64,000 nucleotides of DNA, taken from contig MGKI01000011.1 in the NCBI GenBank assembly GCA_001795615.1, positions 44,996 through 108,995 of the forward strand. The letters run 5' to 3'. The translations under genes and the position numbers were made by a program. How positions within the stretch are numbered: the stretch's first letter is position 1; every line of letters begins with the position of its first letter. Below the pieces are notes generated by a model, which was not told the origin of the DNA, searched no databases, and saw only the letters and a program-made list of their open reading frames with translations. The DNA is from Candidatus Yanofskybacteria bacterium RIFCSPLOWO2_01_FULL_42_49. GTDB lineage: Bacteria > Patescibacteriota > Minisyncoccia > 2-02-FULL-40-12 > GWA2-44-9. Positions 1 through 64,000 of the stretch are shown here, piece by piece.

Positions 1-3000
1 CTTGACGATGAAGTTGAACGCCCCCGTGCCGATATTGTCTTCCTGTTGAAGCGAAGTCCCGCTCCCCCATTGTCCCGAAGCCGCTTTTGCCATTAACTCT
101 TCAGCCGTCATCGATAGCGACGCATATCTGACATCAAGCTTGAGCTCAGGATTCGCCATCCCGATGCCGGGGTTGCCGCTGCTTGTGCCGACAACAACAT
201 TCACTATTTTGTTGCTACCCTTTCTGCTCATTAGATTTCTTAATTCCACTTCGAATCCGCCGTCTGAAGTTTCATTGAATTCATAATTAAATTCGTTGAG
301 TACCCGTCCGATGACCTGTTTATATTGATATGGCTGAATGTTTTCAGACGGTACAGCTACGGCCAAACCGTCGTTCCTGCCAGACGGCATTACATAATCT
401 CCTTCCTTGAATTCGCCTTTCAATAGTACGGGGACTTGTCCTACATAAGCAACAACAATCCATTCTTTGTCATTGTCCCTCGGTGTATCCATTGAATTGC
501 CGCCGCGTATCCCTGACTTTGAAGAAGTCAACATGTAAAACGTCGCGTCATTTGTATCTTTGGTGACCTTCCCGTTCTTGATGCCAACAACTTCAAACGG
601 CAATATCTCTTCATTAGGGTCCAGCTTCTTCATCCATTCGGCATAGTCAACAGCTGCAGTTTCCCAACCATCATCATTTTGCGCAGATGCGTCTACCCTG
701 AAGAGGATTTGATTATCGCCCCCATCGTACCATATCAAATTTCCTGCAGCTTGTTGGGCTTGTTGCCATTTCAATACTCCATTTATATAAAAACCGATCT
801 GTGATTCATCATTTGCGTTACTCGAGTCAATCCGCAGATTTGCCGTAGTCCCGGAAGCGCTCTTTATATGAAGTTGCGTTCCCGGTGCCGTCGTCCCGAT
901 GCCGACGTTGCCGTCGTCTTGTATTCTTATTTTTTCAGCGCTTGGGTCAGCTCCGGAAGATGTTCCAACCGTAAATGTAAAATCACCATCATTTGTACCG
1001 ATAGCCCAATTACGTGCAGAGGCATGAGGGTTCGTAATCCAAATATCCGCAACACTGCTGATTGAATATCGACTTGTAAATTTGGCTACCGTTCCTGCTG
1101 AATCACCACGATCAACATGAAGCGGTGCCCCTGGCCCCGTCGTCCCGATGCCGACGTTGCCGGATTTTACGAAAAGCGTGTTAGACAATGATGCCGGTCC
1201 CTGGAAAGCAAGGGAACCGACGCCGTAAAGGTCGCCGGACACAAGAAGGTCGTTTGAGGTTGTTATCCAGTTTGATGCGGGGCCGGAGATGGTTGAAGTA
1301 CCGAAACGATTGTAGCTGACTGTTGCATATCCTCCAACCTGCAATGTGTTACCAAATAATCCGTAAGATGCACTGGCCGTGCCTTGGACTTCAAAGACAG
1401 TTGACGGGGCGGCGCCAAGACCAATCTTGAAGCCGGCGCGGTTAATGGTCAGATCGGCATCCAGGGTCATCGAGTTCACAAACTCATCAAAGTCCAGAGA
1501 GTTGGAAGCGACTCCGGCTGTGGCCCAGGTAAGAGCGCCTGAACTATTGGTCTGGAGGAATTGGTTGGCTGAACCGTCAGCCGAAGGCCAAGTGTATCTA
1601 ATACCATTAAGAGAGGTGACGCCTGAGATAGAAGCCACGCCTCCAAATGAGACCGTGCCTCTTACTTCAAGGTCGCCGCTTATCAGCAAATCATTGCTTG
1701 CGGAGATGTAATTTGAGTGACCCGTAGTTGCCGTCCCGAATCTTGAATAGGCGGCTGATGAGAATCCCCCGACTTGGAGTGTATTGCCGGTTAAGAGGTA
1801 GGAGGCGCTTGCCGTGCCTTGAAACTCGGCTCTGTCGTCGATGGTGAGTATGCCATCAGCCGTGATTAAACCGATGCCGGTTAAGGCTCCTGTGTTAGAT
1901 ATATCCCAATCATTGGTATTGATTTCTCCCGTATCTCCATTGTCTCCAAGAACGAATCTGCCCGCGATCTGGAAGTTGCTTGAAATACTGGCTTTGCCGT
2001 CAAAGAAGGCGTTGCCGTCGATTTCAAGGGCTCCGGAGATGAGAAGATCGTCAAATTTATCAACATTCGAAGAATAGCCGGTCGTGTTAATACCCAATCT
2101 TGAATATGAAGTTGTCGCTGTTGAAAAGCCAAGGGCAAAGTTAAAGCCCGATGAAGCAGTAAGGAGTCCGGTCTGCTGATCGACGGTCAGCGTGGTCTGA
2201 CTGTTCGGGTTCCTGATTCTGAATACATCCTGAGCCTGTGAAGAAGAAGCGTTAATCAAAAGAGAGAAGTTGGTCAATGAGTACGGATAAACGGTGCCGG
2301 TCATTTTGATGATATCCGTCTGGGCATCACCTAAACGAGAATTGCCTTCAACATTCAAGTCGCCAGTGATGTCGGTTGTTGACTGGACTGTTGTTCCGGA
2401 AAGAGTCAGGTTGCCGGCCACAAAAACATCCCCTTCGGCATCAACTACAAATTTGGGAGAAGTGTTGTTGACATAGGCGATGACATTGCCGTCGGCCACG
2501 GGAGAGGAGGGATTAACATAAAATGTGGCGTTGTCGGTATTAGTAAAATTGGGCCAAGTTCCGCCATGGGCTTGGGTGGGATTCCTTGTTGCCGTAAGCC
2601 GTCCCGTGAACGAACCGCTTCCGATGACGGTAAGTTCGGCGCTAGTGTTGGATGTGCCGATACCGATGTCACCGAAGACATAGAGATTGCCTGATATACT
2701 GGCTACTCCTCCAAACGAAGCCGTGCCTCGGGTTTCAAGATCGCCACTTATCAATAAATCATTGCTCGCCGAAATGTAATTGGCATGGCCCGTGGTTGAC
2801 GTGCCGAACCTTGAATAGCTGGCTGATGAGAAGCCTCCGACTTGAAGGGTATTGCCGGTTAAGAAGTAGGAGGCGGAAGCCGTGCCTTGGACTTCAAATT
2901 TAGTTTGAGGGGTAGTGGTATTAACGCCAACATTGCCTCCAGAAAGAACAGTGAATTTTGTATTAACATCCAATAAGCCCGCGGGTCCCGTAGTCCCAAT

Positions 3001-5775
3001 CCCCACATTGCCTCCCACCAAAACCAAAGTATTCGCCGAAGTATTAGCATTAACAGAAAGAGCTGTGTTGGCTCCGACTCGAAGGCCTTTTGAAATATCC
3101 ATACTTCCCGAGAATGATGTTGAACCTGTTCCGGAAAATGTGTTGATACCGCTTGTGAAGAAACTGCCTGATATACTGGCTACTCCTCCGAACGAAGCCG
3201 TGCCTCGGGTTTCAAGATCGCCACTTATCAATAAATCATTGCTCGCCGAAATGTAATTGGCATGGCCCGTGGTTGACGTGCCGAACCTTGAATAGCTGGC
3301 TGATGAGAAGCCTCCGACTTGAAGGGTATTGCCGGTTAAGAAGTAGGAGGCGGAAGCCGTGCCTTGGACTTCAAATTTAGTTTGAGGGGTAGTGGTATTA
3401 ACGCCAACATTGCCTCCAGAAAGAACAGTGAATTTTGTATTAACATCCAATAAGCCCGCGGGTCCCGTAGTCCCAATCCCCACATTGCCTCCCACCAAAA
3501 CCAAAGTATTCGCCGAAGTATTAGCATTAACAGAAAGAGCTGTGTTGGCTCCGACTCGAAGGCCTTTTGAAATATCCATACTTCCCGAGAATGATGTTGA
3601 ACCTGTTCCGGAAAATGTGTTGATACCGCTTGTGAAGAAACTGCCTGATATACTGGCTACTCCTCCGAACGAAGCCGTGCCTCGGGTTTCAAGATCGCCA
3701 CTTATCAATAAATCATTGCTCGCCGAAATGTAATTGGCATGGCCCGTGGTTGACGTGCCGAACCTTGAATAGCTGGCTGATGAGAAGCCTCCGACTTGAA
3801 GGGTATTGCCGGTTAAGAAGTAGGAGGCCGATGCTGTTCCTTGAACTTCAAATTTAGTTTGAGGGGTAGTGGTATTAACGCCAACATTGCCGCCAGAAAG
3901 AACAGTGAATTTTGTATTAACATCCAATAAGCCCGCGGGTCCCGTAGTCCCAATCCCCACATTGCCTCCCACCAAAACCAAAGTATTCGCCGAAGTATTA
4001 GCATTAACAGAAAGAGCTGTGTTGGCTCCGACTCGAAGGCCTTTTGAAATATCCATACTTCCCGAGAATGATGTTGAACCTGTTCCGGAAAATGTGTTGA
4101 TACCGCTTGTGAAGAAACTGCCTGATATACTGGCTACTCCTCCGAACGAAGCCGTGCCTCGGGTTTCAAGATCGCCACTTATCAATAAATCATTGCTCGC
4201 CGAAATGTAATTGGCATGGCCCGTGGTTGACGTGCCGAACCTTGAATAGCTGGCTGATGAGAAGCCTCCGACTTGAAGGGTATTGCCGGTTAAGAAGTAG
4301 GAGGCGGAAGCCGTGCCTTGGGTCTCGCTTCTCCCGTTTATGGTGAGCAGCGATGTAGGAGTTGTCGTTCCAATGCCGACGAGACCAGAGTTATCAATCC
4401 TCAATCTTTCCGTTCCTCCGGTTGAGAAAGCAAGGAGATCAGAGCCAGGACTGAAGAAACCGGTATTCTGGTCGATACCGAATGAGAATGACGGGGAAGC
4501 GGCGGTGTCTCTCTGAGCATAGAAGTATGAAGCTGAGGCGATGCCAGAAACATTGAGGTCTACTCCGCTTGAACCGCCGCCGATGGAAAGATTGCCACCG
4601 ATGGTTAGATTGCTTGATATGCTGGCTGTACCGACTAATTCAAAGGTTGTTTCAGGAGATATCGTGCCGATACCTACCCTGTTATTAGTCGCATCGACAT
4701 AGAATGTGTTCGTATCCACGGTCAGATCGCTCACGACAGAAAGAGTGCTGTTTAGAGCTGCGCCTCCTTCAAGTGTAGTACCTCCGGATATTTTAAGGGT
4801 TTTGGCATCTATTGTGTCGGGGTTTAAAGTAATCGGACCTATCCCACCGGTATTGGTGGGAGGAAGTTGATAGACAGTTGGTGTAAATCTTTGAAGAGAG
4901 TTGAAGTCACCGGCAAGACTTAAAAGATTTATCCTGTTTGCTTCGATAAGGGAAACGGCCTTGTCGAGACGTTGTTCAAGTTGAGCTAAGACCGCACCGG
5001 AAGGACCGACGGTAACTTCACGGACAACTGTTGTTTTCTTTGTTTGGCCATTGGTTATTGAATTTTGATTGATTACTGGAAATTGGTTATTGGTTATTTG
5101 ATGTTCAAGAGCAGTAATTCTTGATTCCTGTTCTTTTATTTTCTCCTCTCGCAACTTGAACGGATCCACGAGAATATATGTTTGAGTGCTATAGTCGTCG
5201 GTAAATAATCTGACAATGTTTCTGAATGAATCAACTATGCCGGCATATTTCTGTTCTCCCACCGCCACTTTTGCCATTTGAGGAGCAACATCATTTATGA
5301 AAGGACGGAGATATACCGACAAAAACAAAATGCCACCCACAAGTAAAAGAAACATCCTTGGGATGGCATTGGTCCTTACTAACTCTCCTCGCGATAGTGA
5401 ACCTATCTTAGAGGATGGTTTTGCACTGTAGGAACTTTTGTTTAAAAGAGCAGAAGAAAGAACATCAGAGTTTGTTAAATGGGATGTTTGAAATTCGTAT
5501 AAAGATTCTTTCAGAGGCCTGCCCTGAACAGAGTTGAAGGGCTTATGAACTAACTTAACGGCTAACGACTGGCGATAAGCGAGCAATGATTTTTCTTCAG
5601 CATACCATCTGCCGTGCTTTCCATATCGAATGGCCTGAATTCGGCCGGTTCTTGCAAGCCATCCGATGTGATCTTTAGCATATCCGTATTTCTCGGCTAA
5701 ATCATTTATGGGGAAATACCCCCTGGTTACAGGATCATCGTTTGAAATAAATTGTTTATTAAGAATTTCTCGCAT
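1..5775 (-). CDS. Giant cell-surface protein, 5' partial (C-terminus runs past the window start). N-terminal excisionase-like HTH segment (…IQAIRYGKHGRWYAEE…), then one TM helix, then long Gly/Thr/Ser/Asn-rich repeats with recurring N(V/I)GIGTT(T/G)P…L(D/T)V motifs (tail-fibre/adhesin-like).
   Basis: Hand translation of the minus strand in the frame with p mod 3 = 0 from ATG(5775) runs without stops through at least 4280 (…ETQGTASASYFLTGNTLQVGGFSSASYSRFGTSTTGHANYISASNDLLISGDLETRGTASFGG…). The ORF track lists no stop-bounded minus ORF here, consistent with the frame running off the edge. All + strand ORFs in 1379..4516 are antisense artefacts. Confidence 0.75.
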   Translation of the reverse strand, partial: MREILNKQFISNDDPVTRGYFPINDLAEKYGYAKDHIGWLARTGRIQAIRYGKHGRWYAEEKSLLAYRQSLAVKLVHKPFNSVQGRPLKESLYEFQTSHLTNSDVLSSALLNKSSYSAKPSSKIGSLSRGELVRTNAIPRMFLLLVGGILFLSVYLRPFINDVAPQMAKVAVGEQKYAGIVDSFRNIVRLFTDDYSTQTYILVDPFKLREEKIKEQESRITALEHQITNNQFPVINQNSITNGQTKKTTVVREVTVGPSGAVLAQLEQRLDKAVSLIEANRINLLSLAGDFNSLQRFTPTVYQLPPTNTGGIGPITLNPDTIDAKTLKISGGTTLEGGAALNSTLSVVSDLTVDTNTFYVDATNNRVGIGTISPETTFELVGTASISSNLTIGGNLSIGGGSSGVDLNVSGIASASYFYAQRDTAASPSFSFGIDQNTGFFSPGSDLLAFSTGGTERLRIDNSGLVGIGTTTPTSLLTINGRSETQGTASASYFLTGNTLQVGGFSSASYSRFGTSTTGHANYISASNDLLISGDLETRGTASFGGVASISGSFFTSGINTFSGTGSTSFSGSMDISKGLRVGANTALSVNANTSANTLVLVGGNVGIGTTGPAGLLDVNTKFTVLSGGNVGVNTTTPQTKFEVQGTASASYFLTGNTLQVGGFSSASYSRFGTSTTGHANYISASNDLLISGDLETRGTASFGGVASISGSFFTSGINTFSGTGSTSFSGSMDISKGLRVGANTALSVNANTSANTLVLVGGNVGIGTTGPAGLLDVNTKFTVLSGGNVGVNTTTPQTKFEVQGTASASYFLTGNTLQVGGFSSASYSRFGTSTTGHANYISASNDLLISGDLETRGTASFGGVASISGSFFTSGINTFSGTGSTSFSGSMDISKGLRVGANTALSVNANTSANTLVLVGGNVGIGTTGPAGLLDVNTKFTVLSGGNVGVNTTTPQTKFEVQGTASASYFLTGNTLQVGGFSSASYSRFGTSTTGHANYISASNDLLISGDLETRGTASFGGVASISGNLYVFGDIGIGTSNTSAELTVIGSGSFTGRLTATRNPTQAHGGTWPNFTNTDNATFYVNPSSPVADGNVIAYVNNTSPKFVVDAEGDVFVAGNLTLSGTTVQSTTDITGDLNVEGNSRLGDAQTDIIKMTGTVYPYSLTNFSLLINASSSQAQDVFRIRNPNSQTTLTVDQQTGLLTASSGFNFALGFSTATTSYSRLGINTTGYSSNVDKFDDLLISGALEIDGNAFFDGKASISSNFQIAGRFVLGDNGDTGEINTNDWDISNTGALTGIGLITADGILTIDDRAEFQGTASASYLLTGNTLQVGGFSSAAYSRFGTATTGHSNYISASNDLLISGDLEVRGTVSFGGVASISGVTSLNGIRYTWPSADGSANQFLQTNSSGALTWATAGVASNSLDFDEFVNSMTLDADLTINRAGFKIGLGAAPSTVFEVQGTASASYGLFGNTLQVGGYATVSYNRFGTSTISGPASNWITTSNDLLVSGDLYGVGSLAFQGPASLSNTLFVKSGNVGIGTTGPGAPLHVDRGDSAGTVAKFTSRYSISSVADIWITNPHASARNWAIGTNDGDFTFTVGTSSGADPSAEKIRIQDDGNVGIGTTAPGTQLHIKSASGTTANLRIDSSNANDESQIGFYINGVLKWQQAQQAAGNLIWYDGGDNQILFRVDASAQNDDGWETAAVDYAEWMKKLDPNEEILPFEVVGIKNGKVTKDTNDATFYMLTSSKSGIRGGNSMDTPRDNDKEWIVVAYVGQVPVLLKGEFKEGDYVMPSGRNDGLAVAVPSENIQPYQYKQVIGRVLNEFNYEFNETSDGGFEVELRNLMSRKGSNKIVNVVVGTSSGNPGIGMANPELKLDVRYASLSMTAEELMAKAASGQWGSGTSLQQEDNIGTGAFNFIVK
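2693..4330. repeat. Perfect 477-bp (159-codon) tandem repeat, about 3.4 copies, inside the giant surface-protein gene. A diverged extra copy lies near 1560..1800.
   Basis: Identical 113-aa antisense ORFs at 2915, 3392 and 3869, and identical minus ORFs at 2859 and 3336, give a 477-nt period. Unit ends visible at atatactggctactcctccgaacgaagccgtgcctcgggtttcaag (3172, 3649, 4126). Confidence 0.9.
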
Positions 5776-5984
5776 CACACAGAGTTAACAAAAACTCCAT
5801 GCAGCGCAAAACAACAAGTTGTTAAGGACCAATGAACGAGAGGAATCCCTCTCTAAAATTGGTGTTTTTATCTTCTCGAGAATCACGATAATCACGAGAC
5901 GAGATTCGCGAGAAAACAAATGCTACAGCCAATATATATATTATAACGCGCCTCGACATAGGGGCGCAAGCTCTAAATTTTAAA

Positions 5985-6095
5985 CCCTAAATCCTAAACA
6001 AATTCAAAGTTCAAAACCCAAAATTTAAAACAGTTTTTGGCTTAAATATTAGAATTTAGATATTGTTTAGAAATTAGAAATTAGAGATTAGAAAT
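5985..6095. repeat. Composite intergenic element, copy 3 (AT-rich module only, lacking the GC hairpin block), upstream of the giant surface-protein gene.
   Basis: ctaaatcctaaaca…gatattgtttagaaattagaaattagagattagaaatt shares both flanking modules with copies 1 and 2, but the 68-nt hairpin block is absent. Confidence 0.6.
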
Positions 6096-6096
6096 T

Positions 6097-6133
6097 CTAT
6101 ATATCTTTATTAAATCTTAATAAAGATATATAG
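6097..6133. terminator. Perfect inverted repeat ctatatatctttattaa-atc-ttaataaagatatatag immediately after the stop of the minus-strand GT gene.
   Basis: 17-bp stem with 3-nt loop, 2 nt from the stop at 6136. AT-rich, so the stem is weak; it could also be a protein-binding palindrome in the promoter region of the giant gene. Confidence 0.45.
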
Positions 6134-6135
6134 GT

Positions 6136-7299
6136 TTAGGCCTTAATTATGGCCTCGAGAGTCTTGCTAGCGGCATCTTTCCAGTTAAACTTAGATGCTT
6201 GCTTTGTTCCCTTTTTGACCATAAAATGGGAGAGTTTTTTATCTCCCAAAATTTTGGTTATCCACAACTCCAACTCGACAACATCGTAAGGATCTATTAA
6301 TACCGCCGCATCTCCGACTACCTCCGGAAGCGAAGAATTTCTTGAAGTGATGACGGGAACACCAAAAGACATTGCTTCAAGCGGAGGAAAACCAAAGCCC
6401 TCAAAAAAAGATGGATAGATAAAAACATCCGCCGCGGAGTAATATAAAAATTTTTCCTCCTTGCTTAAATGTCCAGTAAAAATTATGTGGTGCCGATAAT
6501 TTGATCCGTCTGCTTCTTTAAAAATTTCTTCGCAAAGCCACCCCTTCGCTCCTGCAATGACCAAGCCGACATCTTTATATTTAGGGTCTGTTTTCAGGTT
6601 GTTAAATGCCTTGATGATGCCTACGATATTTTTTCGCGGTTCAAGTTTGCCGAGAAAAAGAATAAATCTGTCAGGAAGATTTTTTTCACGCTTAAAATTA
6701 ATGATATTAACGACATCGGATGAATTAGCAACATCGAATGTCCGCGGGACATTCGATGTTGTAATACCGGAACAAATAACTTCAATGCGGGCGGGATCAA
6801 TTTTATAAAAATTAACTAAGTCTTTTTTAGTTGACTCTGAAACGGAGATTATTTTGTCGGAAAATTTTGCTTGCCACTCCGGTCTCATTTGTAAATTGTG
6901 CCAAACTCTTTTTACCGGAGTTAAAAATTCCGGATAATGCAGATAGGATAAATCGTGAAAGATGGTTACTCTCTTGCATTCCGGCGACAGAGAAGAAATA
7001 AAAAAGTGAGGAAAGAAAAAAACATCCGCCCCCCCGACCATTTTGTCCAGGCATGGCCTATTAAAAAATCGGGACGAAGTGAACAAAATATTATTTGGAT
7101 AGTTGAATTTATATAACTCAACGTTCTTCTCTTTCAGCCAAGAATAATCGGGGAGCTTATTTTTTGAAGAAGAATAAAAAAGTTTAAATTTAATATCACC
7201 ACCTTCTTTGATCAGGAGGGGTATTAAATTTTCAGCATATTCTTCAATGCCGCTTTTTATGGAATTACCGAGAACACGAATGTCAATACCGATAACCAT
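6136..7299 (-). CDS. Glycosyltransferase family 1 (GT4-type).
   Basis: C-terminal E-X7-E region [40 protein letters not shown]. 387 aa. Confidence 0.8.
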
Positions 7300-7344
7300 A
7301 AGCGTAAAACTTAAAGCGCAAAACGAAAAATAACAGCTTAAAAC

Positions 7345-7725
7345 CTAAAATTTTCTTTTCCCTTTAAGAGTTAGGATGCTAGAACCAAGAATATTGGACA
7401 GCTCTTTAGTCTCTTGCAACAACTGGTTTGCCTTATTTCCATCAGCCTTATGAGAATCTCTTAAAAGACCAAGCCAAAACTTACTTTCATTTGCTGACTT
7501 TAGCGCGTAGCTAAAAAAGTTTGTAAAATCTTTTTTAGTGCTTCCAGCTTGAGCTTCAATTATATTGGCTCCTATACTTGTAGCGCTTCTTAGTAGTTGT
7601 TTAGAGATAATCTCAATACTAAAATCTTTTCTATCCAAAGAATCGATAAAATTTATAATATCTAGGGCATAAATATATGCTCTTCTCTTTAACTCTATTT
7701 TTTCTTTTGAGTTGTTGTTTTGCAC
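7345..7725 (-). CDS. Four-helix-bundle protein (the family often encoded in 23S rRNA intervening sequences). GTG start.
   Basis: ATSIGANIIEAQ… motif (the SIGANIAEG signature of that family). 126 aa. The ORF-track M at 7725 corresponds to GTG. Confidence 0.7.
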   Translation of the reverse strand: MQNNNSKEKIELKRRAYIYALDIINFIDSLDRKDFSIEIISKQLLRSATSIGANIIEAQAGSTKKDFTNFFSYALKSANESKFWLGLLRDSHKADGNKANQLLQETKELSNILGSSILTLKGKRKF

Positions 7726-7740
7726 TTTTCGCTTTGCACT

Positions 7741-8856
7741 TTACGCTTTATCATTTAATTTTTCAAGTACCTTCTGCCTAAATACTTCAACATCAAACTT
7801 AAGTGCCTGGTCTCGACAGTTCTGGGGGTTGAATTTGTTTGTATCAAAATTCTTTACGACATAGGCAAGAGAATCAACCGTCTGCTCATCAAAAAATAAA
7901 CCGGTTTTATTTTCCACTATGGTTTCAACCGCTCCCCCGCTTCGGAAAGCAATCACTGGCCGGCCAGAAGCCATGCCTTCAAGGGGAACTATGCCGAAAT
8001 CTTCTTCTTGGGGAAATATTAAAGCCTGCGCTTTTGCGTAAAGACTGGATAGCCGGTCGTCAGAAACTTGTCCTAAAAATTCTATATTTTTTGCTTTACA
8101 CTTTTCGCTTTGCGATTTTAATTTTCGAAGTTCTGGACCGACGCCCACGATTTTCAGAGGCAAACCGAGTTTAGAAAAAGCCTTAATCCCAAGGTCAAAT
8201 CGTTTATAAGCGACCAAGCGGCCAACCATAAGAAAATAATTTCCAATTTCCAACCCCCTGGTTAGTGAATAATTTCCAAACTTGAATTTTGAAACATCAA
8301 CCGATGGATAAATAACTTGTGATTCTCGTCCGTAATATTTTTTGATTCTTTCTTTAATAAAATCCGATATCGCCCAGAATTCATCTACCCGATACGAGGC
8401 CTCTTTATCCCACATCCTCAGATAAGATATAAACGGCGGCAGAATGGCTTTAATAACTCGCGGATACCCGAACTCCTCGACAAATTTGTGGCTGTCGTCC
8501 CACAAAAACCTCGGTGGCGTCAGGCAAAAGCAAATATGCTTAGTGGAGGGTTTTGTGATAATACCCTTCGCAAAAGAAGCGGAGAGAGAAATCACCACAT
8601 CAAATTGAGAGAAATCAAACTGCTCTATGGCAAGAGGCATCAATAAAGGAAATCCCCGGTGATATTTTTTAACAAATGGGATTTTTTGCAAAAAAGAGGT
8701 CCTGATGTCCTTCCCCTCAAAAATACCGCCCGTAGTATTCTTGTCATAAAAGAGAGTATAAATGGGGGCATCGGGAAATATGGTACATAAAACCTGAAGC
8801 ATTCTCTCCGCTCCACCGAACTGATTGAGATATTCATGAACAAACGCGATACGCAT
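7741..8856 (-). CDS. Glycosyltransferase family 1 (GT4-type).
   Basis: EDFGIVPLEGMASGRPVIAFRSGGAVETIVENKTGLFF (E-X7-E GT4 motif). 371 aa. Confidence 0.8.
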   Translation of the reverse strand: MRIAFVHEYLNQFGGAERMLQVLCTIFPDAPIYTLFYDKNTTGGIFEGKDIRTSFLQKIPFVKKYHRGFPLLMPLAIEQFDFSQFDVVISLSASFAKGIITKPSTKHICFCLTPPRFLWDDSHKFVEEFGYPRVIKAILPPFISYLRMWDKEASYRVDEFWAISDFIKERIKKYYGRESQVIYPSVDVSKFKFGNYSLTRGLEIGNYFLMVGRLVAYKRFDLGIKAFSKLGLPLKIVGVGPELRKLKSQSEKCKAKNIEFLGQVSDDRLSSLYAKAQALIFPQEEDFGIVPLEGMASGRPVIAFRSGGAVETIVENKTGLFFDEQTVDSLAYVVKNFDTNKFNPQNCRDQALKFDVEVFRQKVLEKLNDKA

Positions 8857-8905
8857 AATGTAGTACGAATACTGCGAATAATTCGTGATATTCGTATTGT
8901 GTTAT
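8857..8905. repeat. ACGAAT-rich leader element, copy A (short form), ending 11 nt upstream of the GT (7741..8856) start codon.
   Basis: aatgtagtacgaatactgcgaataattcgtgatattcgtattgtgttat shares the core with copies B–D. Confidence 0.7.
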
Positions 8906-10287
8906 ACCGCTGAGCGGTCGGTAAATATTTTGAGTACTGTTTTGAGAATAATCTTAATGTCCATCCACAGCGACCAATTCTCAACATAAAATGTATCCAG
9001 TGCCACTTCCTGTTCAAACGGCAGGTCGGAACTGCCGGATACTTGCGCAAGTCCAGTGGCTCCTGCTTTTATCGCCAAGACTTTTTTGTGATGTTTCTGA
9101 TAAAGAGAAATCTCATCCGGCTGATGAGGACGGGGGCCGACCAAACTAATGTCCCCCGTCAGAACATTCCAAAACTGAGGTAATTCGTCAATCCTAAGTT
9201 TTCTTATCAACCTGCCGACTCTGGTTACTCTCGGATCATCTTTTATTTTAAAAAGCGGGCCGTCTTTTCTCTCGTTAAATACCGCAAGCGAAGCTTTGAG
9301 CTCTTCGGCGTTTTTAAGCATAGACCGGAATTTAATCAGTCCGAACTCTTTATTTTTGCTGATTCTTTTCAATCGCACGAACACCGGACCGCTGGAGTCG
9401 AGTTTTACTGTTATGCCCACTGCAACATAGAGCGGAGACAACAGGATAAGGCCTAAGATAGACGCAAGTATATCCATGGCTCTTTTTATAACTTTTCCCC
9501 ATCCGTCCAAACGCGTTCTTTTGAGTTCTATGAGCGGAAGCCCGCCGACAACATCAATGTCAAAATTCGTGGTCAAGGTTTTATACATATTCGGGATATA
9601 TTTAAAAACAATATGATTCTCATGACAAAAGTCTACCAACTCCTGAACATTTCCTTCCGGATAATCCGGATTAGTAAGTAGCACTTCATCTACTGTGTCG
9701 GTGGTCAAAAATATTTTAAGCGCCTGAATATCCGGTTCTGCCAGTTGATGAACAACCCGATAGCCAAGTAAGGGATTCAAATAAATTTCTTCTTTTACTT
9801 GCCTGGCCGCAGCATCATTGCCAATAACAAGAACCTGGTGAATCCCAAAGTTAAATTTTGAAACAGCATAAGTCTGAAAAATTTTAATAAGCATCCTCCC
9901 GACAAAAACGAATATAATTGCCAATAACCAGCCGCCTAGAACGAGGAATCGGGAATTAAAAAGTTCCTGCCTCAAGAAAATATACACAATAATAATCATT
10001 ATGCCCGCCGACGAAGCAATAATTATTTTAGAAAATTCTTCCATCAAGCCCAGACGGTTCTTAAGCGAGTAGAGTCCTGATATAGCATAAGCGCCGATAA
10101 AAATTAAAGAAACAAAAACTACCAAATAAAAATATTTGAGAAGGGGCAGGTTGAATTCAAAAAGCACCGGCCTGAAAGCGGAGATTATCTCAGTCCTTAA
10201 AAAATAAGCGGTAATGCCGGCACTCAACAGCATCACAAAATCAACCGGCAGTCGCAAGACGTTAAAGAAAAGTTCAGATTTCTTCAT
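8902..10287 (-). CDS. Polyprenyl-phosphate sugar phosphotransferase (WbaP/bacterial sugar transferase family), initiating enzyme for a glycan.
   Basis: N-terminal TM helices plus C-terminal LFKIKDDPRVTRVGRLIRKLRIDELPQFWNVLTGDISLVGPRP signature. Confidence 0.8.
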   Translation of the reverse strand: MKKSELFFNVLRLPVDFVMLLSAGITAYFLRTEIISAFRPVLFEFNLPLLKYFYLVVFVSLIFIGAYAISGLYSLKNRLGLMEEFSKIIIASSAGIMIIIVYIFLRQELFNSRFLVLGGWLLAIIFVFVGRMLIKIFQTYAVSKFNFGIHQVLVIGNDAAARQVKEEIYLNPLLGYRVVHQLAEPDIQALKIFLTTDTVDEVLLTNPDYPEGNVQELVDFCHENHIVFKYIPNMYKTLTTNFDIDVVGGLPLIELKRTRLDGWGKVIKRAMDILASILGLILLSPLYVAVGITVKLDSSGPVFVRLKRISKNKEFGLIKFRSMLKNAEELKASLAVFNERKDGPLFKIKDDPRVTRVGRLIRKLRIDELPQFWNVLTGDISLVGPRPHQPDEISLYQKHHKKVLAIKAGATGLAQVSGSSDLPFEQEVALDTFYVENWSLWMDIKIILKTVLKIFTDRSAV

Positions 10288-10365
10288 TCCTCGCCAAAAC
10301 TAGCATAAAACTTGAACTTCTTCAACTGAGTATCCGCGACATTATGCATCAGCTTTATGCCAAAG

Positions 10366-10413
10366 ACTTCGTACCAATTTGTCTCATAACCATGCCGATC
10401 GGAATTCTTATAA
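10366..10413. repeat. 45-nt imperfect-palindrome stem-loop, copy i (TTGTCTCATAA-N21-TTATAAGACAA).
   Basis: ttgtctcataaccatgccgatcggaattcttataagacaa. Confidence 0.7.
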
Positions 10414-10443
10414 GACAACCCAAAAACCCCTTTCGGGGTTTTT

Positions 10444-10873
10444 GGGCCTGTGTTCAATAAGCCGAGTTCTGTCTGGTCTGCCTGTCGGCAGACAGGGGCA
10501 ATCATTTATCTGGGCCGCACATTACTGTGGGGCTCTAGCGAGCTAACTTTTCGAACCAGGCATTTTCTAAGTTTCCAAAGAAAGTGCCTGGAACGCTGCT
10601 CTTGCACTCGAGTAAGGATTTAGCCGTTTCATTCTCAACCTTTTATCCCCGGTTGAGACTAAGCTTATTAATGATTGTATCAATAATTCGGGATCAGCTT
10701 TCCTTCGCCTTTCGGCTCAGGACGTCTCTAATCGCACCTCTCGCATCACTGTGGACGGGTGTTACCCGCTACCCTGCTCCCTTCTTCGCATAAAGCTCCG
10801 AAGGGGAGTGCTCGGACTTTCCTCTCTTGCTTTTGGCGAGAGTAATTGCCTAAAACACAGGATAATTTAATCA
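10444..10873 (-). ncRNA. rnpB: RNase P RNA (bacterial type A).
   Basis: Minus strand carries the 5' P4 strand GAGAGGAAAGTCCGAGC, then GGGAGCAGGGTAGCGGGTAACACCCG (compare E. coli GGGCAGGGTGCCAGGTAACGCCTGG), then 3' CAGATAAATGATTGCC…ACAGAACTCGGCTTATTG (compare TAGATGAATGACTG…ACAGAACCCGGCTTATCG). P1 pairs CCTGTGTT with AACACAGG; P2 pairs GGCAAT with ATTGCC; P3 is ctctc/gagag. Followed by terminator hairpin aaaaacccctttcggggttttt (10422..10443). Confidence 0.8.
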
Positions 10874-10947
10874 TAACATTAAAAAAGTCAAAAAACAAGC
10901 GTTTGTTAGACAAACCCACCAAAGCAAAATGACAAGACAACAAGACA

Positions 10948-10996
10948 CCACTTGTCTCATAATCATGCCGACCGGAGTTGTTATAAGACAAGTTAG
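10948..10996. repeat. 45-nt stem-loop, copy ii, between the PaaX-like gene and rnpB.
   Basis: ttgtctcataatcatgccgaccggagttgttataagacaa. Confidence 0.7.
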
Positions 10997-11008
10997 GTGG
11001 AAGGAAAT

Positions 11009-11542
11009 TTATAAACCAAAGGTTTTTAATAGTTCCTCCTCTTTAAAACCGGCGGACTGAGCGATCAGAATATCTATATAATCGCTCACGCCTAATCTAC
11101 CTGCAATGTCCGCAATTTCTTCCTCACACGGATAAGGAAAAATAAACACACTTTTTTGAATCATTTCAAACCCAAGCAACTTGATTTTCTTTCGAAAATT
11201 AACTCTTTCTTTATGCATCTCTTCCGGAATATCAAAAACGATTAACCGCCATTTTTTATCCCACTTGCCTCTAACTTTATTCTTAAAATATTTTTTTATA
11301 GAAGTATCAAGCCATTTTCGGCCTTTATTTGTAAAAACAAAACAGTCGTTATTTTTGTTTTTTATGATTCCCCGTCGCTCAAGATTTTTAAACCCCACAT
11401 ATTTTTTTCTAGTTTTGTAGCCATAAATATTAAAATCACTATATCTACAACCCTTATAAGGGATCCTGCTCCAGCCGATACCTATATCTCTGACAACATG
11501 GGCAAGTTCTGTTAAAAATTTAATTACAAAATCTCCTTTCAT
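11009..11542 (-). CDS. PaaX-family-like transcriptional regulator (C-terminal domain pattern W-x3-W-x-L-I-V-F-D-I-P-E…R…L…GF…Q-x-S-V-F).
   Basis: WDKKWRLIVFDIPEEMHKERVNFRKKIKLLGFEMIQKSVFIFPYP matches the PaaX C-terminal domain consensus. A Cas2-like fold is also possible. 177 aa. Confidence 0.45.
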   Translation of the reverse strand: MKGDFVIKFLTELAHVVRDIGIGWSRIPYKGCRYSDFNIYGYKTRKKYVGFKNLERRGIIKNKNNDCFVFTNKGRKWLDTSIKKYFKNKVRGKWDKKWRLIVFDIPEEMHKERVNFRKKIKLLGFEMIQKSVFIFPYPCEEEIADIAGRLGVSDYIDILIAQSAGFKEEELLKTFGL

Positions 11543-11545
11543 AAA

Positions 11546-11590
11546 ATTTGTCTCATAAAGGTTCCGATCGGTATTATTATAAGATAATTA
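11546..11590. repeat. 45-nt stem-loop, copy iii, upstream of the PaaX-like gene.
   Basis: ttgtctcataaaggttccgatcggtattattataagataa. Confidence 0.65.
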
Positions 11591-11634
11591 TTAGTAGTTA
11601 CAAATTGATAGTTATAATGTTACAACAACAAATA

Positions 11635-12072
11635 TTACAACGCTAACTTGTTGGTTTCCTTGTCTAAAATCTGGTTGGCTATCCGGTCAGCCTCGATGTT
11701 TTTCTCTCTGAAAATATGTTTGAAAACGACTTCCCCAAAATCAGTTTTTAAGTTCCACACCTCCAGAAAAAGACCCTGAATGTTTTTGTCTTTTACTTTG
11801 TATTCTCCATTCAACTGCCTCTCCAAGAGCTCACTGTCAACATGGATCTCAACCCTTGAGTCCTTTGCTTTCTCGCTGCCAATGAGGTGCTTTAATTTTT
11901 TCAACGCCAAAATGACCGCCTGATATTCGGCTTCATTGTTCGTAACCTCTCCCAGATATTCCCCGCCGTTCTTTTTGCCGATTATTCCCCCCTCCAATGT
12001 AAAACCTGCCGCCGCCGGCCCGGGATTGCCTCTCGCTCCCCCATCGGTATGAATTAAAAATTTATATTTCAT
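11635..12072 (-). CDS. rnhA: Ribonuclease HI.
   Basis: HTDGGARGNPGPAAAGF…TNNEAEYQAVILALK RNase H signature. Start taken at MKYKF (12072), not the upstream M at 12087. Confidence 0.8.
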   Translation of the reverse strand: MKYKFLIHTDGGARGNPGPAAAGFTLEGGIIGKKNGGEYLGEVTNNEAEYQAVILALKKLKHLIGSEKAKDSRVEIHVDSELLERQLNGEYKVKDKNIQGLFLEVWNLKTDFGEVVFKHIFREKNIEADRIANQILDKETNKLAL

Positions 12073-12952
12073 TGTTTTGTTTAACAATTTTCCAAGGAAA
12101 ATCGCATTGACTATTTACTCTAAAACCGGCTGCTCCTTTATGCCCCCCTCCGCCATATTTTTTTGCGATTTCAGAAACATCAACGCTTCCGCCAGATCTC
12201 AAAGAAACAGTGATTTTGCCTTCGGACCAACTCCAAACAATCGCCAAAGGTGGTTTTTCTTTGCACAAAAAGTTTCCCATCTGTGAAGCAAAAAAATGAG
12301 GAGCATTTACAGCATACACTTCGTGTCCCTCGAAAATAACCACTTCTTTATTAGAACTGGTGATATCTTCTATGACTTTATTTTCATACCTCTGAATCAA
12401 TTTGCCTTGTTCAATATATTTACGACGCGTATTCTCGTCTTCAAGTTCTTCGGCCAATTTGCCCCATGTCTCAAAATTCTTATCAAATGTGTCCAGCATT
12501 AAGCCCATGGCAAAAGTGTCTGGCAACTCCAATTTCCACATGTCTCGGTCCCCAATATATCTTAACAACCACGGCACAGATAAATCCGGATAAAAATATT
12601 GCCAAGCGAGAACGGCGCCAGAACGATCCATCTCATAGACGTATTCATGAGCCATTTTAACCGATTCTTCGGCGCTTTTATGGTGGTCTATCACGACAAT
12701 TTTTTTATTATTTTTAACCACTTCGGCCATTACCTCTTTGTGAAAAGAAAAATCAAGAATATAAATTTCTTTATTAATTAAACCGTCGGGTATTAGTTCT
12801 CCGTGGCTGACCCTAAAGTAATCGGCATTCTCGCCAAACTTCTTCCAAGCAGCCCAGGCCGCGCTAAAACCATCCGGGCATTCGCCATGATAGATTATCA
12901 CAACATCTTTGGTAATTTTAAATTTTTGTTCTGTCATTTTGATTTTTGACAT
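12062..12952 (-). CDS. nrnA: DHH-family phosphoesterase (NrnA-like oligoribonuclease/pAp phosphatase).
   Basis: DHH motif VVIDHHKS and DHHA1 GGGGHKGAAGF motif. 296 aa. Confidence 0.7.
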   Translation of the reverse strand: MSKIKMTEQKFKITKDVVIIYHGECPDGFSAAWAAWKKFGENADYFRVSHGELIPDGLINKEIYILDFSFHKEVMAEVVKNNKKIVVIDHHKSAEESVKMAHEYVYEMDRSGAVLAWQYFYPDLSVPWLLRYIGDRDMWKLELPDTFAMGLMLDTFDKNFETWGKLAEELEDENTRRKYIEQGKLIQRYENKVIEDITSSNKEVVIFEGHEVYAVNAPHFFASQMGNFLCKEKPPLAIVWSWSEGKITVSLRSGGSVDVSEIAKKYGGGGHKGAAGFRVNSQCDFPWKIVKQNNEI

Positions 12953-12980
12953 TTAATTTTTGATACTTTCTCCGCTCTTC

Positions 12981-14135
12981 CTACTGCGCTGACTTATAGT
13001 ATCCCAATGCTTCAAGCCCCGGCAGTTTTTCTCCGGCCAAGAATGCCAGCATTGCTCCCCCGCCGGTGGAGACGAAGTTTCCGCCAGAGGCGGATCCGCC
13101 TTCGGCGGAAAATTTATCAAAAATTTTGAATTTTGAAACTGCAGCAATTGTATCACCACCCCCGACTATTTTGTAAGCTTTGGACTCAACGATAGCTTCG
13201 GCAATTTTCTGGGTACCCATAGCAAAAGCCGAATTTTCAAAAAGTCCCATCGGCCCGTTCCATATTACCATAGACGCACCACCGATTGCATCAGCATATC
13301 TCTTTATCGTCTTTTCTCCTATATCAAGTATCTTATTGTCAAAAACAACAAAATCCTCCGGAATTAGAAGCTGGGAACTATCCAGGTCAAGACCAGCAAG
13401 AAGCTCCTTTGAATTCTCGTCCACAACTGAACTGCCCATGTCCTGGCCTTTTTCTTTAAGCACATCGTTTGCAACTACGCCACCAAGCAATATCTTTTCG
13501 GCTTTGTCTACAAAATTCTTGATAACCGACACCTTTGTTTCCGTTTTCGCTCCACCGATAATTATTATCTTTCCTAATTTAGAAGCATAAATTGCTTTTC
13601 GAAGTTGAACCGTCTCTTCCTGCACCAATAATCCGGCAAAACTTGGCAAAAATTCGGTTATGGCTGATACGGAAGCGTGGTCGCGATGACAAACCGCAAA
13701 ATTGTTATTAATGTAAATATCAAACCCCTTTGATAAGCTCAGGGCAAGCCCTTTATCATTTTCTTTTTCTCCGGATCCAGCAACTGCCGGATTGCGAATA
13801 TTATCCAAGAGACCGACACCCGGGTAGTTAGCAAGGTGCCCTTCAATGTCTTCGATATTTTTGATAAATACCACTTCGCGTCCCAGAAGGATATGAAGTT
13901 GGGGAATAAGATTGGAAAAAGAACTATCATCTTCGTGAAGGTGGGTAATCATTACCACCTTAGCTCCACGCTCAACTAGCCAGTCAATCATCACCTTTTG
14001 TTTCTTAATTCTAAACGATTCCGTGATTTCAGTAGCACACCCGCCTTCGCCAAGGCTTCGGACGGGCATGTCAAAATCAACCCTTAATAAAACTTTTTTG
14101 TTTTTTAAATCGGGAATATCGAGGACAGTTTTCAT
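12981..14135 (-). CDS. pgk: Phosphoglycerate kinase. Carries a 30-nt in-frame palindromic insertion (SAEGGSASGG) near the C-terminus.
   Basis: KKVLLRVDFDMP…GGGDTIAAV…STGGGAMLAFLAGEKLPGLEAL PGK signatures. 384 aa. Confidence 0.9.
   Translation of the reverse strand: MKTVLDIPDLKNKKVLLRVDFDMPVRSLGEGGCATEITESFRIKKQKVMIDWLVERGAKVVMITHLHEDDSSFSNLIPQLHILLGREVVFIKNIEDIEGHLANYPGVGLLDNIRNPAVAGSGEKENDKGLALSLSKGFDIYINNNFAVCHRDHASVSAITEFLPSFAGLLVQEETVQLRKAIYASKLGKIIIIGGAKTETKVSVIKNFVDKAEKILLGGVVANDVLKEKGQDMGSSVVDENSKELLAGLDLDSSQLLIPEDFVVFDNKILDIGEKTIKRYADAIGGASMVIWNGPMGLFENSAFAMGTQKIAEAIVESKAYKIVGGGDTIAAVSKFKIFDKFSAEGGSASGGNFVSTGGGAMLAFLAGEKLPGLEALGYYKSAQ
13080..13109. repeat. 30-nt GC-rich double mini-hairpin, in frame within pgk.
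   Basis: tccgcc-aga-ggcgga tccgcc-ttc-ggcgga, encoding SAEGGSASGG relative to canonical PGK. Confidence 0.8.
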
Positions 14136-14935
14136 AAAATTTTTGAAACAGTGGCTAAAATTTTTACAAACTCTTCTTTATTTACACTTGCACCGCCTAC
14201 CAAAACACCGTCAAATTGATTATTTTGTAAAAATTCCCGGGCATTAGCAGAAGTGATGGAACCGCCATATAAATAGGTCTTAGGTTTTAGGTTATAGGTT
14301 TTAGATAAAACTTCTTTGATTATAAATATTGACTCCGCAGCACTTTCGGGGGTATCGGAACGGGCGCCGGGAGTCGTGCTTATCGCCCAGACCGGCTCAT
14401 AGGCAATGATACACCGTGTGACTTCATCAGCCGAAAGACCGGCAAAAGTTGCTTCGACTTGTTTTTTTATGAAATCCTTCCAGCCGGAGGCTGGTTCGCC
14501 TTCGGCGGAAAAATCTCTTTCTCTCTCGCCTATGCAGACTATCGGTACCATTTCATTCCTTAAGACGGCCTTAAGTTTTTTATTTACCGTTTCGTTAGAC
14601 TCGTTTAACTTCCATCTTCTTTCGGAGTGGCCAACAATGACATATCCCACACCGAGTTTGCACAACATCGATCCAGAGACCTCGCCGGTTAGAGCCGTTT
14701 TGTCGTCTATCGATATGTCCTGCGCGCCAAGTTCCGCCTGATGTTCCAAGTGTGATGTTTTTAAAATCTTTCCGACTTCCTCAGTAAAAACAAAGGGGGG
14801 ACAAAATATCAGTCCGAATCTTTCGGCTTCCGATAAAGAACCGAGGTATTTGTCAGCCGAATCCAGAATCTCGACCGCTTCGGCCAGCGAATCGGGATGA
14901 TTCTTCCAATTGGCCACAATCAGTTGTTTAGTCAT
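14132..14935 (-). CDS. tpiA: Triosephosphate isomerase. Carries a 30-nt in-frame palindromic insertion (SAEGEPASGW).
   Basis: ANWKNHP…VGHSERR…CIGE…YEPVWAISTTPG TIM signatures. ATGA overlap with pgk. Confidence 0.9.
   Translation of the reverse strand: MTKQLIVANWKNHPDSLAEAVEILDSADKYLGSLSEAERFGLIFCPPFVFTEEVGKILKTSHLEHQAELGAQDISIDDKTALTGEVSGSMLCKLGVGYVIVGHSERRWKLNESNETVNKKLKAVLRNEMVPIVCIGERERDFSAEGEPASGWKDFIKKQVEATFAGLSADEVTRCIIAYEPVWAISTTPGARSDTPESAAESIFIIKEVLSKTYNLKPKTYLYGGSITSANAREFLQNNQFDGVLVGGASVNKEEFVKILATVSKIL
14480..14509. repeat. 30-nt GC-rich double mini-hairpin, in frame within tpiA.
   Basis: ccagcc-gga-ggctgg ttcgcc-ttc-ggcgga, encoding SAEGEPASGW. Confidence 0.8.
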
Positions 14936-15554
14936 GAGTTAAGTGCCTCTTTGTTTTATGGCGATATATATACCATATTACCAAAACAATCAACAAAACG
15001 GCCAAAATATAATTAAACTTTTCAAAATAAGTCAGCAATTTTTGAATATAGTCATCCGCTTTAAAACCGACATAGACATACAAAAAATTGAGAGGCATTG
15101 ATCCTAAAAAAGTAAAAAGCGAAAACTTTGATAAGTTCATTCTTGATATGCCGGCTGGAATCGGAATAACACTTCGCGAAGAAGGCAAGACATAGCCCCA
15201 AAAAACGATTTTATCGCCGTATTTCAAAAACAACCTATCTAAATGCCCAAGTTCGTGTTGAGTTATCAAAAAATACTTTCCATACCTTTCTAAAAACGGC
15301 CTGCCACCCTTCATAAAAATGAAATAAAGAGCCAGATTGCCAAAAAAGTTGCCAAGAGTCACCCACACCATAACGGGCCAAAAAGAAAATTTTCCCTGGC
15401 CGACAAGTATCCCGAAAGCCGGCAAAATTATTTCCGCCGGAATAAGAAATATGGTTAACCTATCCAAGAGAGATGCCCAAAAAACACCGGCGTAGCCAAG
15501 AGATCCAAGAAATCCGACAGCTTTATCTATGGAAGAGGACAGAATTTCAAACAT
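14928..15554 (-). CDS. DedA/TVP38-family membrane protein.
   Basis: Polytopic, with DedA-like G-x3-F…R-x-(F/L) pattern (KGGRPFLERYGKYF). 208 aa. Confidence 0.55.
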   Translation of the reverse strand: MFEILSSSIDKAVGFLGSLGYAGVFWASLLDRLTIFLIPAEIILPAFGILVGQGKFSFWPVMVWVTLGNFFGNLALYFIFMKGGRPFLERYGKYFLITQHELGHLDRLFLKYGDKIVFWGYVLPSSRSVIPIPAGISRMNLSKFSLFTFLGSMPLNFLYVYVGFKADDYIQKLLTYFEKFNYILAVLLIVLVIWYIYRHKTKRHLTHD

Positions 15555-15569
15555 GGTTCAACAAGCTCA

Positions 15570-16598
15570 CTATAAATTAGTTTCTCTTAACAATTTTGCC
15601 GCTTCGTCCGGATCAACCGTATTTACAAACACGTTCGTCCCCAGCTCCATTCCCGCCGCAATGGAAAAACGAGGCATTATCTCAATGTGCCAGTGATAAA
15701 AATCATAAAGACCGGAACTGTCCTTTTTAATCGGCGAAGTGTGGACGAAAAATGTGTAGTCGGGGTTGTTAAGCGCAACATACAACTTTTTTAAAGTCTT
15801 GTTTAAAATTTCCGCCAAGAGCATAAAATCTTCATCTTTTGTATCCCCGAAATTGGAATTTTTCTTTTTGGGGAATATCCTTACCTCATAAGGAGTGCGG
15901 CTTACGAAAGGACAAAGGGCAATAAATTTTTCATTTTCGTAAATAATTCTTTTGTTCTGGTCTGCCTCCCACTCTAAAAGCATCTCATGGATTTTCTCCC
16001 CCGTTCTCTCAAAAAATTCTTTCGCTCCTTTAATATTCTTCAAAATACCCGGCGGTATTATGGGCATGGATAAAATCTGGGAATGGTTGTGGTAAACAGT
16101 TGCCCCGGCGAAGAAACCGTGATTGTGAAATATCAATACATAGTCACCGCATTCGTCTTGAGATATGGAGTTGTACCGGTCTTTATAAACCCTAAGCACT
16201 TCCGCCGTTTCTTCGTCCGTAAATTGAGCAAAACTTTTATCATGGTCACGGGTAATAACAAGCTCATGGAATCCAAAACCGTCTGCGACTAAAAAGGGGC
16301 CGATGTTCCGAGGCGGCACGCAAAACCCGTCGGCAAGAGCCGGATACTTATTCTTTACAACTTGAGTCGTCCACTCCCTGGCAGATTCCTTTTCCCAGAC
16401 AACTTTTTGACCTTTATTGTAAACAAGAATCGGATCTCTATGGTCTGACCTTTGGGGATCTTCAAAGGGACAGGTTTCTTTGTCTTGATAAAGCTGACTA
16501 TGTTTAGTGGTCTCTTGGGGACTTGGTTTTTTAGCTCTTTCGGTAGAAATTAAAACCCAGTCGCCGGAAACAATATCTTGTCGGAATTCATTGAGCAT
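15570..16598 (-). CDS. galT: Galactose-1-phosphate uridylyltransferase (HIT-family GalT).
   Basis: FHNHGFFAGATVYHNHSQILS (H-x-H-x-Q), CPFVSRTPYEVRIFP, HWHIEIMPR. 342 aa. Confidence 0.7.
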   Translation of the reverse strand: MLNEFRQDIVSGDWVLISTERAKKPSPQETTKHSQLYQDKETCPFEDPQRSDHRDPILVYNKGQKVVWEKESAREWTTQVVKNKYPALADGFCVPPRNIGPFLVADGFGFHELVITRDHDKSFAQFTDEETAEVLRVYKDRYNSISQDECGDYVLIFHNHGFFAGATVYHNHSQILSMPIIPPGILKNIKGAKEFFERTGEKIHEMLLEWEADQNKRIIYENEKFIALCPFVSRTPYEVRIFPKKKNSNFGDTKDEDFMLLAEILNKTLKKLYVALNNPDYTFFVHTSPIKKDSSGLYDFYHWHIEIMPRFSIAAGMELGTNVFVNTVDPDEAAKLLRETNL

Positions 16599-16610
16599 CG
16601 CTTCGCTTGT

Positions 16611-16695
16611 GTAATACGAATTTTACAAATATCACACGAATACTGCGAATAATTCGTGGTATTCGTATACCATTCGTAGTATTCAGATTATGTTA
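16611..16695. repeat. ACGAAT-rich leader element, copy B, between GT2 and galT, ending about 12 nt upstream of the galT ATG.
   Basis: gtaatacgaattttacaaatatcacacgaatactgcgaataattcgtggtattcgtataccattcgtagtattcag. Confidence 0.8.
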
Positions 16696-17430
16696 ATCGT
16701 ACTTGCCAGTCATCAGATTCCATCTTATTTTAACTGTTTCCATAAGAACTTGGAAATACGCTTTTAGGCCGACATGGGACTCGGCGGCATTTTTCCAATC
16801 AACGGGAACTTCTTTTATCTTGTAGCCGAACTTCCTTGCCAAAGCAAGCACCTCGACATCAAATCCCCATCTTTCAATCGTAAGTTTGGGAAATATTTTC
16901 TCTGCCGCTTCGGCAGTGAAAAGTTTAAATCCTCTTTGGGTATCATTTATCCCGGGCACAGCCATAATTTGAATGAATAAATTGCCCATTTTACCAAAAA
17001 GACGGCGCCAGGCCGGTTCGCTTCCGGCGGCAACTTTATGGCCTGAAATAGCTATGGAACCGATAACCACTGAGTATCCTTCGCTTATATAAGGAATGAA
17101 CTTCTCCAAATGGTCCATAGAAGTTGAGTTATCAGCATCAGTGAAAAGACGCAGATCGCCGCTTGCTTTGGTCATGCCTTGCTTTACAGCATAACCCTTG
17201 CCACGGTTTATTTCGTAATCAAGAAGTTGAAGTGTTGAAAGCTCGGTTTTTAACAAACGGACAATATCATTGGTCTTATCTTTTGATCCGTCGGTAACAA
17301 CTAAAATTTCATGATCAATGTTTTTATCTTTCAGATAACAAAAAATGGGCCTGATAGTCTTTTCAATATTCTTCTCCTCATTGTAAGCAGGAATGATGAC
17401 GGATAAAAACATATAAATTATAATAACCAA
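16693..17430 (-). CDS. Glycosyltransferase family 2 (dolichyl/polyprenyl-phosphate sugar synthase-like).
   Basis: MFLSVIIPAYNEEKNI…VVTDGSKDKT…DADNS GT2 motifs. Contains a degenerate copy of the mini-hairpin insertion (AAGSEPAW). Confidence 0.8.
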   Translation of the reverse strand: MVIIIYMFLSVIIPAYNEEKNIEKTIRPIFCYLKDKNIDHEILVVTDGSKDKTNDIVRLLKTELSTLQLLDYEINRGKGYAVKQGMTKASGDLRLFTDADNSTSMDHLEKFIPYISEGYSVVIGSIAISGHKVAAGSEPAWRRLFGKMGNLFIQIMAVPGINDTQRGFKLFTAEAAEKIFPKLTIERWGFDVEVLALARKFGYKIKEVPVDWKNAAESHVGLKAYFQVLMETVKIRWNLMTGKYD

Positions 17431-17643
17431 CGGTCAATATCTAATACCAAATAACCAATAACCAACATCCAATAAAACAATTAAAAAATATTTTAAATAA
17501 CCAAACCCGTAATTGTTTTAAACATTATATAATCGTTTATTTATTGGTTATTGGTGATTGAATATTGGTTATTTGTTAATTATTCAGTAGCTTTAATCTA
17601 TCACAATTTGACCCTTTATTCAAACTCGCATAATCTTAATTGA

Positions 17644-18522
17644 ATGACTGGAGAAATTGCTCAAATACCTCTCGATAACAAATACTACCCAAAATTACTG
17701 GCTCAAATTCCTGACCCTCCGAAAAAATTGTACTGCCGGGGAAACTTAAATCTGCTGGACAGCGAATGTTTTGCCGTAGTCGGAACAAGAAAATTAACTT
17801 CTTACGGGAAAGAAGCTGCGCAAAAAATCACCACTGGTTTGGTTCAGTCCGGATTTACAATAGTAAGCGGGCTGGCAATGGGTATTGACGCCGTGGCCCA
17901 TCAGACGACCTTAAATAACGGCGGCAAAACAATTGCCGTGCTGGGAGGCGGGGTTGACGATAAAAGCATTGGCCCTCAAATAAATTTTAAGTTGGCAATA
18001 GATATTTTAAAAAATCACGGTCTAATAATATCCGAGTATCCTGAAGGATTTCATGCCAACGAAAAAACCTTCCCTCAAAGAAACAGGATAATAAGCGGGC
18101 TATCGAGAGGCATATTGGTTATTGAGGCAGACGAGAAAAGCGGAGCGTTAATAACCGCTCACTGCGCCCTTGATCAAAACCGTGATGTTTTTGCCATACC
18201 GGGAAGTATTTTTTCTTCCAAGTCATTCGGACCAAATGAACTAATTAAAAGGGGGGCGAAATCGGTCACATCGGTTCAGGATATAATCGACGAATATGGT
18301 TACAACTTGAATATTTTTGATAAAAAGCGTAATACTATATCCACAAATAATCCTGTCGAGAAAAGTATTATTGCTATACTTGAAGAGAAGGGGGAAGCCA
18401 CCATGGATGAAATGATAAGAGAATCTGCGGAAGAAACTTCAAAAACAATCGCGACAATATCAACACTTGAAATGCGAGGAATAATAAAAGAAACGGGAAA
18501 TGGAAAATACAGAATAGCATAA
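17644..18522 (+). CDS. dprA: DNA processing protein DprA/Smf.
   Basis: AVVGTRKLTSYGKEAA…IVSGLAMGIDAVAHQTTL…TIAVLGGGVD Rossmann-like DprA core. 292 aa. Confidence 0.8.
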   Translation: MTGEIAQIPLDNKYYPKLLAQIPDPPKKLYCRGNLNLLDSECFAVVGTRKLTSYGKEAAQKITTGLVQSGFTIVSGLAMGIDAVAHQTTLNNGGKTIAVLGGGVDDKSIGPQINFKLAIDILKNHGLIISEYPEGFHANEKTFPQRNRIISGLSRGILVIEADEKSGALITAHCALDQNRDVFAIPGSIFSSKSFGPNELIKRGAKSVTSVQDIIDEYGYNLNIFDKKRNTISTNNPVEKSIIAILEEKGEATMDEMIRESAEETSKTIATISTLEMRGIIKETGNGKYRIA

Positions 18523-18523
18523 A

Positions 18524-18592
18524 TATAATACGAATGCCACGAATAGTTATTCGCAGTATTCGTGTGATATTCGTAGAATTCGTATTACACTT
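18524..18592. repeat. ACGAAT-rich leader element, copy C (opposite genomic orientation, same orientation relative to transcription), ending 5 nt upstream of the topA ATG.
   Basis: Reverse complement gtgtaatacgaattctacgaatatcacacgaatactgcgaataactattcgtggcattcg matches B and D. Confidence 0.8.
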
Positions 18593-18594
18593 TA

Positions 18595-20906
18595 TGAATC
18601 TAGTCATCGTTGAGTCACCTACAAAAAGTCGCACAATTTCAAAATTCCTTGATAGGAGTTTTTCGATTCGCGCTTCCGTCGGCCATATTCGCGATCTTCC
18701 TAAAAGCAACAAAAAAGCCGTCGATATCAAAGGGGGGTTTATCCCCCATTACGAAATAAGCGAAGGCAAGAAAGACATCATTGATGATCTTAAAAAAACC
18801 GCCGCAAAGGCCGATGAAATTTATCTGGCTACTGACCCTGACAGAGAAGGTGAAGCAATCGCATGGCACATTGCCCAGGTATTAAACCTGGGAAACTCTA
18901 AATCCGACAGAGATTCCCGGCTTCACACGGGAACCTTTTCCAAGCAAACTCTAAACTCTAAACAATCTCAAATCTCAAATCTCAAATCTCAAAAAATTAA
19001 ACGAATTGTTTTTCACGAGATTACAAAAGAAGCTATACAGGAAGCACTCAAGCATCCTCGTGAAATAGATAAAAAACTTGTAAAAGCGCAGGAGGCGCGA
19101 CGAGTACTCGACCGTCTGGTTGGTTATGACTTATCCGGGTTGATTTGGAAAAAGGTGCGTTACGGACTTTCCGCGGGCCGGGTCCAGTCGCCGGCTCTTC
19201 GCATTATTGCCGAGCGCGAACGCGAAATCCAAGCTTTTAAAAGCGAGGATTATTACATTATTACCGCTGATGTTTTTGGAGGGAATAAGACAGTATTTCA
19301 AGTTACCTGCGAAGATCAGCCTAAAGACGCGAAAATCGCTGAAACCATTCTGGCTAAGAGTAAAACCGGATCATGGTTCGTCAAAAATATTGAAGAAGGA
19401 GAAGCTAAGCGTTCGCCTAGATCACCTTTCACCACATCAACCCTGCAGCAATCTGCGAGTTCGCGTTTGGGATTCTCTCCGTCCCGAACCATGGGCATAG
19501 CCCAAAAACTATATGAACAGGGCTACATCACCTATATGCGCACCGACAGTTTAAATATCGCCTCTTCCGCCCAAGGACAGATTGTAAACCTGATTGAGCA
19601 AAAATACGGCAAACAATATGCCGAGCCAAGAACATATAAGACTAAGAGCAAAAGCGCTCAAGAAGCCCACGAAGCAATCCGGCCGACAAATTCAGCTAGA
19701 GAAATCGCCGGCCACACCGAGGAACAAAAAAAGCTTTATCGCCTAATCAGGGAAAGAACAATCGCCTCTCAAATGGCCGATGCTAAAATTTTGCGAGCCA
19801 AGATAACAGCAAACACCAGAGAAGGGGGTATCCCCGATTTTGCCACAACCGGTTCAAGGGTTCTTTTTGACGGCTGGCTGGCTTGCGATACCAGAGCCAG
19901 AGGTGAAGATATAGAATTGCCGAAAGTCGTTAAAGACGAGCCGCTCACCTTGAAAGACATAATCAGTGAAGAAAAACATACCGAGCCGCCGCCCCGTTAT
20001 ACCGAGGCTGGCCTTGTTAAAGAGTTGGAAAAGCGCGGAATCGGAAGACCGTCTACTTATGCTTCTATTATTAAAACTTTGTACGATAGAAAATATGTAG
20101 AAAAAGAAGGTCGGGCGCTTAAACCGACAGACACAGGAGAAGTTGTCAGTTCTTTCCTTGAAAAAAATTTTATGGCCTATATCAATGACACTTTTACAGC
20201 TGAAATGGAAGACGAACTTGACGATATAGCAACCGGCAAAAGAGACTATGTTAAAACCCTCCAGGATTTTTACGTGCCTTTTCATAAAGATGTTAAAGCC
20301 AAAGAAAAAATAGACAAGCTGACCAACCTCGGTGCAGCGCCAACAAAATGGAAATGCCCGGAATGCGGCAATGCCATGATAATTAAACTTGGCAAGAGCG
20401 GGAAATTCATGAGTTGCGAACGATATCCGGAATGCAAAGGATCTCGTCGTATTGACGGTTCGGTGGTAGAGCCAAACAAACCTATCGGGACCGATCCGAA
20501 AACCGGCCTGCCAATCTTTGTTATGGAAGGAAAATTCGGACCTTATGTTCAAATCGGAGAAACCCATTCGACAAGCTCAGGGCAAGATATTAAAGAAAAG
20601 GTAAAGCCAAAAAGAGCAAGCGTCCCCAAAGGCAAAGACCCGGCAACGGTCAGTCAAGAAGAAGCTCTTAAATATTTAAGCCTGCCCCGCATACTCGGCA
20701 CTCACCCGGAAACCGGAAAAGAAATCGTTGCCAATATCGGCCGTTTTGGGCCTTATATTATGCACGACGGTGACTTTCGATCGCTTAAAAAAGATTCCGG
20801 AGATAATGTTTACACGATTGAACTATCCCGTGCCCTTGAAATATTGAAAGAAGAGAAAAAGATCGGGCGCCGAAGAAAAATTGAAGACAAGAGCGAAAAA
20901 CATTGA
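18595..20906 (+). CDS. topA: DNA topoisomerase I. Has a low-complexity in-frame insert (…KQTLNSKQSQISNLKSQKIK…) and C-terminal Zn-ribbon repeats.
   Basis: MNLVIVESPTKSRTISKFL Toprim start. RVLDRLVGYDLSGLIWKKV. CPECG/C-x-RYPEC zinc ribbons. Start taken at ATG 18595 rather than the upstream alternative start at 18534. Confidence 0.9.
18947..18996. repeat. In-frame heptamer microsatellite in topA (ctctaaa ×2, ctcaaat ×4).
   Basis: caaactctaaactctaaacaatctcaaatctcaaatctcaaatctcaaaaaa. Confidence 0.85.
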
Positions 20907-20940
20907 AAATTACTCCCAAAAGAGTAATTTTCTTTTATAC

Positions 20941-22671
20941 ATGGAAGGTCTATTATCAAAAATCTTAGAGAGTCCCGGGGGCGCTAAAAATCCTGCTTTG
21001 TTAGAGAAGGCTTTTCAATTTGCCGAAAAAGCTCATGCCGGACAAAAACGGCTATCCGGAGAAGAATACATCGTCCATCCTCTGAATGTGGCTAATTTTC
21101 TGGCCGAACTCGGGCTTGATCCCTCAACCATAGCGGCTGGCTTCCTCCACGATGTTTTGGAAGATACGAAAATTACGCTTGAAGAACTTAGAAAAGAATT
21201 TGGCGAAGATATCACTTTTTTGGTTGAAGGCATGACAAAATTAAGGAAAATATCCGATGCGGCCAACAAAGAAGAAAGCGTTCACAGGGGCCACTTCAAC
21301 TCGCTTAAAAAAATGTTCTTCGCTACCGCCGAAGACATCAGGGTAATCCTAATCAAGCTGGCTGATAAATATCACAACATGGAAACCCTCAAATTTATGT
21401 CCAAACCCGACCAGAAAAGAATTGCAACAGAGACGCTGGAGATATACGCTCCCGTAGCCGCTCGGCTTGGAATGGGACGACTAAAAGGCCAGCTTGAAGA
21501 TTTGGCTTTTCCGTATGTATATCCAAAAGAATATTCCTGGCTTTTAAAAAAAGTAAAAGAAAAATATACAGACAGAATTGATTATATTGAGAGGACAAAA
21601 CCTCTCATCAGAAGATATCTCAAAGACGCTGGAGTTCCAGTCATTGATCTACATTCAAGAGCAAAACATTATTACAGCTTATATCAAAAGCTCGAGAGAA
21701 AAGAAATGGACTTGGACAAAATACACGACCTGGTCGCAATGAGAATAATCGTTCCCGACATAAAGTCATGCTATGAAGCGTTGGGCGTAATACATAAACA
21801 CTACAAACCCTTGCCCGGCTTGATAAAGGACTACATAGCGCTTCCCAAGCCAAACGGATACCAGTCACTCCACACTACAATATTTTGCGAAAAAGGACGG
21901 CTCGTCGAAATACAAATACGCACAGAAAGTATGCACGACTACGCCGAAAACGGTATCGCCGCCCACTGGGCCTATGGCGAGAGCGGGAAAAAAGCTCCGG
22001 TATCGGCTAATGCCAGAGAAATCGAATGGGTTTCGCAACTGAAAAGATTTCTGGAAGAACAAAAAACCGAGGACGGGCTGTCGAACCTCAAAATCGATTT
22101 CTTCAAAAACCGAATATTTGTTTTTTCCCCAAAAGGCGATGTAAAAGATTTGCCTGAAGGCGCGACTCCGATTGATTTTGCTTATGCGATCCACACCGAC
22201 CTCGGCCATGCTACCAAGGGAGCAAAAATTAACGGCAAGATCGTTTCTCTGGACTATGAGCTGAGGAATGGCGATGTGGTTGAGATAATAAAGGGAAAAG
22301 AAAAAAAACCGTCATTTGACTGGCTGAAAATAGTTAAAACAGCAATGGCTAAAAAATCTATTTTATCTTGGTTTAGAGAAACTGGGGACGTTAGAGTAGA
22401 AAAAATTGAAGACAAACCAACCAAGCGTAAAACACAAACCGGAAAACGAAAAGCAAATGTGGCCATGATAAAAACCGGCGAACTCTTGATAGCCGGCCAG
22501 CGGGGACTTCTCTATAAAATAGCCAGATGCTGCAACCCGACCCCGAACCAAACAATAAAGGGATACATGACGCTCACCAAAGGAATAAGCATCCACAATC
22601 ACAACTGTTCAAACATAAAAAACGCTTCCGAAGCTAGACTGGTAAGCGTTTTGTGGGAATCAAAAAAATAG
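20941..22671 (+). CDS. relA: Bifunctional (p)ppGpp synthetase/hydrolase (RSH; RelA/SpoT).
   Basis: HD hydrolase HPLNVANFLAELGLDPSTIAAGFLHDVLEDT, synthetase domain, TGS region and C-terminal ACT-like region. Start taken at ATG 20941 (MEGLLSK); the track start at 20881 is TTG. Confidence 0.85.
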   Translation: MEGLLSKILESPGGAKNPALLEKAFQFAEKAHAGQKRLSGEEYIVHPLNVANFLAELGLDPSTIAAGFLHDVLEDTKITLEELRKEFGEDITFLVEGMTKLRKISDAANKEESVHRGHFNSLKKMFFATAEDIRVILIKLADKYHNMETLKFMSKPDQKRIATETLEIYAPVAARLGMGRLKGQLEDLAFPYVYPKEYSWLLKKVKEKYTDRIDYIERTKPLIRRYLKDAGVPVIDLHSRAKHYYSLYQKLERKEMDLDKIHDLVAMRIIVPDIKSCYEALGVIHKHYKPLPGLIKDYIALPKPNGYQSLHTTIFCEKGRLVEIQIRTESMHDYAENGIAAHWAYGESGKKAPVSANAREIEWVSQLKRFLEEQKTEDGLSNLKIDFFKNRIFVFSPKGDVKDLPEGATPIDFAYAIHTDLGHATKGAKINGKIVSLDYELRNGDVVEIIKGKEKKPSFDWLKIVKTAMAKKSILSWFRETGDVRVEKIEDKPTKRKTQTGKRKANVAMIKTGELLIAGQRGLLYKIARCCNPTPNQTIKGYMTLTKGISIHNHNCSNIKNASEARLVSVLWESKK

Positions 22672-22676
22672 GAAAT

Positions 22677-23549
22677 CTAGTCGATGATCGACTTGGCGAT
22701 CTCGTTGAGGTCTTGGAGAGTAGTGAATCGGATGACTATCTTGCCGCCTTTTTCAGCCGCGTGAATAAGTACCGGAGCCTTAAGCGTTTCGCTCAAGTTC
22801 TTTTCAAGTTCCAAGAATTTATTATCAATTTTCGACTTCCTGGTATTGCTCTTGCGAGAAGAAGCAATGCTTTCAACCTCCTTTGATGAAACGCCGCCGG
22901 CCAATATCTGCTTGTACATCTCTCTCTGCTTTCCTTCATCACTGAAAGCAAGAAGCGCCCGCGCATGAGCACGACTTAATTTACCGGAGCGCAACGATTC
23001 TTTTATGTCTTTCGGCAAGCCAAGCAAACGAATTGCATTAGCGACGACCTCTCTTGATTTAGAAACTTTTTCGGCAATTTCTTTTTGGGTTAAATTAAAT
23101 TCTTTAGAGAATCTGTCATACGCTTCCGCTTCTTCAACGGGGTTCAGATCCTTTCGCTGGATATTCTCTATAAGCGCAACTTCGAGATTAGCTTTGGGCT
23201 CTTCAAGATCGTCCCTGATAATAACCGGGACATGAGGCAAACCAGCGGCTTTGGCCGCCCTTAACCTTCTTTCTCCGGCGATTAACTGGTAGTAAACATT
23301 TAAACCCTGCCTGTTTTCTTCTTCAACTTTTGAAACTAAAAGGGGCTGTAAAACTCCGTATTTTCTTATTGATTTAGACAGTTCTTTCAGCCCGTCATCA
23401 TCAAAATCGTGCCTCGGCTGTTCGGGATTTGGCCTTATCTTGTTTACTTCAACATAAAAAACGCTGTCCTTTTTTACTTCAGGAATTATGTGTTTAGCGT
23501 CGGGAATCAACGAGTTTAAACCTTTACCTAATCCAAATAACTTTTTCAT
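22677..23549 (-). CDS. parB: Chromosome partitioning protein ParB/Spo0J.
   Basis: LIAGERRLRAAKAAGL ParB box plus HTH. 290 aa. Confidence 0.85.
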   Translation of the reverse strand: MKKLFGLGKGLNSLIPDAKHIIPEVKKDSVFYVEVNKIRPNPEQPRHDFDDDGLKELSKSIRKYGVLQPLLVSKVEEENRQGLNVYYQLIAGERRLRAAKAAGLPHVPVIIRDDLEEPKANLEVALIENIQRKDLNPVEEAEAYDRFSKEFNLTQKEIAEKVSKSREVVANAIRLLGLPKDIKESLRSGKLSRAHARALLAFSDEGKQREMYKQILAGGVSSKEVESIASSRKSNTRKSKIDNKFLELEKNLSETLKAPVLIHAAEKGGKIVIRFTTLQDLNEIAKSIID

Positions 23550-23550
23550 A

Positions 23551-23637
23551 AATGTAATACGAATTCTACGAATATCACACGAATACTGCGAATAATTCGT
23601 GGTATTCGCATATTATTCGTTATATTCGTATTATGTT
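23551..23637. repeat. ACGAAT-rich leader element, copy D, between parA and parB, ending 4 nt upstream of the parB ATG.
   Basis: aatgtaatacgaattctacgaatatcacacgaatactgcgaataattcgtggtattcgcatattattcgttatattcgtattatg. Confidence 0.8.
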
Positions 23638-23639
23638 GA

Positions 23640-24404
23640 TTAACTTGTTAACCTTATGACTTCCTCCGCCAATTGCCTATACGCTCTTGCCGCACGGGAA
23701 CCAGGGTCAAACTGCAAAATTGTTTTACCGAAACTTGGTGCTTCGGCCAATGACACCAACCGAGGAATAACAGCATTGAAAACTCGGCCGGGGAAATTTT
23801 TGTGGATCTCATTCATCACTTGGTGCGATAACTGGTTCCTCTTATCATACATTGTAAGCAATACCCCAAGCACTTGCAAATCAGGGTTAAGCCCTTGCCG
23901 GACAAGGTTGATTGTATTAAGCAGCTGGCTTAATCCTTCTAGTGCGAAGTATTCGCACTGAACCGGAATTACCACATTCTCTGAAGCAGCCAAAGCATTA
24001 ACGGTCAAAAGCCCTAGCGAAGGCGGACAATCAATCAGTATGTAGTCATAATTTGTACGAATTGAGTTTAGAACTTTCTTGAGACGGGTTTCTCTTTCAT
24101 CCATCGTAACCAGTTCTACGGTAGCACCGGCCAAGCTTTGAGCGGCGGGAAGAATGTCAAAGCCAAAGATTGATGTCTTTCTTATTATCGTCTCTGGATT
24201 TTGGTCAACGACAAGAGAATGATAAACATTGGGGTGATCTTGTTTTAGACTTACTCCAATACCAATCGTAGCATTTGCTTGAGAGTCTAAATCAACCAAT
24301 AAAACATATCTGCCCATAGCCGCAAGGTAGGCGGCTAAATTAGTGGCAGTAGTGGTCTTGCCAACTCCCCCTTTTTGATTGCAAACACTTATTACTCTAG
24401 CCAT
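23640..24404 (-). CDS. parA: Chromosome partitioning ATPase ParA/Soj.
   Basis: ISVCNQKGGVGKTTTATNLAAYLA deviant Walker A. 254 aa. Confidence 0.9.
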   Translation of the reverse strand: MARVISVCNQKGGVGKTTTATNLAAYLAAMGRYVLLVDLDSQANATIGIGVSLKQDHPNVYHSLVVDQNPETIIRKTSIFGFDILPAAQSLAGATVELVTMDERETRLKKVLNSIRTNYDYILIDCPPSLGLLTVNALAASENVVIPVQCEYFALEGLSQLLNTINLVRQGLNPDLQVLGVLLTMYDKRNQLSHQVMNEIHKNFPGRVFNAVIPRLVSLAEAPSFGKTILQFDPGSRAARAYRQLAEEVIRLTS

Positions 24405-24442
24405 ATATAGTTTAATTCTATAACTCTGATATAATTTTGCAA

Positions 24443-24471
24443 TTGAAAATTATCGAATAAAATGGTAAAAT
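24443..24471 (+). promoter_or_regulatory. Sigma70-like promoter for tRNA-Leu: TTGAAA-17-TG-n-TAAAAT (extended -10).
   Basis: ttgaaa (24443..24448), 17-nt spacer, tggTAAAAT (24464..24471), about 11 nt upstream of the mature tRNA 5' end. Confidence 0.5.
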
Positions 24472-24482
24472 TTATACAAGTT

Positions 24483-24569
24483 GCTCGAGTGGCGGAATTG
24501 GCATACGCGCGTGACTCAAAATCGCGTGTCCTTACGGACTTGTGGGTTCAACTCCCACCTCGAGCACCA
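24483..24569 (+). tRNA. tRNA-Leu(CAA), class II with long variable arm. CCA is encoded.
   Basis: Acceptor GCTCGAG/CTCGAGC. D-arm gcgg…cgc. Anticodon stem cgtga/tcgcg with loop cTCAAaa. Variable arm gtcc-ttac-ggac. T-arm gtggg-TTCAACT-cccac. Ends A-CCA. Confidence 0.85.
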
Positions 24570-24653
24570 GTAAGGAAATTGTAGGAGCTTTACAAATAGT
24601 AAAATTGGCATATACTATGCTCCAGATCTCAAGTAAAGTAAAAGGGCTCAGAC

Positions 24654-24905
24654 ATGGACAAGAACAGAATGGCAGTATTGGTGGAAAAAGCCCTAGATGG
24701 CCGGATATCAAAGAAAGGGGCAGCTGACTTATTAAAAGCTCTCTGGCACAAATTCTGGAACGGCGGCCTTGAAAATCATAAAGAGAAGGTGGTTTTATAT
24801 GCTTATACGGTCTTCGACTTTCGGCATAACAGCTTGCGAGAAAAAAGAAACGAATGTATAAAAAGAGAGCTGGAAAGACAAAGAGTACGAACTGCTATAA
24901 TTTAA
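24654..24905 (+). CDS. Hypothetical small protein (83 aa).
   Basis: ORF followed by a weak hairpin plus T-run (24919..24945). No recognisable domain. Confidence 0.3.
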   Translation: MDKNRMAVLVEKALDGRISKKGAADLLKALWHKFWNGGLENHKEKVVLYAYTVFDFRHNSLREKRNECIKRELERQRVRTAII

Positions 24906-25006
24906 AAAACAGTCCCAGTGCCCATTACGGGCATTTTTGTTTACACTAATATTCCGATATGGTAAGGTGATTCTCAGATTATCATTTACAAATAAGCCGA
25001 GGCATA

Positions 25007-25567
25007 ATGAGAAAGCTGCAATGGCTCATAGCGATTATAAGTATTCTGACTGGAATTTTTCTGTTCTCGTTCCCACTTAACGGCACCGATAAAGAACTCC
25101 GTCCAATTGTACTTCCTGACGACTATGACCAACTCAAAGTTGCGGCCAGAGGCACCGTTTCATGCACCCAAAACGAATCTTTCTCAGCGGGAATGGCAGA
25201 CCTTTTGGTATATCCCGACCCCAAAAGTCCTAAACACTATATCATCATCACATCTAATACCGGTTTAACGGACGGCGACCTTGGTAAAAGCGACGAAGAA
25301 CTGAGGGACAAGATGGCGCTTTTATCCCCCTATGCCCTCTTCCACCTGCAAGTTCTAGACAATAAGCAGGTCAAGATAAGCTCCTTCATGAGAGAAGGAG
25401 ATATGTGGCTAGAAGCCCTCAAGCTCTGGCAAACAAGATTTGACATGAACTGGGAACTTGTGGACACACAAACCAGAAATGCAGGCCAAAATGATAATGT
25501 CGGAGATAAAATGCTGGAAGACATTTATAAAATGAGTTGTAAGCTGTCGGTAGGAACCATTCACTGA
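25007..25567 (+). CDS. Hypothetical membrane-anchored protein (N-terminal TM helix).
   Basis: MRKLQWLIAIISILTGIFLFSF, then a soluble domain. Followed by a bidirectional terminator. Confidence 0.5.
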   Translation: MRKLQWLIAIISILTGIFLFSFPLNGTDKELRPIVLPDDYDQLKVAARGTVSCTQNESFSAGMADLLVYPDPKSPKHYIIITSNTGLTDGDLGKSDEELRDKMALLSPYALFHLQVLDNKQVKISSFMREGDMWLEALKLWQTRFDMNWELVDTQTRNAGQNDNVGDKMLEDIYKMSCKLSVGTIH

Positions 25568-25586
25568 CGATAACGCTCCCTACTGC

Positions 25587-25610
25587 AAACCCCGGCATTA
25601 GCCGGGGTTT
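25587..25610. terminator. Rho-independent bidirectional terminator aaaccccggc-atta-gccggggttt between a convergent gene pair.
   Basis: GC-rich 10-bp stem flanked by A- and T-runs. Confidence 0.7.
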
Positions 25611-27479
25611 TTATTCTACAGTAACACTTTTAGCTAAATTTCGTGGTTTATCGACATCATATCCCCGCATCACACCTACATAGTAAGCAAAAAGGTGAAG
25701 CGGGCTAGCCGAAAGAATCGGAGTTAGCATTTCCAGCATCTTCGGAATATATACGACATCGTCGGCAATTTTTGATATTTCTTTGTTGCCTTCAGTGGCA
25801 ATAGCAATAACCTTTCCGTTTCTGGCTTTTATTTCTTGGATATTGCTAACTACCTTTTCATAAACACTGTCAGAGGGAGCAATAATCATGCTCGGAAAAT
25901 TTTTATCTATCATTGCTATCGGCCCATGCTTCATCTCCCCCGCTCCGTAACCTTCAGCGTGAATATAGGAAACCTCTTTTAATTTTAGAGCACCCTCAAG
26001 GGCGACGGGATAGTTATATTTTCTTCCAAGATAAAAAAAGTGGCCGTGTTTATGATATTTTCTTGCAATTTTTTTGATATTCGGCGCTTCCTTCAAGACC
26101 CTTCTCATTTTTTCTGGCAAAGTTGAGAGTTCAGAAGCAATGCGTTTTCCCATTACCAAAGACATGCCCCTTTGACGGCCCACGAAAAGGGTTAAAAGAG
26201 ATAACACGGCTAGCTGTGAAACAAACGCCTTTGTAGAAGCAACGCTTACTTCCGGCCCGGCGTGATTATATACTCCAGCATTGGTCTCACGAGCAATGGA
26301 AGATCCGACCACATTAACTAAGCCCAAATTAAGAACCCCTTTTCTTTTTGCTTCCTTTAACGCCTCGAGGGTATCAGCGGTCTCTCCCGATTGGCTTATG
26401 GATAAAAGAGCGGTTCTGGCGTCAAATAGTTGTTTTTTATATCTGAGTTCCGAAGCGTATTCAACCTCAACCGGCATCCCGCCGTATTCTTCAAGCATAT
26501 ACTCTCCAGTAAGGCCAGCTAGATATGCCGTACCGCAGGCAGAAATTATCAAACGGTTCAGCCGTTTCATTTTATCCTCCACCGATTCAAGCCCCCCAAG
26601 TTTAGCAAGGCCGTCCTTTACGATAAGCCGACCTCTAATAGCGTTCTCTACCGCTTCCGGCTCCTCATAAATTTCTTTGAGCATAAAATGGGGGAAATTA
26701 TTCTTCCTTGCTTCATCTTTCGCGGAGAGAAACCCATGCACAGCCAGGTCTACGGGCGACTGTTCTATTAACTCCTGGCTGCGGAATACTTTTTTCCTAT
26801 CAAGCGTCGCAACTCTAAAATCCGACGGAGTGATAACGGCAAATTCTCCGTCATGAAGATAAACAACTCTTCTGGCGTAAGGCAGAATAGCTGAAACATC
26901 AGAAGCGACAAACTTACTATTTTCAGCAAAGCCGACAAGAAGCGGGCTTGATTTTTTGGCCACTATCATCGTATCCGGGGCATCGGCGCTGATAATAACA
27001 AGGGCATAGGCACCAACTACGGACTCAAGAGTCAGTCGGACCGACTCCTCAAAACTGTACTTTTTTGAGAACTCTTCTATGAGATGAGCCATAACCTCAG
27101 TATCGGTATCCGATTTAAAAATATGGCCTCTTTTTTCAAGTTTGCTTTTTAGTTCTTTGTGGTTTTCTATTATCCCATTGTGAACTAAATGAATCCTTCC
27201 TGTGCAATCGCAATGGGGATGGGCATTTTTATTGGTTGGTTTGCCGTGTGTGGCCCAGCGAGTATGGCCCATGGCAACTGATGATTTAATGCTCCGGGAG
27301 ATAACCTTTTCAAGCTCAAAAACCCTGCCAGATTGTTTTCTCGAGTAGATTTTAGAATTTATCACCGCGGCAAGACCAGACGAATCGTAACCGCGATATT
27401 CAAGACGCTTTAAACCGTCGATAATAATATCGGCCACATTTAACTTATCCTCAGAAACAAAGCCAAAAATACCACACAT
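25611..27479 (-). CDS. glmS: Glutamine--fructose-6-phosphate aminotransferase.
   Basis: MCGIFGFV N-terminal nucleophile plus two SIS domains. 622 aa. Confidence 0.9.
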   Translation of the reverse strand: MCGIFGFVSEDKLNVADIIIDGLKRLEYRGYDSSGLAAVINSKIYSRKQSGRVFELEKVISRSIKSSVAMGHTRWATHGKPTNKNAHPHCDCTGRIHLVHNGIIENHKELKSKLEKRGHIFKSDTDTEVMAHLIEEFSKKYSFEESVRLTLESVVGAYALVIISADAPDTMIVAKKSSPLLVGFAENSKFVASDVSAILPYARRVVYLHDGEFAVITPSDFRVATLDRKKVFRSQELIEQSPVDLAVHGFLSAKDEARKNNFPHFMLKEIYEEPEAVENAIRGRLIVKDGLAKLGGLESVEDKMKRLNRLIISACGTAYLAGLTGEYMLEEYGGMPVEVEYASELRYKKQLFDARTALLSISQSGETADTLEALKEAKRKGVLNLGLVNVVGSSIARETNAGVYNHAGPEVSVASTKAFVSQLAVLSLLTLFVGRQRGMSLVMGKRIASELSTLPEKMRRVLKEAPNIKKIARKYHKHGHFFYLGRKYNYPVALEGALKLKEVSYIHAEGYGAGEMKHGPIAMIDKNFPSMIIAPSDSVYEKVVSNIQEIKARNGKVIAIATEGNKEISKIADDVVYIPKMLEMLTPILSASPLHLFAYYVGVMRGYDVDKPRNLAKSVTVE

Positions 27480-27579
27480 GCCACAAGTATTAAGTATTGA
27501 GAGTTAAGTATCAAGGCCATTAAATCAAAAAGCCATTAAGCGGTTTTAGTCCACAACATTTAATACTGTATACTTAACA

Positions 27580-27921
27580 CTAAGAAGTTGGAGCTTCGGC
27601 GGGAAGCTGTTCTACAGAAGGCGCCGCTGGTTTAGTTTCGGATGCTTGTTCCTTCTTTTTTGGTTTCCAGCTTTGCATTTTGGGCTTATTCCAATATTTA
27701 TAATCTACAAGGAGATTATTAACCGTCGGCGACACTTGAGCGCCTTTTGATGCCCAATATTCAATCCGTTCCATTTTAACATTGAGCTCTTTTTTATGAG
27801 GATCGTAGTTACCCAAAAGCTCCAAAAATTCTCCCTTTGTTTTTTTGGTGTGCTCTAAAACAACTACCCTGAAATAGGCCTGACCTCGCTTCCCTGTTCG
27901 TTGTAATCTAACCTTAAGCAT
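27580..27921 (-). CDS. rpsP: 30S ribosomal protein S16 with Lys/Glu-rich C-terminal extension.
   Basis: MLKVRLQRTGKRGQAYFRVVV. 113 aa. Confidence 0.85.
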   Translation of the reverse strand: MLKVRLQRTGKRGQAYFRVVVLEHTKKTKGEFLELLGNYDPHKKELNVKMERIEYWASKGAQVSPTVNNLLVDYKYWNKPKMQSWKPKKKEQASETKPAAPSVEQLPAEAPTS

Positions 27922-28008
27922 GGGCTATATACTATCAATCTCTCTCAATTTTAGCAAGTTTTAGAATTTGGAATTTGTTATTTGTGATTTGGAATTTCAA
28001 AAGAAAGG

Positions 28009-28698
28009 TTACCATCCTTTCTTTTGAAGCGCGTCTTCCGCCGCCATTTGTTGCGCCTCCTGCTTAGACGGTCCTTGGCCGACTCCAGCCAGTTCTTTTT
28101 CTAAAAATACGCCGACCTTGAAATTCCTTGCATGATCCGGCCCCCACTCTTCAAGCACTTCATAGGTAGGAGTGATGCTGACCTTATCTTGCGCCATTTC
28201 CTGAAACGAGCTCTTGGCGTCTCGGTATAGATGCTTTTCTATTATCATCGGCAGTTCTTTAAGAATAAACCTCTTGATGAATTTTTCGCACGGTTCATAT
28301 CCTTGATCCAAATATATAGCCCCTATTAGCGCTTCGATAGCATTGGCCAAAATATATTGCCTTGCCCGGCCGGTATCTTTTGCCTCTCCGCGCGAAAGAA
28401 GAATATATTCATTCAAATCAAACTCTCCGGTAATTTTTGACAAGATGACCGCATTAACCAGCGCCGCCCGCCAATTGGTCATTTCTCCCTCTGGGTTAGG
28501 ATAATTTTTGTAAAGATATTCCGTAACCACCAATTCTAAAACCGCGTCGCCTAAAAACTCTAGGCGCTCATTGTGGTCCAGTCGCCAGCTCGGATTTTCA
28601 TTAATATATGAACGATGAGTTAAGGCCGTGAGTAGCAGGTCTTTGTTTTTGAATTGAAATCCTATTTTTGACTCTAACTCAGAAGTTTTTTCTAACAT
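28009..28698 (-). CDS. rnc: Ribonuclease III.
   Basis: ERLEFLGDAVLELVV signature plus C-terminal dsRBD. 229 aa. Confidence 0.85.
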   Translation of the reverse strand: MLEKTSELESKIGFQFKNKDLLLTALTHRSYINENPSWRLDHNERLEFLGDAVLELVVTEYLYKNYPNPEGEMTNWRAALVNAVILSKITGEFDLNEYILLSRGEAKDTGRARQYILANAIEALIGAIYLDQGYEPCEKFIKRFILKELPMIIEKHLYRDAKSSFQEMAQDKVSITPTYEVLEEWGPDHARNFKVGVFLEKELAGVGQGPSKQEAQQMAAEDALQKKGW

Positions 28699-28846
28699 TT
28701 ATATTCAGAGCGAGAGGACAATCAATTAGAGACAAGATAGCGAAGCTTGAGCCCAAGACGAATGTTCGGAGGCCGGGTAGCCGAGAGAGAGCGCAAAGCC
28801 CAGCAGGGTTTTGACGCGGTGAGTTGTGGCTTAAGCAAGCGACTGT

Positions 28847-29365
28847 CTATAATTGGTTGTCTTCGAGCTGCTTTTCTTCTTGTTCGTTTGTTTCTTGTTC
28901 TCTGTCTTTCTTCTCTTTCGCCGGCGGCGCATCATCTTTCCCAGGTTCGCCTATTTCTCGATAGATTGTGCCCAATACTCCGTTAACAAATTTCCCGGAC
29001 GACTCTCCGCCGAACGATTTTGCCAGTTCAATTGCCTCATTGATGGCAACTTTGGGAGGCACCTCTTCCCTGTTGCCGAAAAGCAGTTCATAAAGCCCGA
29101 GACGAAGAACATTGCGATCAATAACAGCTATCTGTTCAAGCGGCCACTGGGGTGCAGCCTTTTCAATAATTTTATCCAGCTCTTTAATATGTTCAATAAC
29201 TCCGTTGATAAGATTACGGATAAACGACGGATCTTCCACTCCGGCTGCAAACTCTTTGATATTTCTTTCTACCACCTCAGACAGCATCTCTTCTTTTCTG
29301 CCTCGAAAATCCCACTCATAAAGGGACTGCATAGCAACACTTCTAGAAAGATGTCTACTGGCCAT
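28847..29365 (-). CDS. nusB: Transcription antitermination factor NusB with acidic/Lys-rich C-terminal tail.
   Basis: [20 protein letters not shown]… NusB fold pattern. 172 aa. Confidence 0.7.
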
Positions 29366-29485
29366 CTTTTAAATTTCTAATATCTAATTCCTAATTACCA
29401 ATAAAATGTCCGATGGATTTAATGTCTAATTGGAAATTTAGAATTTAATATTTTATTAGTAATTAGGTATTAGTAATTAGACATT

Positions 29486-29701
29486 CTATTTCCCCGCCTT
29501 CTTCTCCTTCTTCTTCAACTCTTTCGCCAAAACATTTATAACTTCCCTGCCCTTATAATAGCCGCAATTTTTACAAACAATGTGCGGCAAAATCTCACGA
29601 TTACAGTGAGAACATTTAACTAATTTCTTCGGCTTCAGAGCAAGGTGGCTTCGCCTTCGAAGCTGTTTGCCCTTTGCCATATGATGTCTTGGTACTGCCA
29701 T
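29486..29701 (-). CDS. rpmF: 50S ribosomal protein L32 with Lys-rich tail.
   Basis: MAVPRHHMAKGKQLRRRSH…C-x2-C…C-x2-C zinc-ribbon L32 pattern. 71 aa. Confidence 0.7.
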   Translation of the reverse strand: MAVPRHHMAKGKQLRRRSHLALKPKKLVKCSHCNREILPHIVCKNCGYYKGREVINVLAKELKKKEKKAGK

Positions 29702-29812
29702 GGTTTACAAACATTAACACGGAAAACTAGTTTTTGCAAATAAATATCCGAGCGTTAAATGTTGTCCACAATTGTCGTAAACTTTTTTAGAGTGTTAGAA
29801 TGAGGTTATGAA

Positions 29813-29871
29813 CCCCCACACTCATACAAGCGAAAGCTCCAAACAAGAAAATCGCTCGATGAGTGTGGGGG
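29813..29871 (+). promoter_or_regulatory. 13-bp perfect inverted repeat (cccccacactcat … atgagtgtggggg) whose 3' arm contains the dnaE start codon.
   Basis: Seen directly in the sequence. The 33-nt loop carries no obvious SD. Candidate translational control hairpin. Confidence 0.4.
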
Positions 29872-32800
29872 TGAAATTCATTCACCTTCACACTCACTCC
29901 CATTACTCTCTCCTTGACGGACTCTCTAAGGTGAGTGGCATGGTCAAACTGGCAAAGAAACATGGGATGACCGCTATCGGACTGACTGACCATGGGGCAA
30001 TGTACGGAGCTATCGACTTTTACACAGCCTGCGTAAAAAACGGCATCAAGCCCATCATCGGCATAGAAGTATATGTGGCCAACCGCTCCCGTCTTCAAAA
30101 AGAATCTCATGTCGATAACAAACGCTATCATCTAACGCTTCTCGCCAAAAACAATACCGGCTATCAAAATTTAATAAAGCTCACAACCTCCGCCCACTTG
30201 GAGGGCTATTATTATAAACCCCGCGTCGACAAGGACCTGCTTCGCTCCCACGCCGAGGGACTTATCGCCCTCTCCGGCTGTCCAGCCGGCGAACTTGGCC
30301 GGGCTATCCAATCAGGAAACAAAGATAAGGCCGAAGCGGTTATCAGAGAATACCAAGAAATCTTCGGTCTGGAGAATTATTACTTAGAAATAATGCACCA
30401 TCCGGATGTTGAATTTTTCCAAGAATGGAGAGAAGCCCTCATTGAGTTCTCAAGAAAACTCAATATCCCGTTAGTCGCCACCCAGGACTCTCACTACCTT
30501 CACCCAGACGATGCGTTCGCCCACAAAACTTTGGTTGCCATTTCAACAAACACTGACATTGGGGACACCGCCATCTTTTCCGGCAACGGACAGTATCACT
30601 TTATCTCCACCGAGGAAGCCCTTGAGTGGTTTAAAGATATTCCGGAAGCGGTTGAAAACACCGAAAAAGTCGCCGAAAGATGCAATGTTAATTTAACTTT
30701 GGGCAAATTTATTTTCCCAGACTTTGTTCTTGAACCAGGCAAAACAGCCGATCAAATGCTCAATGAACTTACTTTCAAGGGCGCGCAAGAACGAGGATTA
30801 GACAACAGCCCAGAGGCTGAAGAAAGACGCCGTTACGAACTTGAAATCATTAAAAATAAAAATTACTCCCCCTATTTCCTTGTTGTTGCCGACCTACTTC
30901 GATTTGCCCGAGAATCCAAAATTTACACAACCGTCCGCGGTTCAGTCGCCGGCTCTTTGGTGGCATATCTGGCCGGTATCACCAATGTTAATCCCCTGGA
31001 ATTCCAGCTCCCGTTTGAGCGGTTTTTAAACCCCTTCCGGCCCTCGGCTCCGGATATTGACATGGACTTTGCCGACAACCGGCGGGGAGAAGTCATAGAA
31101 TACGCCAAACAGAAATACGGAGCTGACAAGGTAGCTCAAATTGGAACATTCGGCACCATGCTGGCCCGGGGAGCAGTCCGCGACGTAGCAAGAGCACTGG
31201 GGAAGCCGTATGATGTCGGCGATCGTATTGCCAAACTCATACCAATGGGATCCCAAGGATTCCCGATGACGATAGATCGCGCCATGAAACTGGAGCCGGG
31301 GTTAAATAATCTTTACAAACAGGATCTTGAAGCTCGTCAAATCCTTGATGTTGCAAAAAAACTTGAAGGCACAGTCCGACATGTGTCGGTTCACGCCGCC
31401 GGCGTAGTTATCGCCCCCAGACCCTTAACTGAATATGTACCAATACAATTTGACCCCAAGGAGGACGGCAATCTAATCACTCAATATGACATGTACACAG
31501 TCGGCGAAGACGGCGTGGGCCTTACCAAGCTTGATTTTCTGGGAATCCGCAACCTGGCAATCTTAGGAAACGCGGTTCATTTGGTTAAAAAACACAGGGA
31601 CATCGACATTGACATTGAAAAGATACCCTTTGACGATAAGAAAACATTTGAAATGCTGGCCAGAGGAGAAACCGAGGGACTTTTTCAATTAAACGGTTCA
31701 GGTATGACCAAATATCTGGTCGAATTAAAACCGACCTCAATTCATGATATCAATCTCATGGTTGCTTTATACCGTCCGGGGCCGATAAATAACATCGCAG
31801 AATATATTGCCAGAAAACAAGGCCGAAGCCCAATCAGATATTTCCACCCAAAAGCCAAACAATGGCTTGAAAAATCATACGGAGTATTGGTCTATCAGGA
31901 CGATCTCTTGTTTACCGCCTTGGAATTGGCCGGTTATAACTGGGAATCGGTTGATAAATTTCGCAAAGCGGTTGGTAAAAAAATACCTGCCGAAATGGCC
32001 AAACAGCACGAAATTTTTGTCCAGGGCTGCCAAACTCACAGCGGAATGACACAGGTGCAAGCAGAACAGATATGGAATTTATTTGAACCTTTCCAGGGAT
32101 ATGGCTTCAACAAGGCCCACGCCGCCTGTTACGGCCGCGTCGCTTACCAAACCGCATACATGAAGGCAAACTTCCCGGCCGAATACATGTGTGCCGTGCT
32201 CACGGCCGAAGCCGGCGATACGGAAAAAATAGCCGGGGTAATATCCGAGTGTCAACGAATGGGAATACCCGTACTGCCGCCGGACATTAACAGTTCGTTC
32301 AAAGATTTTACGGTAATAAAAAACCGACCATTAGCCATTAGCTATCAGCCATTAGCCGATAAAATTAGATTTGGGCTTTTAACAATTAAAAACCTCGGCG
32401 AGGGTGTTGCCGACGCTGTTATTGCCGAACGAGAAGCCAGCGGACCGTATAAAGACACGGAGGATTTCGTAATTAGGATCAGAAATAAAGATTTAAATAA
32501 AAAGTCATTTGAATCATTGGTAAAATGCGGAGCCTTCGACACATTTGGCGAACGCAGCACATTATTATTTAATATGGAGAATCTTCTAACTTATGCCCGG
32601 GACAGGCAAAAAAATAACAATCTCGGCCAAACAAGCTTATTCGGCGGATCACTTGAAGTCGCTCTTCCTCCGCTTCGCCTTGTTGAAACAACGCCCGCTT
32701 CCAACTCTGAAAAACTTATGTGGGAAAAGGAACTCCTTGGACTGTTTGTTTCTAGCCATCCGCTTAATGAATATCAGACGGCTTTAAAGTTTGAGAGAGT

Positions 32801-33089
32801 CTTACCAATTAAAAATGTATCGTCGGCAACAGCAGGACAAATTAAAATAGGCGGAATGATTACCAAAACCCAGAGAATTACGACTAAGACCGGCAGACCG
32901 ATGATCTTTTCATGGCTTGAAGACCTTACATCAAAGATAGAGGTGGTAGTGTTTCCAAATGTTTTTGAAAAGAACCCCGACATCTGGAAAGAAAACAGCA
33001 TTGTCGTTGCCACCGGAAAAATAAACGACCGCGACGGAACTCTCAAATTACTTTGCGACGAGGTTAAGGCTATCGCGGCAACTGTCTAA
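29859..33089 (+). CDS. dnaE: DNA polymerase III alpha subunit.
   Basis: PHP domain MSVGVKFIHLHTHSHYSLLDG, polymerase core, and OB fold at the C-terminus. About 1076 aa from ATG 29859. The track's 29808 start adds an atypical 17-aa N-terminal extension. Confidence 0.9.
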   Translation: MSVGVKFIHLHTHSHYSLLDGLSKVSGMVKLAKKHGMTAIGLTDHGAMYGAIDFYTACVKNGIKPIIGIEVYVANRSRLQKESHVDNKRYHLTLLAKNNTGYQNLIKLTTSAHLEGYYYKPRVDKDLLRSHAEGLIALSGCPAGELGRAIQSGNKDKAEAVIREYQEIFGLENYYLEIMHHPDVEFFQEWREALIEFSRKLNIPLVATQDSHYLHPDDAFAHKTLVAISTNTDIGDTAIFSGNGQYHFISTEEALEWFKDIPEAVENTEKVAERCNVNLTLGKFIFPDFVLEPGKTADQMLNELTFKGAQERGLDNSPEAEERRRYELEIIKNKNYSPYFLVVADLLRFARESKIYTTVRGSVAGSLVAYLAGITNVNPLEFQLPFERFLNPFRPSAPDIDMDFADNRRGEVIEYAKQKYGADKVAQIGTFGTMLARGAVRDVARALGKPYDVGDRIAKLIPMGSQGFPMTIDRAMKLEPGLNNLYKQDLEARQILDVAKKLEGTVRHVSVHAAGVVIAPRPLTEYVPIQFDPKEDGNLITQYDMYTVGEDGVGLTKLDFLGIRNLAILGNAVHLVKKHRDIDIDIEKIPFDDKKTFEMLARGETEGLFQLNGSGMTKYLVELKPTSIHDINLMVALYRPGPINNIAEYIARKQGRSPIRYFHPKAKQWLEKSYGVLVYQDDLLFTALELAGYNWESVDKFRKAVGKKIPAEMAKQHEIFVQGCQTHSGMTQVQAEQIWNLFEPFQGYGFNKAHAACYGRVAYQTAYMKANFPAEYMCAVLTAEAGDTEKIAGVISECQRMGIPVLPPDINSSFKDFTVIKNRPLAISYQPLADKIRFGLLTIKNLGEGVADAVIAEREASGPYKDTEDFVIRIRNKDLNKKSFESLVKCGAFDTFGERSTLLFNMENLLTYARDRQKNNNLGQTSLFGGSLEVALPPLRLVETTPASNSEKLMWEKELLGLFVSSHPLNEYQTALKFERVLPIKNVSSATAGQIKIGGMITKTQRITTKTGRPMIFSWLEDLTSKIEVVVFPNVFEKNPDIWKENSIVVATGKINDRDGTLKLLCDEVKAIAATV

Positions 33090-33145
33090 AGAGGAACCTG
33101 CTTCTCTTTTTTGCTAATCACTTTTCTGATATTCTGATAAATAAC

Positions 33146-34366
33146 ATGACGGCAGACGAAAAAACCCTAAAAGACCATCGGGACATAGGCCAAGCATTGG
33201 ATCTTTTTAGTTTCCACGAAATCGCTCCAGGAGCGCCGTTTTGGCATGCTAAAGGAATGACTATTTTTAAGGAGCTGGAAAAACTTGCCAGAGAAATAAA
33301 CGAACAGGAACATTATCTTGAGATTTCGACTCCGATTCTGGTCAAAAAAGAAGTCTTTGTAAAATCAGGCCATTGGGATCATTACCGCGATAACATGTTT
33401 TACTTTGCTAATCCACGGGACGAAAACGAAATGCTGGTTGTGAAACCCATGAACTGTCCCGAATCAACCTACATCTACAATTCTCGAACAAGAAGCTACC
33501 GCGATTTGCCGTTGCGGTTAGCCGAGATTGGGCGCTTAAACCGAAACGAGCTTTCTGGCACCTTAGGCGGCTTATTCAGGGTCAGACAAATCACCATGGA
33601 TGACGCCCATATCTATCTTCGACCCGACCAAGTTGAAGAAGAAATCGTTAAAATAATCGCTACAATCAAGAAATTTTACGATATGTTCGGTTTTAAAACT
33701 ACCTATGTCTTGGCCACCAGTCCAAAAGATGCCCTGGGAAGCAAAGAAGAGTGGAATATGGCAGAAAAAGCGCTTAAAAACGCTCTAGAGATCGCCGATG
33801 TTAAATATACAATTGCAAAAGGCGAGGGGGCTTTTTACGGACCCAAAATAGAAGCACACTTGAGAGATTCTCAGGATCGTGATTGGCAAATGGGCACAGC
33901 TCAATTGGACTTGGTGATGCTCCCCAAACAGTTTGATGTTTTTTACACCGACGAAAATGGCCAACAGAAAATGCCATGGGTTATCCATAGATCTATTTTC
34001 GGTTCGTTCGAAAGATTTATCGGGGTCTTGCTTGAACATACCGCCGGAGCTTTTCCTGTTTGGCTCTCTCCCGTTCAAGTGGTAATATTACCTATCACAG
34101 AAAAACAGAACGAGTGGGCAAAAAGCATCTGCCAAGAATTAAAGGGGGCCGGCATACGCTCGGAAATAAATCTGGAAAATGAAACCCTCGGCAAAAAAAT
34201 ACGCGAAGCCGAAACACAAAAAATTCCCTACCTTCTTGTCGTGGGAGACAAAGAGGTCCAAGCCGGAACTGTTGCAGTCAGACAAAGGGGTAAGGGTGAT
34301 ACTGGCCAGATAAAAGTTGAAGAATTTATAGAAAAAATTAAAAAAGAAATAAACGATAAAAGCTAG
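33146..34366 (+). CDS. thrS: Threonyl-tRNA synthetase, catalytic plus anticodon-binding domains only (no N-terminal TGS/editing domains).
   Basis: KDHRDIGQALDLFSFHEIAPGAPFWHAKGMTIF aligns with the start of the ThrRS class II core. Only 56 nt separate it from dnaE upstream. 406 aa. Confidence 0.8.
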   Translation: MTADEKTLKDHRDIGQALDLFSFHEIAPGAPFWHAKGMTIFKELEKLAREINEQEHYLEISTPILVKKEVFVKSGHWDHYRDNMFYFANPRDENEMLVVKPMNCPESTYIYNSRTRSYRDLPLRLAEIGRLNRNELSGTLGGLFRVRQITMDDAHIYLRPDQVEEEIVKIIATIKKFYDMFGFKTTYVLATSPKDALGSKEEWNMAEKALKNALEIADVKYTIAKGEGAFYGPKIEAHLRDSQDRDWQMGTAQLDLVMLPKQFDVFYTDENGQQKMPWVIHRSIFGSFERFIGVLLEHTAGAFPVWLSPVQVVILPITEKQNEWAKSICQELKGAGIRSEINLENETLGKKIREAETQKIPYLLVVGDKEVQAGTVAVRQRGKGDTGQIKVEEFIEKIKKEINDKS

Positions 34367-34441
34367 AAAACCCCGAAAGGGGTTTTTAGATATTTTTTCC
34401 AGAATTTGCAAAATAGCAAAATTTAAAGGCCCATAAGGGCC

Positions 34442-35044
34442 CTAAAGTATTCTGCTCCAGCCGTATATCACTCCGACAGTCTTTAGAAAGTTGCCGATAG
34501 ATAAAGCGATAAAACCCATTTTCCATCTAGCAGTTCCGCACAATACATCAGGCAAAACGCGAAAACCCGGAATCGGCATCAGGCCGAATATAAATACCGT
34601 AATCACTCCCCCGCTTTTCAATAAGACAACAAGCCATTTTAAGATCCCGTTTATGTTACGAAATAACCATCTCTTAGAAACTGGCTCTTCATAGTACTCT
34701 TTGTTGTCCGTAAATTTTAGATATTTTCTGGTAAGACGTATTTCGAGACCTTCTACAAAATTATCCACGCCCTCCTCGCCTCTCAACTTTTTAATAAACT
34801 CTTTATTTTTGAGCCATTTGTCAAAAAGTAGTCCTCTAAAACCCGACCAGCCGTTATAGCCCCCCAACATTTCTAAAAATCCGATGGAACCGACGATTAA
34901 TACTATCACCGGCTTAGTGAATAATTTGTTTCTTATCAAAAACGGGGCAATAATATAATCGGGATTAAAATAAGATAGGAGGTAAACACAAGCAAGAAGA
35001 AAAACAGGCCAAAGTTCCAAAAATTTGGACTTTTTGCTGCTCAC
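34442..35044 (-). CDS. Hypothetical polytopic membrane protein.
   Basis: Several hydrophobic helices. 200 aa. Flanked by a terminator hairpin ggcccataagggcc. Confidence 0.45.
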   Translation of the reverse strand: MSSKKSKFLELWPVFLLACVYLLSYFNPDYIIAPFLIRNKLFTKPVIVLIVGSIGFLEMLGGYNGWSGFRGLLFDKWLKNKEFIKKLRGEEGVDNFVEGLEIRLTRKYLKFTDNKEYYEEPVSKRWLFRNINGILKWLVVLLKSGGVITVFIFGLMPIPGFRVLPDVLCGTARWKMGFIALSIGNFLKTVGVIYGWSRIL

Positions 35045-35092
35045 ATGCTGTACCTATTTTCTTGTTAAGAAACTTAGTTTATTCTACCTAAC

Positions 35093-36142
35093 ATGGCAGC
35101 TAAAATCAATCCGCCAGCTGGCGGACAAAAACTAATCGTCATTGTAGGCCCGACGGCTTCAGGAAAGTCGGATTTGGGCATCAAAATTGCTAAAAAAATT
35201 TCCGCCAGAGGCGGACCAGCCTCTGGCTGGAACGGTGCGGAAATAATTTCCGCGGATAGCCGACAAGTTTATCGTGGAATGGACGTCGGAACAGGAAAAG
35301 TTTTGCGAGACAAAACTTTTCCTGTTCCGAGTTCAAAAGTTAAAAGTGAAAAGTTAAAAGTTTTAAGAAATTATTTTTATTCTTCGGGGATTCGACATCA
35401 TTTGATAGATGTTGCTTCACCGAAAAAACAATTTACGGCTGATGACTTTAAAAGATTAGGGCAAAAAGCAATAAAAGAAATACTCGAGAAAAATAAAATC
35501 CCCATCATTGTCGGAGGTACCGGATTTTACATTGATATCTTGCTTGGCCGAATGTCGGTTGCCGAAGTCCCGCCAAATCCCAAATTGCGTAAATGCTTCG
35601 AGAGACTCAATACGGAGCATCTTTTCAAAATGCTTCGAAAACTAGACCTCCAACGAGCTAAAACAATAGGACCCAAAAACAAGCGCCGACTTATCCGAGC
35701 ATTGGAGATAATTCTAATAACCGGCAGACCGATACCAAAACCAGTATTAAGTATAAAGTATAAAGTATTATGGTTAGGGTTAAATCCTAAAAACTTGAAA
35801 GAGAGAATTAAGGTTCGCCTAGACGAGCGACTAAAACAAGGGATGATTGAAGAAGTTATAAATTTGCGCAAGCAAGGGGTAAGCTGGAAACGGCTTGATG
35901 GTTTCGGACTGGAATACCGCTATATCTCAAAGTACCTTCGAGAATTTTCAATTTCCAATTTTCAATTTTCAAAAAAAGATTACTACAATAATTTCAAGAA
36001 ATCATTCTATTACGGTAAACTCTTAAGAGATATAATCAAATACTCAAAGCGCCAGATGACCTGGTTCAAGAGAAATGAGGAAACATGTTGGATTAAAAAT
36101 TATTTGGAAGCAGAGAAATTGACGAAAAATTTTGTCTCATAG
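35093..36142 (+). CDS. miaA: tRNA dimethylallyltransferase with three in-frame low-complexity/palindromic insertions.
   Basis: GPTASGKSDLGIKIAKK…AEIISADSRQVYRGMDVGTGK…HHLIDV MiaA signatures. Inserts are SARGGPASGW, a KVKSEKLKV block and a FSISNFQFS block. Confidence 0.85.
   Translation: MAAKINPPAGGQKLIVIVGPTASGKSDLGIKIAKKISARGGPASGWNGAEIISADSRQVYRGMDVGTGKVLRDKTFPVPSSKVKSEKLKVLRNYFYSSGIRHHLIDVASPKKQFTADDFKRLGQKAIKEILEKNKIPIIVGGTGFYIDILLGRMSVAEVPPNPKLRKCFERLNTEHLFKMLRKLDLQRAKTIGPKNKRRLIRALEIILITGRPIPKPVLSIKYKVLWLGLNPKNLKERIKVRLDERLKQGMIEEVINLRKQGVSWKRLDGFGLEYRYISKYLREFSISNFQFSKKDYYNNFKKSFYYGKLLRDIIKYSKRQMTWFKRNEETCWIKNYLEAEKLTKNFVS
35201..35230. repeat. 30-nt GC-rich double mini-hairpin, in frame within miaA.
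   Basis: tccgcc-aga-ggcgga ccagcc-tct-ggctgg, encoding SARGGPASGW. Confidence 0.8.
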
Positions 36143-36177
36143 CTCTTCCGTACGGAATAGTTGTGAGACACTCGTAT

Positions 36178-37773
36178 CTATGCTCTTAACCTTTCTCTAA
36201 ATATCCCCTCGATTATTTGGGGATTTGCTTTACCCTTTGTTTCCCGCATGGCCATGCCGACAAGAAATTTTAGCGACGCTTCTTTCCCTTTTTTATAATC
36301 TTCCACGGCTTTAGGATTATCAGCAACAACCTTGTCCACCGCCATCTCAAGATCGCCGATGCTTGATAACTGTGCAAGATCTTTTTCTTCTATTATTTTC
36401 CCCGGAGAAGCTCCGGTCGCAAACATTTCTTTCAGCACTGTCTGGGCGCCGCTTGAAGAAACCTCGCCATGGAATATTCTGACGACAAGATCGGCCAGCA
36501 TTTCCGGTAACACTTTTGTATCTGCCAGTTCAGCATAAACCTCTTCGGCCATTCGTTTTAATTCGGTGATAAGATAGTTAGCTGCTAATTTAAAAAGTTG
36601 TTTGTGATGCTCCTCCAGTTTGCCCGCCCCGTAGTGTGATTTCGATTTTTCTTTGCCGGAGGAGGCATTCGAAATCTCTACTTCGGGGTCAAAAGATAAC
36701 AATTCCGAAGCCACATGTTCAAAATAATCTCCGAGCAGTTTGTCTGTGGTAAAAAGCTTAGTGTCCTTTTCTGGCAAACCGTATTGCTTGGCAAATCTTT
36801 CTCTTCTTTGTTGCGGTAACTCTGGAAGTCGGGACTTGATGTCTTCAATGTCGACGTCTTCAAAATGAAGCGGCGGCAAGTCCGGTTCCGGGAAATATCT
36901 GTAATCCTGCGCCTCTTCCTTTGTTCTCATTAAATACGTCTCCCCTTTTTTCTCATCCCAACCCCGTGTCTCTTGCTTTACCTTCTCCCCTGCCTCAAGA
37001 AGTTCGGTTTGTCTTTTTATCTCATAATTAACAGCATCGGCGGCAAACTTAATAGAGTTAATGTTTTTAACCTCAACTTTTGTCCCTAATTTGTTTGGTA
37101 ATTGTCCGCCAACTGGCGGATTGGAAATTGGTAATTCCGGTCGAAGTGATATATTCACTTCTACGCGCATCTGTCCTTTTTCCATGTCGGCGTCGGAAAC
37201 ATTTAAGTATCTCCAAATAAGCTGCAACTCCTCCGCAAATTTTTTGACCTCCTGTCCGCTTTCAAGATCTGGTTCTGTCACCAACTCCATAAGTGGCACC
37301 CCGGCACGATTAAAATCAACCAGTGAGTAGTCGGCACCAGTCGGATGGTACAACCGTCCAGCATCTTCCTCAAGATGTATTCGTGTTATTCTTATTCGTT
37401 TCGGATTTGAAATTTCTGGTTCTGAACTTGTTTCAGATTTTATATCAAGATACCCTTCATAACACAACGGTTTCTGGTATTGAGAAATCTGATAACCCTT
37501 AGGCAAATCTGGGTAAAAGTAATTTTTTCTTTCAAAAAAGGTGTCTTTTTCAATTTTACAATTCAACGCCAATCCGGTCATAATCACTTTTTTCACAGCA
37601 TCTTCGTTTGCGACGGGCAAGGTTCCCGGATGCCCCATACAAATTGGACAGACATTAACATTCGGGTGTTTTTCATCCGGATCATTTAACGAATCACAAA
37701 ACATTTTAGTTTTTGTCTTCAGCTCGGCGTGTATTTCCAGACCGATAACTGGCTTGTATTTAGTAGCGGCCAT
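36178..37773 (-). CDS. gatB: Asp/Glu-tRNA amidotransferase subunit B. Contains a 65-nt in-frame palindromic insertion (DPEVEISNASSGKEKSKSHYGAG).
   Basis: MAATKYKPVIGLEIHAELKTKTKMFC…NVCPICMGHPGTLP GatB N-terminus. 531 aa. Confidence 0.85.
   Translation of the reverse strand: MAATKYKPVIGLEIHAELKTKTKMFCDSLNDPDEKHPNVNVCPICMGHPGTLPVANEDAVKKVIMTGLALNCKIEKDTFFERKNYFYPDLPKGYQISQYQKPLCYEGYLDIKSETSSEPEISNPKRIRITRIHLEEDAGRLYHPTGADYSLVDFNRAGVPLMELVTEPDLESGQEVKKFAEELQLIWRYLNVSDADMEKGQMRVEVNISLRPELPISNPPVGGQLPNKLGTKVEVKNINSIKFAADAVNYEIKRQTELLEAGEKVKQETRGWDEKKGETYLMRTKEEAQDYRYFPEPDLPPLHFEDVDIEDIKSRLPELPQQRRERFAKQYGLPEKDTKLFTTDKLLGDYFEHVASELLSFDPEVEISNASSGKEKSKSHYGAGKLEEHHKQLFKLAANYLITELKRMAEEVYAELADTKVLPEMLADLVVRIFHGEVSSSGAQTVLKEMFATGASPGKIIEEKDLAQLSSIGDLEMAVDKVVADNPKAVEDYKKGKEASLKFLVGMAMRETKGKANPQIIEGIFRERLRA
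36624..36688. repeat. 65-nt imperfect palindromic element, in frame in gatB.
   Basis: cccgccccgtagtgtgatttcgatttttctttgccggaggaggcattcgaaatctctacttcgggg. Arms cccgtagtgtgatttcga and tcgaaatctctacttcggg. Confidence 0.8.
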
Positions 37774-37821
37774 AACTACATTAAAATACCATTATTTTTT
37801 GTAATAAAAAAGTCTCCATTA

Positions 37822-39561
37822 TTAGAGACTTTGTGTCAACGGCACTTCAGAACCGCGAGCAAATATGTAGGCAGGAGTCATGTTGGCCCTCGAAAATAGG
37901 TGCCACCACGGATAAAGATCACGCAAACCTTTCTCAATAGAGAGAAAGATCTGCCTCACTTCGTGATTAACTGACGGTTTAGTTCTTTGCCAGTTACAAA
38001 ACTCATGCTGTCGCAAATTGGCTGAATAAATAAACCCAGCCCTAAAACCAATCGGCAGAATATACTGAGATATTACTGGCGGAACTTGATTTAATCCCAC
38101 ATAAACATTTTGGCTTGACTGTTTGGCGATTTGGAAACTTTTAGCAAGCTTAGGAGGCTGTGGTTTATCATACCGATAAAATCCGAGAGAGGGGGTCAAT
38201 AAAGTCCTCCGATGAGTAGACAGACCCTGACGATGCAAGTCGCGCCATCCTCTAAAAGACATCACCCCCACAAAGGGAACGGTGACTAACTCAAATTCTC
38301 GAGGCAACTTGTCGTGATCGTCGCGTCCGCCAATAAATAATTCCCCAACGATATCTCGAATGTCCAAAATACTCAGATGCTCGTCTTCTTCTCTAAAGAA
38401 AAATGCCTCTTCGATAATGTTTTTGGCTATTTCGTTCTTGGGAACAGTAATAAAGGGCACAATTCTTTCTAACCCGCCAAACAAGGTTAGCGGTATATGC
38501 TTCCACCCCCGTATTTCAGCATCCGAGGGTTGATAGTGACGAATGAACTGGTCTGCTCCGACTTTGCCTGCTTCCTGCAAAATCAATTCCACAAGCGCTA
38601 AATTTTCAGCCGTATCATCAAGAATAAGGTGTCTTAGAACAGACGGCAGTGACTCGCCACTAATCGCGGCGGCGACAGAAGTAAGGGTTGCTGCCGGAAG
38701 TAAGTTGCCTAAAATATCAAATGTTTCACCGGCAACACCAACTTCAACTTTGCCTCCATTCTCTTCGATCAACTTCCCCCATTTCTCTCTAAGAAAGTTA
38801 GGAAACAGACCGTTTAAATTATCGCCCAAGTTGTCTGCATAAAGAATAAACAGACTGTTTAGGTGATTTTGAATAACTGACGCGGATGTTCCTAATACTC
38901 GGAGTTCGTTATCAATTGGATATACTCCCGCTTTTTCTCTGTCGACAAATCTTGTCGACAGCTCAACATAACCGGCTCCGGGCCGCGTCCACTCAATTGA
39001 TTTAGCGGCAAGAATAGAAACATCCTCAAAACAGATCCATACCTCACCCATCCTGGCAATAGAGTTGTGGCCATATTGATCCAACCACATACCAAGAAAT
39101 TTTTTGGCTTTTTGCGAATCTGCCAACAGCCGAGTATATGCTTCTTCGGGGGCTTGAGACACAAACCACTCAAATTTAGACCTCGTTTCAGATGAGTAGG
39201 AAATAAAATCGCGCAGATTTTTTATTTCATGGTTCTTAAGAAATGGCTCAACATCGTCTTGGCTCGTGCATAAATTACTCACCAGAAGACCAGGCAAAAA
39301 AGAGTCGACAAAAACACCCCTGATTCCGCGTTTATTTTTAAGCCTGGAGAACATCGAGGCAAGCGTGGCCATTACATTAGAAGGCAAGGAATGCATAAAA
39401 AATACCCGTTGATCAATATTAGTAAAGAATGGTTTTAATGTTTTTTGTTCATCTCCTGAAAAAGAGTATCCGACTTTGGAATGAACAAACTCTCTAGCAA
39501 CCGAAACAAGAGCATCCTGCTTTTCTTTCGGCAGCACAGACAAGCCAAGACCTGTGTCCAT
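37822..39561 (-). CDS. Thy1/ThyX-family (flavin-dependent thymidylate synthase) homolog with tandem duplicated domains and degenerate catalytic motifs.
   Basis: Half 1: YGHNSIARMGEVWICFEDVSILAAKSIEWTRPGAGYVELSTRF versus ThyX GH-x-SV-x-EH…F-x-GVSR…QLVRHR-x-ASY-x-E-x-S-x-RY (AGYVELSTRF matches ASYNELSGRY). Half 2: …FVGVMSFRGWRDLHRQG…SLGFYRY. The RHR and E-H residues are substituted in both halves. 579 aa. Confidence 0.4.
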   Translation of the reverse strand: MDTGLGLSVLPKEKQDALVSVAREFVHSKVGYSFSGDEQKTLKPFFTNIDQRVFFMHSLPSNVMATLASMFSRLKNKRGIRGVFVDSFLPGLLVSNLCTSQDDVEPFLKNHEIKNLRDFISYSSETRSKFEWFVSQAPEEAYTRLLADSQKAKKFLGMWLDQYGHNSIARMGEVWICFEDVSILAAKSIEWTRPGAGYVELSTRFVDREKAGVYPIDNELRVLGTSASVIQNHLNSLFILYADNLGDNLNGLFPNFLREKWGKLIEENGGKVEVGVAGETFDILGNLLPAATLTSVAAAISGESLPSVLRHLILDDTAENLALVELILQEAGKVGADQFIRHYQPSDAEIRGWKHIPLTLFGGLERIVPFITVPKNEIAKNIIEEAFFFREEDEHLSILDIRDIVGELFIGGRDDHDKLPREFELVTVPFVGVMSFRGWRDLHRQGLSTHRRTLLTPSLGFYRYDKPQPPKLAKSFQIAKQSSQNVYVGLNQVPPVISQYILPIGFRAGFIYSANLRQHEFCNWQRTKPSVNHEVRQIFLSIEKGLRDLYPWWHLFSRANMTPAYIFARGSEVPLTQSL

Positions 39562-39650
39562 CTTCCCTCTTTATCAAAGAACGGTTTTTAAATGTTATCA
39601 AAAAACTTGTAAACAAAAAAGCCCTTCTGGGGGCTTGAGCGAAAAAGGTA

Positions 39651-40334
39651 TTATGACAACTTGATCCCGTTGGCGTTTAGAAGTTTTAACAATTCGCTTT
39701 TGACATCAGAGAATATCTCCTCAATGCTTCTGGACCCGTCAATAAAATGAAGATTTGCTTCCGGGTACTCGCGAGCAAAGATATAAAAATTTTCCCTTAC
39801 TCTTGCTAGCGTGTCTAGCCTTTCCATTTCGTCAAACGACCGACCCGACGCCTTGCCTCGTTCAATGGCCAGTTCAGGTGGTACATCAAAAATAAATACT
39901 TTGTCAGGCCACACCCAGTATCGGCGGTGGAGTTGTTGGTTCATTTCCATAAGCATGTGCAATTCAATAACATTGCCCTTTTCTGCTCCGTAAACCATCG
40001 ACTCCCTAAACCTGTCAGTGCAGACGATGTGTCCCGCTTCAAGACCAGGTATTACTTCCATCTCGCAATGCATCCGGCTGTCTTTGGCAAACAACTCTTG
40101 CAAATCAAACGGATCGGTTTGAGCAAACAATTGCTTGTCTCCCAAAATAGACCTTATCATCCTTCCAAAGCGTTGAGTAGTCGGTTGTTTTGTCCGCAGA
40201 ACCGCAATATTTTTATCTGCCAGATTGGCCCTCAACCAGTTGCATATCCTCAAAACCTGGCTTGACTTCCCACAGAAGTCGATACCACTGCCACACAAAA
40301 AAAGGCCACGATAGGGATTTTGTAAAACACCCAT
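39651..40334 (-). CDS. Divergent thymidylate-kinase-like P-loop nucleotide kinase.
   Basis: FLCGSGIDFCGKSSQ P-loop, LRTKQPT…GRMIRSIL, lid region HIVCTDRFRESMVYGAEKG, and DVPPELAIERGKASG…FDEMERL (Tmk architecture). A canonical tmk exists at 59920. Confidence 0.55.
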   Translation of the reverse strand: MGVLQNPYRGLFLCGSGIDFCGKSSQVLRICNWLRANLADKNIAVLRTKQPTTQRFGRMIRSILGDKQLFAQTDPFDLQELFAKDSRMHCEMEVIPGLEAGHIVCTDRFRESMVYGAEKGNVIELHMLMEMNQQLHRRYWVWPDKVFIFDVPPELAIERGKASGRSFDEMERLDTLARVRENFYIFAREYPEANLHFIDGSRSIEEIFSDVKSELLKLLNANGIKLS

Positions 40335-40508
40335 GTTTTTCTCCTTAAAGAACTAAAATGCTCCAGTAGGAGCATTTTAGTTCACTTTCAAAAATTAAGC
40401 AAGTTTTTACTTCATCCCGCACCAATCTTATCCCTGCCTGCCGGCAGGCAGGCGTTGACCGCCATTAAGAAAGGTGGCGGGATTGGTGCGGGATTCCGTT
40501 CGCTTCGC

Positions 40509-40931
40509 TCACTTCACTTCAATCCCCATCGATCTTGCCGTTCCCTCGATTATTTTCATTGCCCCTTCGACATCATTCGCGTTTAAATCGGCCATTTTTT
40601 GTTCAGCTATCTCTTTGACTTGGGCTTTGGTAACTTTGCCGACTTTTGTCTTGTTTGGCACACCGGAACCTTTTTCAAGTCCGGCGGCAACTCGTAAAAG
40701 ATATGCCGCAGGAGGGGTTTTTAATTTAAATTCAAAACTCCTGTCTTCATAGATAGTTATCTCGACTGGGGTAACTTGGCCCATTTTATCTTTGGTTGCA
40801 TCATTAAACTGCGACACGAACTGCTGGAGATTTATTCCATGAGGACCCAAAGCCGTACCAACCGGCGGAGCCGGAGTAGCTCGCCCGCTTTCGACTTGGA
40901 GTTTTACAATTGTTTTTATTTTCTTAGCCAT
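40509..40931 (-). CDS. rplK: 50S ribosomal protein L11.
   Basis: [34 protein letters not shown]. 140 aa. Confidence 0.9.
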
Positions 40932-40934
40932 AAA

Positions 40935-41112
40935 TTTTAATAAATCTCTAAATCCTAATCTCTAAATCCTAAACACCTGCCTGCCGGCAGGCAGGAATCC
41001 AAAATTCTCAGCCTGAGGCTGATCCGCCTCTGGCGGAAAATATCTAAATGTTTTTGGATTTTGATATTTGGTCATTTGATATTGTTTAGAAATTAGAAAT
41101 TGCGAGTTATAT
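40935..41112. repeat. Composite intergenic element, copy 1 (AT-rich heptad module plus three GC hairpins), upstream of rplK.
   Basis: aaatctctaaatcctaatctctaaatcctaaacacctgcctgccggcaggcaggaatccaaaattctcagcctgaggctgatccgcctctggcggaaaatat…gatattgtttagaaattagaaatt. Nearly identical to copy 2. Confidence 0.85.
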
Positions 41113-41115
41113 TTT

Positions 41116-41661
41116 TTACAATTTCTTAATTTGTAAAAAATCTAACTCGACTGGTGTTTCGCGACCAAAAATAGTCACCAACACCTTTACTCGGCCCTTT
41201 TCCGGATCTATCTCGGATATCTTGCCGTCAAAGTCCTTGAACGGACCGTCGGTTATTTTTACCCTATCACCCACCTCCACGTCAATCTTGTACTTCGGTT
41301 CGTCAACGCCCATTCTCTTCAATAATGTCTCAACTTCTTCGCTTGAAAGAGGCGTCGGCACGGTGCCAGCTCCGATAAATCCGGTCACATTCGGCGTATT
41401 TCTAACTACATACCAGGAATCATCATCCACCAACATCTCAACTAAAACATAGCCGGGATAAATTTTTTCCTCAATCGTTTCTCTTTTCCCGCCCTTAATT
41501 CTGATCTTTTTTTCCTTGGGAACAAGAACATTAAAAATTTTGTCTTCAAATCCAAGCGACTCAACACGCTGTTTGAGGTTTCGGGACACATTGTCTTCAT
41601 AACCTGAATAGGTATGGATCGCGTACCACTGTTTCTCTCCGGTTGTAACTTGCTTCGGCAT
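41116..41661 (-). CDS. nusG: Transcription termination/antitermination factor NusG.
   Basis: WYAIHTYSGYEDNV NGN domain plus KOW (VGDRVKITDGPFKDFDGKISEID). 181 aa. Confidence 0.85.
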   Translation of the reverse strand: MPKQVTTGEKQWYAIHTYSGYEDNVSRNLKQRVESLGFEDKIFNVLVPKEKKIRIKGGKRETIEEKIYPGYVLVEMLVDDDSWYVVRNTPNVTGFIGAGTVPTPLSSEEVETLLKRMGVDEPKYKIDVEVGDRVKITDGPFKDFDGKISEIDPEKGRVKVLVTIFGRETPVELDFLQIKKL

Positions 41662-41844
41662 TTATAACTTGCTGGCCGCTCTCGCCTTCCGGCAACTGCC
41701 GGATTATGGCGAGTACGCTCTTGACCGACTTTTTCGTTAAATCTTTCGCTTGCTCCTTACCATACATTAGTATGGCTCGTCGCAATGCTCAGATTTGTCT
41801 CAAATTCGGTCAAGCCAGCTGCGTTCTAATCTAAATCTTTTTTA

Positions 41845-42027
41845 TTAAATTATGAATTTATTCAACAACCACTCGAACATAAAATCTAATAACCCTAAAA
41901 ACACCGCTGTAGCCAAACTAATAGCAACCACCACAATGGTATATTGGACAGTTTGGCTTTTGGTCGGCCAGCTTACTTTTGATAATTCGTGTCTGACCTC
42001 TTTTAGAAAAGTAATGAGTTTATCCAT
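41845..42027 (-). CDS. secE: Preprotein translocase subunit SecE.
   Basis: MDKLITFLKEVRHELSKVSWPTKSQTVQYTIVVVAISLATAVFLGLLDF. Conserved secE-nusG-rplK order. Confidence 0.75.
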   Translation of the reverse strand: MDKLITFLKEVRHELSKVSWPTKSQTVQYTIVVVAISLATAVFLGLLDFMFEWLLNKFII

Positions 42028-42098
42028 TCCATTAATTAAAGTATTTAAAAACGCCCTCGGGCGCACTTAATTTCCCTTAATGATAGCAAAATTTAATA

Positions 42099-42392
42099 TT
42101 AACTGTCAATAGCCTTCTTCTGAACATCGGTGGCCAATAAATAACCTGAGCGAAAGTAGTATTTAAGATTTTCCAAAAAAGACATTCCGTCGTAAGGATA
42201 TAGTTTGCCGGGTTTCGCATTTTTGTAATCAAAAATTCCTTCTCCTTCTATGTTTTTTAAAACGGGGTGGTTTTCATCTCCGTCAATTTCAACTCTCCCC
42301 GGTTCATCGCCTTGCATTTTAAAAGTAGCAATCTTTCTTTGCTTTGCATCTTTGTCCAGTTCGTATAAGTCAACGAAATAAAATAAGGTCAT
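42099..42392 (-). CDS. Hypothetical protein (97 aa).
   Basis: ORF only. Overlaps the next gene by 4 nt. Confidence 0.4.
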   Translation of the reverse strand: MTLFYFVDLYELDKDAKQRKIATFKMQGDEPGRVEIDGDENHPVLKNIEGEGIFDYKNAKPGKLYPYDGMSFLENLKYYFRSGYLLATDVQKKAIDS

Positions 42393-43147
42393 ATCGAGAT
42401 TGTTCCGGTTTCCAATACCGTTGCCGCTATTTGCTTAACACCGGTTATAACTTTGATCAAGGTCGGTGTCACTGTTTCAACACCTATTTCTCTTGGGTCA
42501 ACCAGAAGCCGCTCTAAGGCCTCAACGAGCCTTCTCAATGGCTCTCTCGATTCGTCGTTAATTTCTGTCTTTAGCCCCCGGCGTTTAGCTTCACCTAACA
42601 TGTAATTATACTGATTCCATTCTTCCTTGGCATCTGCAAACATAAAATCATCATGGTCTGTGAGCCAAATTTTTTTAGTTCTTTCTAAAAAAATATTTGC
42701 TAATTTTCTGTCCGCTGCCTTTATCAGATGTTCAAAAAGTACCGCTCGAAATAATTCCTCGTCTGAAATTTCTCTTAAACAATCATCCTCAAGTTTCACG
42801 GCCGGTGTGGCTTCACCTAAAAACCGCTGCAAGGTTCCCTCTTCTTGATTAACCGTCCTCATTACGACTTCTGGGACGACTCCTAATTCTGCGGTTTTAC
42901 TGATAAGTCTCGCTAATAGCTCAAGTTGAACTCTTAATGGCCTTCCTCTGGCTTCGCTCTCTTTGGGCCTGAACAAACCCTTCCCGTCATCTCTAATTTC
43001 TACAACATCAAATCTCTCCGCTCCCTCAAGTGGCCGACTGTCAACAATCTCTCCTCTCTCCAAAACCGACTCAATATCAACTTCCGGACCTGTTTCCGGC
43101 TTTGTGACTGGAGCTTCATGTTTTTCGAAAGATTGACCCTCTGCCAT
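42389..43147 (-). CDS. Hypothetical acidic protein (about 252 aa from MAEGQ).
   Basis: ORF. The track's 69-nt N-terminal extension (MDSCLPAGRCLGF…) is translation of the intergenic palindromic repeat, so the start is placed at 43147. Confidence 0.45.
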   Translation of the reverse strand: MAEGQSFEKHEAPVTKPETGPEVDIESVLERGEIVDSRPLEGAERFDVVEIRDDGKGLFRPKESEARGRPLRVQLELLARLISKTAELGVVPEVVMRTVNQEEGTLQRFLGEATPAVKLEDDCLREISDEELFRAVLFEHLIKAADRKLANIFLERTKKIWLTDHDDFMFADAKEEWNQYNYMLGEAKRRGLKTEINDESREPLRRLVEALERLLVDPREIGVETVTPTLIKVITGVKQIAATVLETGTISI

Positions 43148-43335
43148 AAGTGGTAAAATCTCTAAATCCCAATCTCTAAATCCTAAACACCTGCCTGCCG
43201 GCAGGCAGGAATCCAAAATTCTCAGCCTGAGGCTGATCCGCCTCTGGCGGAAAATATTTAAACGGTTTTGAGCTTTGATATTTGGTTATTTGATATTGTT
43301 TAGAGTTTAGAAATTAGAGTTTAGGGTTTTCTGTT
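43148..43335. repeat. Composite intergenic element, copy 2, upstream of the hypothetical gene 42389..43147 and downstream of gyrB.
   Basis: Same about 150-nt sequence as copy 1 with a few substitutions. Confidence 0.85.
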
Positions 43336-43341
43336 CAAAAC

Positions 43342-45477
<2,136 letters not shown>

Positions 45478-45762
45478 CTAGACTGCTTAGAGGGCGGGAC
45501 ATTTTTATCATCTAATTATATCATTTTAAACTATTGAAATCAAGCAAAATTGTGGCTAATTTTGTAAAACAAAAGAGGGCCTTATTTGCCCTCCCAAATC
45601 TCCTGACTCGACTCGCGCCGGAATTGGTTGCGGTCATACCGGCCGCCTCTTCGCGCCGGCACGACTTTCTCGGTCTGCCGCGGAAGTGGCGCCCGCGGAA
45701 GCGCGATTCGCACCGCTTTTTTTCTGTTTTTCACCTTATCCTCCCACCAAACCCTCACATCA

Positions 45763-45798
45763 CCGCCATATAACTAGCAATTGTTAGTTATATGGCGG
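45763..45798. terminator. Perfect hairpin ccgccatataacta-gcaattgt-tagttatatggcgg at the 3' end of pheS.
   Basis: 14-bp stem seen directly, immediately downstream of the pheS stop (minus strand). Confidence 0.6.
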
Positions 45799-45799
45799 T

Positions 45800-46954
45800 T
45801 TACCTTAGTTCTACGTTAAATTGCTCCGCCGTTTGTTTATAAACTTTATCTTGAATTGCATCCACTTCCCCACTCTTCAGTGTCCTTTCCATACTTCTAT
45901 AAACGATACGGTAGGTGTAGCTGATCTTATCGGATCCAAATTTTTTAGAATCTTCGTATTTATCTATCAGCTCAACTTGTTCCACCAAATCTCCGCCCAG
46001 ATCTCTTATTAGTTCGAAATAGTTGTTGGGAATGAAATCTTTGTTTACCACAAAAGAAATATCGCGAGTTATGGCCGGGTACTTCGAAACTTCTTTGTAC
46101 TCCTGTCCTAGTTTCAACTGTTTTTTGACCCTCTCGTCCTGCGACCAGAAAAGACGGATATCGGGAATATTCATATTGGCTATCGCTAGACGCTCCAATC
46201 CGAATCCAAAAGCCCAGCCGTTGTAAACATCCGGGTCAACGCCAAAATTTTTCAACACGGTTCCTCTCACAATGCCGCATCCAAGCACCTCAACCCACCT
46301 TTCTTTTATCTTTACTTCCATCTCAACGCTTGGATCCGTATACGGAAACTGGTCAATATTAAAACGATGTTCAACTTTTTCTCCAAAAATCGCCTTGGCA
46401 ATTTCGGTCAGCACTTCTTTCAAATCGTCGATGGTAATAACCTTTTCTTCCCGCCGTACAAGATACCAGCCGTCGATCTGATGAAACACCGGCATGTGGA
46501 AACGATCAATCTCATCTTTACGATATACTTTCCCGTGAGATAAGGCTCCGACGCTTTTCCCTTTTTCAATTTCACTTTTTACTTGAGGCAACCCCAAATG
46601 GTAATACCACATCACGGTGGTGTGGGTCCTTAAAACATTTTCTTGATCTACAAAATATGTATCCGACGGATTGCGGGCGGGGTGATCCGAAGGAAAGTTA
46701 AACAAATCAAAACTCACATCGTATCGGACGATTTCCGGCACTTTCAAAACATTAAAATCGGCAAACCGAGGCAGAGCGACTATACGCTCAGCGAGTTCCG
46801 CAAGCGGACTGTCCGGTGTACGGGACAGGTCGGGCATGGCTAAAAAACGCTTTAAGCGCAGCCCATCCGAGTCTGTCCTTCCTTCCAGTTGTTTGACAAG
46901 TTCAGATTCTTCCGGTGATTTTATTTCAATATATTTTGAATCGTCAACTGACAT
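45800..46954 (-). CDS. pheS: Phenylalanine--tRNA ligase alpha subunit.
   Basis: FPYTDPSVEMEV…GWAFGFGLERLAI class II motifs. 384 aa. Confidence 0.85.
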   Translation of the reverse strand: MSVDDSKYIEIKSPEESELVKQLEGRTDSDGLRLKRFLAMPDLSRTPDSPLAELAERIVALPRFADFNVLKVPEIVRYDVSFDLFNFPSDHPARNPSDTYFVDQENVLRTHTTVMWYYHLGLPQVKSEIEKGKSVGALSHGKVYRKDEIDRFHMPVFHQIDGWYLVRREEKVITIDDLKEVLTEIAKAIFGEKVEHRFNIDQFPYTDPSVEMEVKIKERWVEVLGCGIVRGTVLKNFGVDPDVYNGWAFGFGLERLAIANMNIPDIRLFWSQDERVKKQLKLGQEYKEVSKYPAITRDISFVVNKDFIPNNYFELIRDLGGDLVEQVELIDKYEDSKKFGSDKISYTYRIVYRSMERTLKSGEVDAIQDKVYKQTAEQFNVELR

Positions 46955-46959
46955 GGCCG

Positions 46960-47154
46960 TTATTTCTTAAATATTTTTTTAACCACCAGCTTTAATATCA
47001 GAAACAATCCCGACAGTGAAAGCAGCAGCGAACTAAAAAATAAAAATTTAACTAATTTACCAGCCGTATACGGATCGTGGCCGATGACTATAATAATTAG
47101 TCCGGCCACCGATGAACTGACGATTATAAGAATGCTCCAGATAAAAAACTTCAT
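46960..47154 (-). CDS. Small two-TM membrane protein (64 aa).
   Basis: Two hydrophobic helices and a Lys-rich tail. Confidence 0.35.
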   Translation of the reverse strand: MKFFIWSILIIVSSSVAGLIIIVIGHDPYTAGKLVKFLFFSSLLLSLSGLFLILKLVVKKIFKK

Positions 47155-47256
47155 AGTGAGATCATCTCAAAATATCTTAACTGAAATTCCCGTTTTTGAC
47201 AATTATTTATCAGGTTGTATGCTAGCGGCATCATCCTTAAAAACTAGGGGTTTTTA

Positions 47257-48807
47257 ATGTCCGGATCTTGGACAATACAAAAACTTTCTGAAAACACGGT
47301 CCGAACGGGTCCTGCTTTGGTTTTGCTTAAAAAAGACGGCTCCAGGATAAGTTATTCATGGCAATGTTATGAATGGCAAGTCGGGCAAACAATGTCCTCT
47401 TTGAAACGGATTGGTGTCTCTGAAAATGACTTTGTCGTTGTGGCTGCCCCCAACCTCCCTGAATCATTTTTTGTTCTGTTGGGAGTAATCGCAGTTGGAG
47501 CCATTCCCGTACCAATCAACATTCCCATTCTTAAAGAACCGGGGCAAGGCGAGTTCTTGTCAATCATAAAAGACTGTCGGCCTAAATTGATTTTAGCCGA
47601 TTCATGTTTGTCGAAATATTTAAGCAGCGTGGAACATGCTACTTTTGGCAAGCTGCTGTTTCACGGCCGTATTCCGCCATCGCTTGAATTTGATAAAAAT
47701 AAATCTAACCCCGAAGCTTTGCTGATAATGCCCTATACTTCCGGAACAACCGGCAAATCCAAAGGGGTTATGCTTAGCGAAGAAAACATATTAGACAGGG
47801 TCTCGGCCGTCACCCAAGAATTGGACGCCGATTCACAAGAGAGGATCCTTTCTTACTTATCTCTGGGTCATATCTCCGAACTTATCGCTACCTTCTTCGG
47901 ACAACTGTACGGCGGCTTCTGCGTTTATTTTACCGAGTACGCTAAGGATGTGGTTGAAAATAGAGAAAAATTTAGAGCGGCGTTCCCGACGATCCTTCAA
48001 GCGGCCCGGCCGACCATATTTCTTGCCGTTCCCAAAGTCTGGGCGAACATCAGAAAACAGATTGAACACAAAACCAGATATATTCCCGTGGATCTGGGCA
48101 AACAAGGTCTGATCAGAAACTATCTGGTCAGTAAAATAAAAAATCGGCTTGGATTTGACGAAACAAGACGGTTCATCAGCGCCGGATCTAAAATTCTACA
48201 GGAAGATGTCAATTTCTTCGCCAAATTAGGAATTCATGTTGACGATATATACGGCCAAACGGAAACTGCCGGTCCGCTTACTCTCAACGGCAAGGCGATA
48301 GGAAATGTTTCCGTGACAAGCGGAGAGGATGATGAAATATTGGTATCGGGGCCAAATGTAATGACTGGTTACTATAACAATCCCGAGGTGACAAAACGGA
48401 TTTTAGTTGATGGAGTTTATCGGACCGGCGACATTGGAATATGGACGACTGATAAAGTCCTCTACGGCGGACGACTTAGAGACGGGTTTAAAAACGCCCA
48501 AGGCGAATTTGTGTCCGCCACTAAAATTGAAGAAATGGAAGACAAGATAAGAAAAATTCCTGGAGTTGATGAGGTTATAATCTGTGGCGACGGAAAACCT
48601 TATCCCGTAGCCCTCGTATTCAGCGCCACTCCTTCCGAAAACCTGAGAAGCAGACTGCAAAAAACCCTGCCAAAAATAGAAAACAGCCTTTTCAGAATAG
48701 GGAATTTCATTCTCGCTGATATAAGCACTCTTGAAACGACGGCAACCCTGAAAGTAAAGCGAAACGCAATGATTAAAAAATTCGAGAAAGAAATAGCCAA
48801 ACTTTAA
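47257..48807 (+). CDS. AMP-dependent synthetase/ligase (acyl-CoA synthetase-like).
   Basis: AMP-binding motif YTSGTTGKSKGV, TGD…GR motif, and C-terminal lysine region. Followed by terminator aaaaaccccc-ttcg-ggggtttt (48806..48828). Confidence 0.8.
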   Translation: MSGSWTIQKLSENTVRTGPALVLLKKDGSRISYSWQCYEWQVGQTMSSLKRIGVSENDFVVVAAPNLPESFFVLLGVIAVGAIPVPINIPILKEPGQGEFLSIIKDCRPKLILADSCLSKYLSSVEHATFGKLLFHGRIPPSLEFDKNKSNPEALLIMPYTSGTTGKSKGVMLSEENILDRVSAVTQELDADSQERILSYLSLGHISELIATFFGQLYGGFCVYFTEYAKDVVENREKFRAAFPTILQAARPTIFLAVPKVWANIRKQIEHKTRYIPVDLGKQGLIRNYLVSKIKNRLGFDETRRFISAGSKILQEDVNFFAKLGIHVDDIYGQTETAGPLTLNGKAIGNVSVTSGEDDEILVSGPNVMTGYYNNPEVTKRILVDGVYRTGDIGIWTTDKVLYGGRLRDGFKNAQGEFVSATKIEEMEDKIRKIPGVDEVIICGDGKPYPVALVFSATPSENLRSRLQKTLPKIENSLFRIGNFILADISTLETTATLKVKRNAMIKKFEKEIAKL

Positions 48808-48989
48808 AAACCCCCTTCGGGGGTTTTGTTTTACTACTGGCGGGCGCGACGGCGGTTGGAATGAACTGCTTCATTCCAACCAGGAATTTTAGTGTGCGTC
48901 TATTGCTGTTGCGGCATAGAACGCGTTGGAAAATTCCCGAAGAACATCGCGAAGCGCGTTCGAGTCTGTCAGCTTTGCTGGCAATAATA

Positions 48990-49021
48990 GATAAGACCGC
49001 CATTTGAATGGCGGTCTTATC
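48990..49021. terminator. Perfect 13-bp-stem hairpin gataagaccgcca-tttgaa-tggcggtcttatc downstream of the minus-strand tRNA-Asp.
   Basis: Seen directly. Confidence 0.55.
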
Positions 49022-49031
49022 TATTACCGGC

Positions 49032-49104
49032 GGGGCCGACGGGACTCGAACCCGCAACCTCTTCCGTGACAGGGAGGCGCTCTAACCAATTGAGCTACGG
49101 CCCC
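49032..49104 (-). tRNA. tRNA-Asp(GUC). CCA is not encoded.
   Basis: Minus strand GGGGCCG-TA-GCTC-AATTGGTTA-GAGC-G-CCTCC-CTGTCAC-GGAAG-AGGTT-GCGGG-TTCGAGT-CCCGT-CGGCCCC-G. Anticodon loop and T-arm are identical to E. coli tRNA-Asp. One C·A mismatch in the anticodon stem. Confidence 0.85.
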
Positions 49105-49171
49105 AAATTATTAAAATAATGCTTAAATGTTAGCATATTTTGCCTAAAATAAAAGCCCCGCTACTGCGGGA

Positions 49172-50632
49172 CTACCTCTCAAATGATTCTTTCTTTGCGG
49201 CTTCGGAAAGTTTAACGAGATATCTGGCGGGATCTGCCATAAATATTCCTTTGGCTTCTTTTAAATTTCGCGCGCCCAAGTAACTTACCATCGAGGATAA
49301 ATGGCCGACTATTTCTTTTACGATCGGAACAACCGGACCTCGATACTCAACCTCTTTTTCCATGCCTTCTGGGCTTATTCTGGAAGAAATTTCATAGGGA
49401 TCGTCAGTTTCTTCGGCTCTAAGCTTTTCGTACATTGCTTCTCGCGAAGCCATCCCTCTGAACCTTTTGACTTTCCTGCCTTCAGAATTTCTGAAAACCA
49501 GTCCTGGGGTTTCGTCCGTACCGGCGAATGTGCCTCCTGCCATCACCGAATCGGCTCCCAACAAAAGAGCCAAGCCGAAATGTCCGTTTCTTTTAACGCC
49601 TCCGTCGGCGCAAATAGGAATTTCCGCATCAACAGAGCACTCAAAAATCGCTTGAGCTTGGGGAACGCCAATATTGGTATTCTTTCTGGTGGTACAGGCA
49701 GAACCTGGCCCTAGGCCGACTTTTAGTCCGTTAGCCCCGAGCGTCTGGTACTTTTTGACAGCTCCCGATAAAACAATATTGCCTACAACCAACTCAAAAT
49801 CAGGAAATCTTTTCCTAAACTCTCGAACCGCTTTTTCTCCCACTACCGACTGTGCGTTAGCTATATCAAGAACGATAACGTCCGCGTCGGTCCTGATTAG
49901 TTCAGCCGCCCTTTCAAGGTAGTCCCCCGTAGCTCCTATAGCCGCCCCGACAACAAGCTGGCCTTTTTCGTCTTTATTTGCTAACGGATGGCGTTCTATG
50001 CTCTCTATGTCCTTAGCCGTAATCAATCCAAGCAACCGACCCGTACCTTTATCAATAAGCGGTAATTTCTCCAAACGGTGAGTGTCGATAATTTTTTTGG
50101 CCTCTTCCAAGGTTGTAGAAAGAAAACCATACTTAAGATTATCAATCGGCGTCATCCGTTTGACGACTCTTGCGTCGTCGCCACAAAATCTGACATCACG
50201 ACCGGACAACATGCCTACAAGCCGTTTGTTTTGGTCAACGACAACCAACCCCCCGACCTTATTCTTTTGCATCAAATCCCTGGCCTCACCCACTGATGCT
50301 CCCGGATTTATTTCATACGGCTCTTTTATCACAAAACTTTCAGCGCGTTTTACTTCTCTAATTTTTGCGCACTGATCTTCAATGTTGAGATAACGGTGAA
50401 TAACCCCTAAACCGCCTTGTTTGGCAATCGCGATAGCCATCCGCGCTCCCGTAACAGTATCCATATTCGCAGACACTATCGGAATGTTAAGTTTTACATT
50501 AGTCGAGAATCGCGAAGTAAGAGAAATACCGCCACGACTTTCGACGACACCCCAACCGGGCGGGTTAAGAAAGTCGTCAAAAGCACACCCGTTCAACACG
50601 GAACGGAGCCACTTATTTCTTTTACCACTCAT
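49172..50632 (-). CDS. guaB: IMP dehydrogenase with CBS pair.
   Basis: IPIVSANMDTVTGARMAIAIAKQGGLGVIH, GLGPGSACTTR, and CBS pair (…MLSGRDVRF…LGLITAKDI). 486 aa. Confidence 0.85.
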   Translation of the reverse strand: MSGKRNKWLRSVLNGCAFDDFLNPPGWGVVESRGGISLTSRFSTNVKLNIPIVSANMDTVTGARMAIAIAKQGGLGVIHRYLNIEDQCAKIREVKRAESFVIKEPYEINPGASVGEARDLMQKNKVGGLVVVDQNKRLVGMLSGRDVRFCGDDARVVKRMTPIDNLKYGFLSTTLEEAKKIIDTHRLEKLPLIDKGTGRLLGLITAKDIESIERHPLANKDEKGQLVVGAAIGATGDYLERAAELIRTDADVIVLDIANAQSVVGEKAVREFRKRFPDFELVVGNIVLSGAVKKYQTLGANGLKVGLGPGSACTTRKNTNIGVPQAQAIFECSVDAEIPICADGGVKRNGHFGLALLLGADSVMAGGTFAGTDETPGLVFRNSEGRKVKRFRGMASREAMYEKLRAEETDDPYEISSRISPEGMEKEVEYRGPVVPIVKEIVGHLSSMVSYLGARNLKEAKGIFMADPARYLVKLSEAAKKESFER

Positions 50633-50699
50633 TTTCGCCCCTTTTTAAGTCAAAGAACATTTACCCATAGATAACAAAAATGTAAGAACAAGAGAAGAG

Positions 50700-51227
50700 T
50701 TATTCAAGCCACAACATCCCTCCGCGCCAGCCGGCGAGAAATTCTTTTTTAGAAACAACGTACCTGTTGCCTCTTTTGCCCGGATACGGATCGGCGATAT
50801 GATAGCCCAAGACAAATGGACCCAGCTTCTTTATTTTTTCTACGATGACCAAATGAGCCGTGTCGGACAAATTAAATTCTTTCAGGACTGAAACCGCAAC
50901 CGGTGATTTTAATATTGACAATTGATTATTGATCATTTTAATCCCCTCTTTTTTCTTTTCCGGGGTGTTGAAAAATTCTTTCTGGAAATTCATGGGTACT
51001 CCATATGAAGCGGCCAGATCCACCAGAGCTTGATGCTTCCAGCCGATATTTTTAATATAGCCGCCGGCATTGAAAGCTTGGCTTAATAAAGTCATAATCG
51101 GGATACTCTGAAATTTCTGATTTTTAAAAACCATCAGCATCTTAATAACACAAATCCCGCACGAGTGCTTGCTCCAACTTTCATCCCCAGCATCGGTAAT
51201 TTGATTTACAAGTTTAACTTCTGCCAT
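50700..51227 (-). CDS. Papain-like cysteine peptidase, C39-like domain.
   Basis: WSKHSCGICVIKMLM (catalytic Cys context of C39-like peptidases) with downstream His. 175 aa. Confidence 0.45.
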   Translation of the reverse strand: MAEVKLVNQITDAGDESWSKHSCGICVIKMLMVFKNQKFQSIPIMTLLSQAFNAGGYIKNIGWKHQALVDLAASYGVPMNFQKEFFNTPEKKKEGIKMINNQLSILKSPVAVSVLKEFNLSDTAHLVIVEKIKKLGPFVLGYHIADPYPGKRGNRYVVSKKEFLAGWRGGMLWLE

Positions 51228-51255
51228 TTATTCGTAATTCTTAATTCATAATTCG

Positions 51256-51801
51256 TTATTCCAGTTCGGGATGCCAATAAATTTTTTCTATTTTACGGGT
51301 GCCATTATAGGTATAGTGATGCTTATGCGGAAACCCTGTGCCTTTGGAATCGTTGCTTATCGCTTCCTGTCCGCTCCAAAAAAATCCAATATGATTGTGA
51401 GGCTCTCCGTCGTGGCCGTCTTTTTTCTCCCAAATTATTACAGCGCCAGGCTTGAGTTCTTTTATTTCGTACCAACCATTTTCAAGCAAATCTTTTTCGG
51501 TTGAAACGACGGTAAGGTGGATGTATTTAATCCAATGTTTCTTGCCCGTAAACTCCAACAGTGGGTTGAATGAGTAAAGAATGGACGACACCATAACCGC
51601 GCAGGAGTTCCTGCCGTTTTCAAGCGAATCTTCGATTTCCCCGCCCGCCCCGTAGTGTGATTTCGATTTATCTTTGCCGGAGGCATTCGAAATCTCTACT
51701 TCGGGGTGTTTTTCCACATAAAAATTCCTGAACAAATGGTTCTCGCCTTTTGCGGAATTTTCGATTTGAGTTAAATAATTTTTTTTTAACAACAACCTCA
51801 T
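51256..51801 (-). CDS. CHAP/NlpC-P60-like cysteine peptidase (putative cell-wall hydrolase). Carries the 65-nt in-frame palindromic insertion also present in gatB.
   Basis: NSCAVMVSSIL…GW…KPGAVIIW…HIGFFWSG Cys/His arrangement. Insertion is PEVEISNASGKDKSKSHYGAGG. Confidence 0.5.
   Translation of the reverse strand: MRLLLKKNYLTQIENSAKGENHLFRNFYVEKHPEVEISNASGKDKSKSHYGAGGEIEDSLENGRNSCAVMVSSILYSFNPLLEFTGKKHWIKYIHLTVVSTEKDLLENGWYEIKELKPGAVIIWEKKDGHDGEPHNHIGFFWSGQEAISNDSKGTGFPHKHHYTYNGTRKIEKIYWHPELE
51641..51704. repeat. 65-nt imperfect palindromic element, second copy, in frame in the CHAP-like peptidase gene.
   Basis: ccgcccgccccgtagtgtgatttcgatttatctttgccggaggcattcgaaatctctacttcgggg. Identical to the gatB copy apart from 3 nt and one codon. 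Confidence 0.8.
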
Positions 51802-51902
51802 ACTGATTAAAATTACTAAAACCTCGCCAGCGCGTCAATCAAACGTAAAGGGCATCTTTACAAAATGTAAAGATGCCCTTTACGCTACTAGCTTTAAATC
51901 TT

Positions 51903-53264
51903 TTACGGCTCGCAGGTTACTGTATATGTATAGGTGGCGGGGCCGGTGAGATTACCGGTTGAACGAGAGTTATCTGTTCCAGCCCAACCAGTTGGTGAAA
52001 CAGTACATTGAGATACATTTTGGGAGGACCAGTTGACTTTTGCGGAAGAATTATACGGGATTGAAGAAGGTTCGCAAGTTATTGAAACCGAAGGCTCTAA
52101 AACAGGAACTGTTGTTTGGGCAGTAGGGCTTGTTCCCCCCGGTCCGGTGCAAGTCAAAGTGTATGTTTGAGATGAAGTCAATGGTAGCGTGGTTCTTCTG
52201 GATAGAGGCACACCATTGGACGATGTTTCCACTGGTCCCTGCCAACCGGTTGTAGTGCCGCCGGCGGTACAGGAAGTGGCATCGGTTGAAGACCAAGTCA
52301 AAACAGAAGTACCGTTATATCGGACACTAGCCGGAGAAGCAGAAATAGATGCGGTCGGCCGAGCTGGCTGAATTACCGCAACTGACCTTTCTTTAAGATC
52401 CGACCCTCCGGGTCCTTCGCATCTGACTCCAAAAGTAGTCGGATCAGCGGTCAGACCGCCCGTAGTGGTTGAAGAGTACCCGCTGGTACCAAGCCACTGT
52501 CCGCTCCAAGTGGGCCAGTTACCCGTACCCCAACAGCCGGTTACATTACCACTGACTGACCACGAAACCGTAACATTTTCCCCCCTGTTAACCCTTGACG
52601 GACTGACGGAAACAGAAACCGACGGAGGCGATGGTTCTTGAACCTTAACCGTTGTACTGGCCAAAGTCGATCCGCCTGATGAATTATAGCAAGTTATATC
52701 ATAAGTTTTAGTTATGGTTAAATTTCCGGTCGTTGTGTCATAATTAGCAGGAATCTGGACTCCTTGCGGGCTCCAGTTTTGGCCAGTGACACAATAACTG
52801 GCATTGGAACGAACATGAAGACCTGTGGATGTGTTGTATGGGATCGAAGAAGAATCAGGATAGAAATTGACGGTCGGAGGTGGCTGGTTTTGGTTCCATG
52901 TCACATAATAACCCCTTTCTTTGCCGTTTCTATTAGACACCCAGCCTTCTGGATCTACTTTATTAAAAGTGTAGCCTGGTACAGAATTTAAGTCTACTAT
53001 AATAGTCCAATCTCCTTCTTCCATGCCGTACCAATAATAACGGACGGAATACGAACCCCACTGGTTAAGGCATTGATACCAGCTGTCTTCCCTATACCCC
53101 GAAGGGGTTTCCCCTTTGGCCATTAAAGTGTAGCAAAAATTGGGCACGTTGCCGCTGATAGTAACTCCTCCCGGGTTATACGCTTTTGCGTCCTCGGCCA
53201 GCATAAAAAAACAGGCTAAAATAAAGGTTGTAAAAACAATCAGTTTTAGTTTCATTTTATTCAT
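51903..53264 (-). CDS. Secreted/surface protein with signal peptide and three to four tandem Ig-like beta-sandwich repeats, Ser/Thr/Gly-rich.
   Basis: MNKMKLKLIVFTTFILACFFMLAEDAKA signal. Repeated …PS-x-S-x-S-x-SP-x-V-x3-(N/T)-x-(V/L)-x-W-S-(S/V)-x5-C… modules. Confidence 0.6.
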   Translation of the reverse strand: MNKMKLKLIVFTTFILACFFMLAEDAKAYNPGGVTISGNVPNFCYTLMAKGETPSGYREDSWYQCLNQWGSYSVRYYWYGMEEGDWTIIVDLNSVPGYTFNKVDPEGWVSNRNGKERGYYVTWNQNQPPPTVNFYPDSSSIPYNTSTGLHVRSNASYCVTGQNWSPQGVQIPANYDTTTGNLTITKTYDITCYNSSGGSTLASTTVKVQEPSPPSVSVSVSPSRVNRGENVTVSWSVSGNVTGCWGTGNWPTWSGQWLGTSGYSSTTTGGLTADPTTFGVRCEGPGGSDLKERSVAVIQPARPTASISASPASVRYNGTSVLTWSSTDATSCTAGGTTTGWQGPVETSSNGVPLSRRTTLPLTSSQTYTLTCTGPGGTSPTAQTTVPVLEPSVSITCEPSSIPYNSSAKVNWSSQNVSQCTVSPTGWAGTDNSRSTGNLTGPATYTYTVTCEP

Positions 53265-53637
53265 TTATCAAAATTATTTTTTTGGCTATAAATCTACCGT
53301 CCGATGAAACTTCATACTCAGCTGAAATAATTGAACCTTCCGTTATTTTTGAAATTTCTTCCAAAACAAGTTCTCCATAACCGGGAAGAGTTTTATTTAC
53401 CAAAGTTTGATCATTGTAATAAATTGCTGCCTCCTGATTTTGCCCGGCTTTGTTGGTTGATAAATCAACTGAACCAGCCCGGATGACGATTCTCCCTTCA
53501 TTTATTGAGATAATCTCTCCCGAAACAAACGAGAAACTCTCGTTTTGGTTGTTACTCTGTAAATTAAAGTACCAAACCATGCCCGCACCAATAAGGGTTA
53601 AGATCATAATTATAATTGTAATTCTTTTGACTTTCAT
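53257..53637 (-). CDS. Small N-terminally membrane-anchored protein, paralog of 56264..56680.
   Basis: MKVKRITIIIMILTLIGAGMVWYF TM helix, then …GEIISINEGRIVIRAG…, similar to …GRIIEIKENSIVVSG… of the paralog. Overlaps its downstream partner by 8 nt. Confidence 0.5.
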   Translation of the reverse strand: MKVKRITIIIMILTLIGAGMVWYFNLQSNNQNESFSFVSGEIISINEGRIVIRAGSVDLSTNKAGQNQEAAIYYNDQTLVNKTLPGYGELVLEEISKITEGSIISAEYEVSSDGRFIAKKIILINE

Positions 53638-53670
53638 ATCACATTTTAGAATTTTTCCCAGTCGAAGTCT

Positions 53671-56289
53671 TTATCTTGGAGCTATTTCTTTCCACAGCGG
53701 AATTGATTTTTGAATAAGTATCGGCCCCTTTGTCCTGGCGCAGGATTGGTTTGCGTTATCTGTCGCTGTAAGGGTTACATAATATGTTCCTTCTCCAACA
53801 TAAGTATGGGACGGGTTCTGTTGCGCCGATGATCCGCCGTCGCCAAATGTCCAACTCCATAGCCGGCCGTTCGGATTACCGCCAAATACGGTTTGATCAG
53901 TAAACTGTACAGGATTGTTTAAAGGAGGGTTGGGTGGCGACCAACTAAAATCGACTTGAGGATAAGCATAATTCGGAGTTTTCCAGCTAGAACCAGTCAT
54001 CCAGTTTGACACCCTATCAAAACCGTTCCAAACCCTAACTCTGGCCCGATAAGTAACATTGAATTGCAGAATACCCTGGCCGGTAAAATAAGATTTAGAA
54101 CCGGAAATTATCTTGCCGGTGTCAACTTCCGGACTGTCAAATGAGCCCTTGTCGTCGATTTGGACCTGATAAGCCGACTGGGGACCACCACCGGGGTCGC
54201 TGTAAGTCCAGCCAACCGTCGCCGCCGGCCCCGATATACAGTAGTTGGGCTCGGTGACGGTAATATCAGATACTGAAGGGATAGAAGGCGGCGGGGGATC
54301 AACGGTTACGGTGCAAAAATCGCTTACTGGTCCGGGTGGAGGCGGTGGTGGAGGAGCAGCATTATTATTAACACGAATGTTGACAGTATAAGATGTCGTA
54401 TTCCCGGCGTTGTCTGTGGCCCTGACAGTAATTGTATGCGACCCATTGCTTACCGTAGCTGAATCCCATATATAGGTATAGCCCACAAAAGGACATCCGG
54501 TCCTAAAGCCTCCTGCAGCAGTACAAGCATCTCTCCTGTCAGTATTTCCATATGAATTGTTGTTAACCAAAACCGAGTCAACAAATATATCTACCATGGA
54601 AACTGGCCCCTCATCAGCATTCCAGTAATCAAGGGCCCATCCTCCCACAACAACACTGCCTGAAAGGTTGGCGCCGTTTTGCGGAGCATCTAGCGCTAAT
54701 GTCGGCGGGTTACCTACCGGTAGCGGTGGTGGAAGAGAATCAACTACTACAGTAGCAGAACATGTCCTGATTGACCCGGCACTATTTACAACTGTTAGCA
54801 CACAGGTTTGCGAATCAGGTACAATATCTATTTCTCCATTTGGGCTAATGAATGTTCCTGAACCGATACTCCCCCTACCACAATCAAAAGGAATATACCC
54901 ATCAACATCATTAGACGAACTCCATGATAAATTACTTGATTCGCCGGAGTTTATATTTGATGGGAAAAAATTGGCAACACAAGTTGCATCGCTCGGTTGT
55001 GGTGGAGGCGGTGACGATGGAGGCGGTGACGATGGAGGCGGTGACGATGGAGGCGGTGACGATGGAGGCGGCGGCGGTAGGGCTCCGCTGATAAAATCAG
55101 CGGTAACGGTTCTATCGGCATTCATCGTAACACTACATTGGTTGCCGCTTGAACTGTCGCATCCCGACCAGGCCGTTACGAAACCGCTATCTGGGATGGC
55201 ATCAAGAGAAACATTGGTACCATCCGGGTAACTCTCGGTACAGTCGGATCCGCAACTTATACCGGGGCCGGAAACGCTTCCGTTGGCTCCGCGGTTAACA
55301 TCCAGATTATAATTGCCCGGAGGCGAAGGAGGCACAGACGAAGAACAGTTCCCGCCAAACGCAACATTATCAGCGTCCGTTGTGCCAGCACTGTTTTTGG
55401 CTATTACAAAATAGTAAAGGTCCACATCTTGAATGGGACTGTCAACAGTATAATCGGTGCCTCCAATGTTAGTGGCTATAGTCCTCCAGCTCCCACCTAA
55501 CCATTGCTTTTCTAATAGATCATAGAGGGTTGCATTAGCCGAAGAACCCCAGCTTATATCTATATACTGGGAACCATCGCCTCTGGTTTGGCAACTTGAA
55601 TTATTCATACTAAAAGGCCCCGGGGAAGGAACATAAACATCAACACTACAATCATCGGATTGGCCAGCACTTGTTACGGTAACGGTTTTTGTTCCGGCAG
55701 TTGAATAAACAGTAGATAAGTTGCTTCCCGTTCCGGATGTCGGAGATCCGTCGGGAGCCGACCAAGAAAAATTCCCGTCACCGTCAGAAGCGCTGAAATT
55801 TACAGTTTGATCGGTACTGGCCGTCTGGCTTGATGGGCTACAGGCAGGAGGCAAGATAGCGGGTTCAATTTCAACAGTCCAGGTCCAGTTAACAGTCGAT
55901 TTAATGCCTTGTATAAAAAAGTCTGTCCACTCTTCCCCTGTCCCGCCGGATAACGTCATCGAATCGGAAAATTGCTGTTGATACCAGGATCTTGTATCAG
56001 CGTCAGTCATCCCTGAACTGTTGCCAATACGAATGGCGACATGCCCTTGGCCGTTGTTAAGACTGCCGCTTATGGTAAAGTTTATCTGTGATGATCTTAT
56101 GTACTCGCCAGGGTCAGCCCATTCTTCTCGTGGTCTAGGATAACAATACTCAAAAGTACTTTGATCAAAATTACAGTAACCACTTTGAACCTGAGTACGT
56201 GCATACGCCCCGTTAAAAATAAAAGGTAGCCCGACCAATACTAAGCCAAAAAATATAAAATTTTTAGTCCTTGAGGATAATGGATTCAT
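53671..56289 (-). CDS. Large secreted surface protein with signal peptide, Ig/FN3-like domains, a (PPPSS)n linker and a C-terminal PKD domain.
   Basis: Signal MNPLSSRTKNFIFFGLVLVGLPFIFNGAYA. PPPPSSPPPSSPPPSSPPPSSPPPP linker. C-terminal WSWTFGDGGSSAQQNPSHTYVGEGTYYVTLTATD (PKD signature). 872 aa. Confidence 0.7.
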   Translation of the reverse strand: MNPLSSRTKNFIFFGLVLVGLPFIFNGAYARTQVQSGYCNFDQSTFEYCYPRPREEWADPGEYIRSSQINFTISGSLNNGQGHVAIRIGNSSGMTDADTRSWYQQQFSDSMTLSGGTGEEWTDFFIQGIKSTVNWTWTVEIEPAILPPACSPSSQTASTDQTVNFSASDGDGNFSWSAPDGSPTSGTGSNLSTVYSTAGTKTVTVTSAGQSDDCSVDVYVPSPGPFSMNNSSCQTRGDGSQYIDISWGSSANATLYDLLEKQWLGGSWRTIATNIGGTDYTVDSPIQDVDLYYFVIAKNSAGTTDADNVAFGGNCSSSVPPSPPGNYNLDVNRGANGSVSGPGISCGSDCTESYPDGTNVSLDAIPDSGFVTAWSGCDSSSGNQCSVTMNADRTVTADFISGALPPPPPSSPPPSSPPPSSPPPSSPPPPQPSDATCVANFFPSNINSGESSNLSWSSSNDVDGYIPFDCGRGSIGSGTFISPNGEIDIVPDSQTCVLTVVNSAGSIRTCSATVVVDSLPPPLPVGNPPTLALDAPQNGANLSGSVVVGGWALDYWNADEGPVSMVDIFVDSVLVNNNSYGNTDRRDACTAAGGFRTGCPFVGYTYIWDSATVSNGSHTITVRATDNAGNTTSYTVNIRVNNNAAPPPPPPPGPVSDFCTVTVDPPPPSIPSVSDITVTEPNYCISGPAATVGWTYSDPGGGPQSAYQVQIDDKGSFDSPEVDTGKIISGSKSYFTGQGILQFNVTYRARVRVWNGFDRVSNWMTGSSWKTPNYAYPQVDFSWSPPNPPLNNPVQFTDQTVFGGNPNGRLWSWTFGDGGSSAQQNPSHTYVGEGTYYVTLTATDNANQSCARTKGPILIQKSIPLWKEIAPR
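55004..55078. repeat. Perfect 15-bp tandem repeat (ggaggcggtgacgat ×4, plus a degenerate unit) encoding the Pro/Ser linker on the minus strand.
   Basis: Seen directly: ggaggcggtgacgatggaggcggtgacgatggaggcggtgacgatggaggcggtgacgatggaggcggcggcggt. Confidence 0.9.
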
Positions 56290-56680
56290 AATTTATGTAT
56301 AAAGCGGTAGCTTCGTTGACGGTAAACAAATCTTCGTTGCTTTCAACTCTTAAAATTCTAACGTTGGTATTATTCATTAAGTCAGAAAGTGAACCATCTG
56401 CCATCTCTGGAGGAGTAATCTTGTTGGCCAAACTGATAACAGTGATGCTTTTTTTAAATACAGTTTCAGGTGTAATTCTGAATTCAACCGTTCTTTCCTG
56501 TCGATACTCGTCTCCTGATTTTAACGACCTCGCCATTCCTGAAACAACAATCGAGTTTTCCTTAATTTCAATAATTCTTCCATACATCCAGTACATATTT
56601 TTGTCCTGATTGAAAAAGTAGAATAAAAATATTCCTAAAATTAAAACGATGAATCCCAAAATCCACACCTTTTTATTCAT
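56264..56680 (-). CDS. Small N-terminally membrane-anchored protein, paralog of 53257..53637.
   Basis: MNKKVWILGFIVLILGIFLFYFF TM helix. Overlaps the start of the PKD protein by 26 nt. Confidence 0.5.
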   Translation of the reverse strand: MNKKVWILGFIVLILGIFLFYFFNQDKNMYWMYGRIIEIKENSIVVSGMARSLKSGDEYRQERTVEFRITPETVFKKSITVISLANKITPPEMADGSLSDLMNNTNVRILRVESNEDLFTVNEATALYINYESIILKD

Positions 56681-56732
56681 ACTGACATTATATCATATCA
56701 AATTCCTGGGGCTAAAAAGTTATAAACAAAAA

Positions 56733-56752
56733 GGGCCGACCACGGTCAGCCC
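56733..56752. terminator. Rho-independent terminator (gggccgacc-ac-ggtcagccc plus T-run on the minus strand) after the GC-rich lipoprotein gene.
   Basis: Minus strand reads ggaagggctgaccgtggtcggccctttttgtttat. Confidence 0.6.
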
Positions 56753-56762
56753 TTCCCTTCCC

Positions 56763-57398
56763 CTACTCCGATGTTCTAAGAAATGTCACCTCCCATTCTA
56801 GCACCTGATGCGACAGTACATTCCTCAAAGCGCTAATAAGAATGGGGGGTTTTGTTTCGGGGGCGCTAGGAGGGAACCCCCGAAATACAAGCACGTGAAC
56901 GAAGCTGAAGGTGGTATCTTGTCTTACTGATACCCCCACCGCCAGAGTCGCTGGATTCTCTTGTCTCCAGTCTCCAACCCTCCTAACCCACTGACCACCG
57001 AATCCGTGTGTGAGCACATCTCTCTCTTGAGAGACTGCCGTAACTACGCCCACATACTCCGAATCCGACATACCGTCGAACAAGAGCCAGACTGTCAACA
57101 AGGCTATCTGGCCTTTCTCGATAACTCCACCATTCGGGGTTATCATCTGAATCCTCTGAATTTCAGCGGTACCACCCCCGGGTGAAGGCGAAGTGGGTCC
57201 GCTATCGCACCCGGCAAGGACAAGCCCCGCCAGCGCGATCAGCATCACGGCCAAAATCGGCCACAGATCGACGAACACGAACTTCGTGTTGCCGATACGT
57301 CGAATGGCGAATCCCGCCGAAGAGCGTCGTGCACGAGTTGCCCCAAAAGTCATTGTTCTTCTCCTTGTTGTCGAGCTTGACTCGACAGTAAATGTCAA
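56763..57398 (-). CDS. Putative lipoprotein (lipobox LAGC) in a GC-rich (about 55% versus about 40%) island. Likely start is the internal M at 57353.
   Basis: …RRIGNTKFVFVDLWPILAVMLIALAGLVLAGCDSGPTSPSPGGG signal plus lipobox. Local GC is clearly above the flanks. Has its own terminator. Confidence 0.5.
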   Translation of the reverse strand: MTFTVESSSTTRRRTMTFGATRARRSSAGFAIRRIGNTKFVFVDLWPILAVMLIALAGLVLAGCDSGPTSPSPGGGTAEIQRIQMITPNGGVIEKGQIALLTVWLLFDGMSDSEYVGVVTAVSQERDVLTHGFGGQWVRRVGDWRQENPATLAVGVSVRQDTTFSFVHVLVFRGFPPSAPETKPPILISALRNVLSHQVLEWEVTFLRTSE

Positions 57399-57497
57399 CG
57401 ATCGATCCTTACATCTTAATCATACCATAAAACACCCACAAAAGTCAAGCAAAAAATTCCTAGGAATTTTGGATATGAAAACGGCCTTATCGGGCCG

Positions 57498-58454
57498 TTA
57501 CTTTAGCTTAATTCTCAAAAGCAACTGAACAGAGGAAGGGCTGTTTTTAAACAAGAGCTCATCTTCTCTGTCAAAATTAAAACGCCCCTTCAACACAAAT
57601 CTTAGTCTGTCTGCGCGCAATAGCGGAACCGCCTCCAAAGATCCCTCCGCCGCAAGATCGTCGAATCTGTTTAGTCCATATGTATTTTCATCCCAGAACA
57701 TAAAGACTTTTTCGTAAAAACTTTTTTCAACTCGCATTCTATAACTGAACCGTTTCAAAAAATCTATTCTTCCGTCTGTCGCCACAAAAAAGGTTCTGTA
57801 CTGATCGTCATAAAGAGGAAGCGGCCCAACATCTCTAAACGAAGCTATGTAAACCTCCTGGCTTTCGGTCCATATATACCCACCGCCTACCCTTATCGCC
57901 AGATACCTGTCGTTGAGATCTCCAAATTTTGCACCACCCCAGCCTCGACTGCCATAAGACAATCTTTCAAAGTCAGCATTGAACTGAATACCATTGATGA
58001 TCGATAACGCTTTTTCCTGCTCAACAAATCCTCCTATTCCAAATAAAAACCCGCCCAAACTTTCTTCACCGGAAAACTTAAAAGACTTATTGTTTCTTAC
58101 ATTGACGCCATCATCGGAATAAGAAAACCCGCCGGAAACATCAACTGCATAGTCAACCCCTTCAAATCTTACACTTGGATTGGGCCAAACCACCGAAATT
58201 TGATCCTCCCAAGGATCTCTCAATGTTCCAAGGTTGACAGACCTATCCTGAATCCTGCCTATATCCACACTTCTTTCAAAAGGAAGAAGTGGGATATCCA
58301 AAAAAATGGCTTTCTTTTTTTTGACCTTAACAGGTTCGGACGGTTGGGAAGGTTGATCAGCCACAACCGGTTCCGGCTCTTTTTCCTGAGCAAGGACACT
58401 CGAACCCGAAAAAATTAAAAACATAGCAAAAACTAAGCACAACCCCTGCTTCAT
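57498..58454 (-). CDS. Secreted hypothetical protein (signal peptide; Gly/aromatic-rich).
   Basis: MKQGLCLVFAMFLIFSGSSVLAQE signal. Terminator aacggccttatcgggccgtt overlaps the stop. 318 aa. Confidence 0.55.
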   Translation of the reverse strand: MKQGLCLVFAMFLIFSGSSVLAQEKEPEPVVADQPSQPSEPVKVKKKKAIFLDIPLLPFERSVDIGRIQDRSVNLGTLRDPWEDQISVVWPNPSVRFEGVDYAVDVSGGFSYSDDGVNVRNNKSFKFSGEESLGGFLFGIGGFVEQEKALSIINGIQFNADFERLSYGSRGWGGAKFGDLNDRYLAIRVGGGYIWTESQEVYIASFRDVGPLPLYDDQYRTFFVATDGRIDFLKRFSYRMRVEKSFYEKVFMFWDENTYGLNRFDDLAAEGSLEAVPLLRADRLRFVLKGRFNFDREDELLFKNSPSSVQLLLRIKLK

Positions 58455-58549
58455 TAGACTTCCTTTTAAAGAGCTATGCCCCTAGAGTTAACATTTGATG
58501 CCTGAAAAATCAAATCCCGTACCATGGTACGGGAATAAAAATGTTATCT

Positions 58550-59782
58550 TTACCGGAAAAAATTTCGAAGTATTTCCAGTCTAACTGTGCCGCAACCCAC
58601 GAACCGGCCGGGCGCATCCCTGGTCTCAGACAAACATTGAGATTCAATCACCGCTGCCCCCTCCGGAAGCTCACTATAAATAACAAACGGTCCGCTATCA
58701 TAGATACGACGCGTCATGCCATCTTTGATCAGCTCGGCATGAAGCTCAACTTCTCCTCTTTCTCTAGCATACATAACTGTTTTGTCTGGTCTATTCGCTA
58801 TTTTGGAGTCGTCGTAAGCTGCCTGAAATGTCGGAATAATCAAATATCTCTTTCCGGCAGATTGAGAAAGTCCGTCTAAATATCTCCTCCAACTGTAAGA
58901 ATTGCGGGCATATTCGTGAATTCTGGCCACATAACTTTTAGTGTCGTCTGCCAGCGAGTAGTCCATAAATCCGTCCAAGCTTTTTATTCTGTTTTTATCA
59001 TCCTCTCTTTCGGGAAAAGCCCGCATTCCTTCCGAACCGATAAAAAACACGGGGTAATCTTTTTTCGCTTCTTCAAGAAGACTAGCAAAATCTCCAACCA
59101 TCTGTATCGATGACCACATATATATAACGGCTCGACCGTTTACGGTGACATATCTCGACTGATAGGGCATAATCACATTTTTAAACATAAAATCTATATC
59201 TTCCTTAAACACTTGGCGATTGCGCGGATCATTCATGTTTTTTGGTCCGCCGTCTGAAGGATTATACCTGGTACCGTAGATATGCTCGTAGAGAAGAAAG
59301 AATGGCCCGCATCCACTGGCAAAATTATTGCTTAACCAGTAATTGTGATCATAGTGACTGGGGTTGGGGTTATACTCAAGAACAGCCGCTCCGCCACCAA
59401 ACTCTTTGATCTGCCGGCATTGTTCCATAACTTGAAAGGGCGAAGGTCTTTGATTGGGAGTCCAAAGCCGTGAAATCGGATGAACCGCAGCTTCATGTGG
59501 AGAATAGTCCCACGGATAAGTGTTAGCAAACCAGCCTTGAATTGTTGTCAGTTCAACGCCGCCAATCACACTGGGGGTGCTTAAGGCCATCTCCGAAGCG
59601 GAAGTAACACCCAAAATATCACCCGCAATTTCTTTGGCTTCATCGATAGGATTTGCCGCATCACCCCGGTTTTCTGTCGAAACAGAAGACGGACTTAGGG
59701 GAAATGTCTCGTCACAACTTTCGCAGCCCGGAATAGACGATACGGCAAGCACAAATACTGACATCATGACAGACTTATACAT
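58550..59782 (-). CDS. Putative lipoprotein (…SSIPGC), possibly a glycoside-hydrolase-like TIM-barrel enzyme.
   Basis: MYKSVMMSVFVLAVSSIPGCESC lipobox. 410 aa. No confident family assignment. Confidence 0.4.
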   Translation of the reverse strand: MYKSVMMSVFVLAVSSIPGCESCDETFPLSPSSVSTENRGDAANPIDEAKEIAGDILGVTSASEMALSTPSVIGGVELTTIQGWFANTYPWDYSPHEAAVHPISRLWTPNQRPSPFQVMEQCRQIKEFGGGAAVLEYNPNPSHYDHNYWLSNNFASGCGPFFLLYEHIYGTRYNPSDGGPKNMNDPRNRQVFKEDIDFMFKNVIMPYQSRYVTVNGRAVIYMWSSIQMVGDFASLLEEAKKDYPVFFIGSEGMRAFPEREDDKNRIKSLDGFMDYSLADDTKSYVARIHEYARNSYSWRRYLDGLSQSAGKRYLIIPTFQAAYDDSKIANRPDKTVMYARERGEVELHAELIKDGMTRRIYDSGPFVIYSELPEGAAVIESQCLSETRDAPGRFVGCGTVRLEILRNFFR

Positions 59783-59919
59783 ACTTGTTCCTTGTTTTTA
59801 AAAAACAAAACTGCCCTTACTAAAGCAGTTTTTATCAGGTTAGCAATATTGACAACTATGAATATTCGAGTTATTTATAAGCCATCTTTTACAACAAAAC
59901 GCCTGGAGAACATACGAAA

Positions 59920-60552
59920 GTGAGCACAAAAGGGGTTTTGGTCGCAATCGAAGGAATAGATGGTTCGGGAAAATCCACCCAATGCAAGCTCTTGAAAGAA
60001 CGCCTTGAGAAAGCCGGCTTTCCCGCCACCATTGTTAAGGCGAAGAACGATAAACAAGGTCGTGTTTTTAAAAATTTCCTGAGTGTTTTCGGAATTACAG
60101 CCGATTCAGTTTCTTTCACACTGCTTTATCAAGCGTTACACCGCCGGCAATTTGAAATCGCTCGGAACGAACTTGGTAAAAAACATATTGTCGTCGCCGA
60201 TCGATGGAACCCTTCATTTTTTGTTTTTCATAACCTTTATGGCCTCCTGGCTGATAAACCCCAAATCAGAGAGTCTCTCGACAAACTAGCGTTTGAAAAT
60301 CTCAGGCCGGACATATGCTTCCTTTTAAATGTTCCAGTGAAAGTGTCTTTCACGAGAAGGTCTGGCCGAAAAAATGAACCGGAACGAGAACCAAGCCCAG
60401 ACAGATTGGAGTTTTATGAGAAAATAGCTGCAGAGTATTTGCGGCTTGCATCTAGAGAAGGGTGGGTGGTTATTGACGCTAATTTGCCAATATCAGAAAT
60501 ACATCGACAAATAATGGGGACAGTCGAAAACATATTGCTCAAAAGAAATTAG
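59920..60552 (+). CDS. tmk: Thymidylate kinase (canonical). GTG start.
   Basis: VLVAIEGIDGSGKSTQCKLLKERLEKAGF…DRW… Tmk signatures. 210 aa. Confidence 0.8.
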   Translation: MSTKGVLVAIEGIDGSGKSTQCKLLKERLEKAGFPATIVKAKNDKQGRVFKNFLSVFGITADSVSFTLLYQALHRRQFEIARNELGKKHIVVADRWNPSFFVFHNLYGLLADKPQIRESLDKLAFENLRPDICFLLNVPVKVSFTRRSGRKNEPEREPSPDRLEFYEKIAAEYLRLASREGWVVIDANLPISEIHRQIMGTVENILLKRN

Positions 60553-60589
60553 TACTAACACCGGGGGCATGGGCCCCTGTTTTACTATA

Positions 60590-61141
60590 ATGAACAACCA
60601 CGGAAAAGTTATTTTTATAGAGGGGATATGGGGCAGTGGAAAGACGGCCCTTGTTAAAGTACTCAAAAAATCTTTAGACGGGAGAACTGTAACTCTAAAA
60701 GAACCCAATCACCTTACCAGTCTTAAAAAGGCTTCCCCCGAAAAAATCACGAACTGGTATCTTCGGGCCCACCACAAAAACATTCGAAGAGCCATCAGCT
60801 TGTCGAGCGATAACGACACCGTACTGACAGAGCGCTCCCCTATTTCCTCAATATCTTTTATGCGGGCCTATCTTAACAAAGACTCGAGGGGTTTAGAAAA
60901 GAATATGATCCGTCTGGAAACCGAGCTTGGCCGAATATTAAAATTAACCGGCAAAAAGGCGGTCATCGTTTATCTCAACCACAACCTAGACAGGACCTTG
61001 GCAAAATTGCATTCTAAAGCACACCTTAAACACCTAGACTCAGTCGACTCGCTTATGATCCTTGCTAAAAGCACGAGAGAATTTTTAGCAAGATTAAACA
61101 AGAGGGGCATAATAGACTTAATAATTTTAAAAAATGAGTAG
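60590..61141 (+). CDS. Deoxynucleoside-kinase-like P-loop NTPase.
   Basis: VIFIEGIWGSGKTALVKVL Walker A, and ERSPISS (dNK-like ERS motif). Start taken at MNNHGK. Confidence 0.5.
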   Translation: MNNHGKVIFIEGIWGSGKTALVKVLKKSLDGRTVTLKEPNHLTSLKKASPEKITNWYLRAHHKNIRRAISLSSDNDTVLTERSPISSISFMRAYLNKDSRGLEKNMIRLETELGRILKLTGKKAVIVYLNHNLDRTLAKLHSKAHLKHLDSVDSLMILAKSTREFLARLNKRGIIDLIILKNE

Positions 61142-62417
61142 CGAAATAATTTTATATTCTGCGTCAGCTTTCTTTGTGTTTCTGGGACTTTTGAATTCTT
61201 TTAAGGTCTCCCATTCGCTGGCCCACATCAAAAAACAGCAAAAGAATCTTGCGGCCAAAAAAGCAGAATACTGCCCGGATGTTTTTGTGCTTATCCCTGT
61301 CCTTAGAGAAGCAAAAATTATAGGAAACTCCCTCGAAAATTTTTCCCGGTTAAAGTACCCCGCAGACAAGCTTAATATCGTTGTGGTAACGACTGAAAAA
61401 GAGCACGAGACTTTCTCCGAGCCGGATACCCCAGAAGTCGTCAAAACCAAAATAACTTTACTTAATAAGAGGCTCGAAAGAGAAGCTTTTCTGCATATCC
61501 ACTATCCTAATAAAGACGGGGTTAAATCTGACCAGCTAAACTATGCGATAGAAAAGCTTTCTCAAAAATTTCCGTCGCGTTTTCAAGACAATACTTACAT
61601 CGGAGTCTACGACGCCGATTCGTCCACAAACGACGATGTCATTGAGTTGCTAGCCGCAGATGGTTCCGTTAACGGCTGGGCCGACGCTTATCAGCAACCG
61701 ACGCTATATATCAAGAATCATCCCGGTGGAAATATTTTGGCTGGTTCTTTTTCATTACTGCAAACTGCTTTTGCTTTTTACCACGAAAACTACAACCTCA
61801 TCACCGCTTCAAAAATGCGCTATCTTATCGGACACGGTTTATTTGTTAAATGGTCTTCGTTAAAAGAAGCCGGACTTTTCCCTACACCGGTAGAAGATAC
61901 CCGCCTGGGTCACATTTTTTCATATCTAAAAAAGGATATCCGTCTCCTTCCGTCTTTTGATACCGTAGAAACTGCTCCGAGAATAACGGCCAGGATAAGA
62001 CAGGCGTCGGTGTGGTTTATCGGAGAGAGTTATTTCTGGATGGATCGGAAAATAGCTACAAAAATTAAACCTATTCCAAGTTTACGGATACTTTGGCTGG
62101 GAACATATAAACTTTATAGAAACGCGGTCTGGATGTTTCGTGGTGGAATTTTATTGATACTACTGGCTTTGTTGATTTATAAATTCGGCCCGATTGCGCT
62201 CCTGCCTCCCCTAATCTACCTGACATTACCGATTGTCATACTCATATCTAAACTTGACCAGATAAATGTGAGCTGGCCGAAAATATTATTTTCTCTTCTT
62301 CTTTCACCGGTAGAATTTTTATTCATGTCTCTGGGGCCGCTAGTCGGATTTATAAAAACAAGCATCTTCAGATCTGACAATAAAAATTTCTTGTTTCCCA
62401 AGACAGAAAGAGTGTGA
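61134..62417 (+). CDS. Membrane glycosyltransferase family 2 (processive synthase-like; multiple C-terminal TM helices).
   Basis: VLIPVLREAKIIGNSLEN…VVVTTEKE…YDADSS GT2 motifs plus C-terminal TM helices. 427 aa. Confidence 0.65.
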   Translation: MSSEIILYSASAFFVFLGLLNSFKVSHSLAHIKKQQKNLAAKKAEYCPDVFVLIPVLREAKIIGNSLENFSRLKYPADKLNIVVVTTEKEHETFSEPDTPEVVKTKITLLNKRLEREAFLHIHYPNKDGVKSDQLNYAIEKLSQKFPSRFQDNTYIGVYDADSSTNDDVIELLAADGSVNGWADAYQQPTLYIKNHPGGNILAGSFSLLQTAFAFYHENYNLITASKMRYLIGHGLFVKWSSLKEAGLFPTPVEDTRLGHIFSYLKKDIRLLPSFDTVETAPRITARIRQASVWFIGESYFWMDRKIATKIKPIPSLRILWLGTYKLYRNAVWMFRGGILLILLALLIYKFGPIALLPPLIYLTLPIVILISKLDQINVSWPKILFSLLLSPVEFLFMSLGPLVGFIKTSIFRSDNKNFLFPKTERV

Positions 62418-63148
62418 CTAACAAATATTACCAACAATTCAGCAATATCTTCGCCCATTCGTCTGTCCCTTGGCAACAGGAAATATTAAAGCAGTTTTTA
62501 AATAAGGCCGAAGTTACAGATTCTTACCTTATAGCCGATATCGGCTCTGGTGTTGGAAACAATATACAAACCATCCTAGGGTTTACGAGACAAATCACCG
62601 CCATTGACATCTCGCCAGGAGCCTTGAGTATGCTTAAAAAAAGATACGCTGGGATTGATAGTTTATCAATTATCCAGGCCGATGCGACGAAACTTCCTTT
62701 TCGTGCGGAAACATTTGACGCGGTAATACTGACGGAGATCCTTGAACACTGTGAAAACCCCGCAAAAGCTTTGTCCGAATCCTTGAGAATTTTAAAAAAA
62801 GGTGGACACATAATAATGAGCACCCCTAACTACTTTAATCCAGCCGGACTCTGGAAAAAAATCTGTGACCTAGTTAACCCTGCTTCAACTTGGGACGCCT
62901 GGGGAAATCACGAAAAGGGCGTTGAAAACTTTTTCACATCTTTTAAACTGTCGAATTTGGCCAAATCACAAGATATTAAAATCGTTACGGAGTTGGGCGG
63001 AGACATAATAAGAAGCTGGCTACCATTTTTTAGAAAACAGTACCGTTTTATAGACCGGCATCCGTTTTTAAGAGTGGGCAAAATGTGGCCAATCAAATAT
63101 CTGCTAATGAACTACTTTATTTTGGGTAAAAAGGATGACATTAACTGA
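62414..63148 (+). CDS. Class I SAM-dependent methyltransferase.
   Basis: LIADIGSGVGNNIQ (motif I) … ILKKGGHIIMSTPN. 244 aa. Confidence 0.75.
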   Translation: MTNKYYQQFSNIFAHSSVPWQQEILKQFLNKAEVTDSYLIADIGSGVGNNIQTILGFTRQITAIDISPGALSMLKKRYAGIDSLSIIQADATKLPFRAETFDAVILTEILEHCENPAKALSESLRILKKGGHIIMSTPNYFNPAGLWKKICDLVNPASTWDAWGNHEKGVENFFTSFKLSNLAKSQDIKIVTELGGDIIRSWLPFFRKQYRFIDRHPFLRVGKMWPIKYLLMNYFILGKKDDIN

Positions 63149-63593
63149 CACCGATAAACGGGTCTTCTTCTATGATAAATTTATCAATATTATCCCAAAA
63201 AGTATTTTTTAAACGCTTTGGGAAAACTTTTAAATCCTGCAGCTCTTCTTTTGAGAACCATCTGCCTGTCTCCACTTGGCCGTTCGGATCAAGATCAATA
63301 TGGTTCTCGTTTATTTCAGTTCCCGCTTTGGGCACAGCAAGCCAGAATGTCTCGAAGAAGATGGAGTCCTCGGTAGCGTGGAATTCTTGAAGATAGAGAA
63401 TTCTTTTTATCTCAACGCTCAGGCCGACTTCTTCGGTAACCTCTCTTTCAGCGCACTGAAGAATATTTTCTTTATCATACTCCCATCCTCCGCCAGGAGC
63501 ATACCAAAAGTTAGTCCCCTTATTTTTGACCAGAAGTATTTTATTGTCTTCGGGATTATAGATAACCACCCTCGCCAAAATGCGTATATTCAT
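63141..63593 (-). CDS. NUDIX hydrolase.
   Basis: Nudix box G-x5-E-x7-REVTEEVGL. 150 aa. Confidence 0.8.
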   Translation of the reverse strand: MNIRILARVVIYNPEDNKILLVKNKGTNFWYAPGGGWEYDKENILQCAEREVTEEVGLSVEIKRILYLQEFHATEDSIFFETFWLAVPKAGTEINENHIDLDPNGQVETGRWFSKEELQDLKVFPKRLKNTFWDNIDKFIIEEDPFIGVS

Positions 63594-63607
63594 TGGTGTA
63601 GAATGTC

Positions 63608-64000
63608 TTACTTAAGTTTTTCTTCGAGTAACTTCGCTATGTCTTTGGTGTCAATTCTCTTTTGTTCCATGGTGTCCCGGTCACGCAAAGTTACCGTCCC
63701 GTCCTCCAGCGTCTGAAAGTCCACCGTGATACAGAATGGGGTGCCTATTTCGTCTTGCGAATAATATCGTTTGCCGATATTTCCTCTGTCGTCCCAGGCG
63801 ATATTTAAACTTGTCATTTTTAAATCTTTAAACACCTGTCGCGCTTTGGCGGCTAACTCCGGCTTGTTCTTTAACAACGGAAACACCGCCGCTTTGTACG
63901 GCGCGAGTTTTGGGTGGATTTTCAGGACGATCCTATCTTTTTCTTCTTGATATGCATCGAGCAAAAAGAATAGTAGCGCCCGGTCCACACCGCCTGATGT
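63608..64000 (-). CDS. glyQS: Glycine--tRNA ligase (alpha2 type), C-terminal anticodon-binding domain only; the 5' part lies beyond the window end.
   Basis: …KAAVFPLLKNKPELAAKARQVF…DDRGNIGKRYYSQDEIGTPFCITVDFQTLEDGTVTLRDRDTMEQKRI matches the GlyRS C-terminus. Confidence 0.7.
   Translation of the reverse strand, partial: TSGGVDRALLFFLLDAYQEEKDRIVLKIHPKLAPYKAAVFPLLKNKPELAAKARQVFKDLKMTSLNIAWDDRGNIGKRYYSQDEIGTPFCITVDFQTLEDGTVTLRDRDTMEQKRIDTKDIAKLLEEKLK

What the first reader, a model, noticed from the sequence alone, without database searches (positions are those of the whole stretch)
37822..40334. A tandem-domain ThyX-like protein with degenerate catalytic motifs sits next to a divergent Tmk-like kinase, while a canonical tmk exists elsewhere
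The 579-aa protein shows two Thy1/ThyX-like halves: GH-x-S…E-x-V-S…R-x3-(A/S)-(G/S)-Y-x-E-L-S-x-R-(F/Y), and …GV-x-S-F-R…LHR-x-G…S-x3-YRY. However, the RHR arginines and the E-H pair are substituted in both halves. The neighbouring gene is a divergent P-loop kinase with Tmk architecture (FLCGSGIDFCGKSS…DRFRES). A standard tmk (59920..60552) and a dNK-like kinase (60590..61141) are also present. Either this is an atypical thymidylate-synthesis pair, or it is a nucleotide-modifying module. Phage and bacterial hydroxymethylase-plus-kinase systems use the same two folds.
Basis: inference. Interest (0 to 1): 0.5.

Follow-up and report, generated by a model that had tools for sequence, protein, structure and literature searches.

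The report
Fused double-domain ThyX thymidylate synthase
This gene most likely encodes the thymidylate (DNA "T") synthase of an ultra-small CPR bacterium, built from two fused, specialised ThyX copies that seem to share one set of catalytic residues; it is largely ordinary housekeeping, except that this clade has replaced the residues that normally hold the flavin cofactor.

Summary
ORF 37822..39561(-) encodes a 579-aa protein made of two ThyX-fold halves, and the ThyX signature motif is incomplete in each half. ORF 39651..40334(-) is a thymidylate kinase (Tmk).

The motif loss is complementary rather than random. By alignment, half 2 keeps the residues that canonical ThyX draws from "subunit A" (R78, R174). 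Half 1 keeps those drawn from "subunits B and C" (T55, R74, S88, R90, Y91). One composite site per chain therefore remains plausible. This is an alignment-based inference, because no model coordinates were available.

The same split occurs in a very large domain-duplicated ThyX family found in DPANN archaea, Tectomicrobia and some phages. A 2009 paper noted a duplicated ThyX in Chloroflexi as uncharacterised.

All 41 genome loci of the window's clade are Patescibacteria. The clade lies in a conserved nusG-rplK-tmk-thyX-gatB block, and dCTP deaminase or thymidine kinase genes join it in other genomes. This points to dTTP synthesis, not DNA modification.

Phage hydroxymethylases use the ThyA fold, not the ThyX fold.

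One feature is unusual. Only the CPR clade has replaced the canonical flavin-phosphate ligands (H79, R80, R165) together.

Verdict: a new variant of a known kind, of moderate interest.

The parts
37822..39561 (-). Gene for the 579-aa domain-duplicated ThyX of the CPR-specific clade. A GAGGGA Shine-Dalgarno-like sequence lies before the ATG.
38527..39444 (-). ThyX half 1 (residues ~40-345). By alignment it keeps H165 (=Tm H53), S167 (T55), K187 (R74), one Arg of RHR (R193), and E200/S202/R204/F205 (E86/S88/R90/Y91). N163, R165 and R174 are replaced by S301, E303 and H311, with D315 also acidic.
   Evidence: hhalign against canonical ThyX, E=7e-13. Residue frequencies in 151 clade members. The register of the C-terminal helix is uncertain by about one turn (disagree).
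39127..39315 (-). Helical insertion in half 1 (residues ~83-145). It is absent from canonical ThyX and is not matched in most other tandem ThyX proteins.
   Evidence: Most tier-2 proteins match the profile only from about position 105-145 onward; a few longer ones match from about 24. Helices are predicted with high pLDDT. No separate fold match was found.
38947..39003 (-). Half-1 remnant of the ThyX motif, KSIEWTRPGAGYVELSTRF. It is the inferred dUMP loop ('subunit C' role).
   Evidence: Translation. K187, S202 and R204 are invariant in 151/151; Y/F205 in 149/151. Roles of S88, R90 and Y91 are taken from PMC8316439 and PMC6514825.
37825..38511 (-). ThyX half 2 (residues 351-579). By alignment it keeps E424 (E58), R440 (R74), R444 (R78), N515 (N163), R517 (R165) and R526 (R174). 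It lacks the S-x-R-Y loop.
   Evidence: hhalign against canonical ThyX, E=2.7e-15. Residue frequencies.
38203..38253 (-). Half-2 motif RGWRDLHRQGLSTHRRT. The R-D-L-Q-R core is shared with all tandem ThyX proteins. The RHR triad is reduced to R444-Q-G in this clade, with clade-specific invariant H450 and R452.
   Evidence: Translation. Comparison of 151 CPR-clade with 78 other tandem ThyX sequences.
37954..38019 (-). Half-2 segment NLRQHEFCNWQRTKPSVNHEVR. It carries N515, R517 and the invariant R526 (= Tm R174, the dUMP-activating arginine).
   Evidence: Translation. PDB profile alignment. R526 is 151/151. Role of R174 from PMC8316439.
39651..40334 (-). tmk (here TmkA), a thymidylate kinase directly upstream of thyX on the same strand.
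   Evidence: PF02223 4.6e-23 and TIGR00041 89.3 bits, above cut-off. Best PDB match is T. maritima Tmk 3hjn, 6e-16. A Tmk homologue lies within 3 kb of thyX in 18 of 41 other CPR genomes.
39619..39636 (-). Terminator-like hairpin followed by a T-run, between tmk and thyX. A second one lies at 37809..37832 after thyX.
   Evidence: Consensus scan only. Sequence read. Function not shown.
59920..60552 (+). Second Tmk-family paralogue (TmkB). It is not part of the conserved thyX block.
   Evidence: PF02223 7.4e-25 and TIGR00041 84.9 bits. phrog_761 2e-30 and PADLOC candidate PDC-M51B 1.3e-11. It lacks the EPGGT and AYQ motifs.
60569..61141 (+). dNK-like P-loop kinase immediately downstream of TmkB.
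   Evidence: Pfam dNK 6.5e-8, 33 bits against cut-off 27. ORF.

Best explanation
The 579-aa protein is a domain-duplicated, flavin-dependent thymidylate synthase (ThyX) of a clade specific to Patescibacteria (CPR).

Shown: it consists of two ThyX-fold domains fused in one chain.

Inferred from alignment and from published subunit assignments in canonical ThyX: the catalytic residues have been divided between the two halves.
- Canonical ThyX is a homotetramer, and each active site draws on three subunits.
- Half 2 supplies the 'subunit A' residues: R444 (=R78) and R526 (=R174, which activates dUMP). Half 2 also keeps N515 and R517.
- Half 1 supplies the 'subunit C' dUMP loop: K187 (=R74), E200, S202, R204 and F/Y205 (lid).
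- Half 1 also supplies the 'subunit B' serine S167 (=T55) and H165 (=H53).
- A dimer of chains would then form a pseudo-tetramer with two composite active sites instead of four. The reciprocal sites are remodelled.

Inferred from family membership: the enzyme methylates dUMP to dTMP using CH2-THF and a reduced flavin.

Shown: a Tmk homologue lies within 3 kb of thyX in about half of the CPR genomes examined. Inferred: this upstream Tmk phosphorylates dTMP to dTDP. In other CPR genomes dCTP deaminase and thymidine kinase genes join the same cluster, so the block is the dTTP branch of deoxynucleotide metabolism.
For: Fold and duplication:
- Pfam Thy1 passes its threshold.
- The AF2 model has pLDDT 92.
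- Half 1 matches Tm ThyX at 7e-13, half 2 at 2.7e-15, and the halves match each other at 2.5e-7.

Residue partition:
- The key residues are invariant or nearly so in 151 clade members.
- Subunit origin in canonical ThyX comes from two papers. In one review, RHR and R199(Mtb)=R174(Tm) come from subunit A, S71/R190 (=T55/R165) from B, and R87/S105/R107/Y108 (=R74/S88/R90/Y91) from C (PMC6514825). In PBCV-1 ThyX, Q75 and R182 come from monomer A, and S88 and Q89 from monomer B (PMC3498832).
- Catalytic roles of R174, S88, R90 and Y91 are described in PMC8316439.

Same split in a wider family:
- At least 7,925 other tandem ThyX proteins share the split.
- So do jumbo phage Tunturi_5 gp50, which lies beside dCMP deaminase and dUTPase, and Microcystis phage LMM01 thymidylate synthase.
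- Most Chloroflexi are reported to have only a duplicated ThyX (PMC3224940).

Genomic context:
- The order nusG-rplK-tmk-thyX-gatB is conserved.
- A Tmk homologue lies within 3 kb in 18 of 41 species-level CPR loci. dCTP deaminase-like genes occur in 7 and thymidine kinase in 3.
- No other thymidylate synthase turned up among the window ORFs of 150 aa or more that were scanned or identified from the same contig.
- There are no PADLOC or PHROG hits for the protein.
Against: - No activity, cofactor or oligomer data exist for any member of this clade.
It rests on profile alignments, and their register in half 1 is uncertain by 1-4 residues (disagree locally).
- The CPR clade lacks H79 and R80 in both halves and has E303 in place of half-1 R165. 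These are the canonical flavin-phosphate and ribityl ligands (PMC6514825). Canonical FAD binding is therefore not assured.
- R147 (a dUMP phosphate ligand, from my own knowledge) has no Arg equivalent in either half.
- I could not survey whole CPR genomes for thyA or single-domain thyX, so 'sole thymidylate synthase' is not shown.
- A terminator-like hairpin lies between tmk and thyX.
Confidence: 0.68

Rival explanations
1. Same scaffold and same uracil-nucleotide substrate, but cofactor use has been rewired in the CPR clade. Examples would be FMN instead of FAD, FAD bound in a new pose through the clade-specific H450, R452 and R437, or a loosely bound flavin. The enzyme would still make dTMP but would not be a canonical FAD-dependent ThyX.
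For: Only the CPR clade changes H445/R446 (RHR to R-[QM]-[GS]) together with half-1 K279E, N301S, R303E, K311H and position 315 to D. It also gains invariant R437, H450 and R452. All 78 other tandem ThyX representatives keep RHR, and most keep N301, R303 and K311. H79, R80 and R165 are the residues reported to bind the FAD phosphates and ribityl (PMC6514825). All dUMP ligands are kept.
Against: This is purely sequence inference. Compensating basic residues could simply restore FAD binding. H165 (=H53) and S167 (=T55) are retained. No structure with a ligand exists.
Confidence: 0.2
2. A nucleotide-modifying module. The ThyX-like protein would make a modified pyrimidine nucleotide (a hydroxymethyl or other C5 adduct, or act on UMP or dCMP as PolB acts on UMP). 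The adjacent Tmk-like kinase would phosphorylate the product for incorporation into DNA.
Against: Known dUMP and dCMP hydroxymethylases are ThyA-family, not ThyX-family (PMC8989533). The gene lies in a housekeeping block (nusG, rplK, gatB, miaA) conserved across CPR lineages. Recurrent nucleotide-metabolism neighbours are dcd and tdk, with no glycosyltransferase, DNA-modification or restriction genes. There are no PADLOC hits. The adjacent kinases in other CPR genomes have canonical Tmk motifs.
Confidence: 0.06
3. A catalytically dead pseudoenzyme retained for a structural or regulatory role, with dTMP obtained only by salvage through thymidine kinase.
For: No half has a complete ThyX motif. 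CPR bacteria are salvage-dependent symbionts, thymidine kinase genes occur next to some orthologues, and a dNK-like kinase is present in the window.
Against: Every residue known to contact or activate dUMP is strictly conserved across 151 sequences that are only 34-65% identical overall. That pattern is expected for an active site. The wider tandem family is reported as the only thymidylate synthase in most Chloroflexi (PMC3224940).
Confidence: 0.05

Closest known systems
Canonical single-domain ThyX / FDTS (PF02511; T. maritima TM0449, M. tuberculosis, H. pylori and PBCV-1 enzymes)
   Different: There are two domains in one chain. No single domain has the RHRxxSxxxxSxR signature. H79 and R80 are absent from both halves. 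At most two composite sites per four domains are expected. Half 1 carries a helical insertion of about 60 residues. Direct sequence similarity is marginal: phmmer against the PDB found nothing, and the clade profile reached only E~0.01.
Domain-duplicated ThyX of DPANN archaea, Tectomicrobia, Chloroflexi and some phages (about 500-550 aa; 'tier 2' here)
   Same: The architecture and the division of labour are the same. Half 1 has a single Arg plus E-x-S-T-R-Y. Half 2 has the R-D-L-Q-R core plus N..R..R. These proteins are annotated as FAD-dependent thymidylate synthase.
   Different: Tier 2 keeps an intact RHR in half 2 (H 74/78, R 76/78) and K279, N301, R303 and K311 in half 1. The CPR clade has R-[QM]-[GS], E279, S301, E303, H311 and D315, plus new R437, H450 and R452. 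Most tier-2 proteins are not matched over the CPR clade's N-terminal insertion. The two groups score only 130-170 bits against each other, compared with more than 300 bits within the clade.
PolB, the UMP/dUMP C5-methylase of polyoxin biosynthesis (a ThyX homologue; PDB 4p5a/4p5b)
   Different: PolB is a single-domain protein found in a secondary-metabolite cluster. The window's gene lies in a housekeeping and dTTP context. PolB-specific substrate loops were not examined here.
Bacterial thymidylate kinase (TIGR00041; T. maritima 3hjn, T. thermophilus 5x7j) - comparison for the neighbouring gene
   Same: Full-length match with Walker A G-x4-G-K-S and a D-R-F motif.
   Different: The P-loop reads G-S-G-I-D-F-C-G-K-S instead of E-G-x-D-G-x-G-K-[ST]. 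The EPGGT motif seen in the adjacent-type kinases is KQPTTQ here. Orthologues next to thyX in other CPR genomes are more canonical.

Membership tests
ThyX / Thy1 (PF02511, flavin-dependent thymidylate synthase) | Sequence profile score above the curated threshold | tested here: met
   41.3 bits against 24.8, two stretches. No NCBIfam model matched.
ThyX / Thy1 (PF02511, flavin-dependent thymidylate synthase) | ThyX fold | tested here: met
ThyX / Thy1 (PF02511, flavin-dependent thymidylate synthase) | Contiguous ThyX signature RHRxxSxxxxSxR within one domain | tested here: not met
   Half 1 has R193-P-G...S202-x-R204. Half 2 has R444-Q-G with no S-x-R.
ThyX / Thy1 (PF02511, flavin-dependent thymidylate synthase) | Complete set of dUMP-contacting and activating residues (R74, R78, S88, R90, Y91, R174) converging on one site | tested here: inconclusive
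   All have conserved alignment equivalents: K187, S202, R204 and F/Y205 from half 1; R444 and R526 from half 2. This matches the published subunit origins. Convergence in 3D could not be checked because no coordinates or multimer model were available.
ThyX / Thy1 (PF02511, flavin-dependent thymidylate synthase) | FAD phosphate and ribityl ligands H79, R80 (subunit A) and R165 (subunit B) | tested here: not met
   Q/M445 and G/S446 in half 2, P194 and G195 in half 1, and E303 in half 1. Only half-2 R517 is kept, in 110/151 (ligand roles from PMC6514825).
ThyX / Thy1 (PF02511, flavin-dependent thymidylate synthase) | dUMP to dTMP activity with CH2-THF, NADPH and flavin; tetrameric assembly | not testable with these tools
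   No experimental data were found for this clade. A 2009 paper called the duplicated form uncharacterised (PMC3224940).
Domain-duplicated ThyX | Two ThyX domains in one polypeptide, with the dUMP loop only in half 1 and the R-D-L-Q-R core plus the R174 equivalent in half 2 | tested here: met
   The same pattern is seen in phage Tunturi_5 gp50.
Domain-duplicated ThyX | Intact RHR triad in half 2, and N163/R165 equivalents in half 1 | tested here: not met
   Other tandem ThyX: H 74/78, R 76/78, N 62/78, R 56/78. CPR clade: H 8/151, R 0/151, S 145/151, E 151/151.
Thymidylate kinase (TIGR00041 / PF02223) - neighbouring gene | Score above the equivalog cut-off; Walker A; DR[YFH] motif | tested here: met
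   89.3 bits against 83.25. GIDFCGKS and DRF motifs, and a full-length alignment to 3hjn.
Thymidylate kinase (TIGR00041 / PF02223) - neighbouring gene | Specificity for dTMP | not testable with these tools
   The EPGGT-like segment is KQPTTQ. No assay is available.
Phage/bacterial dNMP hydroxymethylase + dNMP kinase modules | The hydroxymethylase is a ThyA-family (classical thymidylate synthase) homologue | tested here: not met

The most novel reading that the evidence does not exclude
The CPR clade of duplicated ThyX may have rebuilt its flavin-binding site. It has lost together the three canonical ligands of the FAD phosphates and ribityl: H79 and R80 of 'subunit A', and R165 of 'subunit B'. 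It has reversed the charge of the corresponding half-1 surface (E279, E303, D315). It has also gained invariant R437, H450 and R452 in half 2. If the ADP-binding part of the pocket is really gone, this would be a thymidylate synthase that works with FMN or with an exchangeable flavin. That could be an adaptation of cofactor-scavenging, ultra-small symbionts.
Probability: 0.2. Interest if true: 0.6.

Novelty: new variant of a known kind. Interest (0 to 1): 0.38.

Why it matters
- Thymidylate synthesis is essential, and ThyX is studied as an antimicrobial target. I found no biochemical or structural study of any domain-duplicated ThyX in the literature searched.
- The analysis gives a concrete and testable rule for why the ThyX motif looks broken in these proteins: the residues are split between two fused domains.
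- It also identifies a Patescibacteria-specific clade in which the flavin-phosphate ligands were replaced together.
- For genome annotation, these genes should be called thymidylate synthase rather than pseudo-ThyX or hypothetical protein. The thyX-adjacent kinase, not the distal one, is the conserved tmk.
- Otherwise the locus is ordinary housekeeping.

Tried and rejected
- A single-sequence search of the PDB found nothing relevant. The clade-only profile gave only E~0.01 to Tm ThyX. Clade-only hhalign was weak (E 1e-3 to 1e-4) and the halves did not match each other (E=0.58). Significance appeared only after the other tandem ThyX proteins were added.
- My first register for half 2 (R444 = R80) was wrong. 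It was corrected to R444 = R78 once the tier-2 RHR motif was seen.
- The afdb50 fold library was unavailable.
- Model coordinates are not exposed, so I could not measure distances or test the composite site in 3D.
- Literature searches for ThyX in Patescibacteria/CPR or for 'tandem/fused ThyX' returned nothing specific, apart from one 2009 remark on a duplicated, uncharacterised ThyX in Chloroflexi.
- From memory, Chlamydia trachomatis ThyX is about 529 aa and was characterised biochemically by Griffin et al. (2005). I could not verify this: the paper is not held, no Chlamydia sequence could be retrieved, and Leduc et al. (2004) was also not held.
- The genome-contig scan uses clade-specific peptide patterns, so its all-Patescibacteria result does not show that the clade is absent elsewhere.
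- A defence or phage origin for the ThyX protein was rejected because PADLOC and PHROGs gave no hits.
- I looked for thyA or another thyX in the window and found none among the ORFs of 150 aa or more that were scanned or identified from the same contig.
Full report
**What is there**

The minus strand carries a 579-aa ORF at 37822..39561 and, 89 bp upstream, a 227-aa ORF at 39651..40334. They sit between rplK/nusG/secE on one side and gatB and miaA on the other. The 579-aa protein is 100% identical to a 'hypothetical protein' of a Candidatus Yanofskybacteria MAG, a member of the Patescibacteria/CPR.

It passes the Pfam Thy1 (ThyX) threshold with two matched stretches. The neighbour passes both the Pfam and the NCBIfam dTMP-kinase models. 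A second Tmk homologue lies at 59920..60552 and a dNK-like P-loop protein at 60569..61141.

**Fold and duplication**

An AlphaFold2 model built on 53 homologues is confident (pLDDT 92.2, pTM 0.92). The strand and helix elements of residues 173-334 recur in residues 427-549.

Sequence evidence from the clade alone is weak. With a profile that also includes other tandem ThyX proteins, it becomes strong:
- Half 1 matches T. maritima ThyX at E=7e-13.
- Half 2 matches it at E=2.7e-15.
- The two halves match each other at E=2.5e-7.

**The motif loss is complementary**

I mapped residues to T. maritima numbering. Conservation was counted in 151 clade members whose identity to the window protein ranges from about 34% to 79%.

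| T. maritima residue | Half 1 | Half 2 |
|---|---|---|
| H53 | H165 (151/151) | alignment uncertain (R413 or H416) |
| T55 | S167 (151/151) | not conserved |
| E58 | R170 | E424 (149/151) |
| R74 | K187 (151/151) | R440 (151/151) |
| RHR triad (R78-H79-R80) | one Arg only: R193-P-G | R444-[QM]-[GS] (R444 = R78, 151/151) |
| E86 / S88 / R90 / Y91 | E200 / S202 / R204 / Y-F205 | loop absent |
| N163 | S301 | N515 |
| R165 | E303 (151/151) | R517 (110/151) |
| R174 | H311 (D315 also acidic) | R526 (151/151) |

The register of the half-1 C-terminal helix is uncertain by about one turn (disagree).

Published structures say where these residues come from in the canonical homotetramer:
- The RHR triad and R174 come from 'subunit A'.
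- T55 and R165 come from 'subunit B'.
- R74, S88, R90 and the Y91 lid come from 'subunit C'.

These assignments are from PMC6514825. They agree with PBCV-1 ThyX, where Q75 and R182 come from one monomer and S88 and Q89 from another (PMC3498832). R174 activates dUMP, and S88, R90 and Y91 assist methylene transfer (PMC8316439).

Half 2 has therefore kept the A role, and half 1 the B and C roles. A dimer of chains could rebuild two complete dUMP sites. The reciprocal sites lack both R174 and the S-x-R-Y loop.

This is an inference from alignment.

**The split is shared by a very large family**

A full scan of 1.84 billion representative proteins with the clade profile found 2,289 relatives. Below the CPR clade (more than 300 bits) lies a second tier at 130-170 bits. 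These are proteins of about 480-560 aa matched in two stretches.

The second tier comes from Woesearchaeota, Micrarchaeota, Tectomicrobia and others, and where named it is called FAD-dependent thymidylate synthase. At least 7,925 such proteins exist.

They show the same division of labour:
- Half 1 has a single Arg plus E-K-S-T-R-Y.
- Half 2 has G-A-Y-R-D-L-Q-R-H-R-M, with an intact RHR and no S-x-R-Y loop, plus N..R..R.

Tandem forms also occur in phages:
- Jumbo phage Tunturi_5 encodes a 518-aa version beside dCMP deaminase and dUTPase.
- Microcystis phage LMM01 thymidylate synthase (491 aa) matches the model over 490 alignment columns.

Valas and Bourne (2009) noted that most Chloroflexi have only a domain-duplicated ThyX that 'has not been characterized' (PMC3224940). 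I found nothing later on it.

From memory, Chlamydia ThyX is also double-length and was shown to be active. I could not verify this here.

**What is special about the CPR clade**

All 41 loci recovered from species-representative genomes are Patescibacteria. The scan used clade-specific peptide patterns, so this does not show absence elsewhere.

Compared with all 78 other tandem representatives, the clade has coordinated and near-invariant substitutions:
- Half 2: RHR becomes R-[QM]-[GS].
- Half 1: K279E, N301S, R303E, K311H, and position 315 becomes D.
- Half 2 gains R437, H450 and R452.
- The clade also carries a helical insertion of about 60 residues in half 1.

The lost H79, R80 and R165 are the residues reported to bind the FAD phosphates and ribityl. 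Every dUMP ligand is kept. This suggests that flavin binding was rewired rather than that catalysis was lost. It is the most interesting open point.

**Context**

The order nusG-rplK-tmk-thyX-gatB recurs in distant CPR lineages. Within 3 kb of thyX in the 41 loci:
- A Tmk homologue is present in 18, mostly directly upstream on the same strand.
- dCTP deaminase-like genes are present in 7.
- Thymidine kinase is present in 3.
- Other recurrent neighbours are gatB, groES/groEL and lemA.

This is a dTTP-pathway and housekeeping context. No DNA-modification, glycosyltransferase or restriction genes recur, and PADLOC and PHROGs gave no hit for the ThyX protein.

A paper on groundwater Patescibacteria states that dTMP synthesis belongs to their minimal biosynthetic repertoire (PMC12455944). 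No other thymidylate synthase turned up among the window ORFs of 150 aa or more that were scanned or identified from the same contig. The rest of the genome could not be inspected.

Terminator-like hairpins lie between tmk and thyX and after thyX. Co-transcription is therefore not established.

**The kinases**

Both Tmk paralogues sit just above the equivalog cut-off (89.3 and 84.9 bits against 83.25). Both match solved thymidylate kinases about equally.

The thyX-adjacent copy has an unusual P-loop (GIDFCGKS). However, its positional orthologues in other CPR genomes have the EGxDGxGK[ST]T, EPGGT and DR[FY]..S..AYQ motifs.

The distal copy has a canonical P-loop but lacks EPGGT and AYQ. It scores much higher against a phage Tmk family (2e-30 against 2e-15) and hits a candidate defence protein, PDC-M51B.

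If either copy is the core tmk, it is the one next to thyX.

Known dUMP and dCMP hydroxymethylases belong to the classical ThyA family (PMC8989533). The statement that hydroxymethylase-plus-kinase systems 'use the same two folds' therefore fails for the ThyX fold. PolB shows that the ThyX scaffold can change substrate range. Nothing in the context points that way here.

**Verdict**

This is a real feature and is largely explained. It is a domain-duplicated ThyX whose 'degenerate' motifs reflect a division of catalytic residues between two fused domains. It is paired with tmk in the dTTP branch.

It is a new variant of a known but experimentally unstudied kind, and the variant trait is the concerted replacement of the flavin-phosphate ligands. 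Confidence in the thymidylate-synthase reading is about 0.7. Interest is moderate.

Noticed in passing
window 59920..61141 (+): The second Tmk paralogue (TmkB) and an adjacent dNK-like P-loop kinase form a pair. TmkB has a canonical P-loop but lacks the EPGGT and AYQ motifs. It matches phage Tmk family phrog_761 at 2e-30 and the PADLOC candidate defence protein PDC-M51B at 1.3e-11. It may be an accessory or horizontally acquired dNMP-kinase module with different specificity.
   Followed up: partly
window 1..5784 (-): A stop-free reading frame of more than 1,928 codons runs off the window start. The region has higher GC (0.48-0.49 over 1..4000) than the rest of the window. This is presumably a giant protein. 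No rRNA is present despite the GC shift.
   Followed up: partly
L049:2360-3916 (Tunturiibacter phage Tunturi_5, PP885688.1 46471..48027): A jumbo phage encodes a 518-aa domain-duplicated ThyX with the same half-1/half-2 motif split and an intact RHR in half 2. It lies beside dCMP deaminase and dUTPase. Microcystis phage LMM01 has a 491-aa counterpart.
   Followed up: partly
loci L012, L020, L026, L045 (about 370-aa ORFs upstream of tmk-thyX); L008, L016, L042 (about 225-aa ORFs): Two different dCTP-deaminase-like proteins recur next to tmk-thyX in CPR genomes: a long DCD_N+DCD_C form and a short Dcd form. In L042 the short Dcd lies between tmk and thyX.
   Followed up: partly
window 39619..39636 (-) and 37809..37832 (-): GC-rich hairpins followed by T-runs lie between tmk and thyX and just after thyX. 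If functional, tmk, thyX and gatB would be separate or attenuated transcription units.
   Followed up: no
window 11009..11542 (-): A 177-aa protein has a PaaX central Cas2-like domain (6.6e-24) and a weak CRISPR_Cas2 match. No CRISPR context was examined.
   Followed up: no
window 50700..53264 (-), 56763..59782 (-), 61134..62417 (+), 42389..43216 (-): Several ORFs of 175-453 aa have no Pfam match at E<=1e-5. The predicted multi-pass membrane protein at 61134..62417 lies directly after the TmkB/dNK pair and before a class I methyltransferase and a NUDIX hydrolase.
   Followed up: no
BFVD hit A0A127AWA5 (Bacillus phage SP-15 'thymidylate synthetase', 413 aa): A weak full-length structural match (E=5.3e-4, TM 0.25/0.34) to a ThyX-like protein. 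From my own knowledge this phage has DNA with hypermodified uracil. It is a possible lead for ThyX-fold enzymes in base modification and is unrelated to the window's context.
   Followed up: no

Follow-up and report, generated by a model that had tools for sequence, protein, structure and literature searches.

Gene Organization of the Region

The window, by which we mean the entire 64,000-nucleotide stretch of DNA that was analysed, is part of a contig of Candidatus Yanofskybacteria from the Rifle aquifer. All nine minus-strand reading frames that a preliminary description of this DNA had placed between positions 50700 and 59782 were found there. In the direction of transcription, the block starts with p9 (58550-59782; 410 aa), a predicted lipoprotein, and p8 (57498-58454; 318 aa), a predicted secreted protein in which a signal peptide is combined with a K/E/P-rich linker. 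A terminator-like hairpin is predicted after p9 (58534-58515, minus strand), and a promoter-like site is present 5' of p7 (57448-57419, minus strand). The gene for p7 (56763-57398; a 211-aa reading frame) encodes a GC-rich predicted lipoprotein and is the first member of a three-gene cassette; it is followed by p6 (56264-56680; 138 aa), which we also refer to as small A, and by p5 (53671-56289; 872 aa), a secreted modular Ig-like protein. A second small-large pair consists of p4 (small B; 53257-53637; 126 aa) and p3 (51903-53264; 453 aa), the latter a secreted protein with Cys-containing Ig-like repeats. As had been described before, the starts of the large genes overlap the preceding small genes, by 26 nt for p6/p5 and by 8 nt for p4/p3. 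The block ends with two genes for papain-fold cysteine hydrolases, p2 (51256-51801; 181 aa) and p1 (50700-51227; 175 aa). Between p3 and p2 lies a terminator-like hairpin (51844-51884, minus strand) that comprises a perfect 19-bp inverted repeat with the loop TTT followed by TTTGATTG; RNA folding yielded a dG of -32.8 kcal/mol and a z-score of -7.8.

Hydropathy analysis revealed a hydrophobic N-terminal segment in seven of the nine proteins. Each of the cassette proteins possesses such an N-terminal signal and lacks a second transmembrane segment. The exceptions are p1 and p2, for which the absence of a signal peptide was judged by a hydropathy heuristic: the maximal N-terminal 15-residue hydropathy is -0.21 in p2 and 1.37 in p1, where it coincides with the helix bearing the catalytic Cys, and the N-termini are conserved and hydrophilic in the alignments of both families. 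Since p1 and p2 have neither a signal peptide nor a hydrophobic N-terminus, the 9-kb block as a whole cannot be designated a secretome, as the preliminary description had done.

The Lipoproteins p7 and p9 and the Secreted Protein p8

Both p7 and p9 carry the hallmark of bacterial lipoproteins, a hydrophobic signal followed by a lipobox of the pattern [LVI][ASTVI][GAS]C, and the two lipoproteins proposed for this region from its sequence are thus well founded as predictions. The lipobox of p7 (LAGC) comprises residues 61-64 of the 211-aa reading frame, with Cys64 as the candidate lipidated residue; the true start of the protein is probably later than that of the reading frame, within which codons 16, 41, 49, 51 and 52 provide alternatives. 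With a GC content of 0.533, as compared to 0.43 for the window, the p7 gene is indeed GC-rich. A phmmer comparison related p7 to the lipoprotein encoded ahead of the small protein in a locus outside the Yanofskybacteria (L057; E 2e-8), while membership in the lipoprotein family that holds the same position in other Yanofskybacteria was not detectable (9.9 bits).

The lipobox of p9 (IPGC) comprises residues 17-20, with Cys20, and reads VPGC in an orthologue. No match to p9 was found in Pfam, NCBIfam or the PDB, yet orthologues are encoded at the corresponding place in L002 (74% identity) and L030; in five other loci, this place is taken by an unrelated 313-aa lipoprotein. The p8 protein, for which Pfam and the PDB likewise gave no match, belongs to a family found at the same position in seven Yanofskybacteria loci. 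It had been described as a secreted Gly/aromatic-rich protein; the N-terminal hydrophobic segment bears out the first part of this description, while its composition (8.8% Gly, 8.8% Phe) justifies the second part only mildly. Both p8 and p9 are probably further components of the cell envelope.

A Family of Small Proteins with an N-Terminal Membrane Anchor

The proposal that the two small proteins are paralogous was borne out by a pairwise BLASTP comparison of p4 and p6 (E 5e-5) and by a family HMM built with the sequences from the window left out, against which p6 scored 83 bits and p4, the divergent paralogue, 28.7 bits (E 6e-10). The ectodomain of p4 alone still scored 11.4 bits (E 3.7e-5), with the match confined to its first half. 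The family comprises 90 cluster representatives, nearly all of them 135-190 aa in length, and has no match in Pfam or NCBIfam. An AF2 model with a pLDDT of 94 predicts an N-terminal transmembrane helix (residues 3-23 in p6) and an eight-strand beta domain, and p4 likewise combines a transmembrane anchor with a predicted beta ectodomain. In the public JGI gene call, the first small protein is only 110 aa long and lacks the transmembrane helix; the longer reading frame is the better one, because this helix is conserved in the homologues. The small proteins therefore represent one real, previously unannotated family with an N-terminal anchor.

Sequence identity within the family is low (17-37%), and conservation in the ectodomain is limited to Gly, Phe, Thr, Asp and Tyr residues of a structural kind and includes none with a functional role. 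These properties bear on the idea that the small proteins might be dedicated chaperones for export or folding, or inhibitors of premature adhesion, which would act transiently at the membrane and would not be part of the final structure. Such a role would fit the overlapping stop/start coupling, which is conserved in many loci and would allow joint production of the small and the large protein; the small proteins diverge fast, and so do the variable regions of the large ones, and one cassette adjoins SecDF. Yet our search for a chaperone-like family or motif in the small proteins detected none, and the model depicts the ectodomain as a stable, confidently predicted beta domain whose conserved residues appear to be structural only. 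The present results fit such a transient function as well as that of an anchor; we regard the transient function as rather unlikely.

The Small-Large Gene Pair Is Conserved in Different Genomic Contexts

Among 15 Yanofskybacteria loci, nine have the small and the large gene directly adjoining or overlapping each other; in the other six, the two are not adjacent and are separated only by a lipoprotein gene. Of the 16 giant-bearing loci in which the upstream region could be viewed in full, 12 carry a member of the small family, as opposed to none of the seven loci that lack a giant. Within the Yanofskybacteria, this adjacency carries little weight on its own, because the whole region is syntenic there. 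The pairing recurs, however, in five unrelated genomic contexts (the L052 to L057 set), with gaps of -41 to +9 nt between the small and the large gene. In three of these (L053, L054 and L057), the cassette precedes genes for type IV pilus proteins, and in L055 it precedes SecD/SecF; L056 represents yet another context, and the contig of L052 is short. The preliminary description had proposed the small proteins as candidate dedicated chaperones or anchors, an idea that would fail if they were not conserved together with the giants; they are in fact conserved beside these both in Yanofskybacteria and in five other contexts. In the window and in L053, L054 and L057, the small gene comes after a lipoprotein gene. 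Since the lipoprotein is usually encoded first, the functional unit appears to consist of a lipoprotein, a small anchored protein and a large Ig-like protein, a conserved arrangement that had not been annotated.

The neighborhood of pilus genes raises the question whether the cassette serves as an accessory to type IV pili, with the lipoprotein and the small protein as assembly or alignment components and the large protein as a pilus-associated adhesin. Among the five independent contexts outside the Yanofskybacteria for which flanking sequence exists, three (L053, L054, L057) have the cassette on the same strand as, and directly upstream of, genes for PilB (MshEN/T2SSE), PilC (T2SSF) and N_methyl pilins. 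In type IV pilus systems, PilP together with PilN/PilO represents a lipoprotein paired with small bitopic proteins, and the combination encoded by the cassette may be analogous. There is also a precedent in Saccharibacteria, whose episymbiosis is reported to be mediated by type IV pili (10.1101/2024.11.25.624915). No pilus genes were present among the reading frames scanned in the window. In this reading, the cassette would have moved away from the pilus operon in Yanofskybacteria. We consider this explanation about as doubtful as a chaperone role of the small proteins.

The Large Proteins Combine Variable Regions with a Constant C-Terminal Module

The p5 protein contains several domains recognized by Pfam: PKD (67 bits; 1.2e-18), PKD_4 (66 bits), Ig_Rha78A_N (37.5 bits), Flg_new_2 (36.6 bits) and Big_7 (25.2 bits). 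From the N- to the C-terminus, a signal peptide is followed by a variable head, PKD, an FN3-like domain, Flg_new_2, an SSPPP linker, an Ig-like domain, Big_7 and a constant C-terminal module. The linker is encoded by a perfect tandem repeat (55003-55071, minus strand; 15-bp unit, 4.6 copies, 100% matches in Tandem Repeats Finder). The constant module (residues 641-872; 53674-54369, minus strand) is made up of a poly-Pro linker, the FN3-like Ig_Rha78A_N domain (686-771), PKD (789-853) and a terminal tail. Conservation of p5 is confined to these last ~230 aa, which are 45-49% identical to the giants of L002, L004 and L006; outside the FN3-PKD module, the giants are variable. In about 30 of the 42 loci, the constant module is encoded just ahead of p2.

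Conservation of the giant is highest at its near-invariant extreme C-terminus (KSIPLWKEIAPR; 53674-53709, minus strand), a candidate sorting or anchoring signal that the preliminary description had not mentioned. Its consensus, ..QK[PA]IPxW[KR]E[VI]AP[RK]*, was found at the very end of 28 of the 312 long reading frames in the fetched loci, and every one of these 28 encodes a giant adjoining p2. Related tails (P[NQK]F[RE]EF* and FDYMEF*) close the large partners in L053, L054, L055 and L057, while in L012, L021 and L024 the large protein adjoining the small one lacks the tail. Neither an LPXTG-type sortase signal nor a C-terminal transmembrane sorting signal was found in p5, which ends in ...IQKSIPLWKEIAPR with no hydrophobic stretch; outside the N-terminus, its maximal 19-residue hydropathy is 1.18. 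We also found no docking domain shared by the N-terminal heads of the large partners, which are heterogeneous. Because the small proteins are poorly conserved and the C-terminal module of the giants is well conserved, a small protein is unlikely to serve as the receptor for this module.

The p3 protein is of a different make. Both large proteins had been referred to as giant Ig/PKD proteins, a designation that the Pfam domains justify for p5, but not for the 453-aa p3 protein, for which Pfam and PDB searches gave no match and revealed no Ig or PKD domain. The similarity of p3 is confined to its repeats, which match variable regions of the giants of other species in L011 (1.7e-37), L029 and L014; the constant C-terminal module and the tail are missing. 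No positional orthologue of the p4-p3 pair is present in L002, L004 or L006, and this additional pair is peculiar to the present genome.

Two Papain-Fold Hydrolases without Export Signals Adjoin the Cassette

The p2 protein represents a Paceibacteria-wide, unannotated family with the papain-like alpha+beta fold common to NlpC/P60 and CHAP enzymes of solved structure. The putative catalytic residues C67 and H137 are invariant among 30 sequences, as are N150, H161 and H177, which are candidates for the third polar residue, and the family has a conserved N-terminal helix motif (KKNYLxxIENSAKGENxMFRNFY). No match to p2 itself above threshold was obtained in Pfam or NCBIfam; 12 of 30 homologues match NLPC_P60 weakly (best E 0.0019), four of 30 match CHAP (5.9e-4), and the sole match of the family profile in the PDB is 7cfl (E 0.066). 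The assignment of p2 as a CHAP/NlpC-like peptidase is thus supported by the fold and by the invariant Cys and His as putative catalytic residues, but not by the curated Pfam thresholds. The p1 protein had been called C39-like. By itself, it scores 18.5 bits against PF03412, short of the gathering cut-off of 22 and with a match in its C-terminal half only, yet among the 22 members of its family 13 match PF13529 (best 1.2e-11), five PF03412 (1.3e-06) and two C70. Q9, C23, H125 and D146 are invariant in all 22 and occur in canonical order; in accordance with clan CA in general, we take the Gln to be the oxyanion residue and assign the roles of Cys, His and Asp likewise. The p1 family profile did not match any solved structure. 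No ABC transporter was encountered among the genes called ~10 kb to either side of p1; those found there are guaB, p2 and genes for surface proteins, kinases and aminoacyl-tRNA synthetases. An informal look at the proteins neighboring p1 brought no double-glycine leader to our attention.

Could the entire block constitute one toolkit, as originally proposed? The hydrolases would then either process or release the giant in the manner of LapG and LapA, link its tail to the wall as a sortase would, or cleave peptidoglycan of the host or of the cell itself at the attachment site. In about 30 of the 42 loci, p2 directly follows a tail-bearing giant whose stop codon lies within ~40-250 nt, a spacing that could reflect a functional link of p2/p1 to the constant tail; p1 comes after p2 in about 22 loci. 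Conservation within the giant peaks in the tail, as would be expected of a recognition signal, and the folds of p2 and p1 are those of peptidoglycan endopeptidases and of leader-cleaving C39 peptidases, respectively. However, a protein exported by Sec has its tail outside the cell, whereas p1 and p2 lack export signals, a finding that also speaks against their assumed role in cell-wall remodelling. A tightly packed p2-pheS-p1 cluster with no giant is present in three distant Paceibacteria loci (L038, L040, L041). Conversely, the cassettes in L053 to L057 include neither p1 nor p2, although their large proteins keep a tail-like C-terminus. In addition, the strong hairpin separates p3 from p2, and with synteny across the clade, the adjacency may be merely inherited. 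We therefore hold a joint function of the hydrolases and the surface proteins to be improbable, even more so than a role of the cassette as an accessory to pili.

Discussion

The explanation that we favor, with a probability of roughly 55%, is that the region consists of a surface-protein cassette (p7 to p3) and an adjacent, separate pair of hydrolases, and that the large protein is held at the cell surface by the small protein, the lipoprotein, or both. The small protein would span the membrane with its single N-terminal helix and expose an OB-like beta domain of ~110 aa outside the cell, and its gene would be translationally coupled to that of the large protein via the overlapping stop and start codons. 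The large protein would be exported by Sec but would itself carry no anchor for the membrane or the wall, and the membrane-tethered small protein and/or the lipoprotein would hold or assemble it at the surface. Its variable head and stalk would point outward and bind the host, while the constant FN3-PKD-tail module would represent the envelope-facing end. Taken together, the cassette probably builds a structure for attachment to a host. Of this picture, the gene structures, protein families, folds, conserved adjacency and lack of export signals are direct results, whereas retention of the large protein by the small protein or lipoprotein, binding of a host and the function of the tail are deduced. 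In the same reading, p2 and p1 would be a cytoplasmic papain-fold pair that belongs to a guaB/pheS housekeeping neighborhood in Paceibacteria; they adjoin the cassette because this gene order is shared among Yanofskybacteria, rather than by virtue of a demonstrated common function.

A Yanofskyibacterium has been observed in experiments as a parasite that attaches to Methanothrix, and its most highly expressed genes include those for signal-peptide proteins with Ig-like folds; more generally, archaea-parasitising Paceibacteria highly express signal-peptide proteins with Ig-like or PKD domains (PMC10936435). The p5 protein thus stems from a lineage known to live as attached parasites.

Among known systems, the closest to p2 are the NlpC/P60 (C40) and CHAP hydrolases, such as the Thermus thermophilus enzyme (4xcm), LytE, CwlO, MepS and phage endolysins. 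Unlike these, p2 has no signal peptide or wall-binding domain, remains below the Pfam threshold, and has its own N-terminal helix motif and a housekeeping neighborhood (pheS, guaB). The p1 family resembles the Peptidase_C39_2/C39 leader peptidases (ComA, PCAT1) in its matches to PF13529/PF03412 and in the retention of the Gln-Cys-His-Asp set, but p1 is a stand-alone protein of 175 aa with no ABC exporter among the genes called beside it. The position of a gene for a papain-superfamily cysteine protease next to that of a large repeat adhesin recalls the LapA-LapG system. LapG is a periplasmic enzyme that cleaves the N-terminal retention module of an adhesin exported by a type I secretion system (T1SS); in contrast, p1 and p2 have no export signal, other lineages encode them without any giant, and the genes examined include no LapD-like regulator.

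For the small proteins, the closest known counterparts are small extracytoplasmic OB-fold proteins (the BOF family members YgiW and YobA, and CusF/SilF). The resemblance of the beta domain to the OB-fold is weak, and searches for membership in DUF5666 or the bacterial OB-fold (BOF) family gave no profile match and no clear structural match.

The p5 protein is best compared to the large modular Ig-like/PKD/FN3 surface adhesins of bacteria, for example the stalk adhesins of the Bap/SiiE/LapA type and the signal-peptide proteins of archaea-parasitising Paceibacteria mentioned above. What it shares with this group is its make-up as a Sec-signal protein of PKD, FN3-like, Big_7 and InlB-B-repeat beads, with Pro-rich linkers, a variable head and a constant base. 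It differs from them in the lack of a T1SS signal, an LPXTG motif, a C-terminal transmembrane segment and a known wall-binding domain. Instead, this putative adhesin possesses the lineage-specific terminal tail IPxWKEVAPR, through which, we infer, its envelope-facing end may be sorted or anchored.

Organization of the minus-strand gene block

The nine open reading frames of the preliminary description were all recovered, with unchanged coordinates, on the minus strand of the window: p1 (50700-51227; 175 aa), p2 (51256-51801; 181 aa), p3 (51903-53264; 453 aa), p4 (small B; 53257-53637; 126 aa), p5 (53671-56289; 872 aa), p6 (small A; 56264-56680; 138 aa), p7 (56763-57398; 211 aa), p8 (57498-58454; 318 aa), and p9 (58550-59782; 410 aa). 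Read from p9 toward guaB, successive genes are spaced by 95, 99, 82, -26, 33, -8, 101, 28, and 67 nt. Hence, both small genes overlap the start of the next large gene, as had been claimed, p6 that of p5 by 26 nt and p4 that of p3 by 8 nt.

A hydropathy and lipobox scan of the nine proteins revealed an N-terminal hydrophobic segment in each of p3 to p9; hydropathy showed no such segment in p1 and p2, and no second transmembrane (TM) segment in any of the nine. Lipoboxes are present in p7 (LAGC) and p9 (IPGC). The GC richness ascribed to p7 holds (0.533 vs. 0.43 for the window), and its true start probably lies later than the TTG codon of the 211-aa reading frame. Pfam and NCBIfam contain no model for the small-protein, p2, p8, or p9 families, and direct profile or PDB searches with p1, p2, p3, p8, and p9 brought up no useful match.

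A perfect 19-bp inverted repeat with a 3-nt loop (51844-51884), followed by UUUGAUUG, lies within the 101 nt that separate p3 from p2; the corresponding RNA fold has a dG of -32.8 kcal/mol (z -7.8). A terminator-like hairpin is also present 3' of p9. The p3-p2 hairpin is missing from the listing of the consensus terminator scan, and the counts of promoter-like and terminator-like consensus matches were not above those in shuffled sequence; among regulatory signals, we cite only individually strong hairpins. The block is probably transcribed in the units p9, p8, p7 to p3, and p2-p1(-guaB).

Three further observations concern genes outside the block. A 427-aa multi-pass membrane protein without a Pfam match is encoded on the plus strand (61134-62417) and keeps its relative position in L001, the public JGI contig of the same region, which stems from a Rifle-aquifer metagenome (sample 3300002105); the 427-aa reading frame of the related locus L002 (2501-3784) is the orthologue of p9 and not this membrane protein. 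The gyrB gene of a related Yanofskybacteria genome (L006, 15557-18940; product of 1127 aa) carries an intein (PF14890), and that of the window (43342-45444; 700 aa) does not. At the start of the window, a minus-strand frame (1-5786) shows no stop over 1928 codons or more and continues beyond the edge, a further very large protein gene that coincides with the higher GC content (0.48-0.49) of the first 4 kb.

The small proteins form a family

The proposed relationship between the two small proteins was borne out by pairwise BLASTP (23% identity, E 5e-5) and by a family HMM made without window sequences, against which p6 scores 83 bits (E 1e-26) and p4 28.7 bits (E 6e-10); the ectodomain of p4 alone reaches 11.4 bits, in its first half only. 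A word-indexed search for homologues of p6 returned only p6 itself. Three syntenic loci encode an N-anchored protein of 153-174 aa whose gene overlaps the start of a giant, i.e., a large secreted Ig-like/PKD protein, and the first family HMM was built from such reading frames in syntenic loci. This first HMM found 15 members among 42 species-representative loci; when 1.84 billion representatives were searched exhaustively with HMMER, 90 relatives were obtained at E <= 1e-3, nearly all of 135-190 aa. Two long repeat proteins among the HMMER matches, P0162 (an array of PKD domains) and P0195 (an array of DUF4430), probably reflect summed weak matches and were left out of use. A presumed link between the small proteins and DUF5666 was not upheld: no match was found at E <= 1 except one at 0.06.

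In the public JGI gene call (L001, 9694-10026), small A starts at Met29 and comprises 110 aa, so that its TM helix is lost (window positions 56596-56680). Since this helix is kept in homologues, the public annotation is probably N-terminally truncated.

Small and large genes remain paired in unrelated contexts

In nine of 15 Yanofskybacteria loci, a large reading frame with a signal peptide directly follows the small gene or overlaps it; in the other six, a lipoprotein gene (about 160-200 aa) lies between small and large genes. L012, like the window, contains two small-to-large pairs. Where 7 kb or more of upstream sequence was available, members of the small family occur in 12 of the 16 loci with a giant vs. 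none of the seven without one. The Yanofskybacteria loci share flanking housekeeping genes, and the pairing there could thus be inherited synteny; we therefore turned to less closely related members of the family whose genes have different surroundings.

In L053, a lipoprotein gene and a small gene precede, with a gap of 4 nt, the gene for a 656-aa protein, and PilB, PilC, and pilins follow. The same order, with PilB, PilC, and a pilin following, is found in L054 (855-aa protein, overlap of 41 nt, then a 172-aa protein) and L057 (575-aa protein, overlap of 8 nt, then a 169-aa protein). The small gene of L055 precedes that for a 580-aa protein (gap of 9 nt), then SecD and SecF; in L056, it overlaps the gene for a 473-aa protein by 17 nt, with a separate FN3-PKD-tail reading frame further on; and on the short contig L052, a large reading frame overlaps it by 26 nt. 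This adjacency shows the pairing to be independent of context, so that its conservation does not reflect Yanofskybacteria synteny alone. Moreover, p7 matches the lipoprotein of L057 (E 2e-8), which points to a three-gene unit. When p7 was compared with the lipoprotein family at the same position in other Yanofskybacteria, it scored 9.9 bits only and was not accepted as a member.

In these other Paceibacteria, a complete type IV pilus gene set lies directly downstream of the cassette in L053 (11426-16901), L054 (10325-16254), and L057 (3899-9424); besides PilB, PilC, and an N_methyl pilin, it includes two additional pilin-like reading frames. In L054 and L057, the large protein is separated from PilB by another N-anchored protein, of about 170 aa. 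A less likely rival explanation makes the cassette an accessory module of the type IV pilus; the pilus genes of L053, L054, and L057 speak for it.

Giants combine variable heads with a constant C-terminus

Pfam matches of p5 comprise PKD (two stretches), PKD_4, Ig_Rha78A_N (FN3-like), Flg_new_2, and Big_7. Within p5, a perfect 15-bp tandem repeat (55003-55071; 4.6 copies, 100% identity) encodes an SSPPP linker; given the identity of its copies, it may be a recent expansion, and the length of the linker may vary among strains. No match to p3 was found in Pfam or PDB; its Cys-containing repeats match repeats within the variable regions of giants of other species (L011, 1.7e-37; L029, 4.5e-34; L014, 4e-27). 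BLAST detected no similarity between p3 and p5, and neither a DNA-level duplication nor flanking repeats were found that would account for the extra p4-p3 pair. We looked for an N-terminal docking domain common to the large partners and found none; one head family spans seven loci, and both p5 and p3 fall outside it.

Conservation of p5 is confined to its last ~230 residues (45-49% identity to the giants of L002, L004, and L006). This C-terminal module, an FN3-PKD region with a terminal tail, recurs in about 30 loci, while heads and stalks differ. Such a pattern, hypervariable at the head and constant at the base, would be compatible with diversification of the head driven by the host. Conservation of the giants is highest at the extreme C-terminus: the motif ..QK[PA]IPxW[KR]E[VI]AP[RK], running to the stop codon, ends 28 of the 312 long reading frames of the fetched loci, and all 28 are giants adjoining p2. 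Related tails (PNFREF, PQFEEF, FDYMEF, and PKFEEF) are found on the large partners of L053, L054, L055, and L057. No hydrophobic segment follows the tail, which rules out an LPXTG-type or exosortase-type signal. The tail is absent from p3 and from the large protein directly 3' of the small gene in L012, L021, and L024; these tail-less partners make it unlikely that the small protein is the receptor for the tail.

In L056 (9677-11901), the FN3-PKD-tail region is a separate 281-aa reading frame with its own hydrophobic N-terminus, located after one of 458 aa, and similar short tail-bearing proteins (316-337 aa) are encoded in L016 and L021. The constant module can thus exist as a stand-alone protein.

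The sharply conserved tail is a candidate sorting signal. A far-reaching proposal would combine the tail (IPxW[KR]E[VI]AP[RK]; PxFxEF in other Paceibacteria) and the FN3-PKD module into an undescribed Patescibacteria-specific signal for surface sorting or anchoring, with an apparatus for its assembly or anchoring that would comprise the lipoprotein and the small, OB-like protein of the membrane and might be linked to type IV pilus machinery, and with the signal-less NlpC/P60-like and C39-like enzymes as its potential processing enzymes. Taken jointly, we consider these elements improbable; if true, they would give ultrasmall monoderm bacteria a novel means of presenting proteins that bind the host.

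The hydrolases p2 and p1 are separable from the cassette

For p2, 341 homologues were retrieved from across Paceibacteria, and no Pfam domain is present in any of them; C67, H137, N150, H161, and H177 are invariant in the family, the N-terminus is conserved and hydrophilic, and members match NLPC_P60 and CHAP only weakly. Relative to most aligned homologues, p2 carries an insert of ~21 residues, PEVEISNASGKDKSKSHYGAG, at residues ~32-52 that is predicted to be disordered (pLDDT about 50). For p1, an identical protein is assigned by NCBI to Candidatus Yanofskybacteria RIFCSPLOWO2_01_FULL, and 38 homologues were found, with Q9, C23, H125, and D146 invariant; 13 of 22 family members match Peptidase_C39_2 (best E 1.2e-11), and p1 of the window itself scores 18.5 bits, under the cut-off of 22. 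Of the two secreted peptidases initially envisaged, the fold assignments stand, but both proteins lack an export signal.

A less likely rival, a unified toolkit that includes the hydrolases, would account for their position beside the cassette and for the tail-bearing giants adjoining p2. However, pheS is located downstream of p2 in nearly all loci, L038, L040, and L041 have overlapping genes in the order p2-pheS-p1 and no giant, p1 and p2 are absent from all six contexts L052-L057, and the hairpin separates p3 from p2. The genomic evidence thus sets the hydrolases apart from the surface cassette. Both look cytoplasmic and housekeeping, and position alone is no basis for annotating them as secreted wall-remodelling enzymes.

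A candidate surface-display cassette

The best-supported reading is a surface-display cassette in which a lipoprotein and a small OB-like protein of bitopic topology accompany a large Ig-like protein of modular build; this cassette adjoins, yet is separable from, the cytoplasmic papain-fold hydrolase pair p2/p1. The small protein or the lipoprotein would tether or assemble the large protein, whose variable head would bind a host. We infer these roles from topology, translational coupling, conserved adjacency, and the documented attached lifestyle of a Yanofskyibacterium. Less probably, the small protein serves as a transient chaperone, a role that translational coupling would also suit.

Patescibacteria live attached to host cells. 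To our knowledge, hardly any attachment proteins have been described for Paceibacteria. One Yanofskyibacterium has been seen to live as a parasite on Methanothrix, to which it is attached, and signal-peptide proteins with Ig-like folds are among its most highly expressed proteins (PMC10936435). The locus described here offers concrete attachment candidates in the form of a three-gene cassette that recurs across lineages and contexts. Since the small-protein, p2, p8, and p9 families are without a Pfam or NCBIfam model, defining them would improve the annotation of CPR genomes.

A literature search retrieved no description of the small-protein family, the p2 family, the three-gene cassette, or the tail. 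The kinds of components are already known, namely a modular adhesin-like protein, accessory envelope proteins, and papain-fold hydrolases; what is new is that both of these families, the arrangement of the three genes, and the tail are unannotated.

Follow-up and report, generated by a model that had tools for sequence, protein, structure and literature searches.

The window, by which we mean the whole 64-kb stretch of DNA that was analysed, contains a G+C-rich island that is a single monocistronic unit on the minus strand, running from promoter to terminator. Its surroundings are core chromosome, with IMPDH/PheS/GyrB on one side and Tmk on the other. A G+C-rich hairpin (AACGGCCTTATCGGGCCGTT, 57480..57499, not assigned to a strand) between the island and the upstream gene (57498-58454, minus strand) bounds the unit upstream. 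The promoter (57419..57448, minus strand) is of the sigma-70 type, with TTGACT, an 18-nt spacer ending in TGG (extended -10) and TATGAT; it has 10 of 12 matches and the TG is present. Transcription would start near 57412, giving a predicted 5'UTR of about 59 nt (57354..57412, minus strand). This UTR contains a hairpin, UGUCGAG-UCAAG-CUCGACA (57369..57387, minus strand), which ends 2 nt upstream of the Shine-Dalgarno sequence AAGGAG (57361..57366, minus strand; 7 nt before the ATG at 57353). At the other end the gene is closed by an intrinsic terminator, GGGCTGAC-CGTG-GTCGGCCC followed by TTTTTGTTT (56724..56752, minus strand; hairpin 56733-56752). A 61-nt segment with this hairpin (56715-56775) folds at -22.3 kcal/mol (z = -2.9). 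The first-pass annotation had given the gene its own rho-independent terminator at 56733..56752, and both the hairpin and the tract that follows it are real, although a simple pattern scanner did not list them; the gene has its own promoter as well.

The ORF of the island is protein-coding: none of 5000 mononucleotide shuffles of the CDS gave an in-frame, stop-free sequence. The CDS (56763..57353, minus strand) has 196 codons plus a TAG stop and corresponds to the Candidatus Yanofskybacteria hypothetical protein OGN22559.1. A 211-aa product read from TTG 57398, as had been assumed, is over-extended; the position of AAGGAG relative to ATG 57353 and the public databases both give 196 aa. The overlapping plus-strand ORFs that had been described are present (74, 69 and 111 aa). 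Codons 1-49 encode an extended leader, MTFGATRARRSSAGFAIRRIGNTKFVFVDLWPILAVMLIALAGLVLAGC (57207..57353, minus strand), which is the sole part of the protein conserved with both of its relatives (see below). It consists of a basic N-region (R7, R9, R10, R18, R19 and K24), a predicted beta-hairpin, a hydrophobic helix and the lipobox LAGC at residues 46-49, preceded by WPILAVMLIALAGLV. The earlier description of a lipobox protein with an Arg-rich N-region therefore stands. The PROSITE PS51257 rule places the lipobox cysteine within about 15-35 residues of the N-terminus, and Cys49 falls outside this canonical range for lipoprotein signal peptides. Counted from the ATG supported by a Shine-Dalgarno sequence, the cysteine is residue 49 here, 49 in the relative P0003 and 47 in the relative P0004; the lipobox itself is conserved in all three members (LAGC and LVGC in the relatives). 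Neither lgt nor lspA (encoding Lgt and signal peptidase II) was found among the scanned ORFs of the window. Two other export signals were considered and rejected. A Tat signal is disfavoured because the RR pair is not kept in P0004 (VRFSSRSW) and the h-region begins about 20 residues past it, and a type IV prepilin signal because the leader, as read, has no G/FxxxE-type site.

Codons 22-27 of the leader (NTKFVF) contain a perfect 17-nt palindrome, AACACGAA-G-TTCGTGTT (57274..57290, minus strand). Beyond the cysteine lies a Pro/Ser/Thr/Gly linker, DSGPTSPSPGGG (57171..57206, minus strand), followed by an ectodomain ('cargo') of 135 aa that is predicted to be beta-rich (56766..57170, minus strand). 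The ectodomain has no detectable homolog, the cargos of the two relatives included. AlphaFold2, run on the window protein with a three-sequence alignment, gave a mean pLDDT of 38.6 and no confident fold for the ectodomain, with a helix at residues 31-48 (pLDDT 63-76); P0004 alone gave a mean pLDDT of 58.4, and neither model is good enough to serve as a query for fold searches. Searches of Pfam, NCBIfam, PHROGs, PADLOC and PDB sequences with the protein and its relatives returned no significant match. Sub-threshold matches to the lipobox and hydrophobic stretch were seen for an Rz-like spanin (E 0.014), TrbK (E 0.04) and 'invert_tail' (E 0.003).

In 640-nt sliding windows, the region from ~56730 to 57450 is the GC peak of the 64 kb (54.5% in the top window, which begins at 56731, against a mean of 43.0 ± 3.7%), which bears out the value of about 55% given by the first-pass annotation. 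The flanks, put there at 38-40%, are indeed lower than the island but are not flat, ranging from 33 to 42%. The CDS has 54.1% GC and 56.3% GC3, compared with 42.1 ± 3.2% (z about +3.8) and 41.9 ± 3.9% (z = +3.7) in the 46 other ORFs. From its amino acids and host codon usage the gene is expected to have 50.4% GC (z = +2.8), with 54.4% observed, and the host codon table predicts 44.8% GC3 where 55.9% is seen (z = +2.9). Approximately two-thirds of the GC excess thus lies in amino acid composition and one-third in synonymous codon choice. The protein is rich in Gly/Ala/Val/Arg/Pro and poor in Lys/Asn/Tyr, with Arg far ahead of Lys (14 to 3). A deviation in codon usage was confirmed: the fit of this gene is the worst of 47 genes (rank 1; z = -4.3), and its synonymous sites are atypical too. 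Within the gene GC3 is 67% in the leader and 52% in the ectodomain. The GC-normalized dinucleotide signature of the island lies at the 84th-93rd percentile and is no outlier. The borders of the GC-rich region match the transcription unit exactly, and not an insertion scar.

We searched 5.8 billion protein clusters with a word-indexed method and 1.84 billion representatives exhaustively with HMMER, using a profile of the leader as query. The former returned the protein itself and P0003, and the latter added only P0004. About 15 billion public proteins yielded two non-self relatives and no high-GC donor. Genome contigs (GTDB) scanned with peptide patterns and with a degenerate 38-nt pattern from the leader gave no relatives, peptide patterns found nothing in metagenome contigs, and viral contigs and phage records contained no homologs. 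An 18-mer from the UTR had six hits in metagenome contigs, all of them chance matches in unrelated contexts. The family therefore has three known loci, namely the window, L001 and L018+L019, all in low-GC, CPR-like contexts. The island gene has 54.1, 56.4 and 49.8% GC in these three loci, and the flanks in the relatives have 25-42%.

The three genes also occupy the same chromosomal slot, which is defined by the downstream neighbour w138 (56264..56680, minus strand), a small N-terminally anchored membrane protein. The promoter of w138, TGATATAAT, lies 6 nt before its ATG, so its mRNA is probably leaderless. In L001 the family gene is immediately followed by a w138 homolog (E 5.6e-13), and a neighbouring aaRS gene fragment is 70% identical to the aaRS gene at 63626-64000 of the window. 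In L018+L019 the next gene is w138-like, with the architecture of w138, and after it comes a gene with a PKD-like motif; pairwise BLAST of this w138-like gene against w138 gave no significant hit, and the two share a weak motif in the alignment. In the window too the island is set among surface or secreted proteins, as the first-pass annotation had recognized, its neighbours carrying signal peptides, membrane anchors or PKD/Ig domains. Contigs from ten samples were 99.9-100% identical with no rearrangement, and are uninformative on allelic variation; the 90% protein cluster of the island protein has a single member.

The signals around the gene recur at all three loci. L001 and L018+L019 each have an equivalent hairpin ahead of the promoter. 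The promoter is kept in L001 (TTGACT...TGGTATAAT) and reads TTGACA-18-TACAGT, with TGG, at the third locus (L018+L019). The Shine-Dalgarno sequence is present in both relatives, AACAAGGAGA around it being identical at all three loci, and an analogous terminator directly follows the stop codon in both. A start-stop (ATG-TAA, ATG-TAG or GTG-TAG) stands just after the -10 at each locus; we considered it as a mini-uORF and do not claim it, because the predicted transcription start falls within it. The UTR hairpin is kept in L001 by compensatory changes (GUCGAG/CUCGAC to GCCGAG/CUCGGC) and its position is taken at the third locus by another hairpin (GGCCAUUUGGCC), a comparison that rests on three sequences with unalignable 3' parts. 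The palindrome in the leader is identical in L001; at the third locus AAC is replaced by GGC, which breaks the DNA palindrome and keeps G-U pairing in the RNA.

Conservation stops just past the lipobox. As a reference rate for nucleotide conservation we used the 42% third-position identity of the housekeeping aaRS gene. Promoter plus UTR are 81% identical to L001 (80/99; binomial P 3e-15 against 0.42). In amino acids the leader shares 67% identity with P0003; 73% of its third codon positions are identical, where the aaRS gene has 42% (P 8e-6). The third member is more diverged in UTR and leader (53-63% at the nucleotide and 52-60% at the amino acid level). The three ectodomains are mutually unalignable, with identity at random level, and hhalign between the cargos gave probabilities below 1%. 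The cargo of the third member is 37% identical (E 8e-31) to that of a neighbouring paralog, an ordinary lipoprotein with a short signal peptide and normal GC (41.8%; GC3 36.6%). Both relatives and this paralog have P/S/T-rich linkers of a similar kind. Leader GC3 is high throughout the family (67, 69 and 64%), and in two of the three loci GC3 peaks in the leader and falls toward the 3' end.

The mRNAs of the family fold more stably than their composition and codon usage predict. Under permutation of synonymous codons, the folding z-scores of the three genes were -2.28, -3.17 and -3.31, compared with +0.4 to -1.3 for six control genes that included the normal-GC paralog. Dinucleotide shuffling gave -2.2, -5.2 and -5.3, where the background is -0.58 ± 1.4. 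The excess is modest for the window gene, since 2 of 60 permutations were as stable and 5 of 46 background genes had an equal or lower dinucleotide z. In L001 the cargo contains four perfect hairpins of 8-10 bp, and the whole transcript gave 14 stems of at least 7 bp when 0.4 were expected by shuffling, each hairpin being counted once per loop length. Rfam 15 at gathering score identified two tRNAs in the 64-kb window and nothing else; at E values up to 10, nothing in 56600-57560 scored above 24 bits, with thresholds of 34-80.

We conclude, with a probability of roughly 55%, that the island encodes a variable yet locus-conserved surface lipoprotein whose 5' module is constrained or recombining, and that its GC content was inherited and not recently imported. 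The first-pass annotation had judged the gene to be likely horizontally acquired and perhaps host-derived, which would make it a recent arrival from a higher-GC donor or a host organism that has not yet ameliorated. In GC, GC3 and codon usage the gene stands at the far end of the window's range, its excess of Arg over Lys resembles that of proteins from GC-rich genomes, and a promoter and terminator of its own give it a moron-like appearance. Against this, GC-rich counterparts sit in the same slot of two other low-GC contigs, and the protein, phage, viral and GTDB scans yielded neither a donor nor an outside homolog. No integrase, recombinase or reverse transcriptase domain was found among the annotated ORFs of the window, the nearest tRNA is 7.6 kb from the island, there are no flanking repeats, and no part of 56730-57450 is repeated in the 64 kb. 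The unremarkable dinucleotide signature and the fit of the GC borders to the transcription unit, instead of to an insertion scar, point the same way. Since the gene is present at the same locus in both relatives, an outcome that the first-pass annotation had itself named as refuting its proposal, we regard recent import as improbable; because slot, GC-richness and structured mRNA are shared by all three loci, the GC island appears to be an inherited, family-level property.

An alternative that deserves more weight, although we still think it less probable than not, is that the gene or its 5' module has repeatedly passed from one CPR lineage to another through transformation and homologous recombination at the locus, with a leader that was recently shared, an ectodomain breakpoint just past the lipobox, and GC maintained by GC-biased gene conversion (gBGC) or a GC-richer donor pool. 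Such exchange would account for the sharp break in identity from promoter, UTR and leader third positions to a random cargo, beside a w138 that retains 35-39% amino acid identity, and for the 3'-ward drop of GC3 at two loci. The homology between the third cargo and that of the adjacent ordinary lipoprotein is what a domain swap would give, and the window encodes the transformation protein DprA. Bacterial genes that recombine also tend toward higher GC (PMC4450053). The third member, however, is far more diverged in UTR and leader, so exchange is not universal, and recombination alone leaves the folding excess under synonymous permutation unexplained. The effects of gBGC reported for bacteria are modest beside a GC3 shift of 15-25 points. 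Another possibility is that the transcript acts mainly, or also, as a structured functional RNA, in which case the ORF could be of secondary importance. Structured RNAs are the classic GC-rich islands of AT-rich genomes, and the folding excess of all three mRNAs, the hairpins of L001, the conserved synonymous sites of the leader and the G-U-tolerant changes in the palindrome hairpin are in keeping with this. Yet no Rfam family matched even at relaxed E values, and ORF, Shine-Dalgarno sequence, ATG and lipobox are kept in frame at all three loci. One cargo is clearly homologous, as a protein, to a normal-GC paralog, the z-scores of the window gene itself are modest, and no conserved fold is demonstrable because the structures beyond the leader cannot be aligned between loci; we consider a primary or additional RNA function unlikely. 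Least probable of all is phase variation of the Mycoplasma Vsp/Vpma type, with one expression site (promoter, UTR and leader), silent cassettes and a site-specific recombinase. The cross-species pattern matches vsp and vpma and there is a perfect palindrome inside the leader, but a leader 26-mer and the UTR 18-mer are single-copy in the window with 3 mismatches allowed, the island is not repeated elsewhere in the 64 kb, no recombinase was found among the annotated ORFs there, the contigs from ten samples show no rearrangement, and the protein cluster has a single member. Ideas based on a DGR, a shufflon or silent cassettes were discarded on the same grounds, the window having no such repeats, RT or recombinase.

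In our preferred reading, a surface lipoprotein inherited at one locus, the protein would first be exported by Sec and then receive a diacylglyceryl modification and be cleaved by signal peptidase II at Cys49. It would thereby end up lipid-anchored on the cell surface of this bacterium, a tiny episymbiont from groundwater that belongs to the CPR (candidate phyla radiation). Promoter, UTR and leader may thus serve as a fixed expression-and-export module for displaying a surface domain that changes fast or is swapped. Two sources make up the GC excess, a composition rich in Gly/Ala/Val/Arg/Pro and poor in Lys/Asn/Tyr, and GC-ending synonymous codons that accompany strong mRNA secondary structure. 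Persistently GC-rich synonymous sites fit repeated lateral exchange equally well, and three family members give tests for covariation or recombination little power. A bolder and rather doubtful extension is that promoter, UTR and leader form a portable 'display module' of a few CPR lineages, whose nucleotide sequence has a function of its own, acting as a structured RNA that regulates or stabilizes or as a recombination substrate, and onto which unrelated ectodomains are grafted. If so, surface antigens would be replaced at a single site and between lineages, and the GC- and hairpin-rich CDS would be either selected for mRNA structure or the product of diversification, for example by template switching that makes perfect inverted repeats. 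The third locus, whose cargo matches that of the neighbouring ordinary lipoprotein, would be an example of such grafting.

The contact of CPR bacteria with the cells to which they live attached is likely to be mediated by their surface proteins, nearly all of which are uncharacterized orphans. With three known members the practical value of the family is modest. Its behaviour nonetheless indicates that a compositional island in a CPR genome need not mean recent import, and that a gene can stay GC-rich and structure-rich at one locus across several AT-rich genomes. Signal peptide and 5'UTR outlast the mature protein in conservation, synonymous sites included, which reverses the usual pattern and points to an RNA-level function or to recombination-driven homogenization.

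Several known systems share parts of this organization. Judged by its sequence, the island protein resembles bacterial lipoproteins (Lgt/LspA substrates; PROSITE PS51257) in its basic N-region, the hydrophobic stretch before L-A-G-C and the Pro/Ser/Thr-rich tether past the cysteine. It differs in that the leader of 49 residues (47 in one relative) is about twice the usual length and, unusually, is better conserved than any other part of the protein, a cytoplasmic segment of ~20 residues (GF..R.IG.TKFVFV) included. ESPR (in autotransporters), YSIRK-G/S and KxYKxGKxW are likewise conserved motifs in an N-terminal extension before an ordinary hydrophobic core. They are carried by many proteins of a genome and are covered by Pfam or TIGRFAM models, whereas the island leader occurs once per genome, matches no model and was found at three loci. 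With prophage morons and genomic islets the island shares a stand-alone promoter-gene-terminator arrangement, deviant GC and a putative lipoprotein product; in contrast to these, it has no phage context or homologs, lies in the core chromosome and keeps its position in relatives. To our knowledge, GC-richness relative to the genome, which the island gene has, has not been described for vsp or vpma. The Vsp proteins of Mycoplasma bovis and the Vpma proteins of M. agalactiae have a highly conserved 5'UTR and signal-peptide region, with no significant homology in the rest (PMC2268961). The island family shows the same combination of a conserved 5'UTR and leader with unrelated mature parts, again in small-genome, host-associated bacteria, but the gene is single-copy and lacks a cluster, a tyrosine recombinase beside it, inverted recombination sites and switching within the population.

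The GC-rich island gene, w196 (56763..57353, minus strand), is protein-coding. An open in-frame CDS was obtained in 0 of 5000 shuffles, all three loci keep the leader and lipobox in the same frame, and Rfam returned no match for the island. The product, OGN22559.1, is annotated 'hypothetical protein'. The ORF, the lipobox and the gene's own terminator (hairpin 56733-56752 with a T-tract) are present as the first-pass annotation described; its product length of 211 aa needs revision. Because AAGGAG lies 7 nt upstream of the ATG at 57353, an arrangement conserved in both relatives (contig L001 and the merged contigs L018+L019, the third locus), the protein has 196 aa. The minus-strand unit also carries a strong promoter, TTGACT-18-(TG)TATGAT, at 57448-57419. 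An ATG-TAA pair (57409-57414, minus strand) directly follows the -10 element and contains the predicted transcription start; the relatives carry ATG-TAG and GTG-TAG equivalents, found in the 2604-2610 region of L001 and just past the -10 element of the third locus. This could be a conserved start-stop or merely a conserved initial transcribed sequence.

The reported jump in base composition is real. Against 43.0% GC overall, the peak of all 640-nt segments is 0.545 (starting at 56731; mean 0.430, sd 0.037), and the island extends from the predicted transcription start to the terminator. The gene has 54.1% GC, compared with 42.1 ± 3.2% for the 46 other ORFs, and GC1/GC2/GC3 of 57.9/48.2/56.3% compared with 48.7/35.7/41.9%. 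The amino-acid sequence alone, with the window's own codon table, predicts 50.4% (z +2.8), a level like that of w872 and w453, its Pro/Gly/Ser-rich neighbours. V, G, L, A, T and R residues abound in the protein, against just 3 K, 4 N and 1 Y. The rest of the excess is synonymous (GC3 55.9% observed, 44.8% expected; z +2.9), and none of the 47 genes has a poorer synonymous codon fit (z -4.3). Dinucleotide usage, once normalised for GC, does not stand out (84th-93rd percentile). GC3 in the three loci is 67, 69 and 64% for the leader and 52, 62 and 47% for the ectodomain ('cargo'). The second GC peak of the window (~53%, 1001-2040) lies in a giant minus-strand ORF (1-5784, at least 1928 aa, extending past the left window edge) with a GC3 of only 45.6% and 477-nt tandem repeats at 2682-4412 that are up to 99% identical.

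When 5.8 billion protein clusters were searched by word index, only the protein itself and P0003 came up; P0003 matches the first 36% of the query at 45% identity. A leader profile, run exhaustively with HMMER against 1.84 billion representatives, added only P0004. Neither P0004 as query nor a four-sequence profile yielded more, and no real match came from GTDB representatives, JGI metagenome contigs, viral contigs or phage records. The long-leader family is thus tiny, and the public data searched hold no high-GC donor of the kind proposed earlier. Horizontal acquisition, which the first-pass annotation considered likely, is not supported: relatives carry counterparts at this very locus, the observation it had itself named as refuting this origin. 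On the 4 kb L001 contig the homolog (GC 56.4%, GC3 63.6%; flanks 36-42%) is built the same way, with an upstream terminator, a TTGACT...TGGTATAAT promoter, a UTR, an SD-proximal hairpin, the gene and a terminator; directly downstream is a homolog of the small membrane-protein gene w138. The aaRS fragment of L001 shares 70% identity with that at 63626-64000 of the window, the mark of two related yet well diverged genomes. At the third locus (2976 nt) the unit has 49.8% GC between flanks of 25-42%. It is flanked by two w138-like genes, and downstream comes a further gene bearing a PKD-like motif, which matches the w138-w872 order of the window. The two w138-like genes resemble w138 in architecture and in a weak motif and gave no significant BLAST match to it. 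An upstream paralog of the mature domain there (37% identical, E 8e-31) begins with a short lipoprotein signal peptide of the ordinary kind (MKRTIMAGLVVVSMVFGGMGC), and its composition is normal (GC 41.8%, GC3 36.6%). The GC-rich units in both relatives and this paralog show that GC-richness follows the long-leader gene, not the genome or the locus.

The small N-terminally anchored proteins share the motif G-x-[IV]-[IV]-x-I-x-E-x-x-[IL]-V and occur one after each surface-protein gene: w196 then w138 (56264-56680, minus) and w872 then w126 (53257-53637, minus) in the window, L001 3436-3879, and two pairs at the third locus (L018 684-1205, L019 808-1344). The pattern points to a two-gene module that recurs. 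In UniRef, w138 is labelled DUF5666, a domain missing from a Pfam scan at E up to 1. The w138 mRNA is probably leaderless, since its extended -10 element (TGATATAAT, 56687-56695, minus) ends 6 nt upstream of the ATG and there is no Shine-Dalgarno sequence.

Between the window and L001, the housekeeping aaRS gene (70% aa identity) has 42% identical third positions and the same codon for 43% of identical residues. In the 50-codon leader (67% aa identity) both values are 73% (third positions, P 8e-6), and promoter plus UTR are 81% identical (80/99; P 3e-15). The cargos are 27% identical, the random level, with unalignable nucleotides and no relation by hhalign; the neighbour w138 is 35-39% identical. 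Compensatory changes preserve the SD-proximal hairpin in L001, and a different hairpin takes its place in the third locus. Codons 22-27 contain a perfect 17-nt palindrome, identical in L001 and altered in the third locus by A-to-G substitutions only, with G-U pairs retained.

Per nucleotide, the folding energy of the three CDSs is -0.37 to -0.44 kcal/mol, where other genes have about -0.2 to -0.3. Relative to dinucleotide shuffles, the window gene has a z-score of -2.2 and its two relatives -5.2 and -5.3; the background is -0.58 ± 1.4, and the normal-GC paralog scores -0.5. Permuting synonymous codons within each gene, which leaves protein, codon usage and GC unchanged, gave z of -2.28 (2/60 as stable), -3.17 (0/60) and -3.31 (0/60), with six control genes at +0.4 to -1.3. 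The excess is consistent throughout the family, yet modest for the window gene by itself. The L001 cargo coding region (2811-3209) has four perfect hairpins with 8-10-bp stems (e.g. CCAGAGGAATccgATTCCTCTGG, GCAGATACGGgcattCCGTATCTGC), far above shuffles; selection or template-switch mutation could be the cause.

The genome bin belongs to Candidatus Yanofskybacteria (CPR, Parcubacteria; groundwater origin), and the window is ordinary core chromosome, encoding ParAB, TopA, DprA, RelA/SpoT, PGK, TIM, GlmS, RNase III, NusB, NusG, GyrB, PheS, IMPDH and Tmk. As described earlier, the island sits in a block of surface and secreted proteins, here ~9 kb (50.7-59.8 kb) of orphan secreted or membrane proteins. 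Among these, w872 (53671-56289, minus), a PKD/Ig surface protein, has a 15-nt tandem repeat (54994-55076) encoding a (PPPSS)n tract, polymorphic among population contigs (872 or 862 aa). Several repeats are dispersed elsewhere. A G+C-rich double hairpin of ~37 nt (TTTCCGCCAGAGGCGGATCCGCCTTCGGCGGAAA-like) recurs, in either orientation, at 13075-13111, 14475-14511, 35196-35232, 41003-41039 and 43217-43253; ORF 35093-36142, which may have been given a wrong start, probably owes its extreme folding z of -6.0 to the copy at 35196. AT-rich repeats of up to 88 nt (ACGAATA-like units, 89-98% identical; 8865-8897, 16610-16697, 18547-18592 inverted, 23553-23640) are intergenic, adjoining glycosyltransferase, dprA/topA and parB genes. 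A 160-nt duplication (40942-41101 and 43156-43315; 94% identity, spacing 2214 nt) lies immediately 5' of ORFs 40509-40931 and 42389-43216, close to nusG and gyrB. The otherwise dissimilar minus-strand ORFs 36178-37773 and 51256-51801 share a 41-nt stretch (36622-36662, 51643-51683; 98% identical). ORF 11009-11542, with its PaaX_M/Cas2-like domain, is bordered by a 43-nt repeat whose ends are inverted (TTGTCTCATAA...TTATAAGACAA; 10376-10418, 10949-10991, 11545-11587, 36129-36171).

The best-supported reading is that w196 is a stand-alone, locus-conserved gene for a putative lipid-anchored surface protein, with an expression-and-export module whose nucleotide sequence is constrained or homogenised and a lineage-specific ectodomain; we infer lipidation, surface exposure and any host-contact role. 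The persistent GC and structure bias has two candidate causes, selection on mRNA structure and recurrent recombination with GC-biased conversion, the latter having been proposed for recombining bacterial genes (PMC4450053). A DGR target, shufflon or silent-cassette system was rejected, since no part of the island is repeated within the 64 kb and neither an RT nor a recombinase was found. The gene is not phage-derived, as phage and viral searches had no match, and it is not a known defence gene. Across ten samples the population contigs agree at 99.9-100% identity, and therefore there is no within-population switching. The closest analogy is with the Mycoplasma Vsp/Vpma lipoproteins. Their defining multi-copy arrangement and recombinase were looked for in the window and are absent. 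In those lipoproteins the 5'UTR and signal-peptide regions are conserved across species and the remainder is non-homologous (PMC2268961); the island family likewise combines a conserved 5'UTR and leader with unrelated mature parts.
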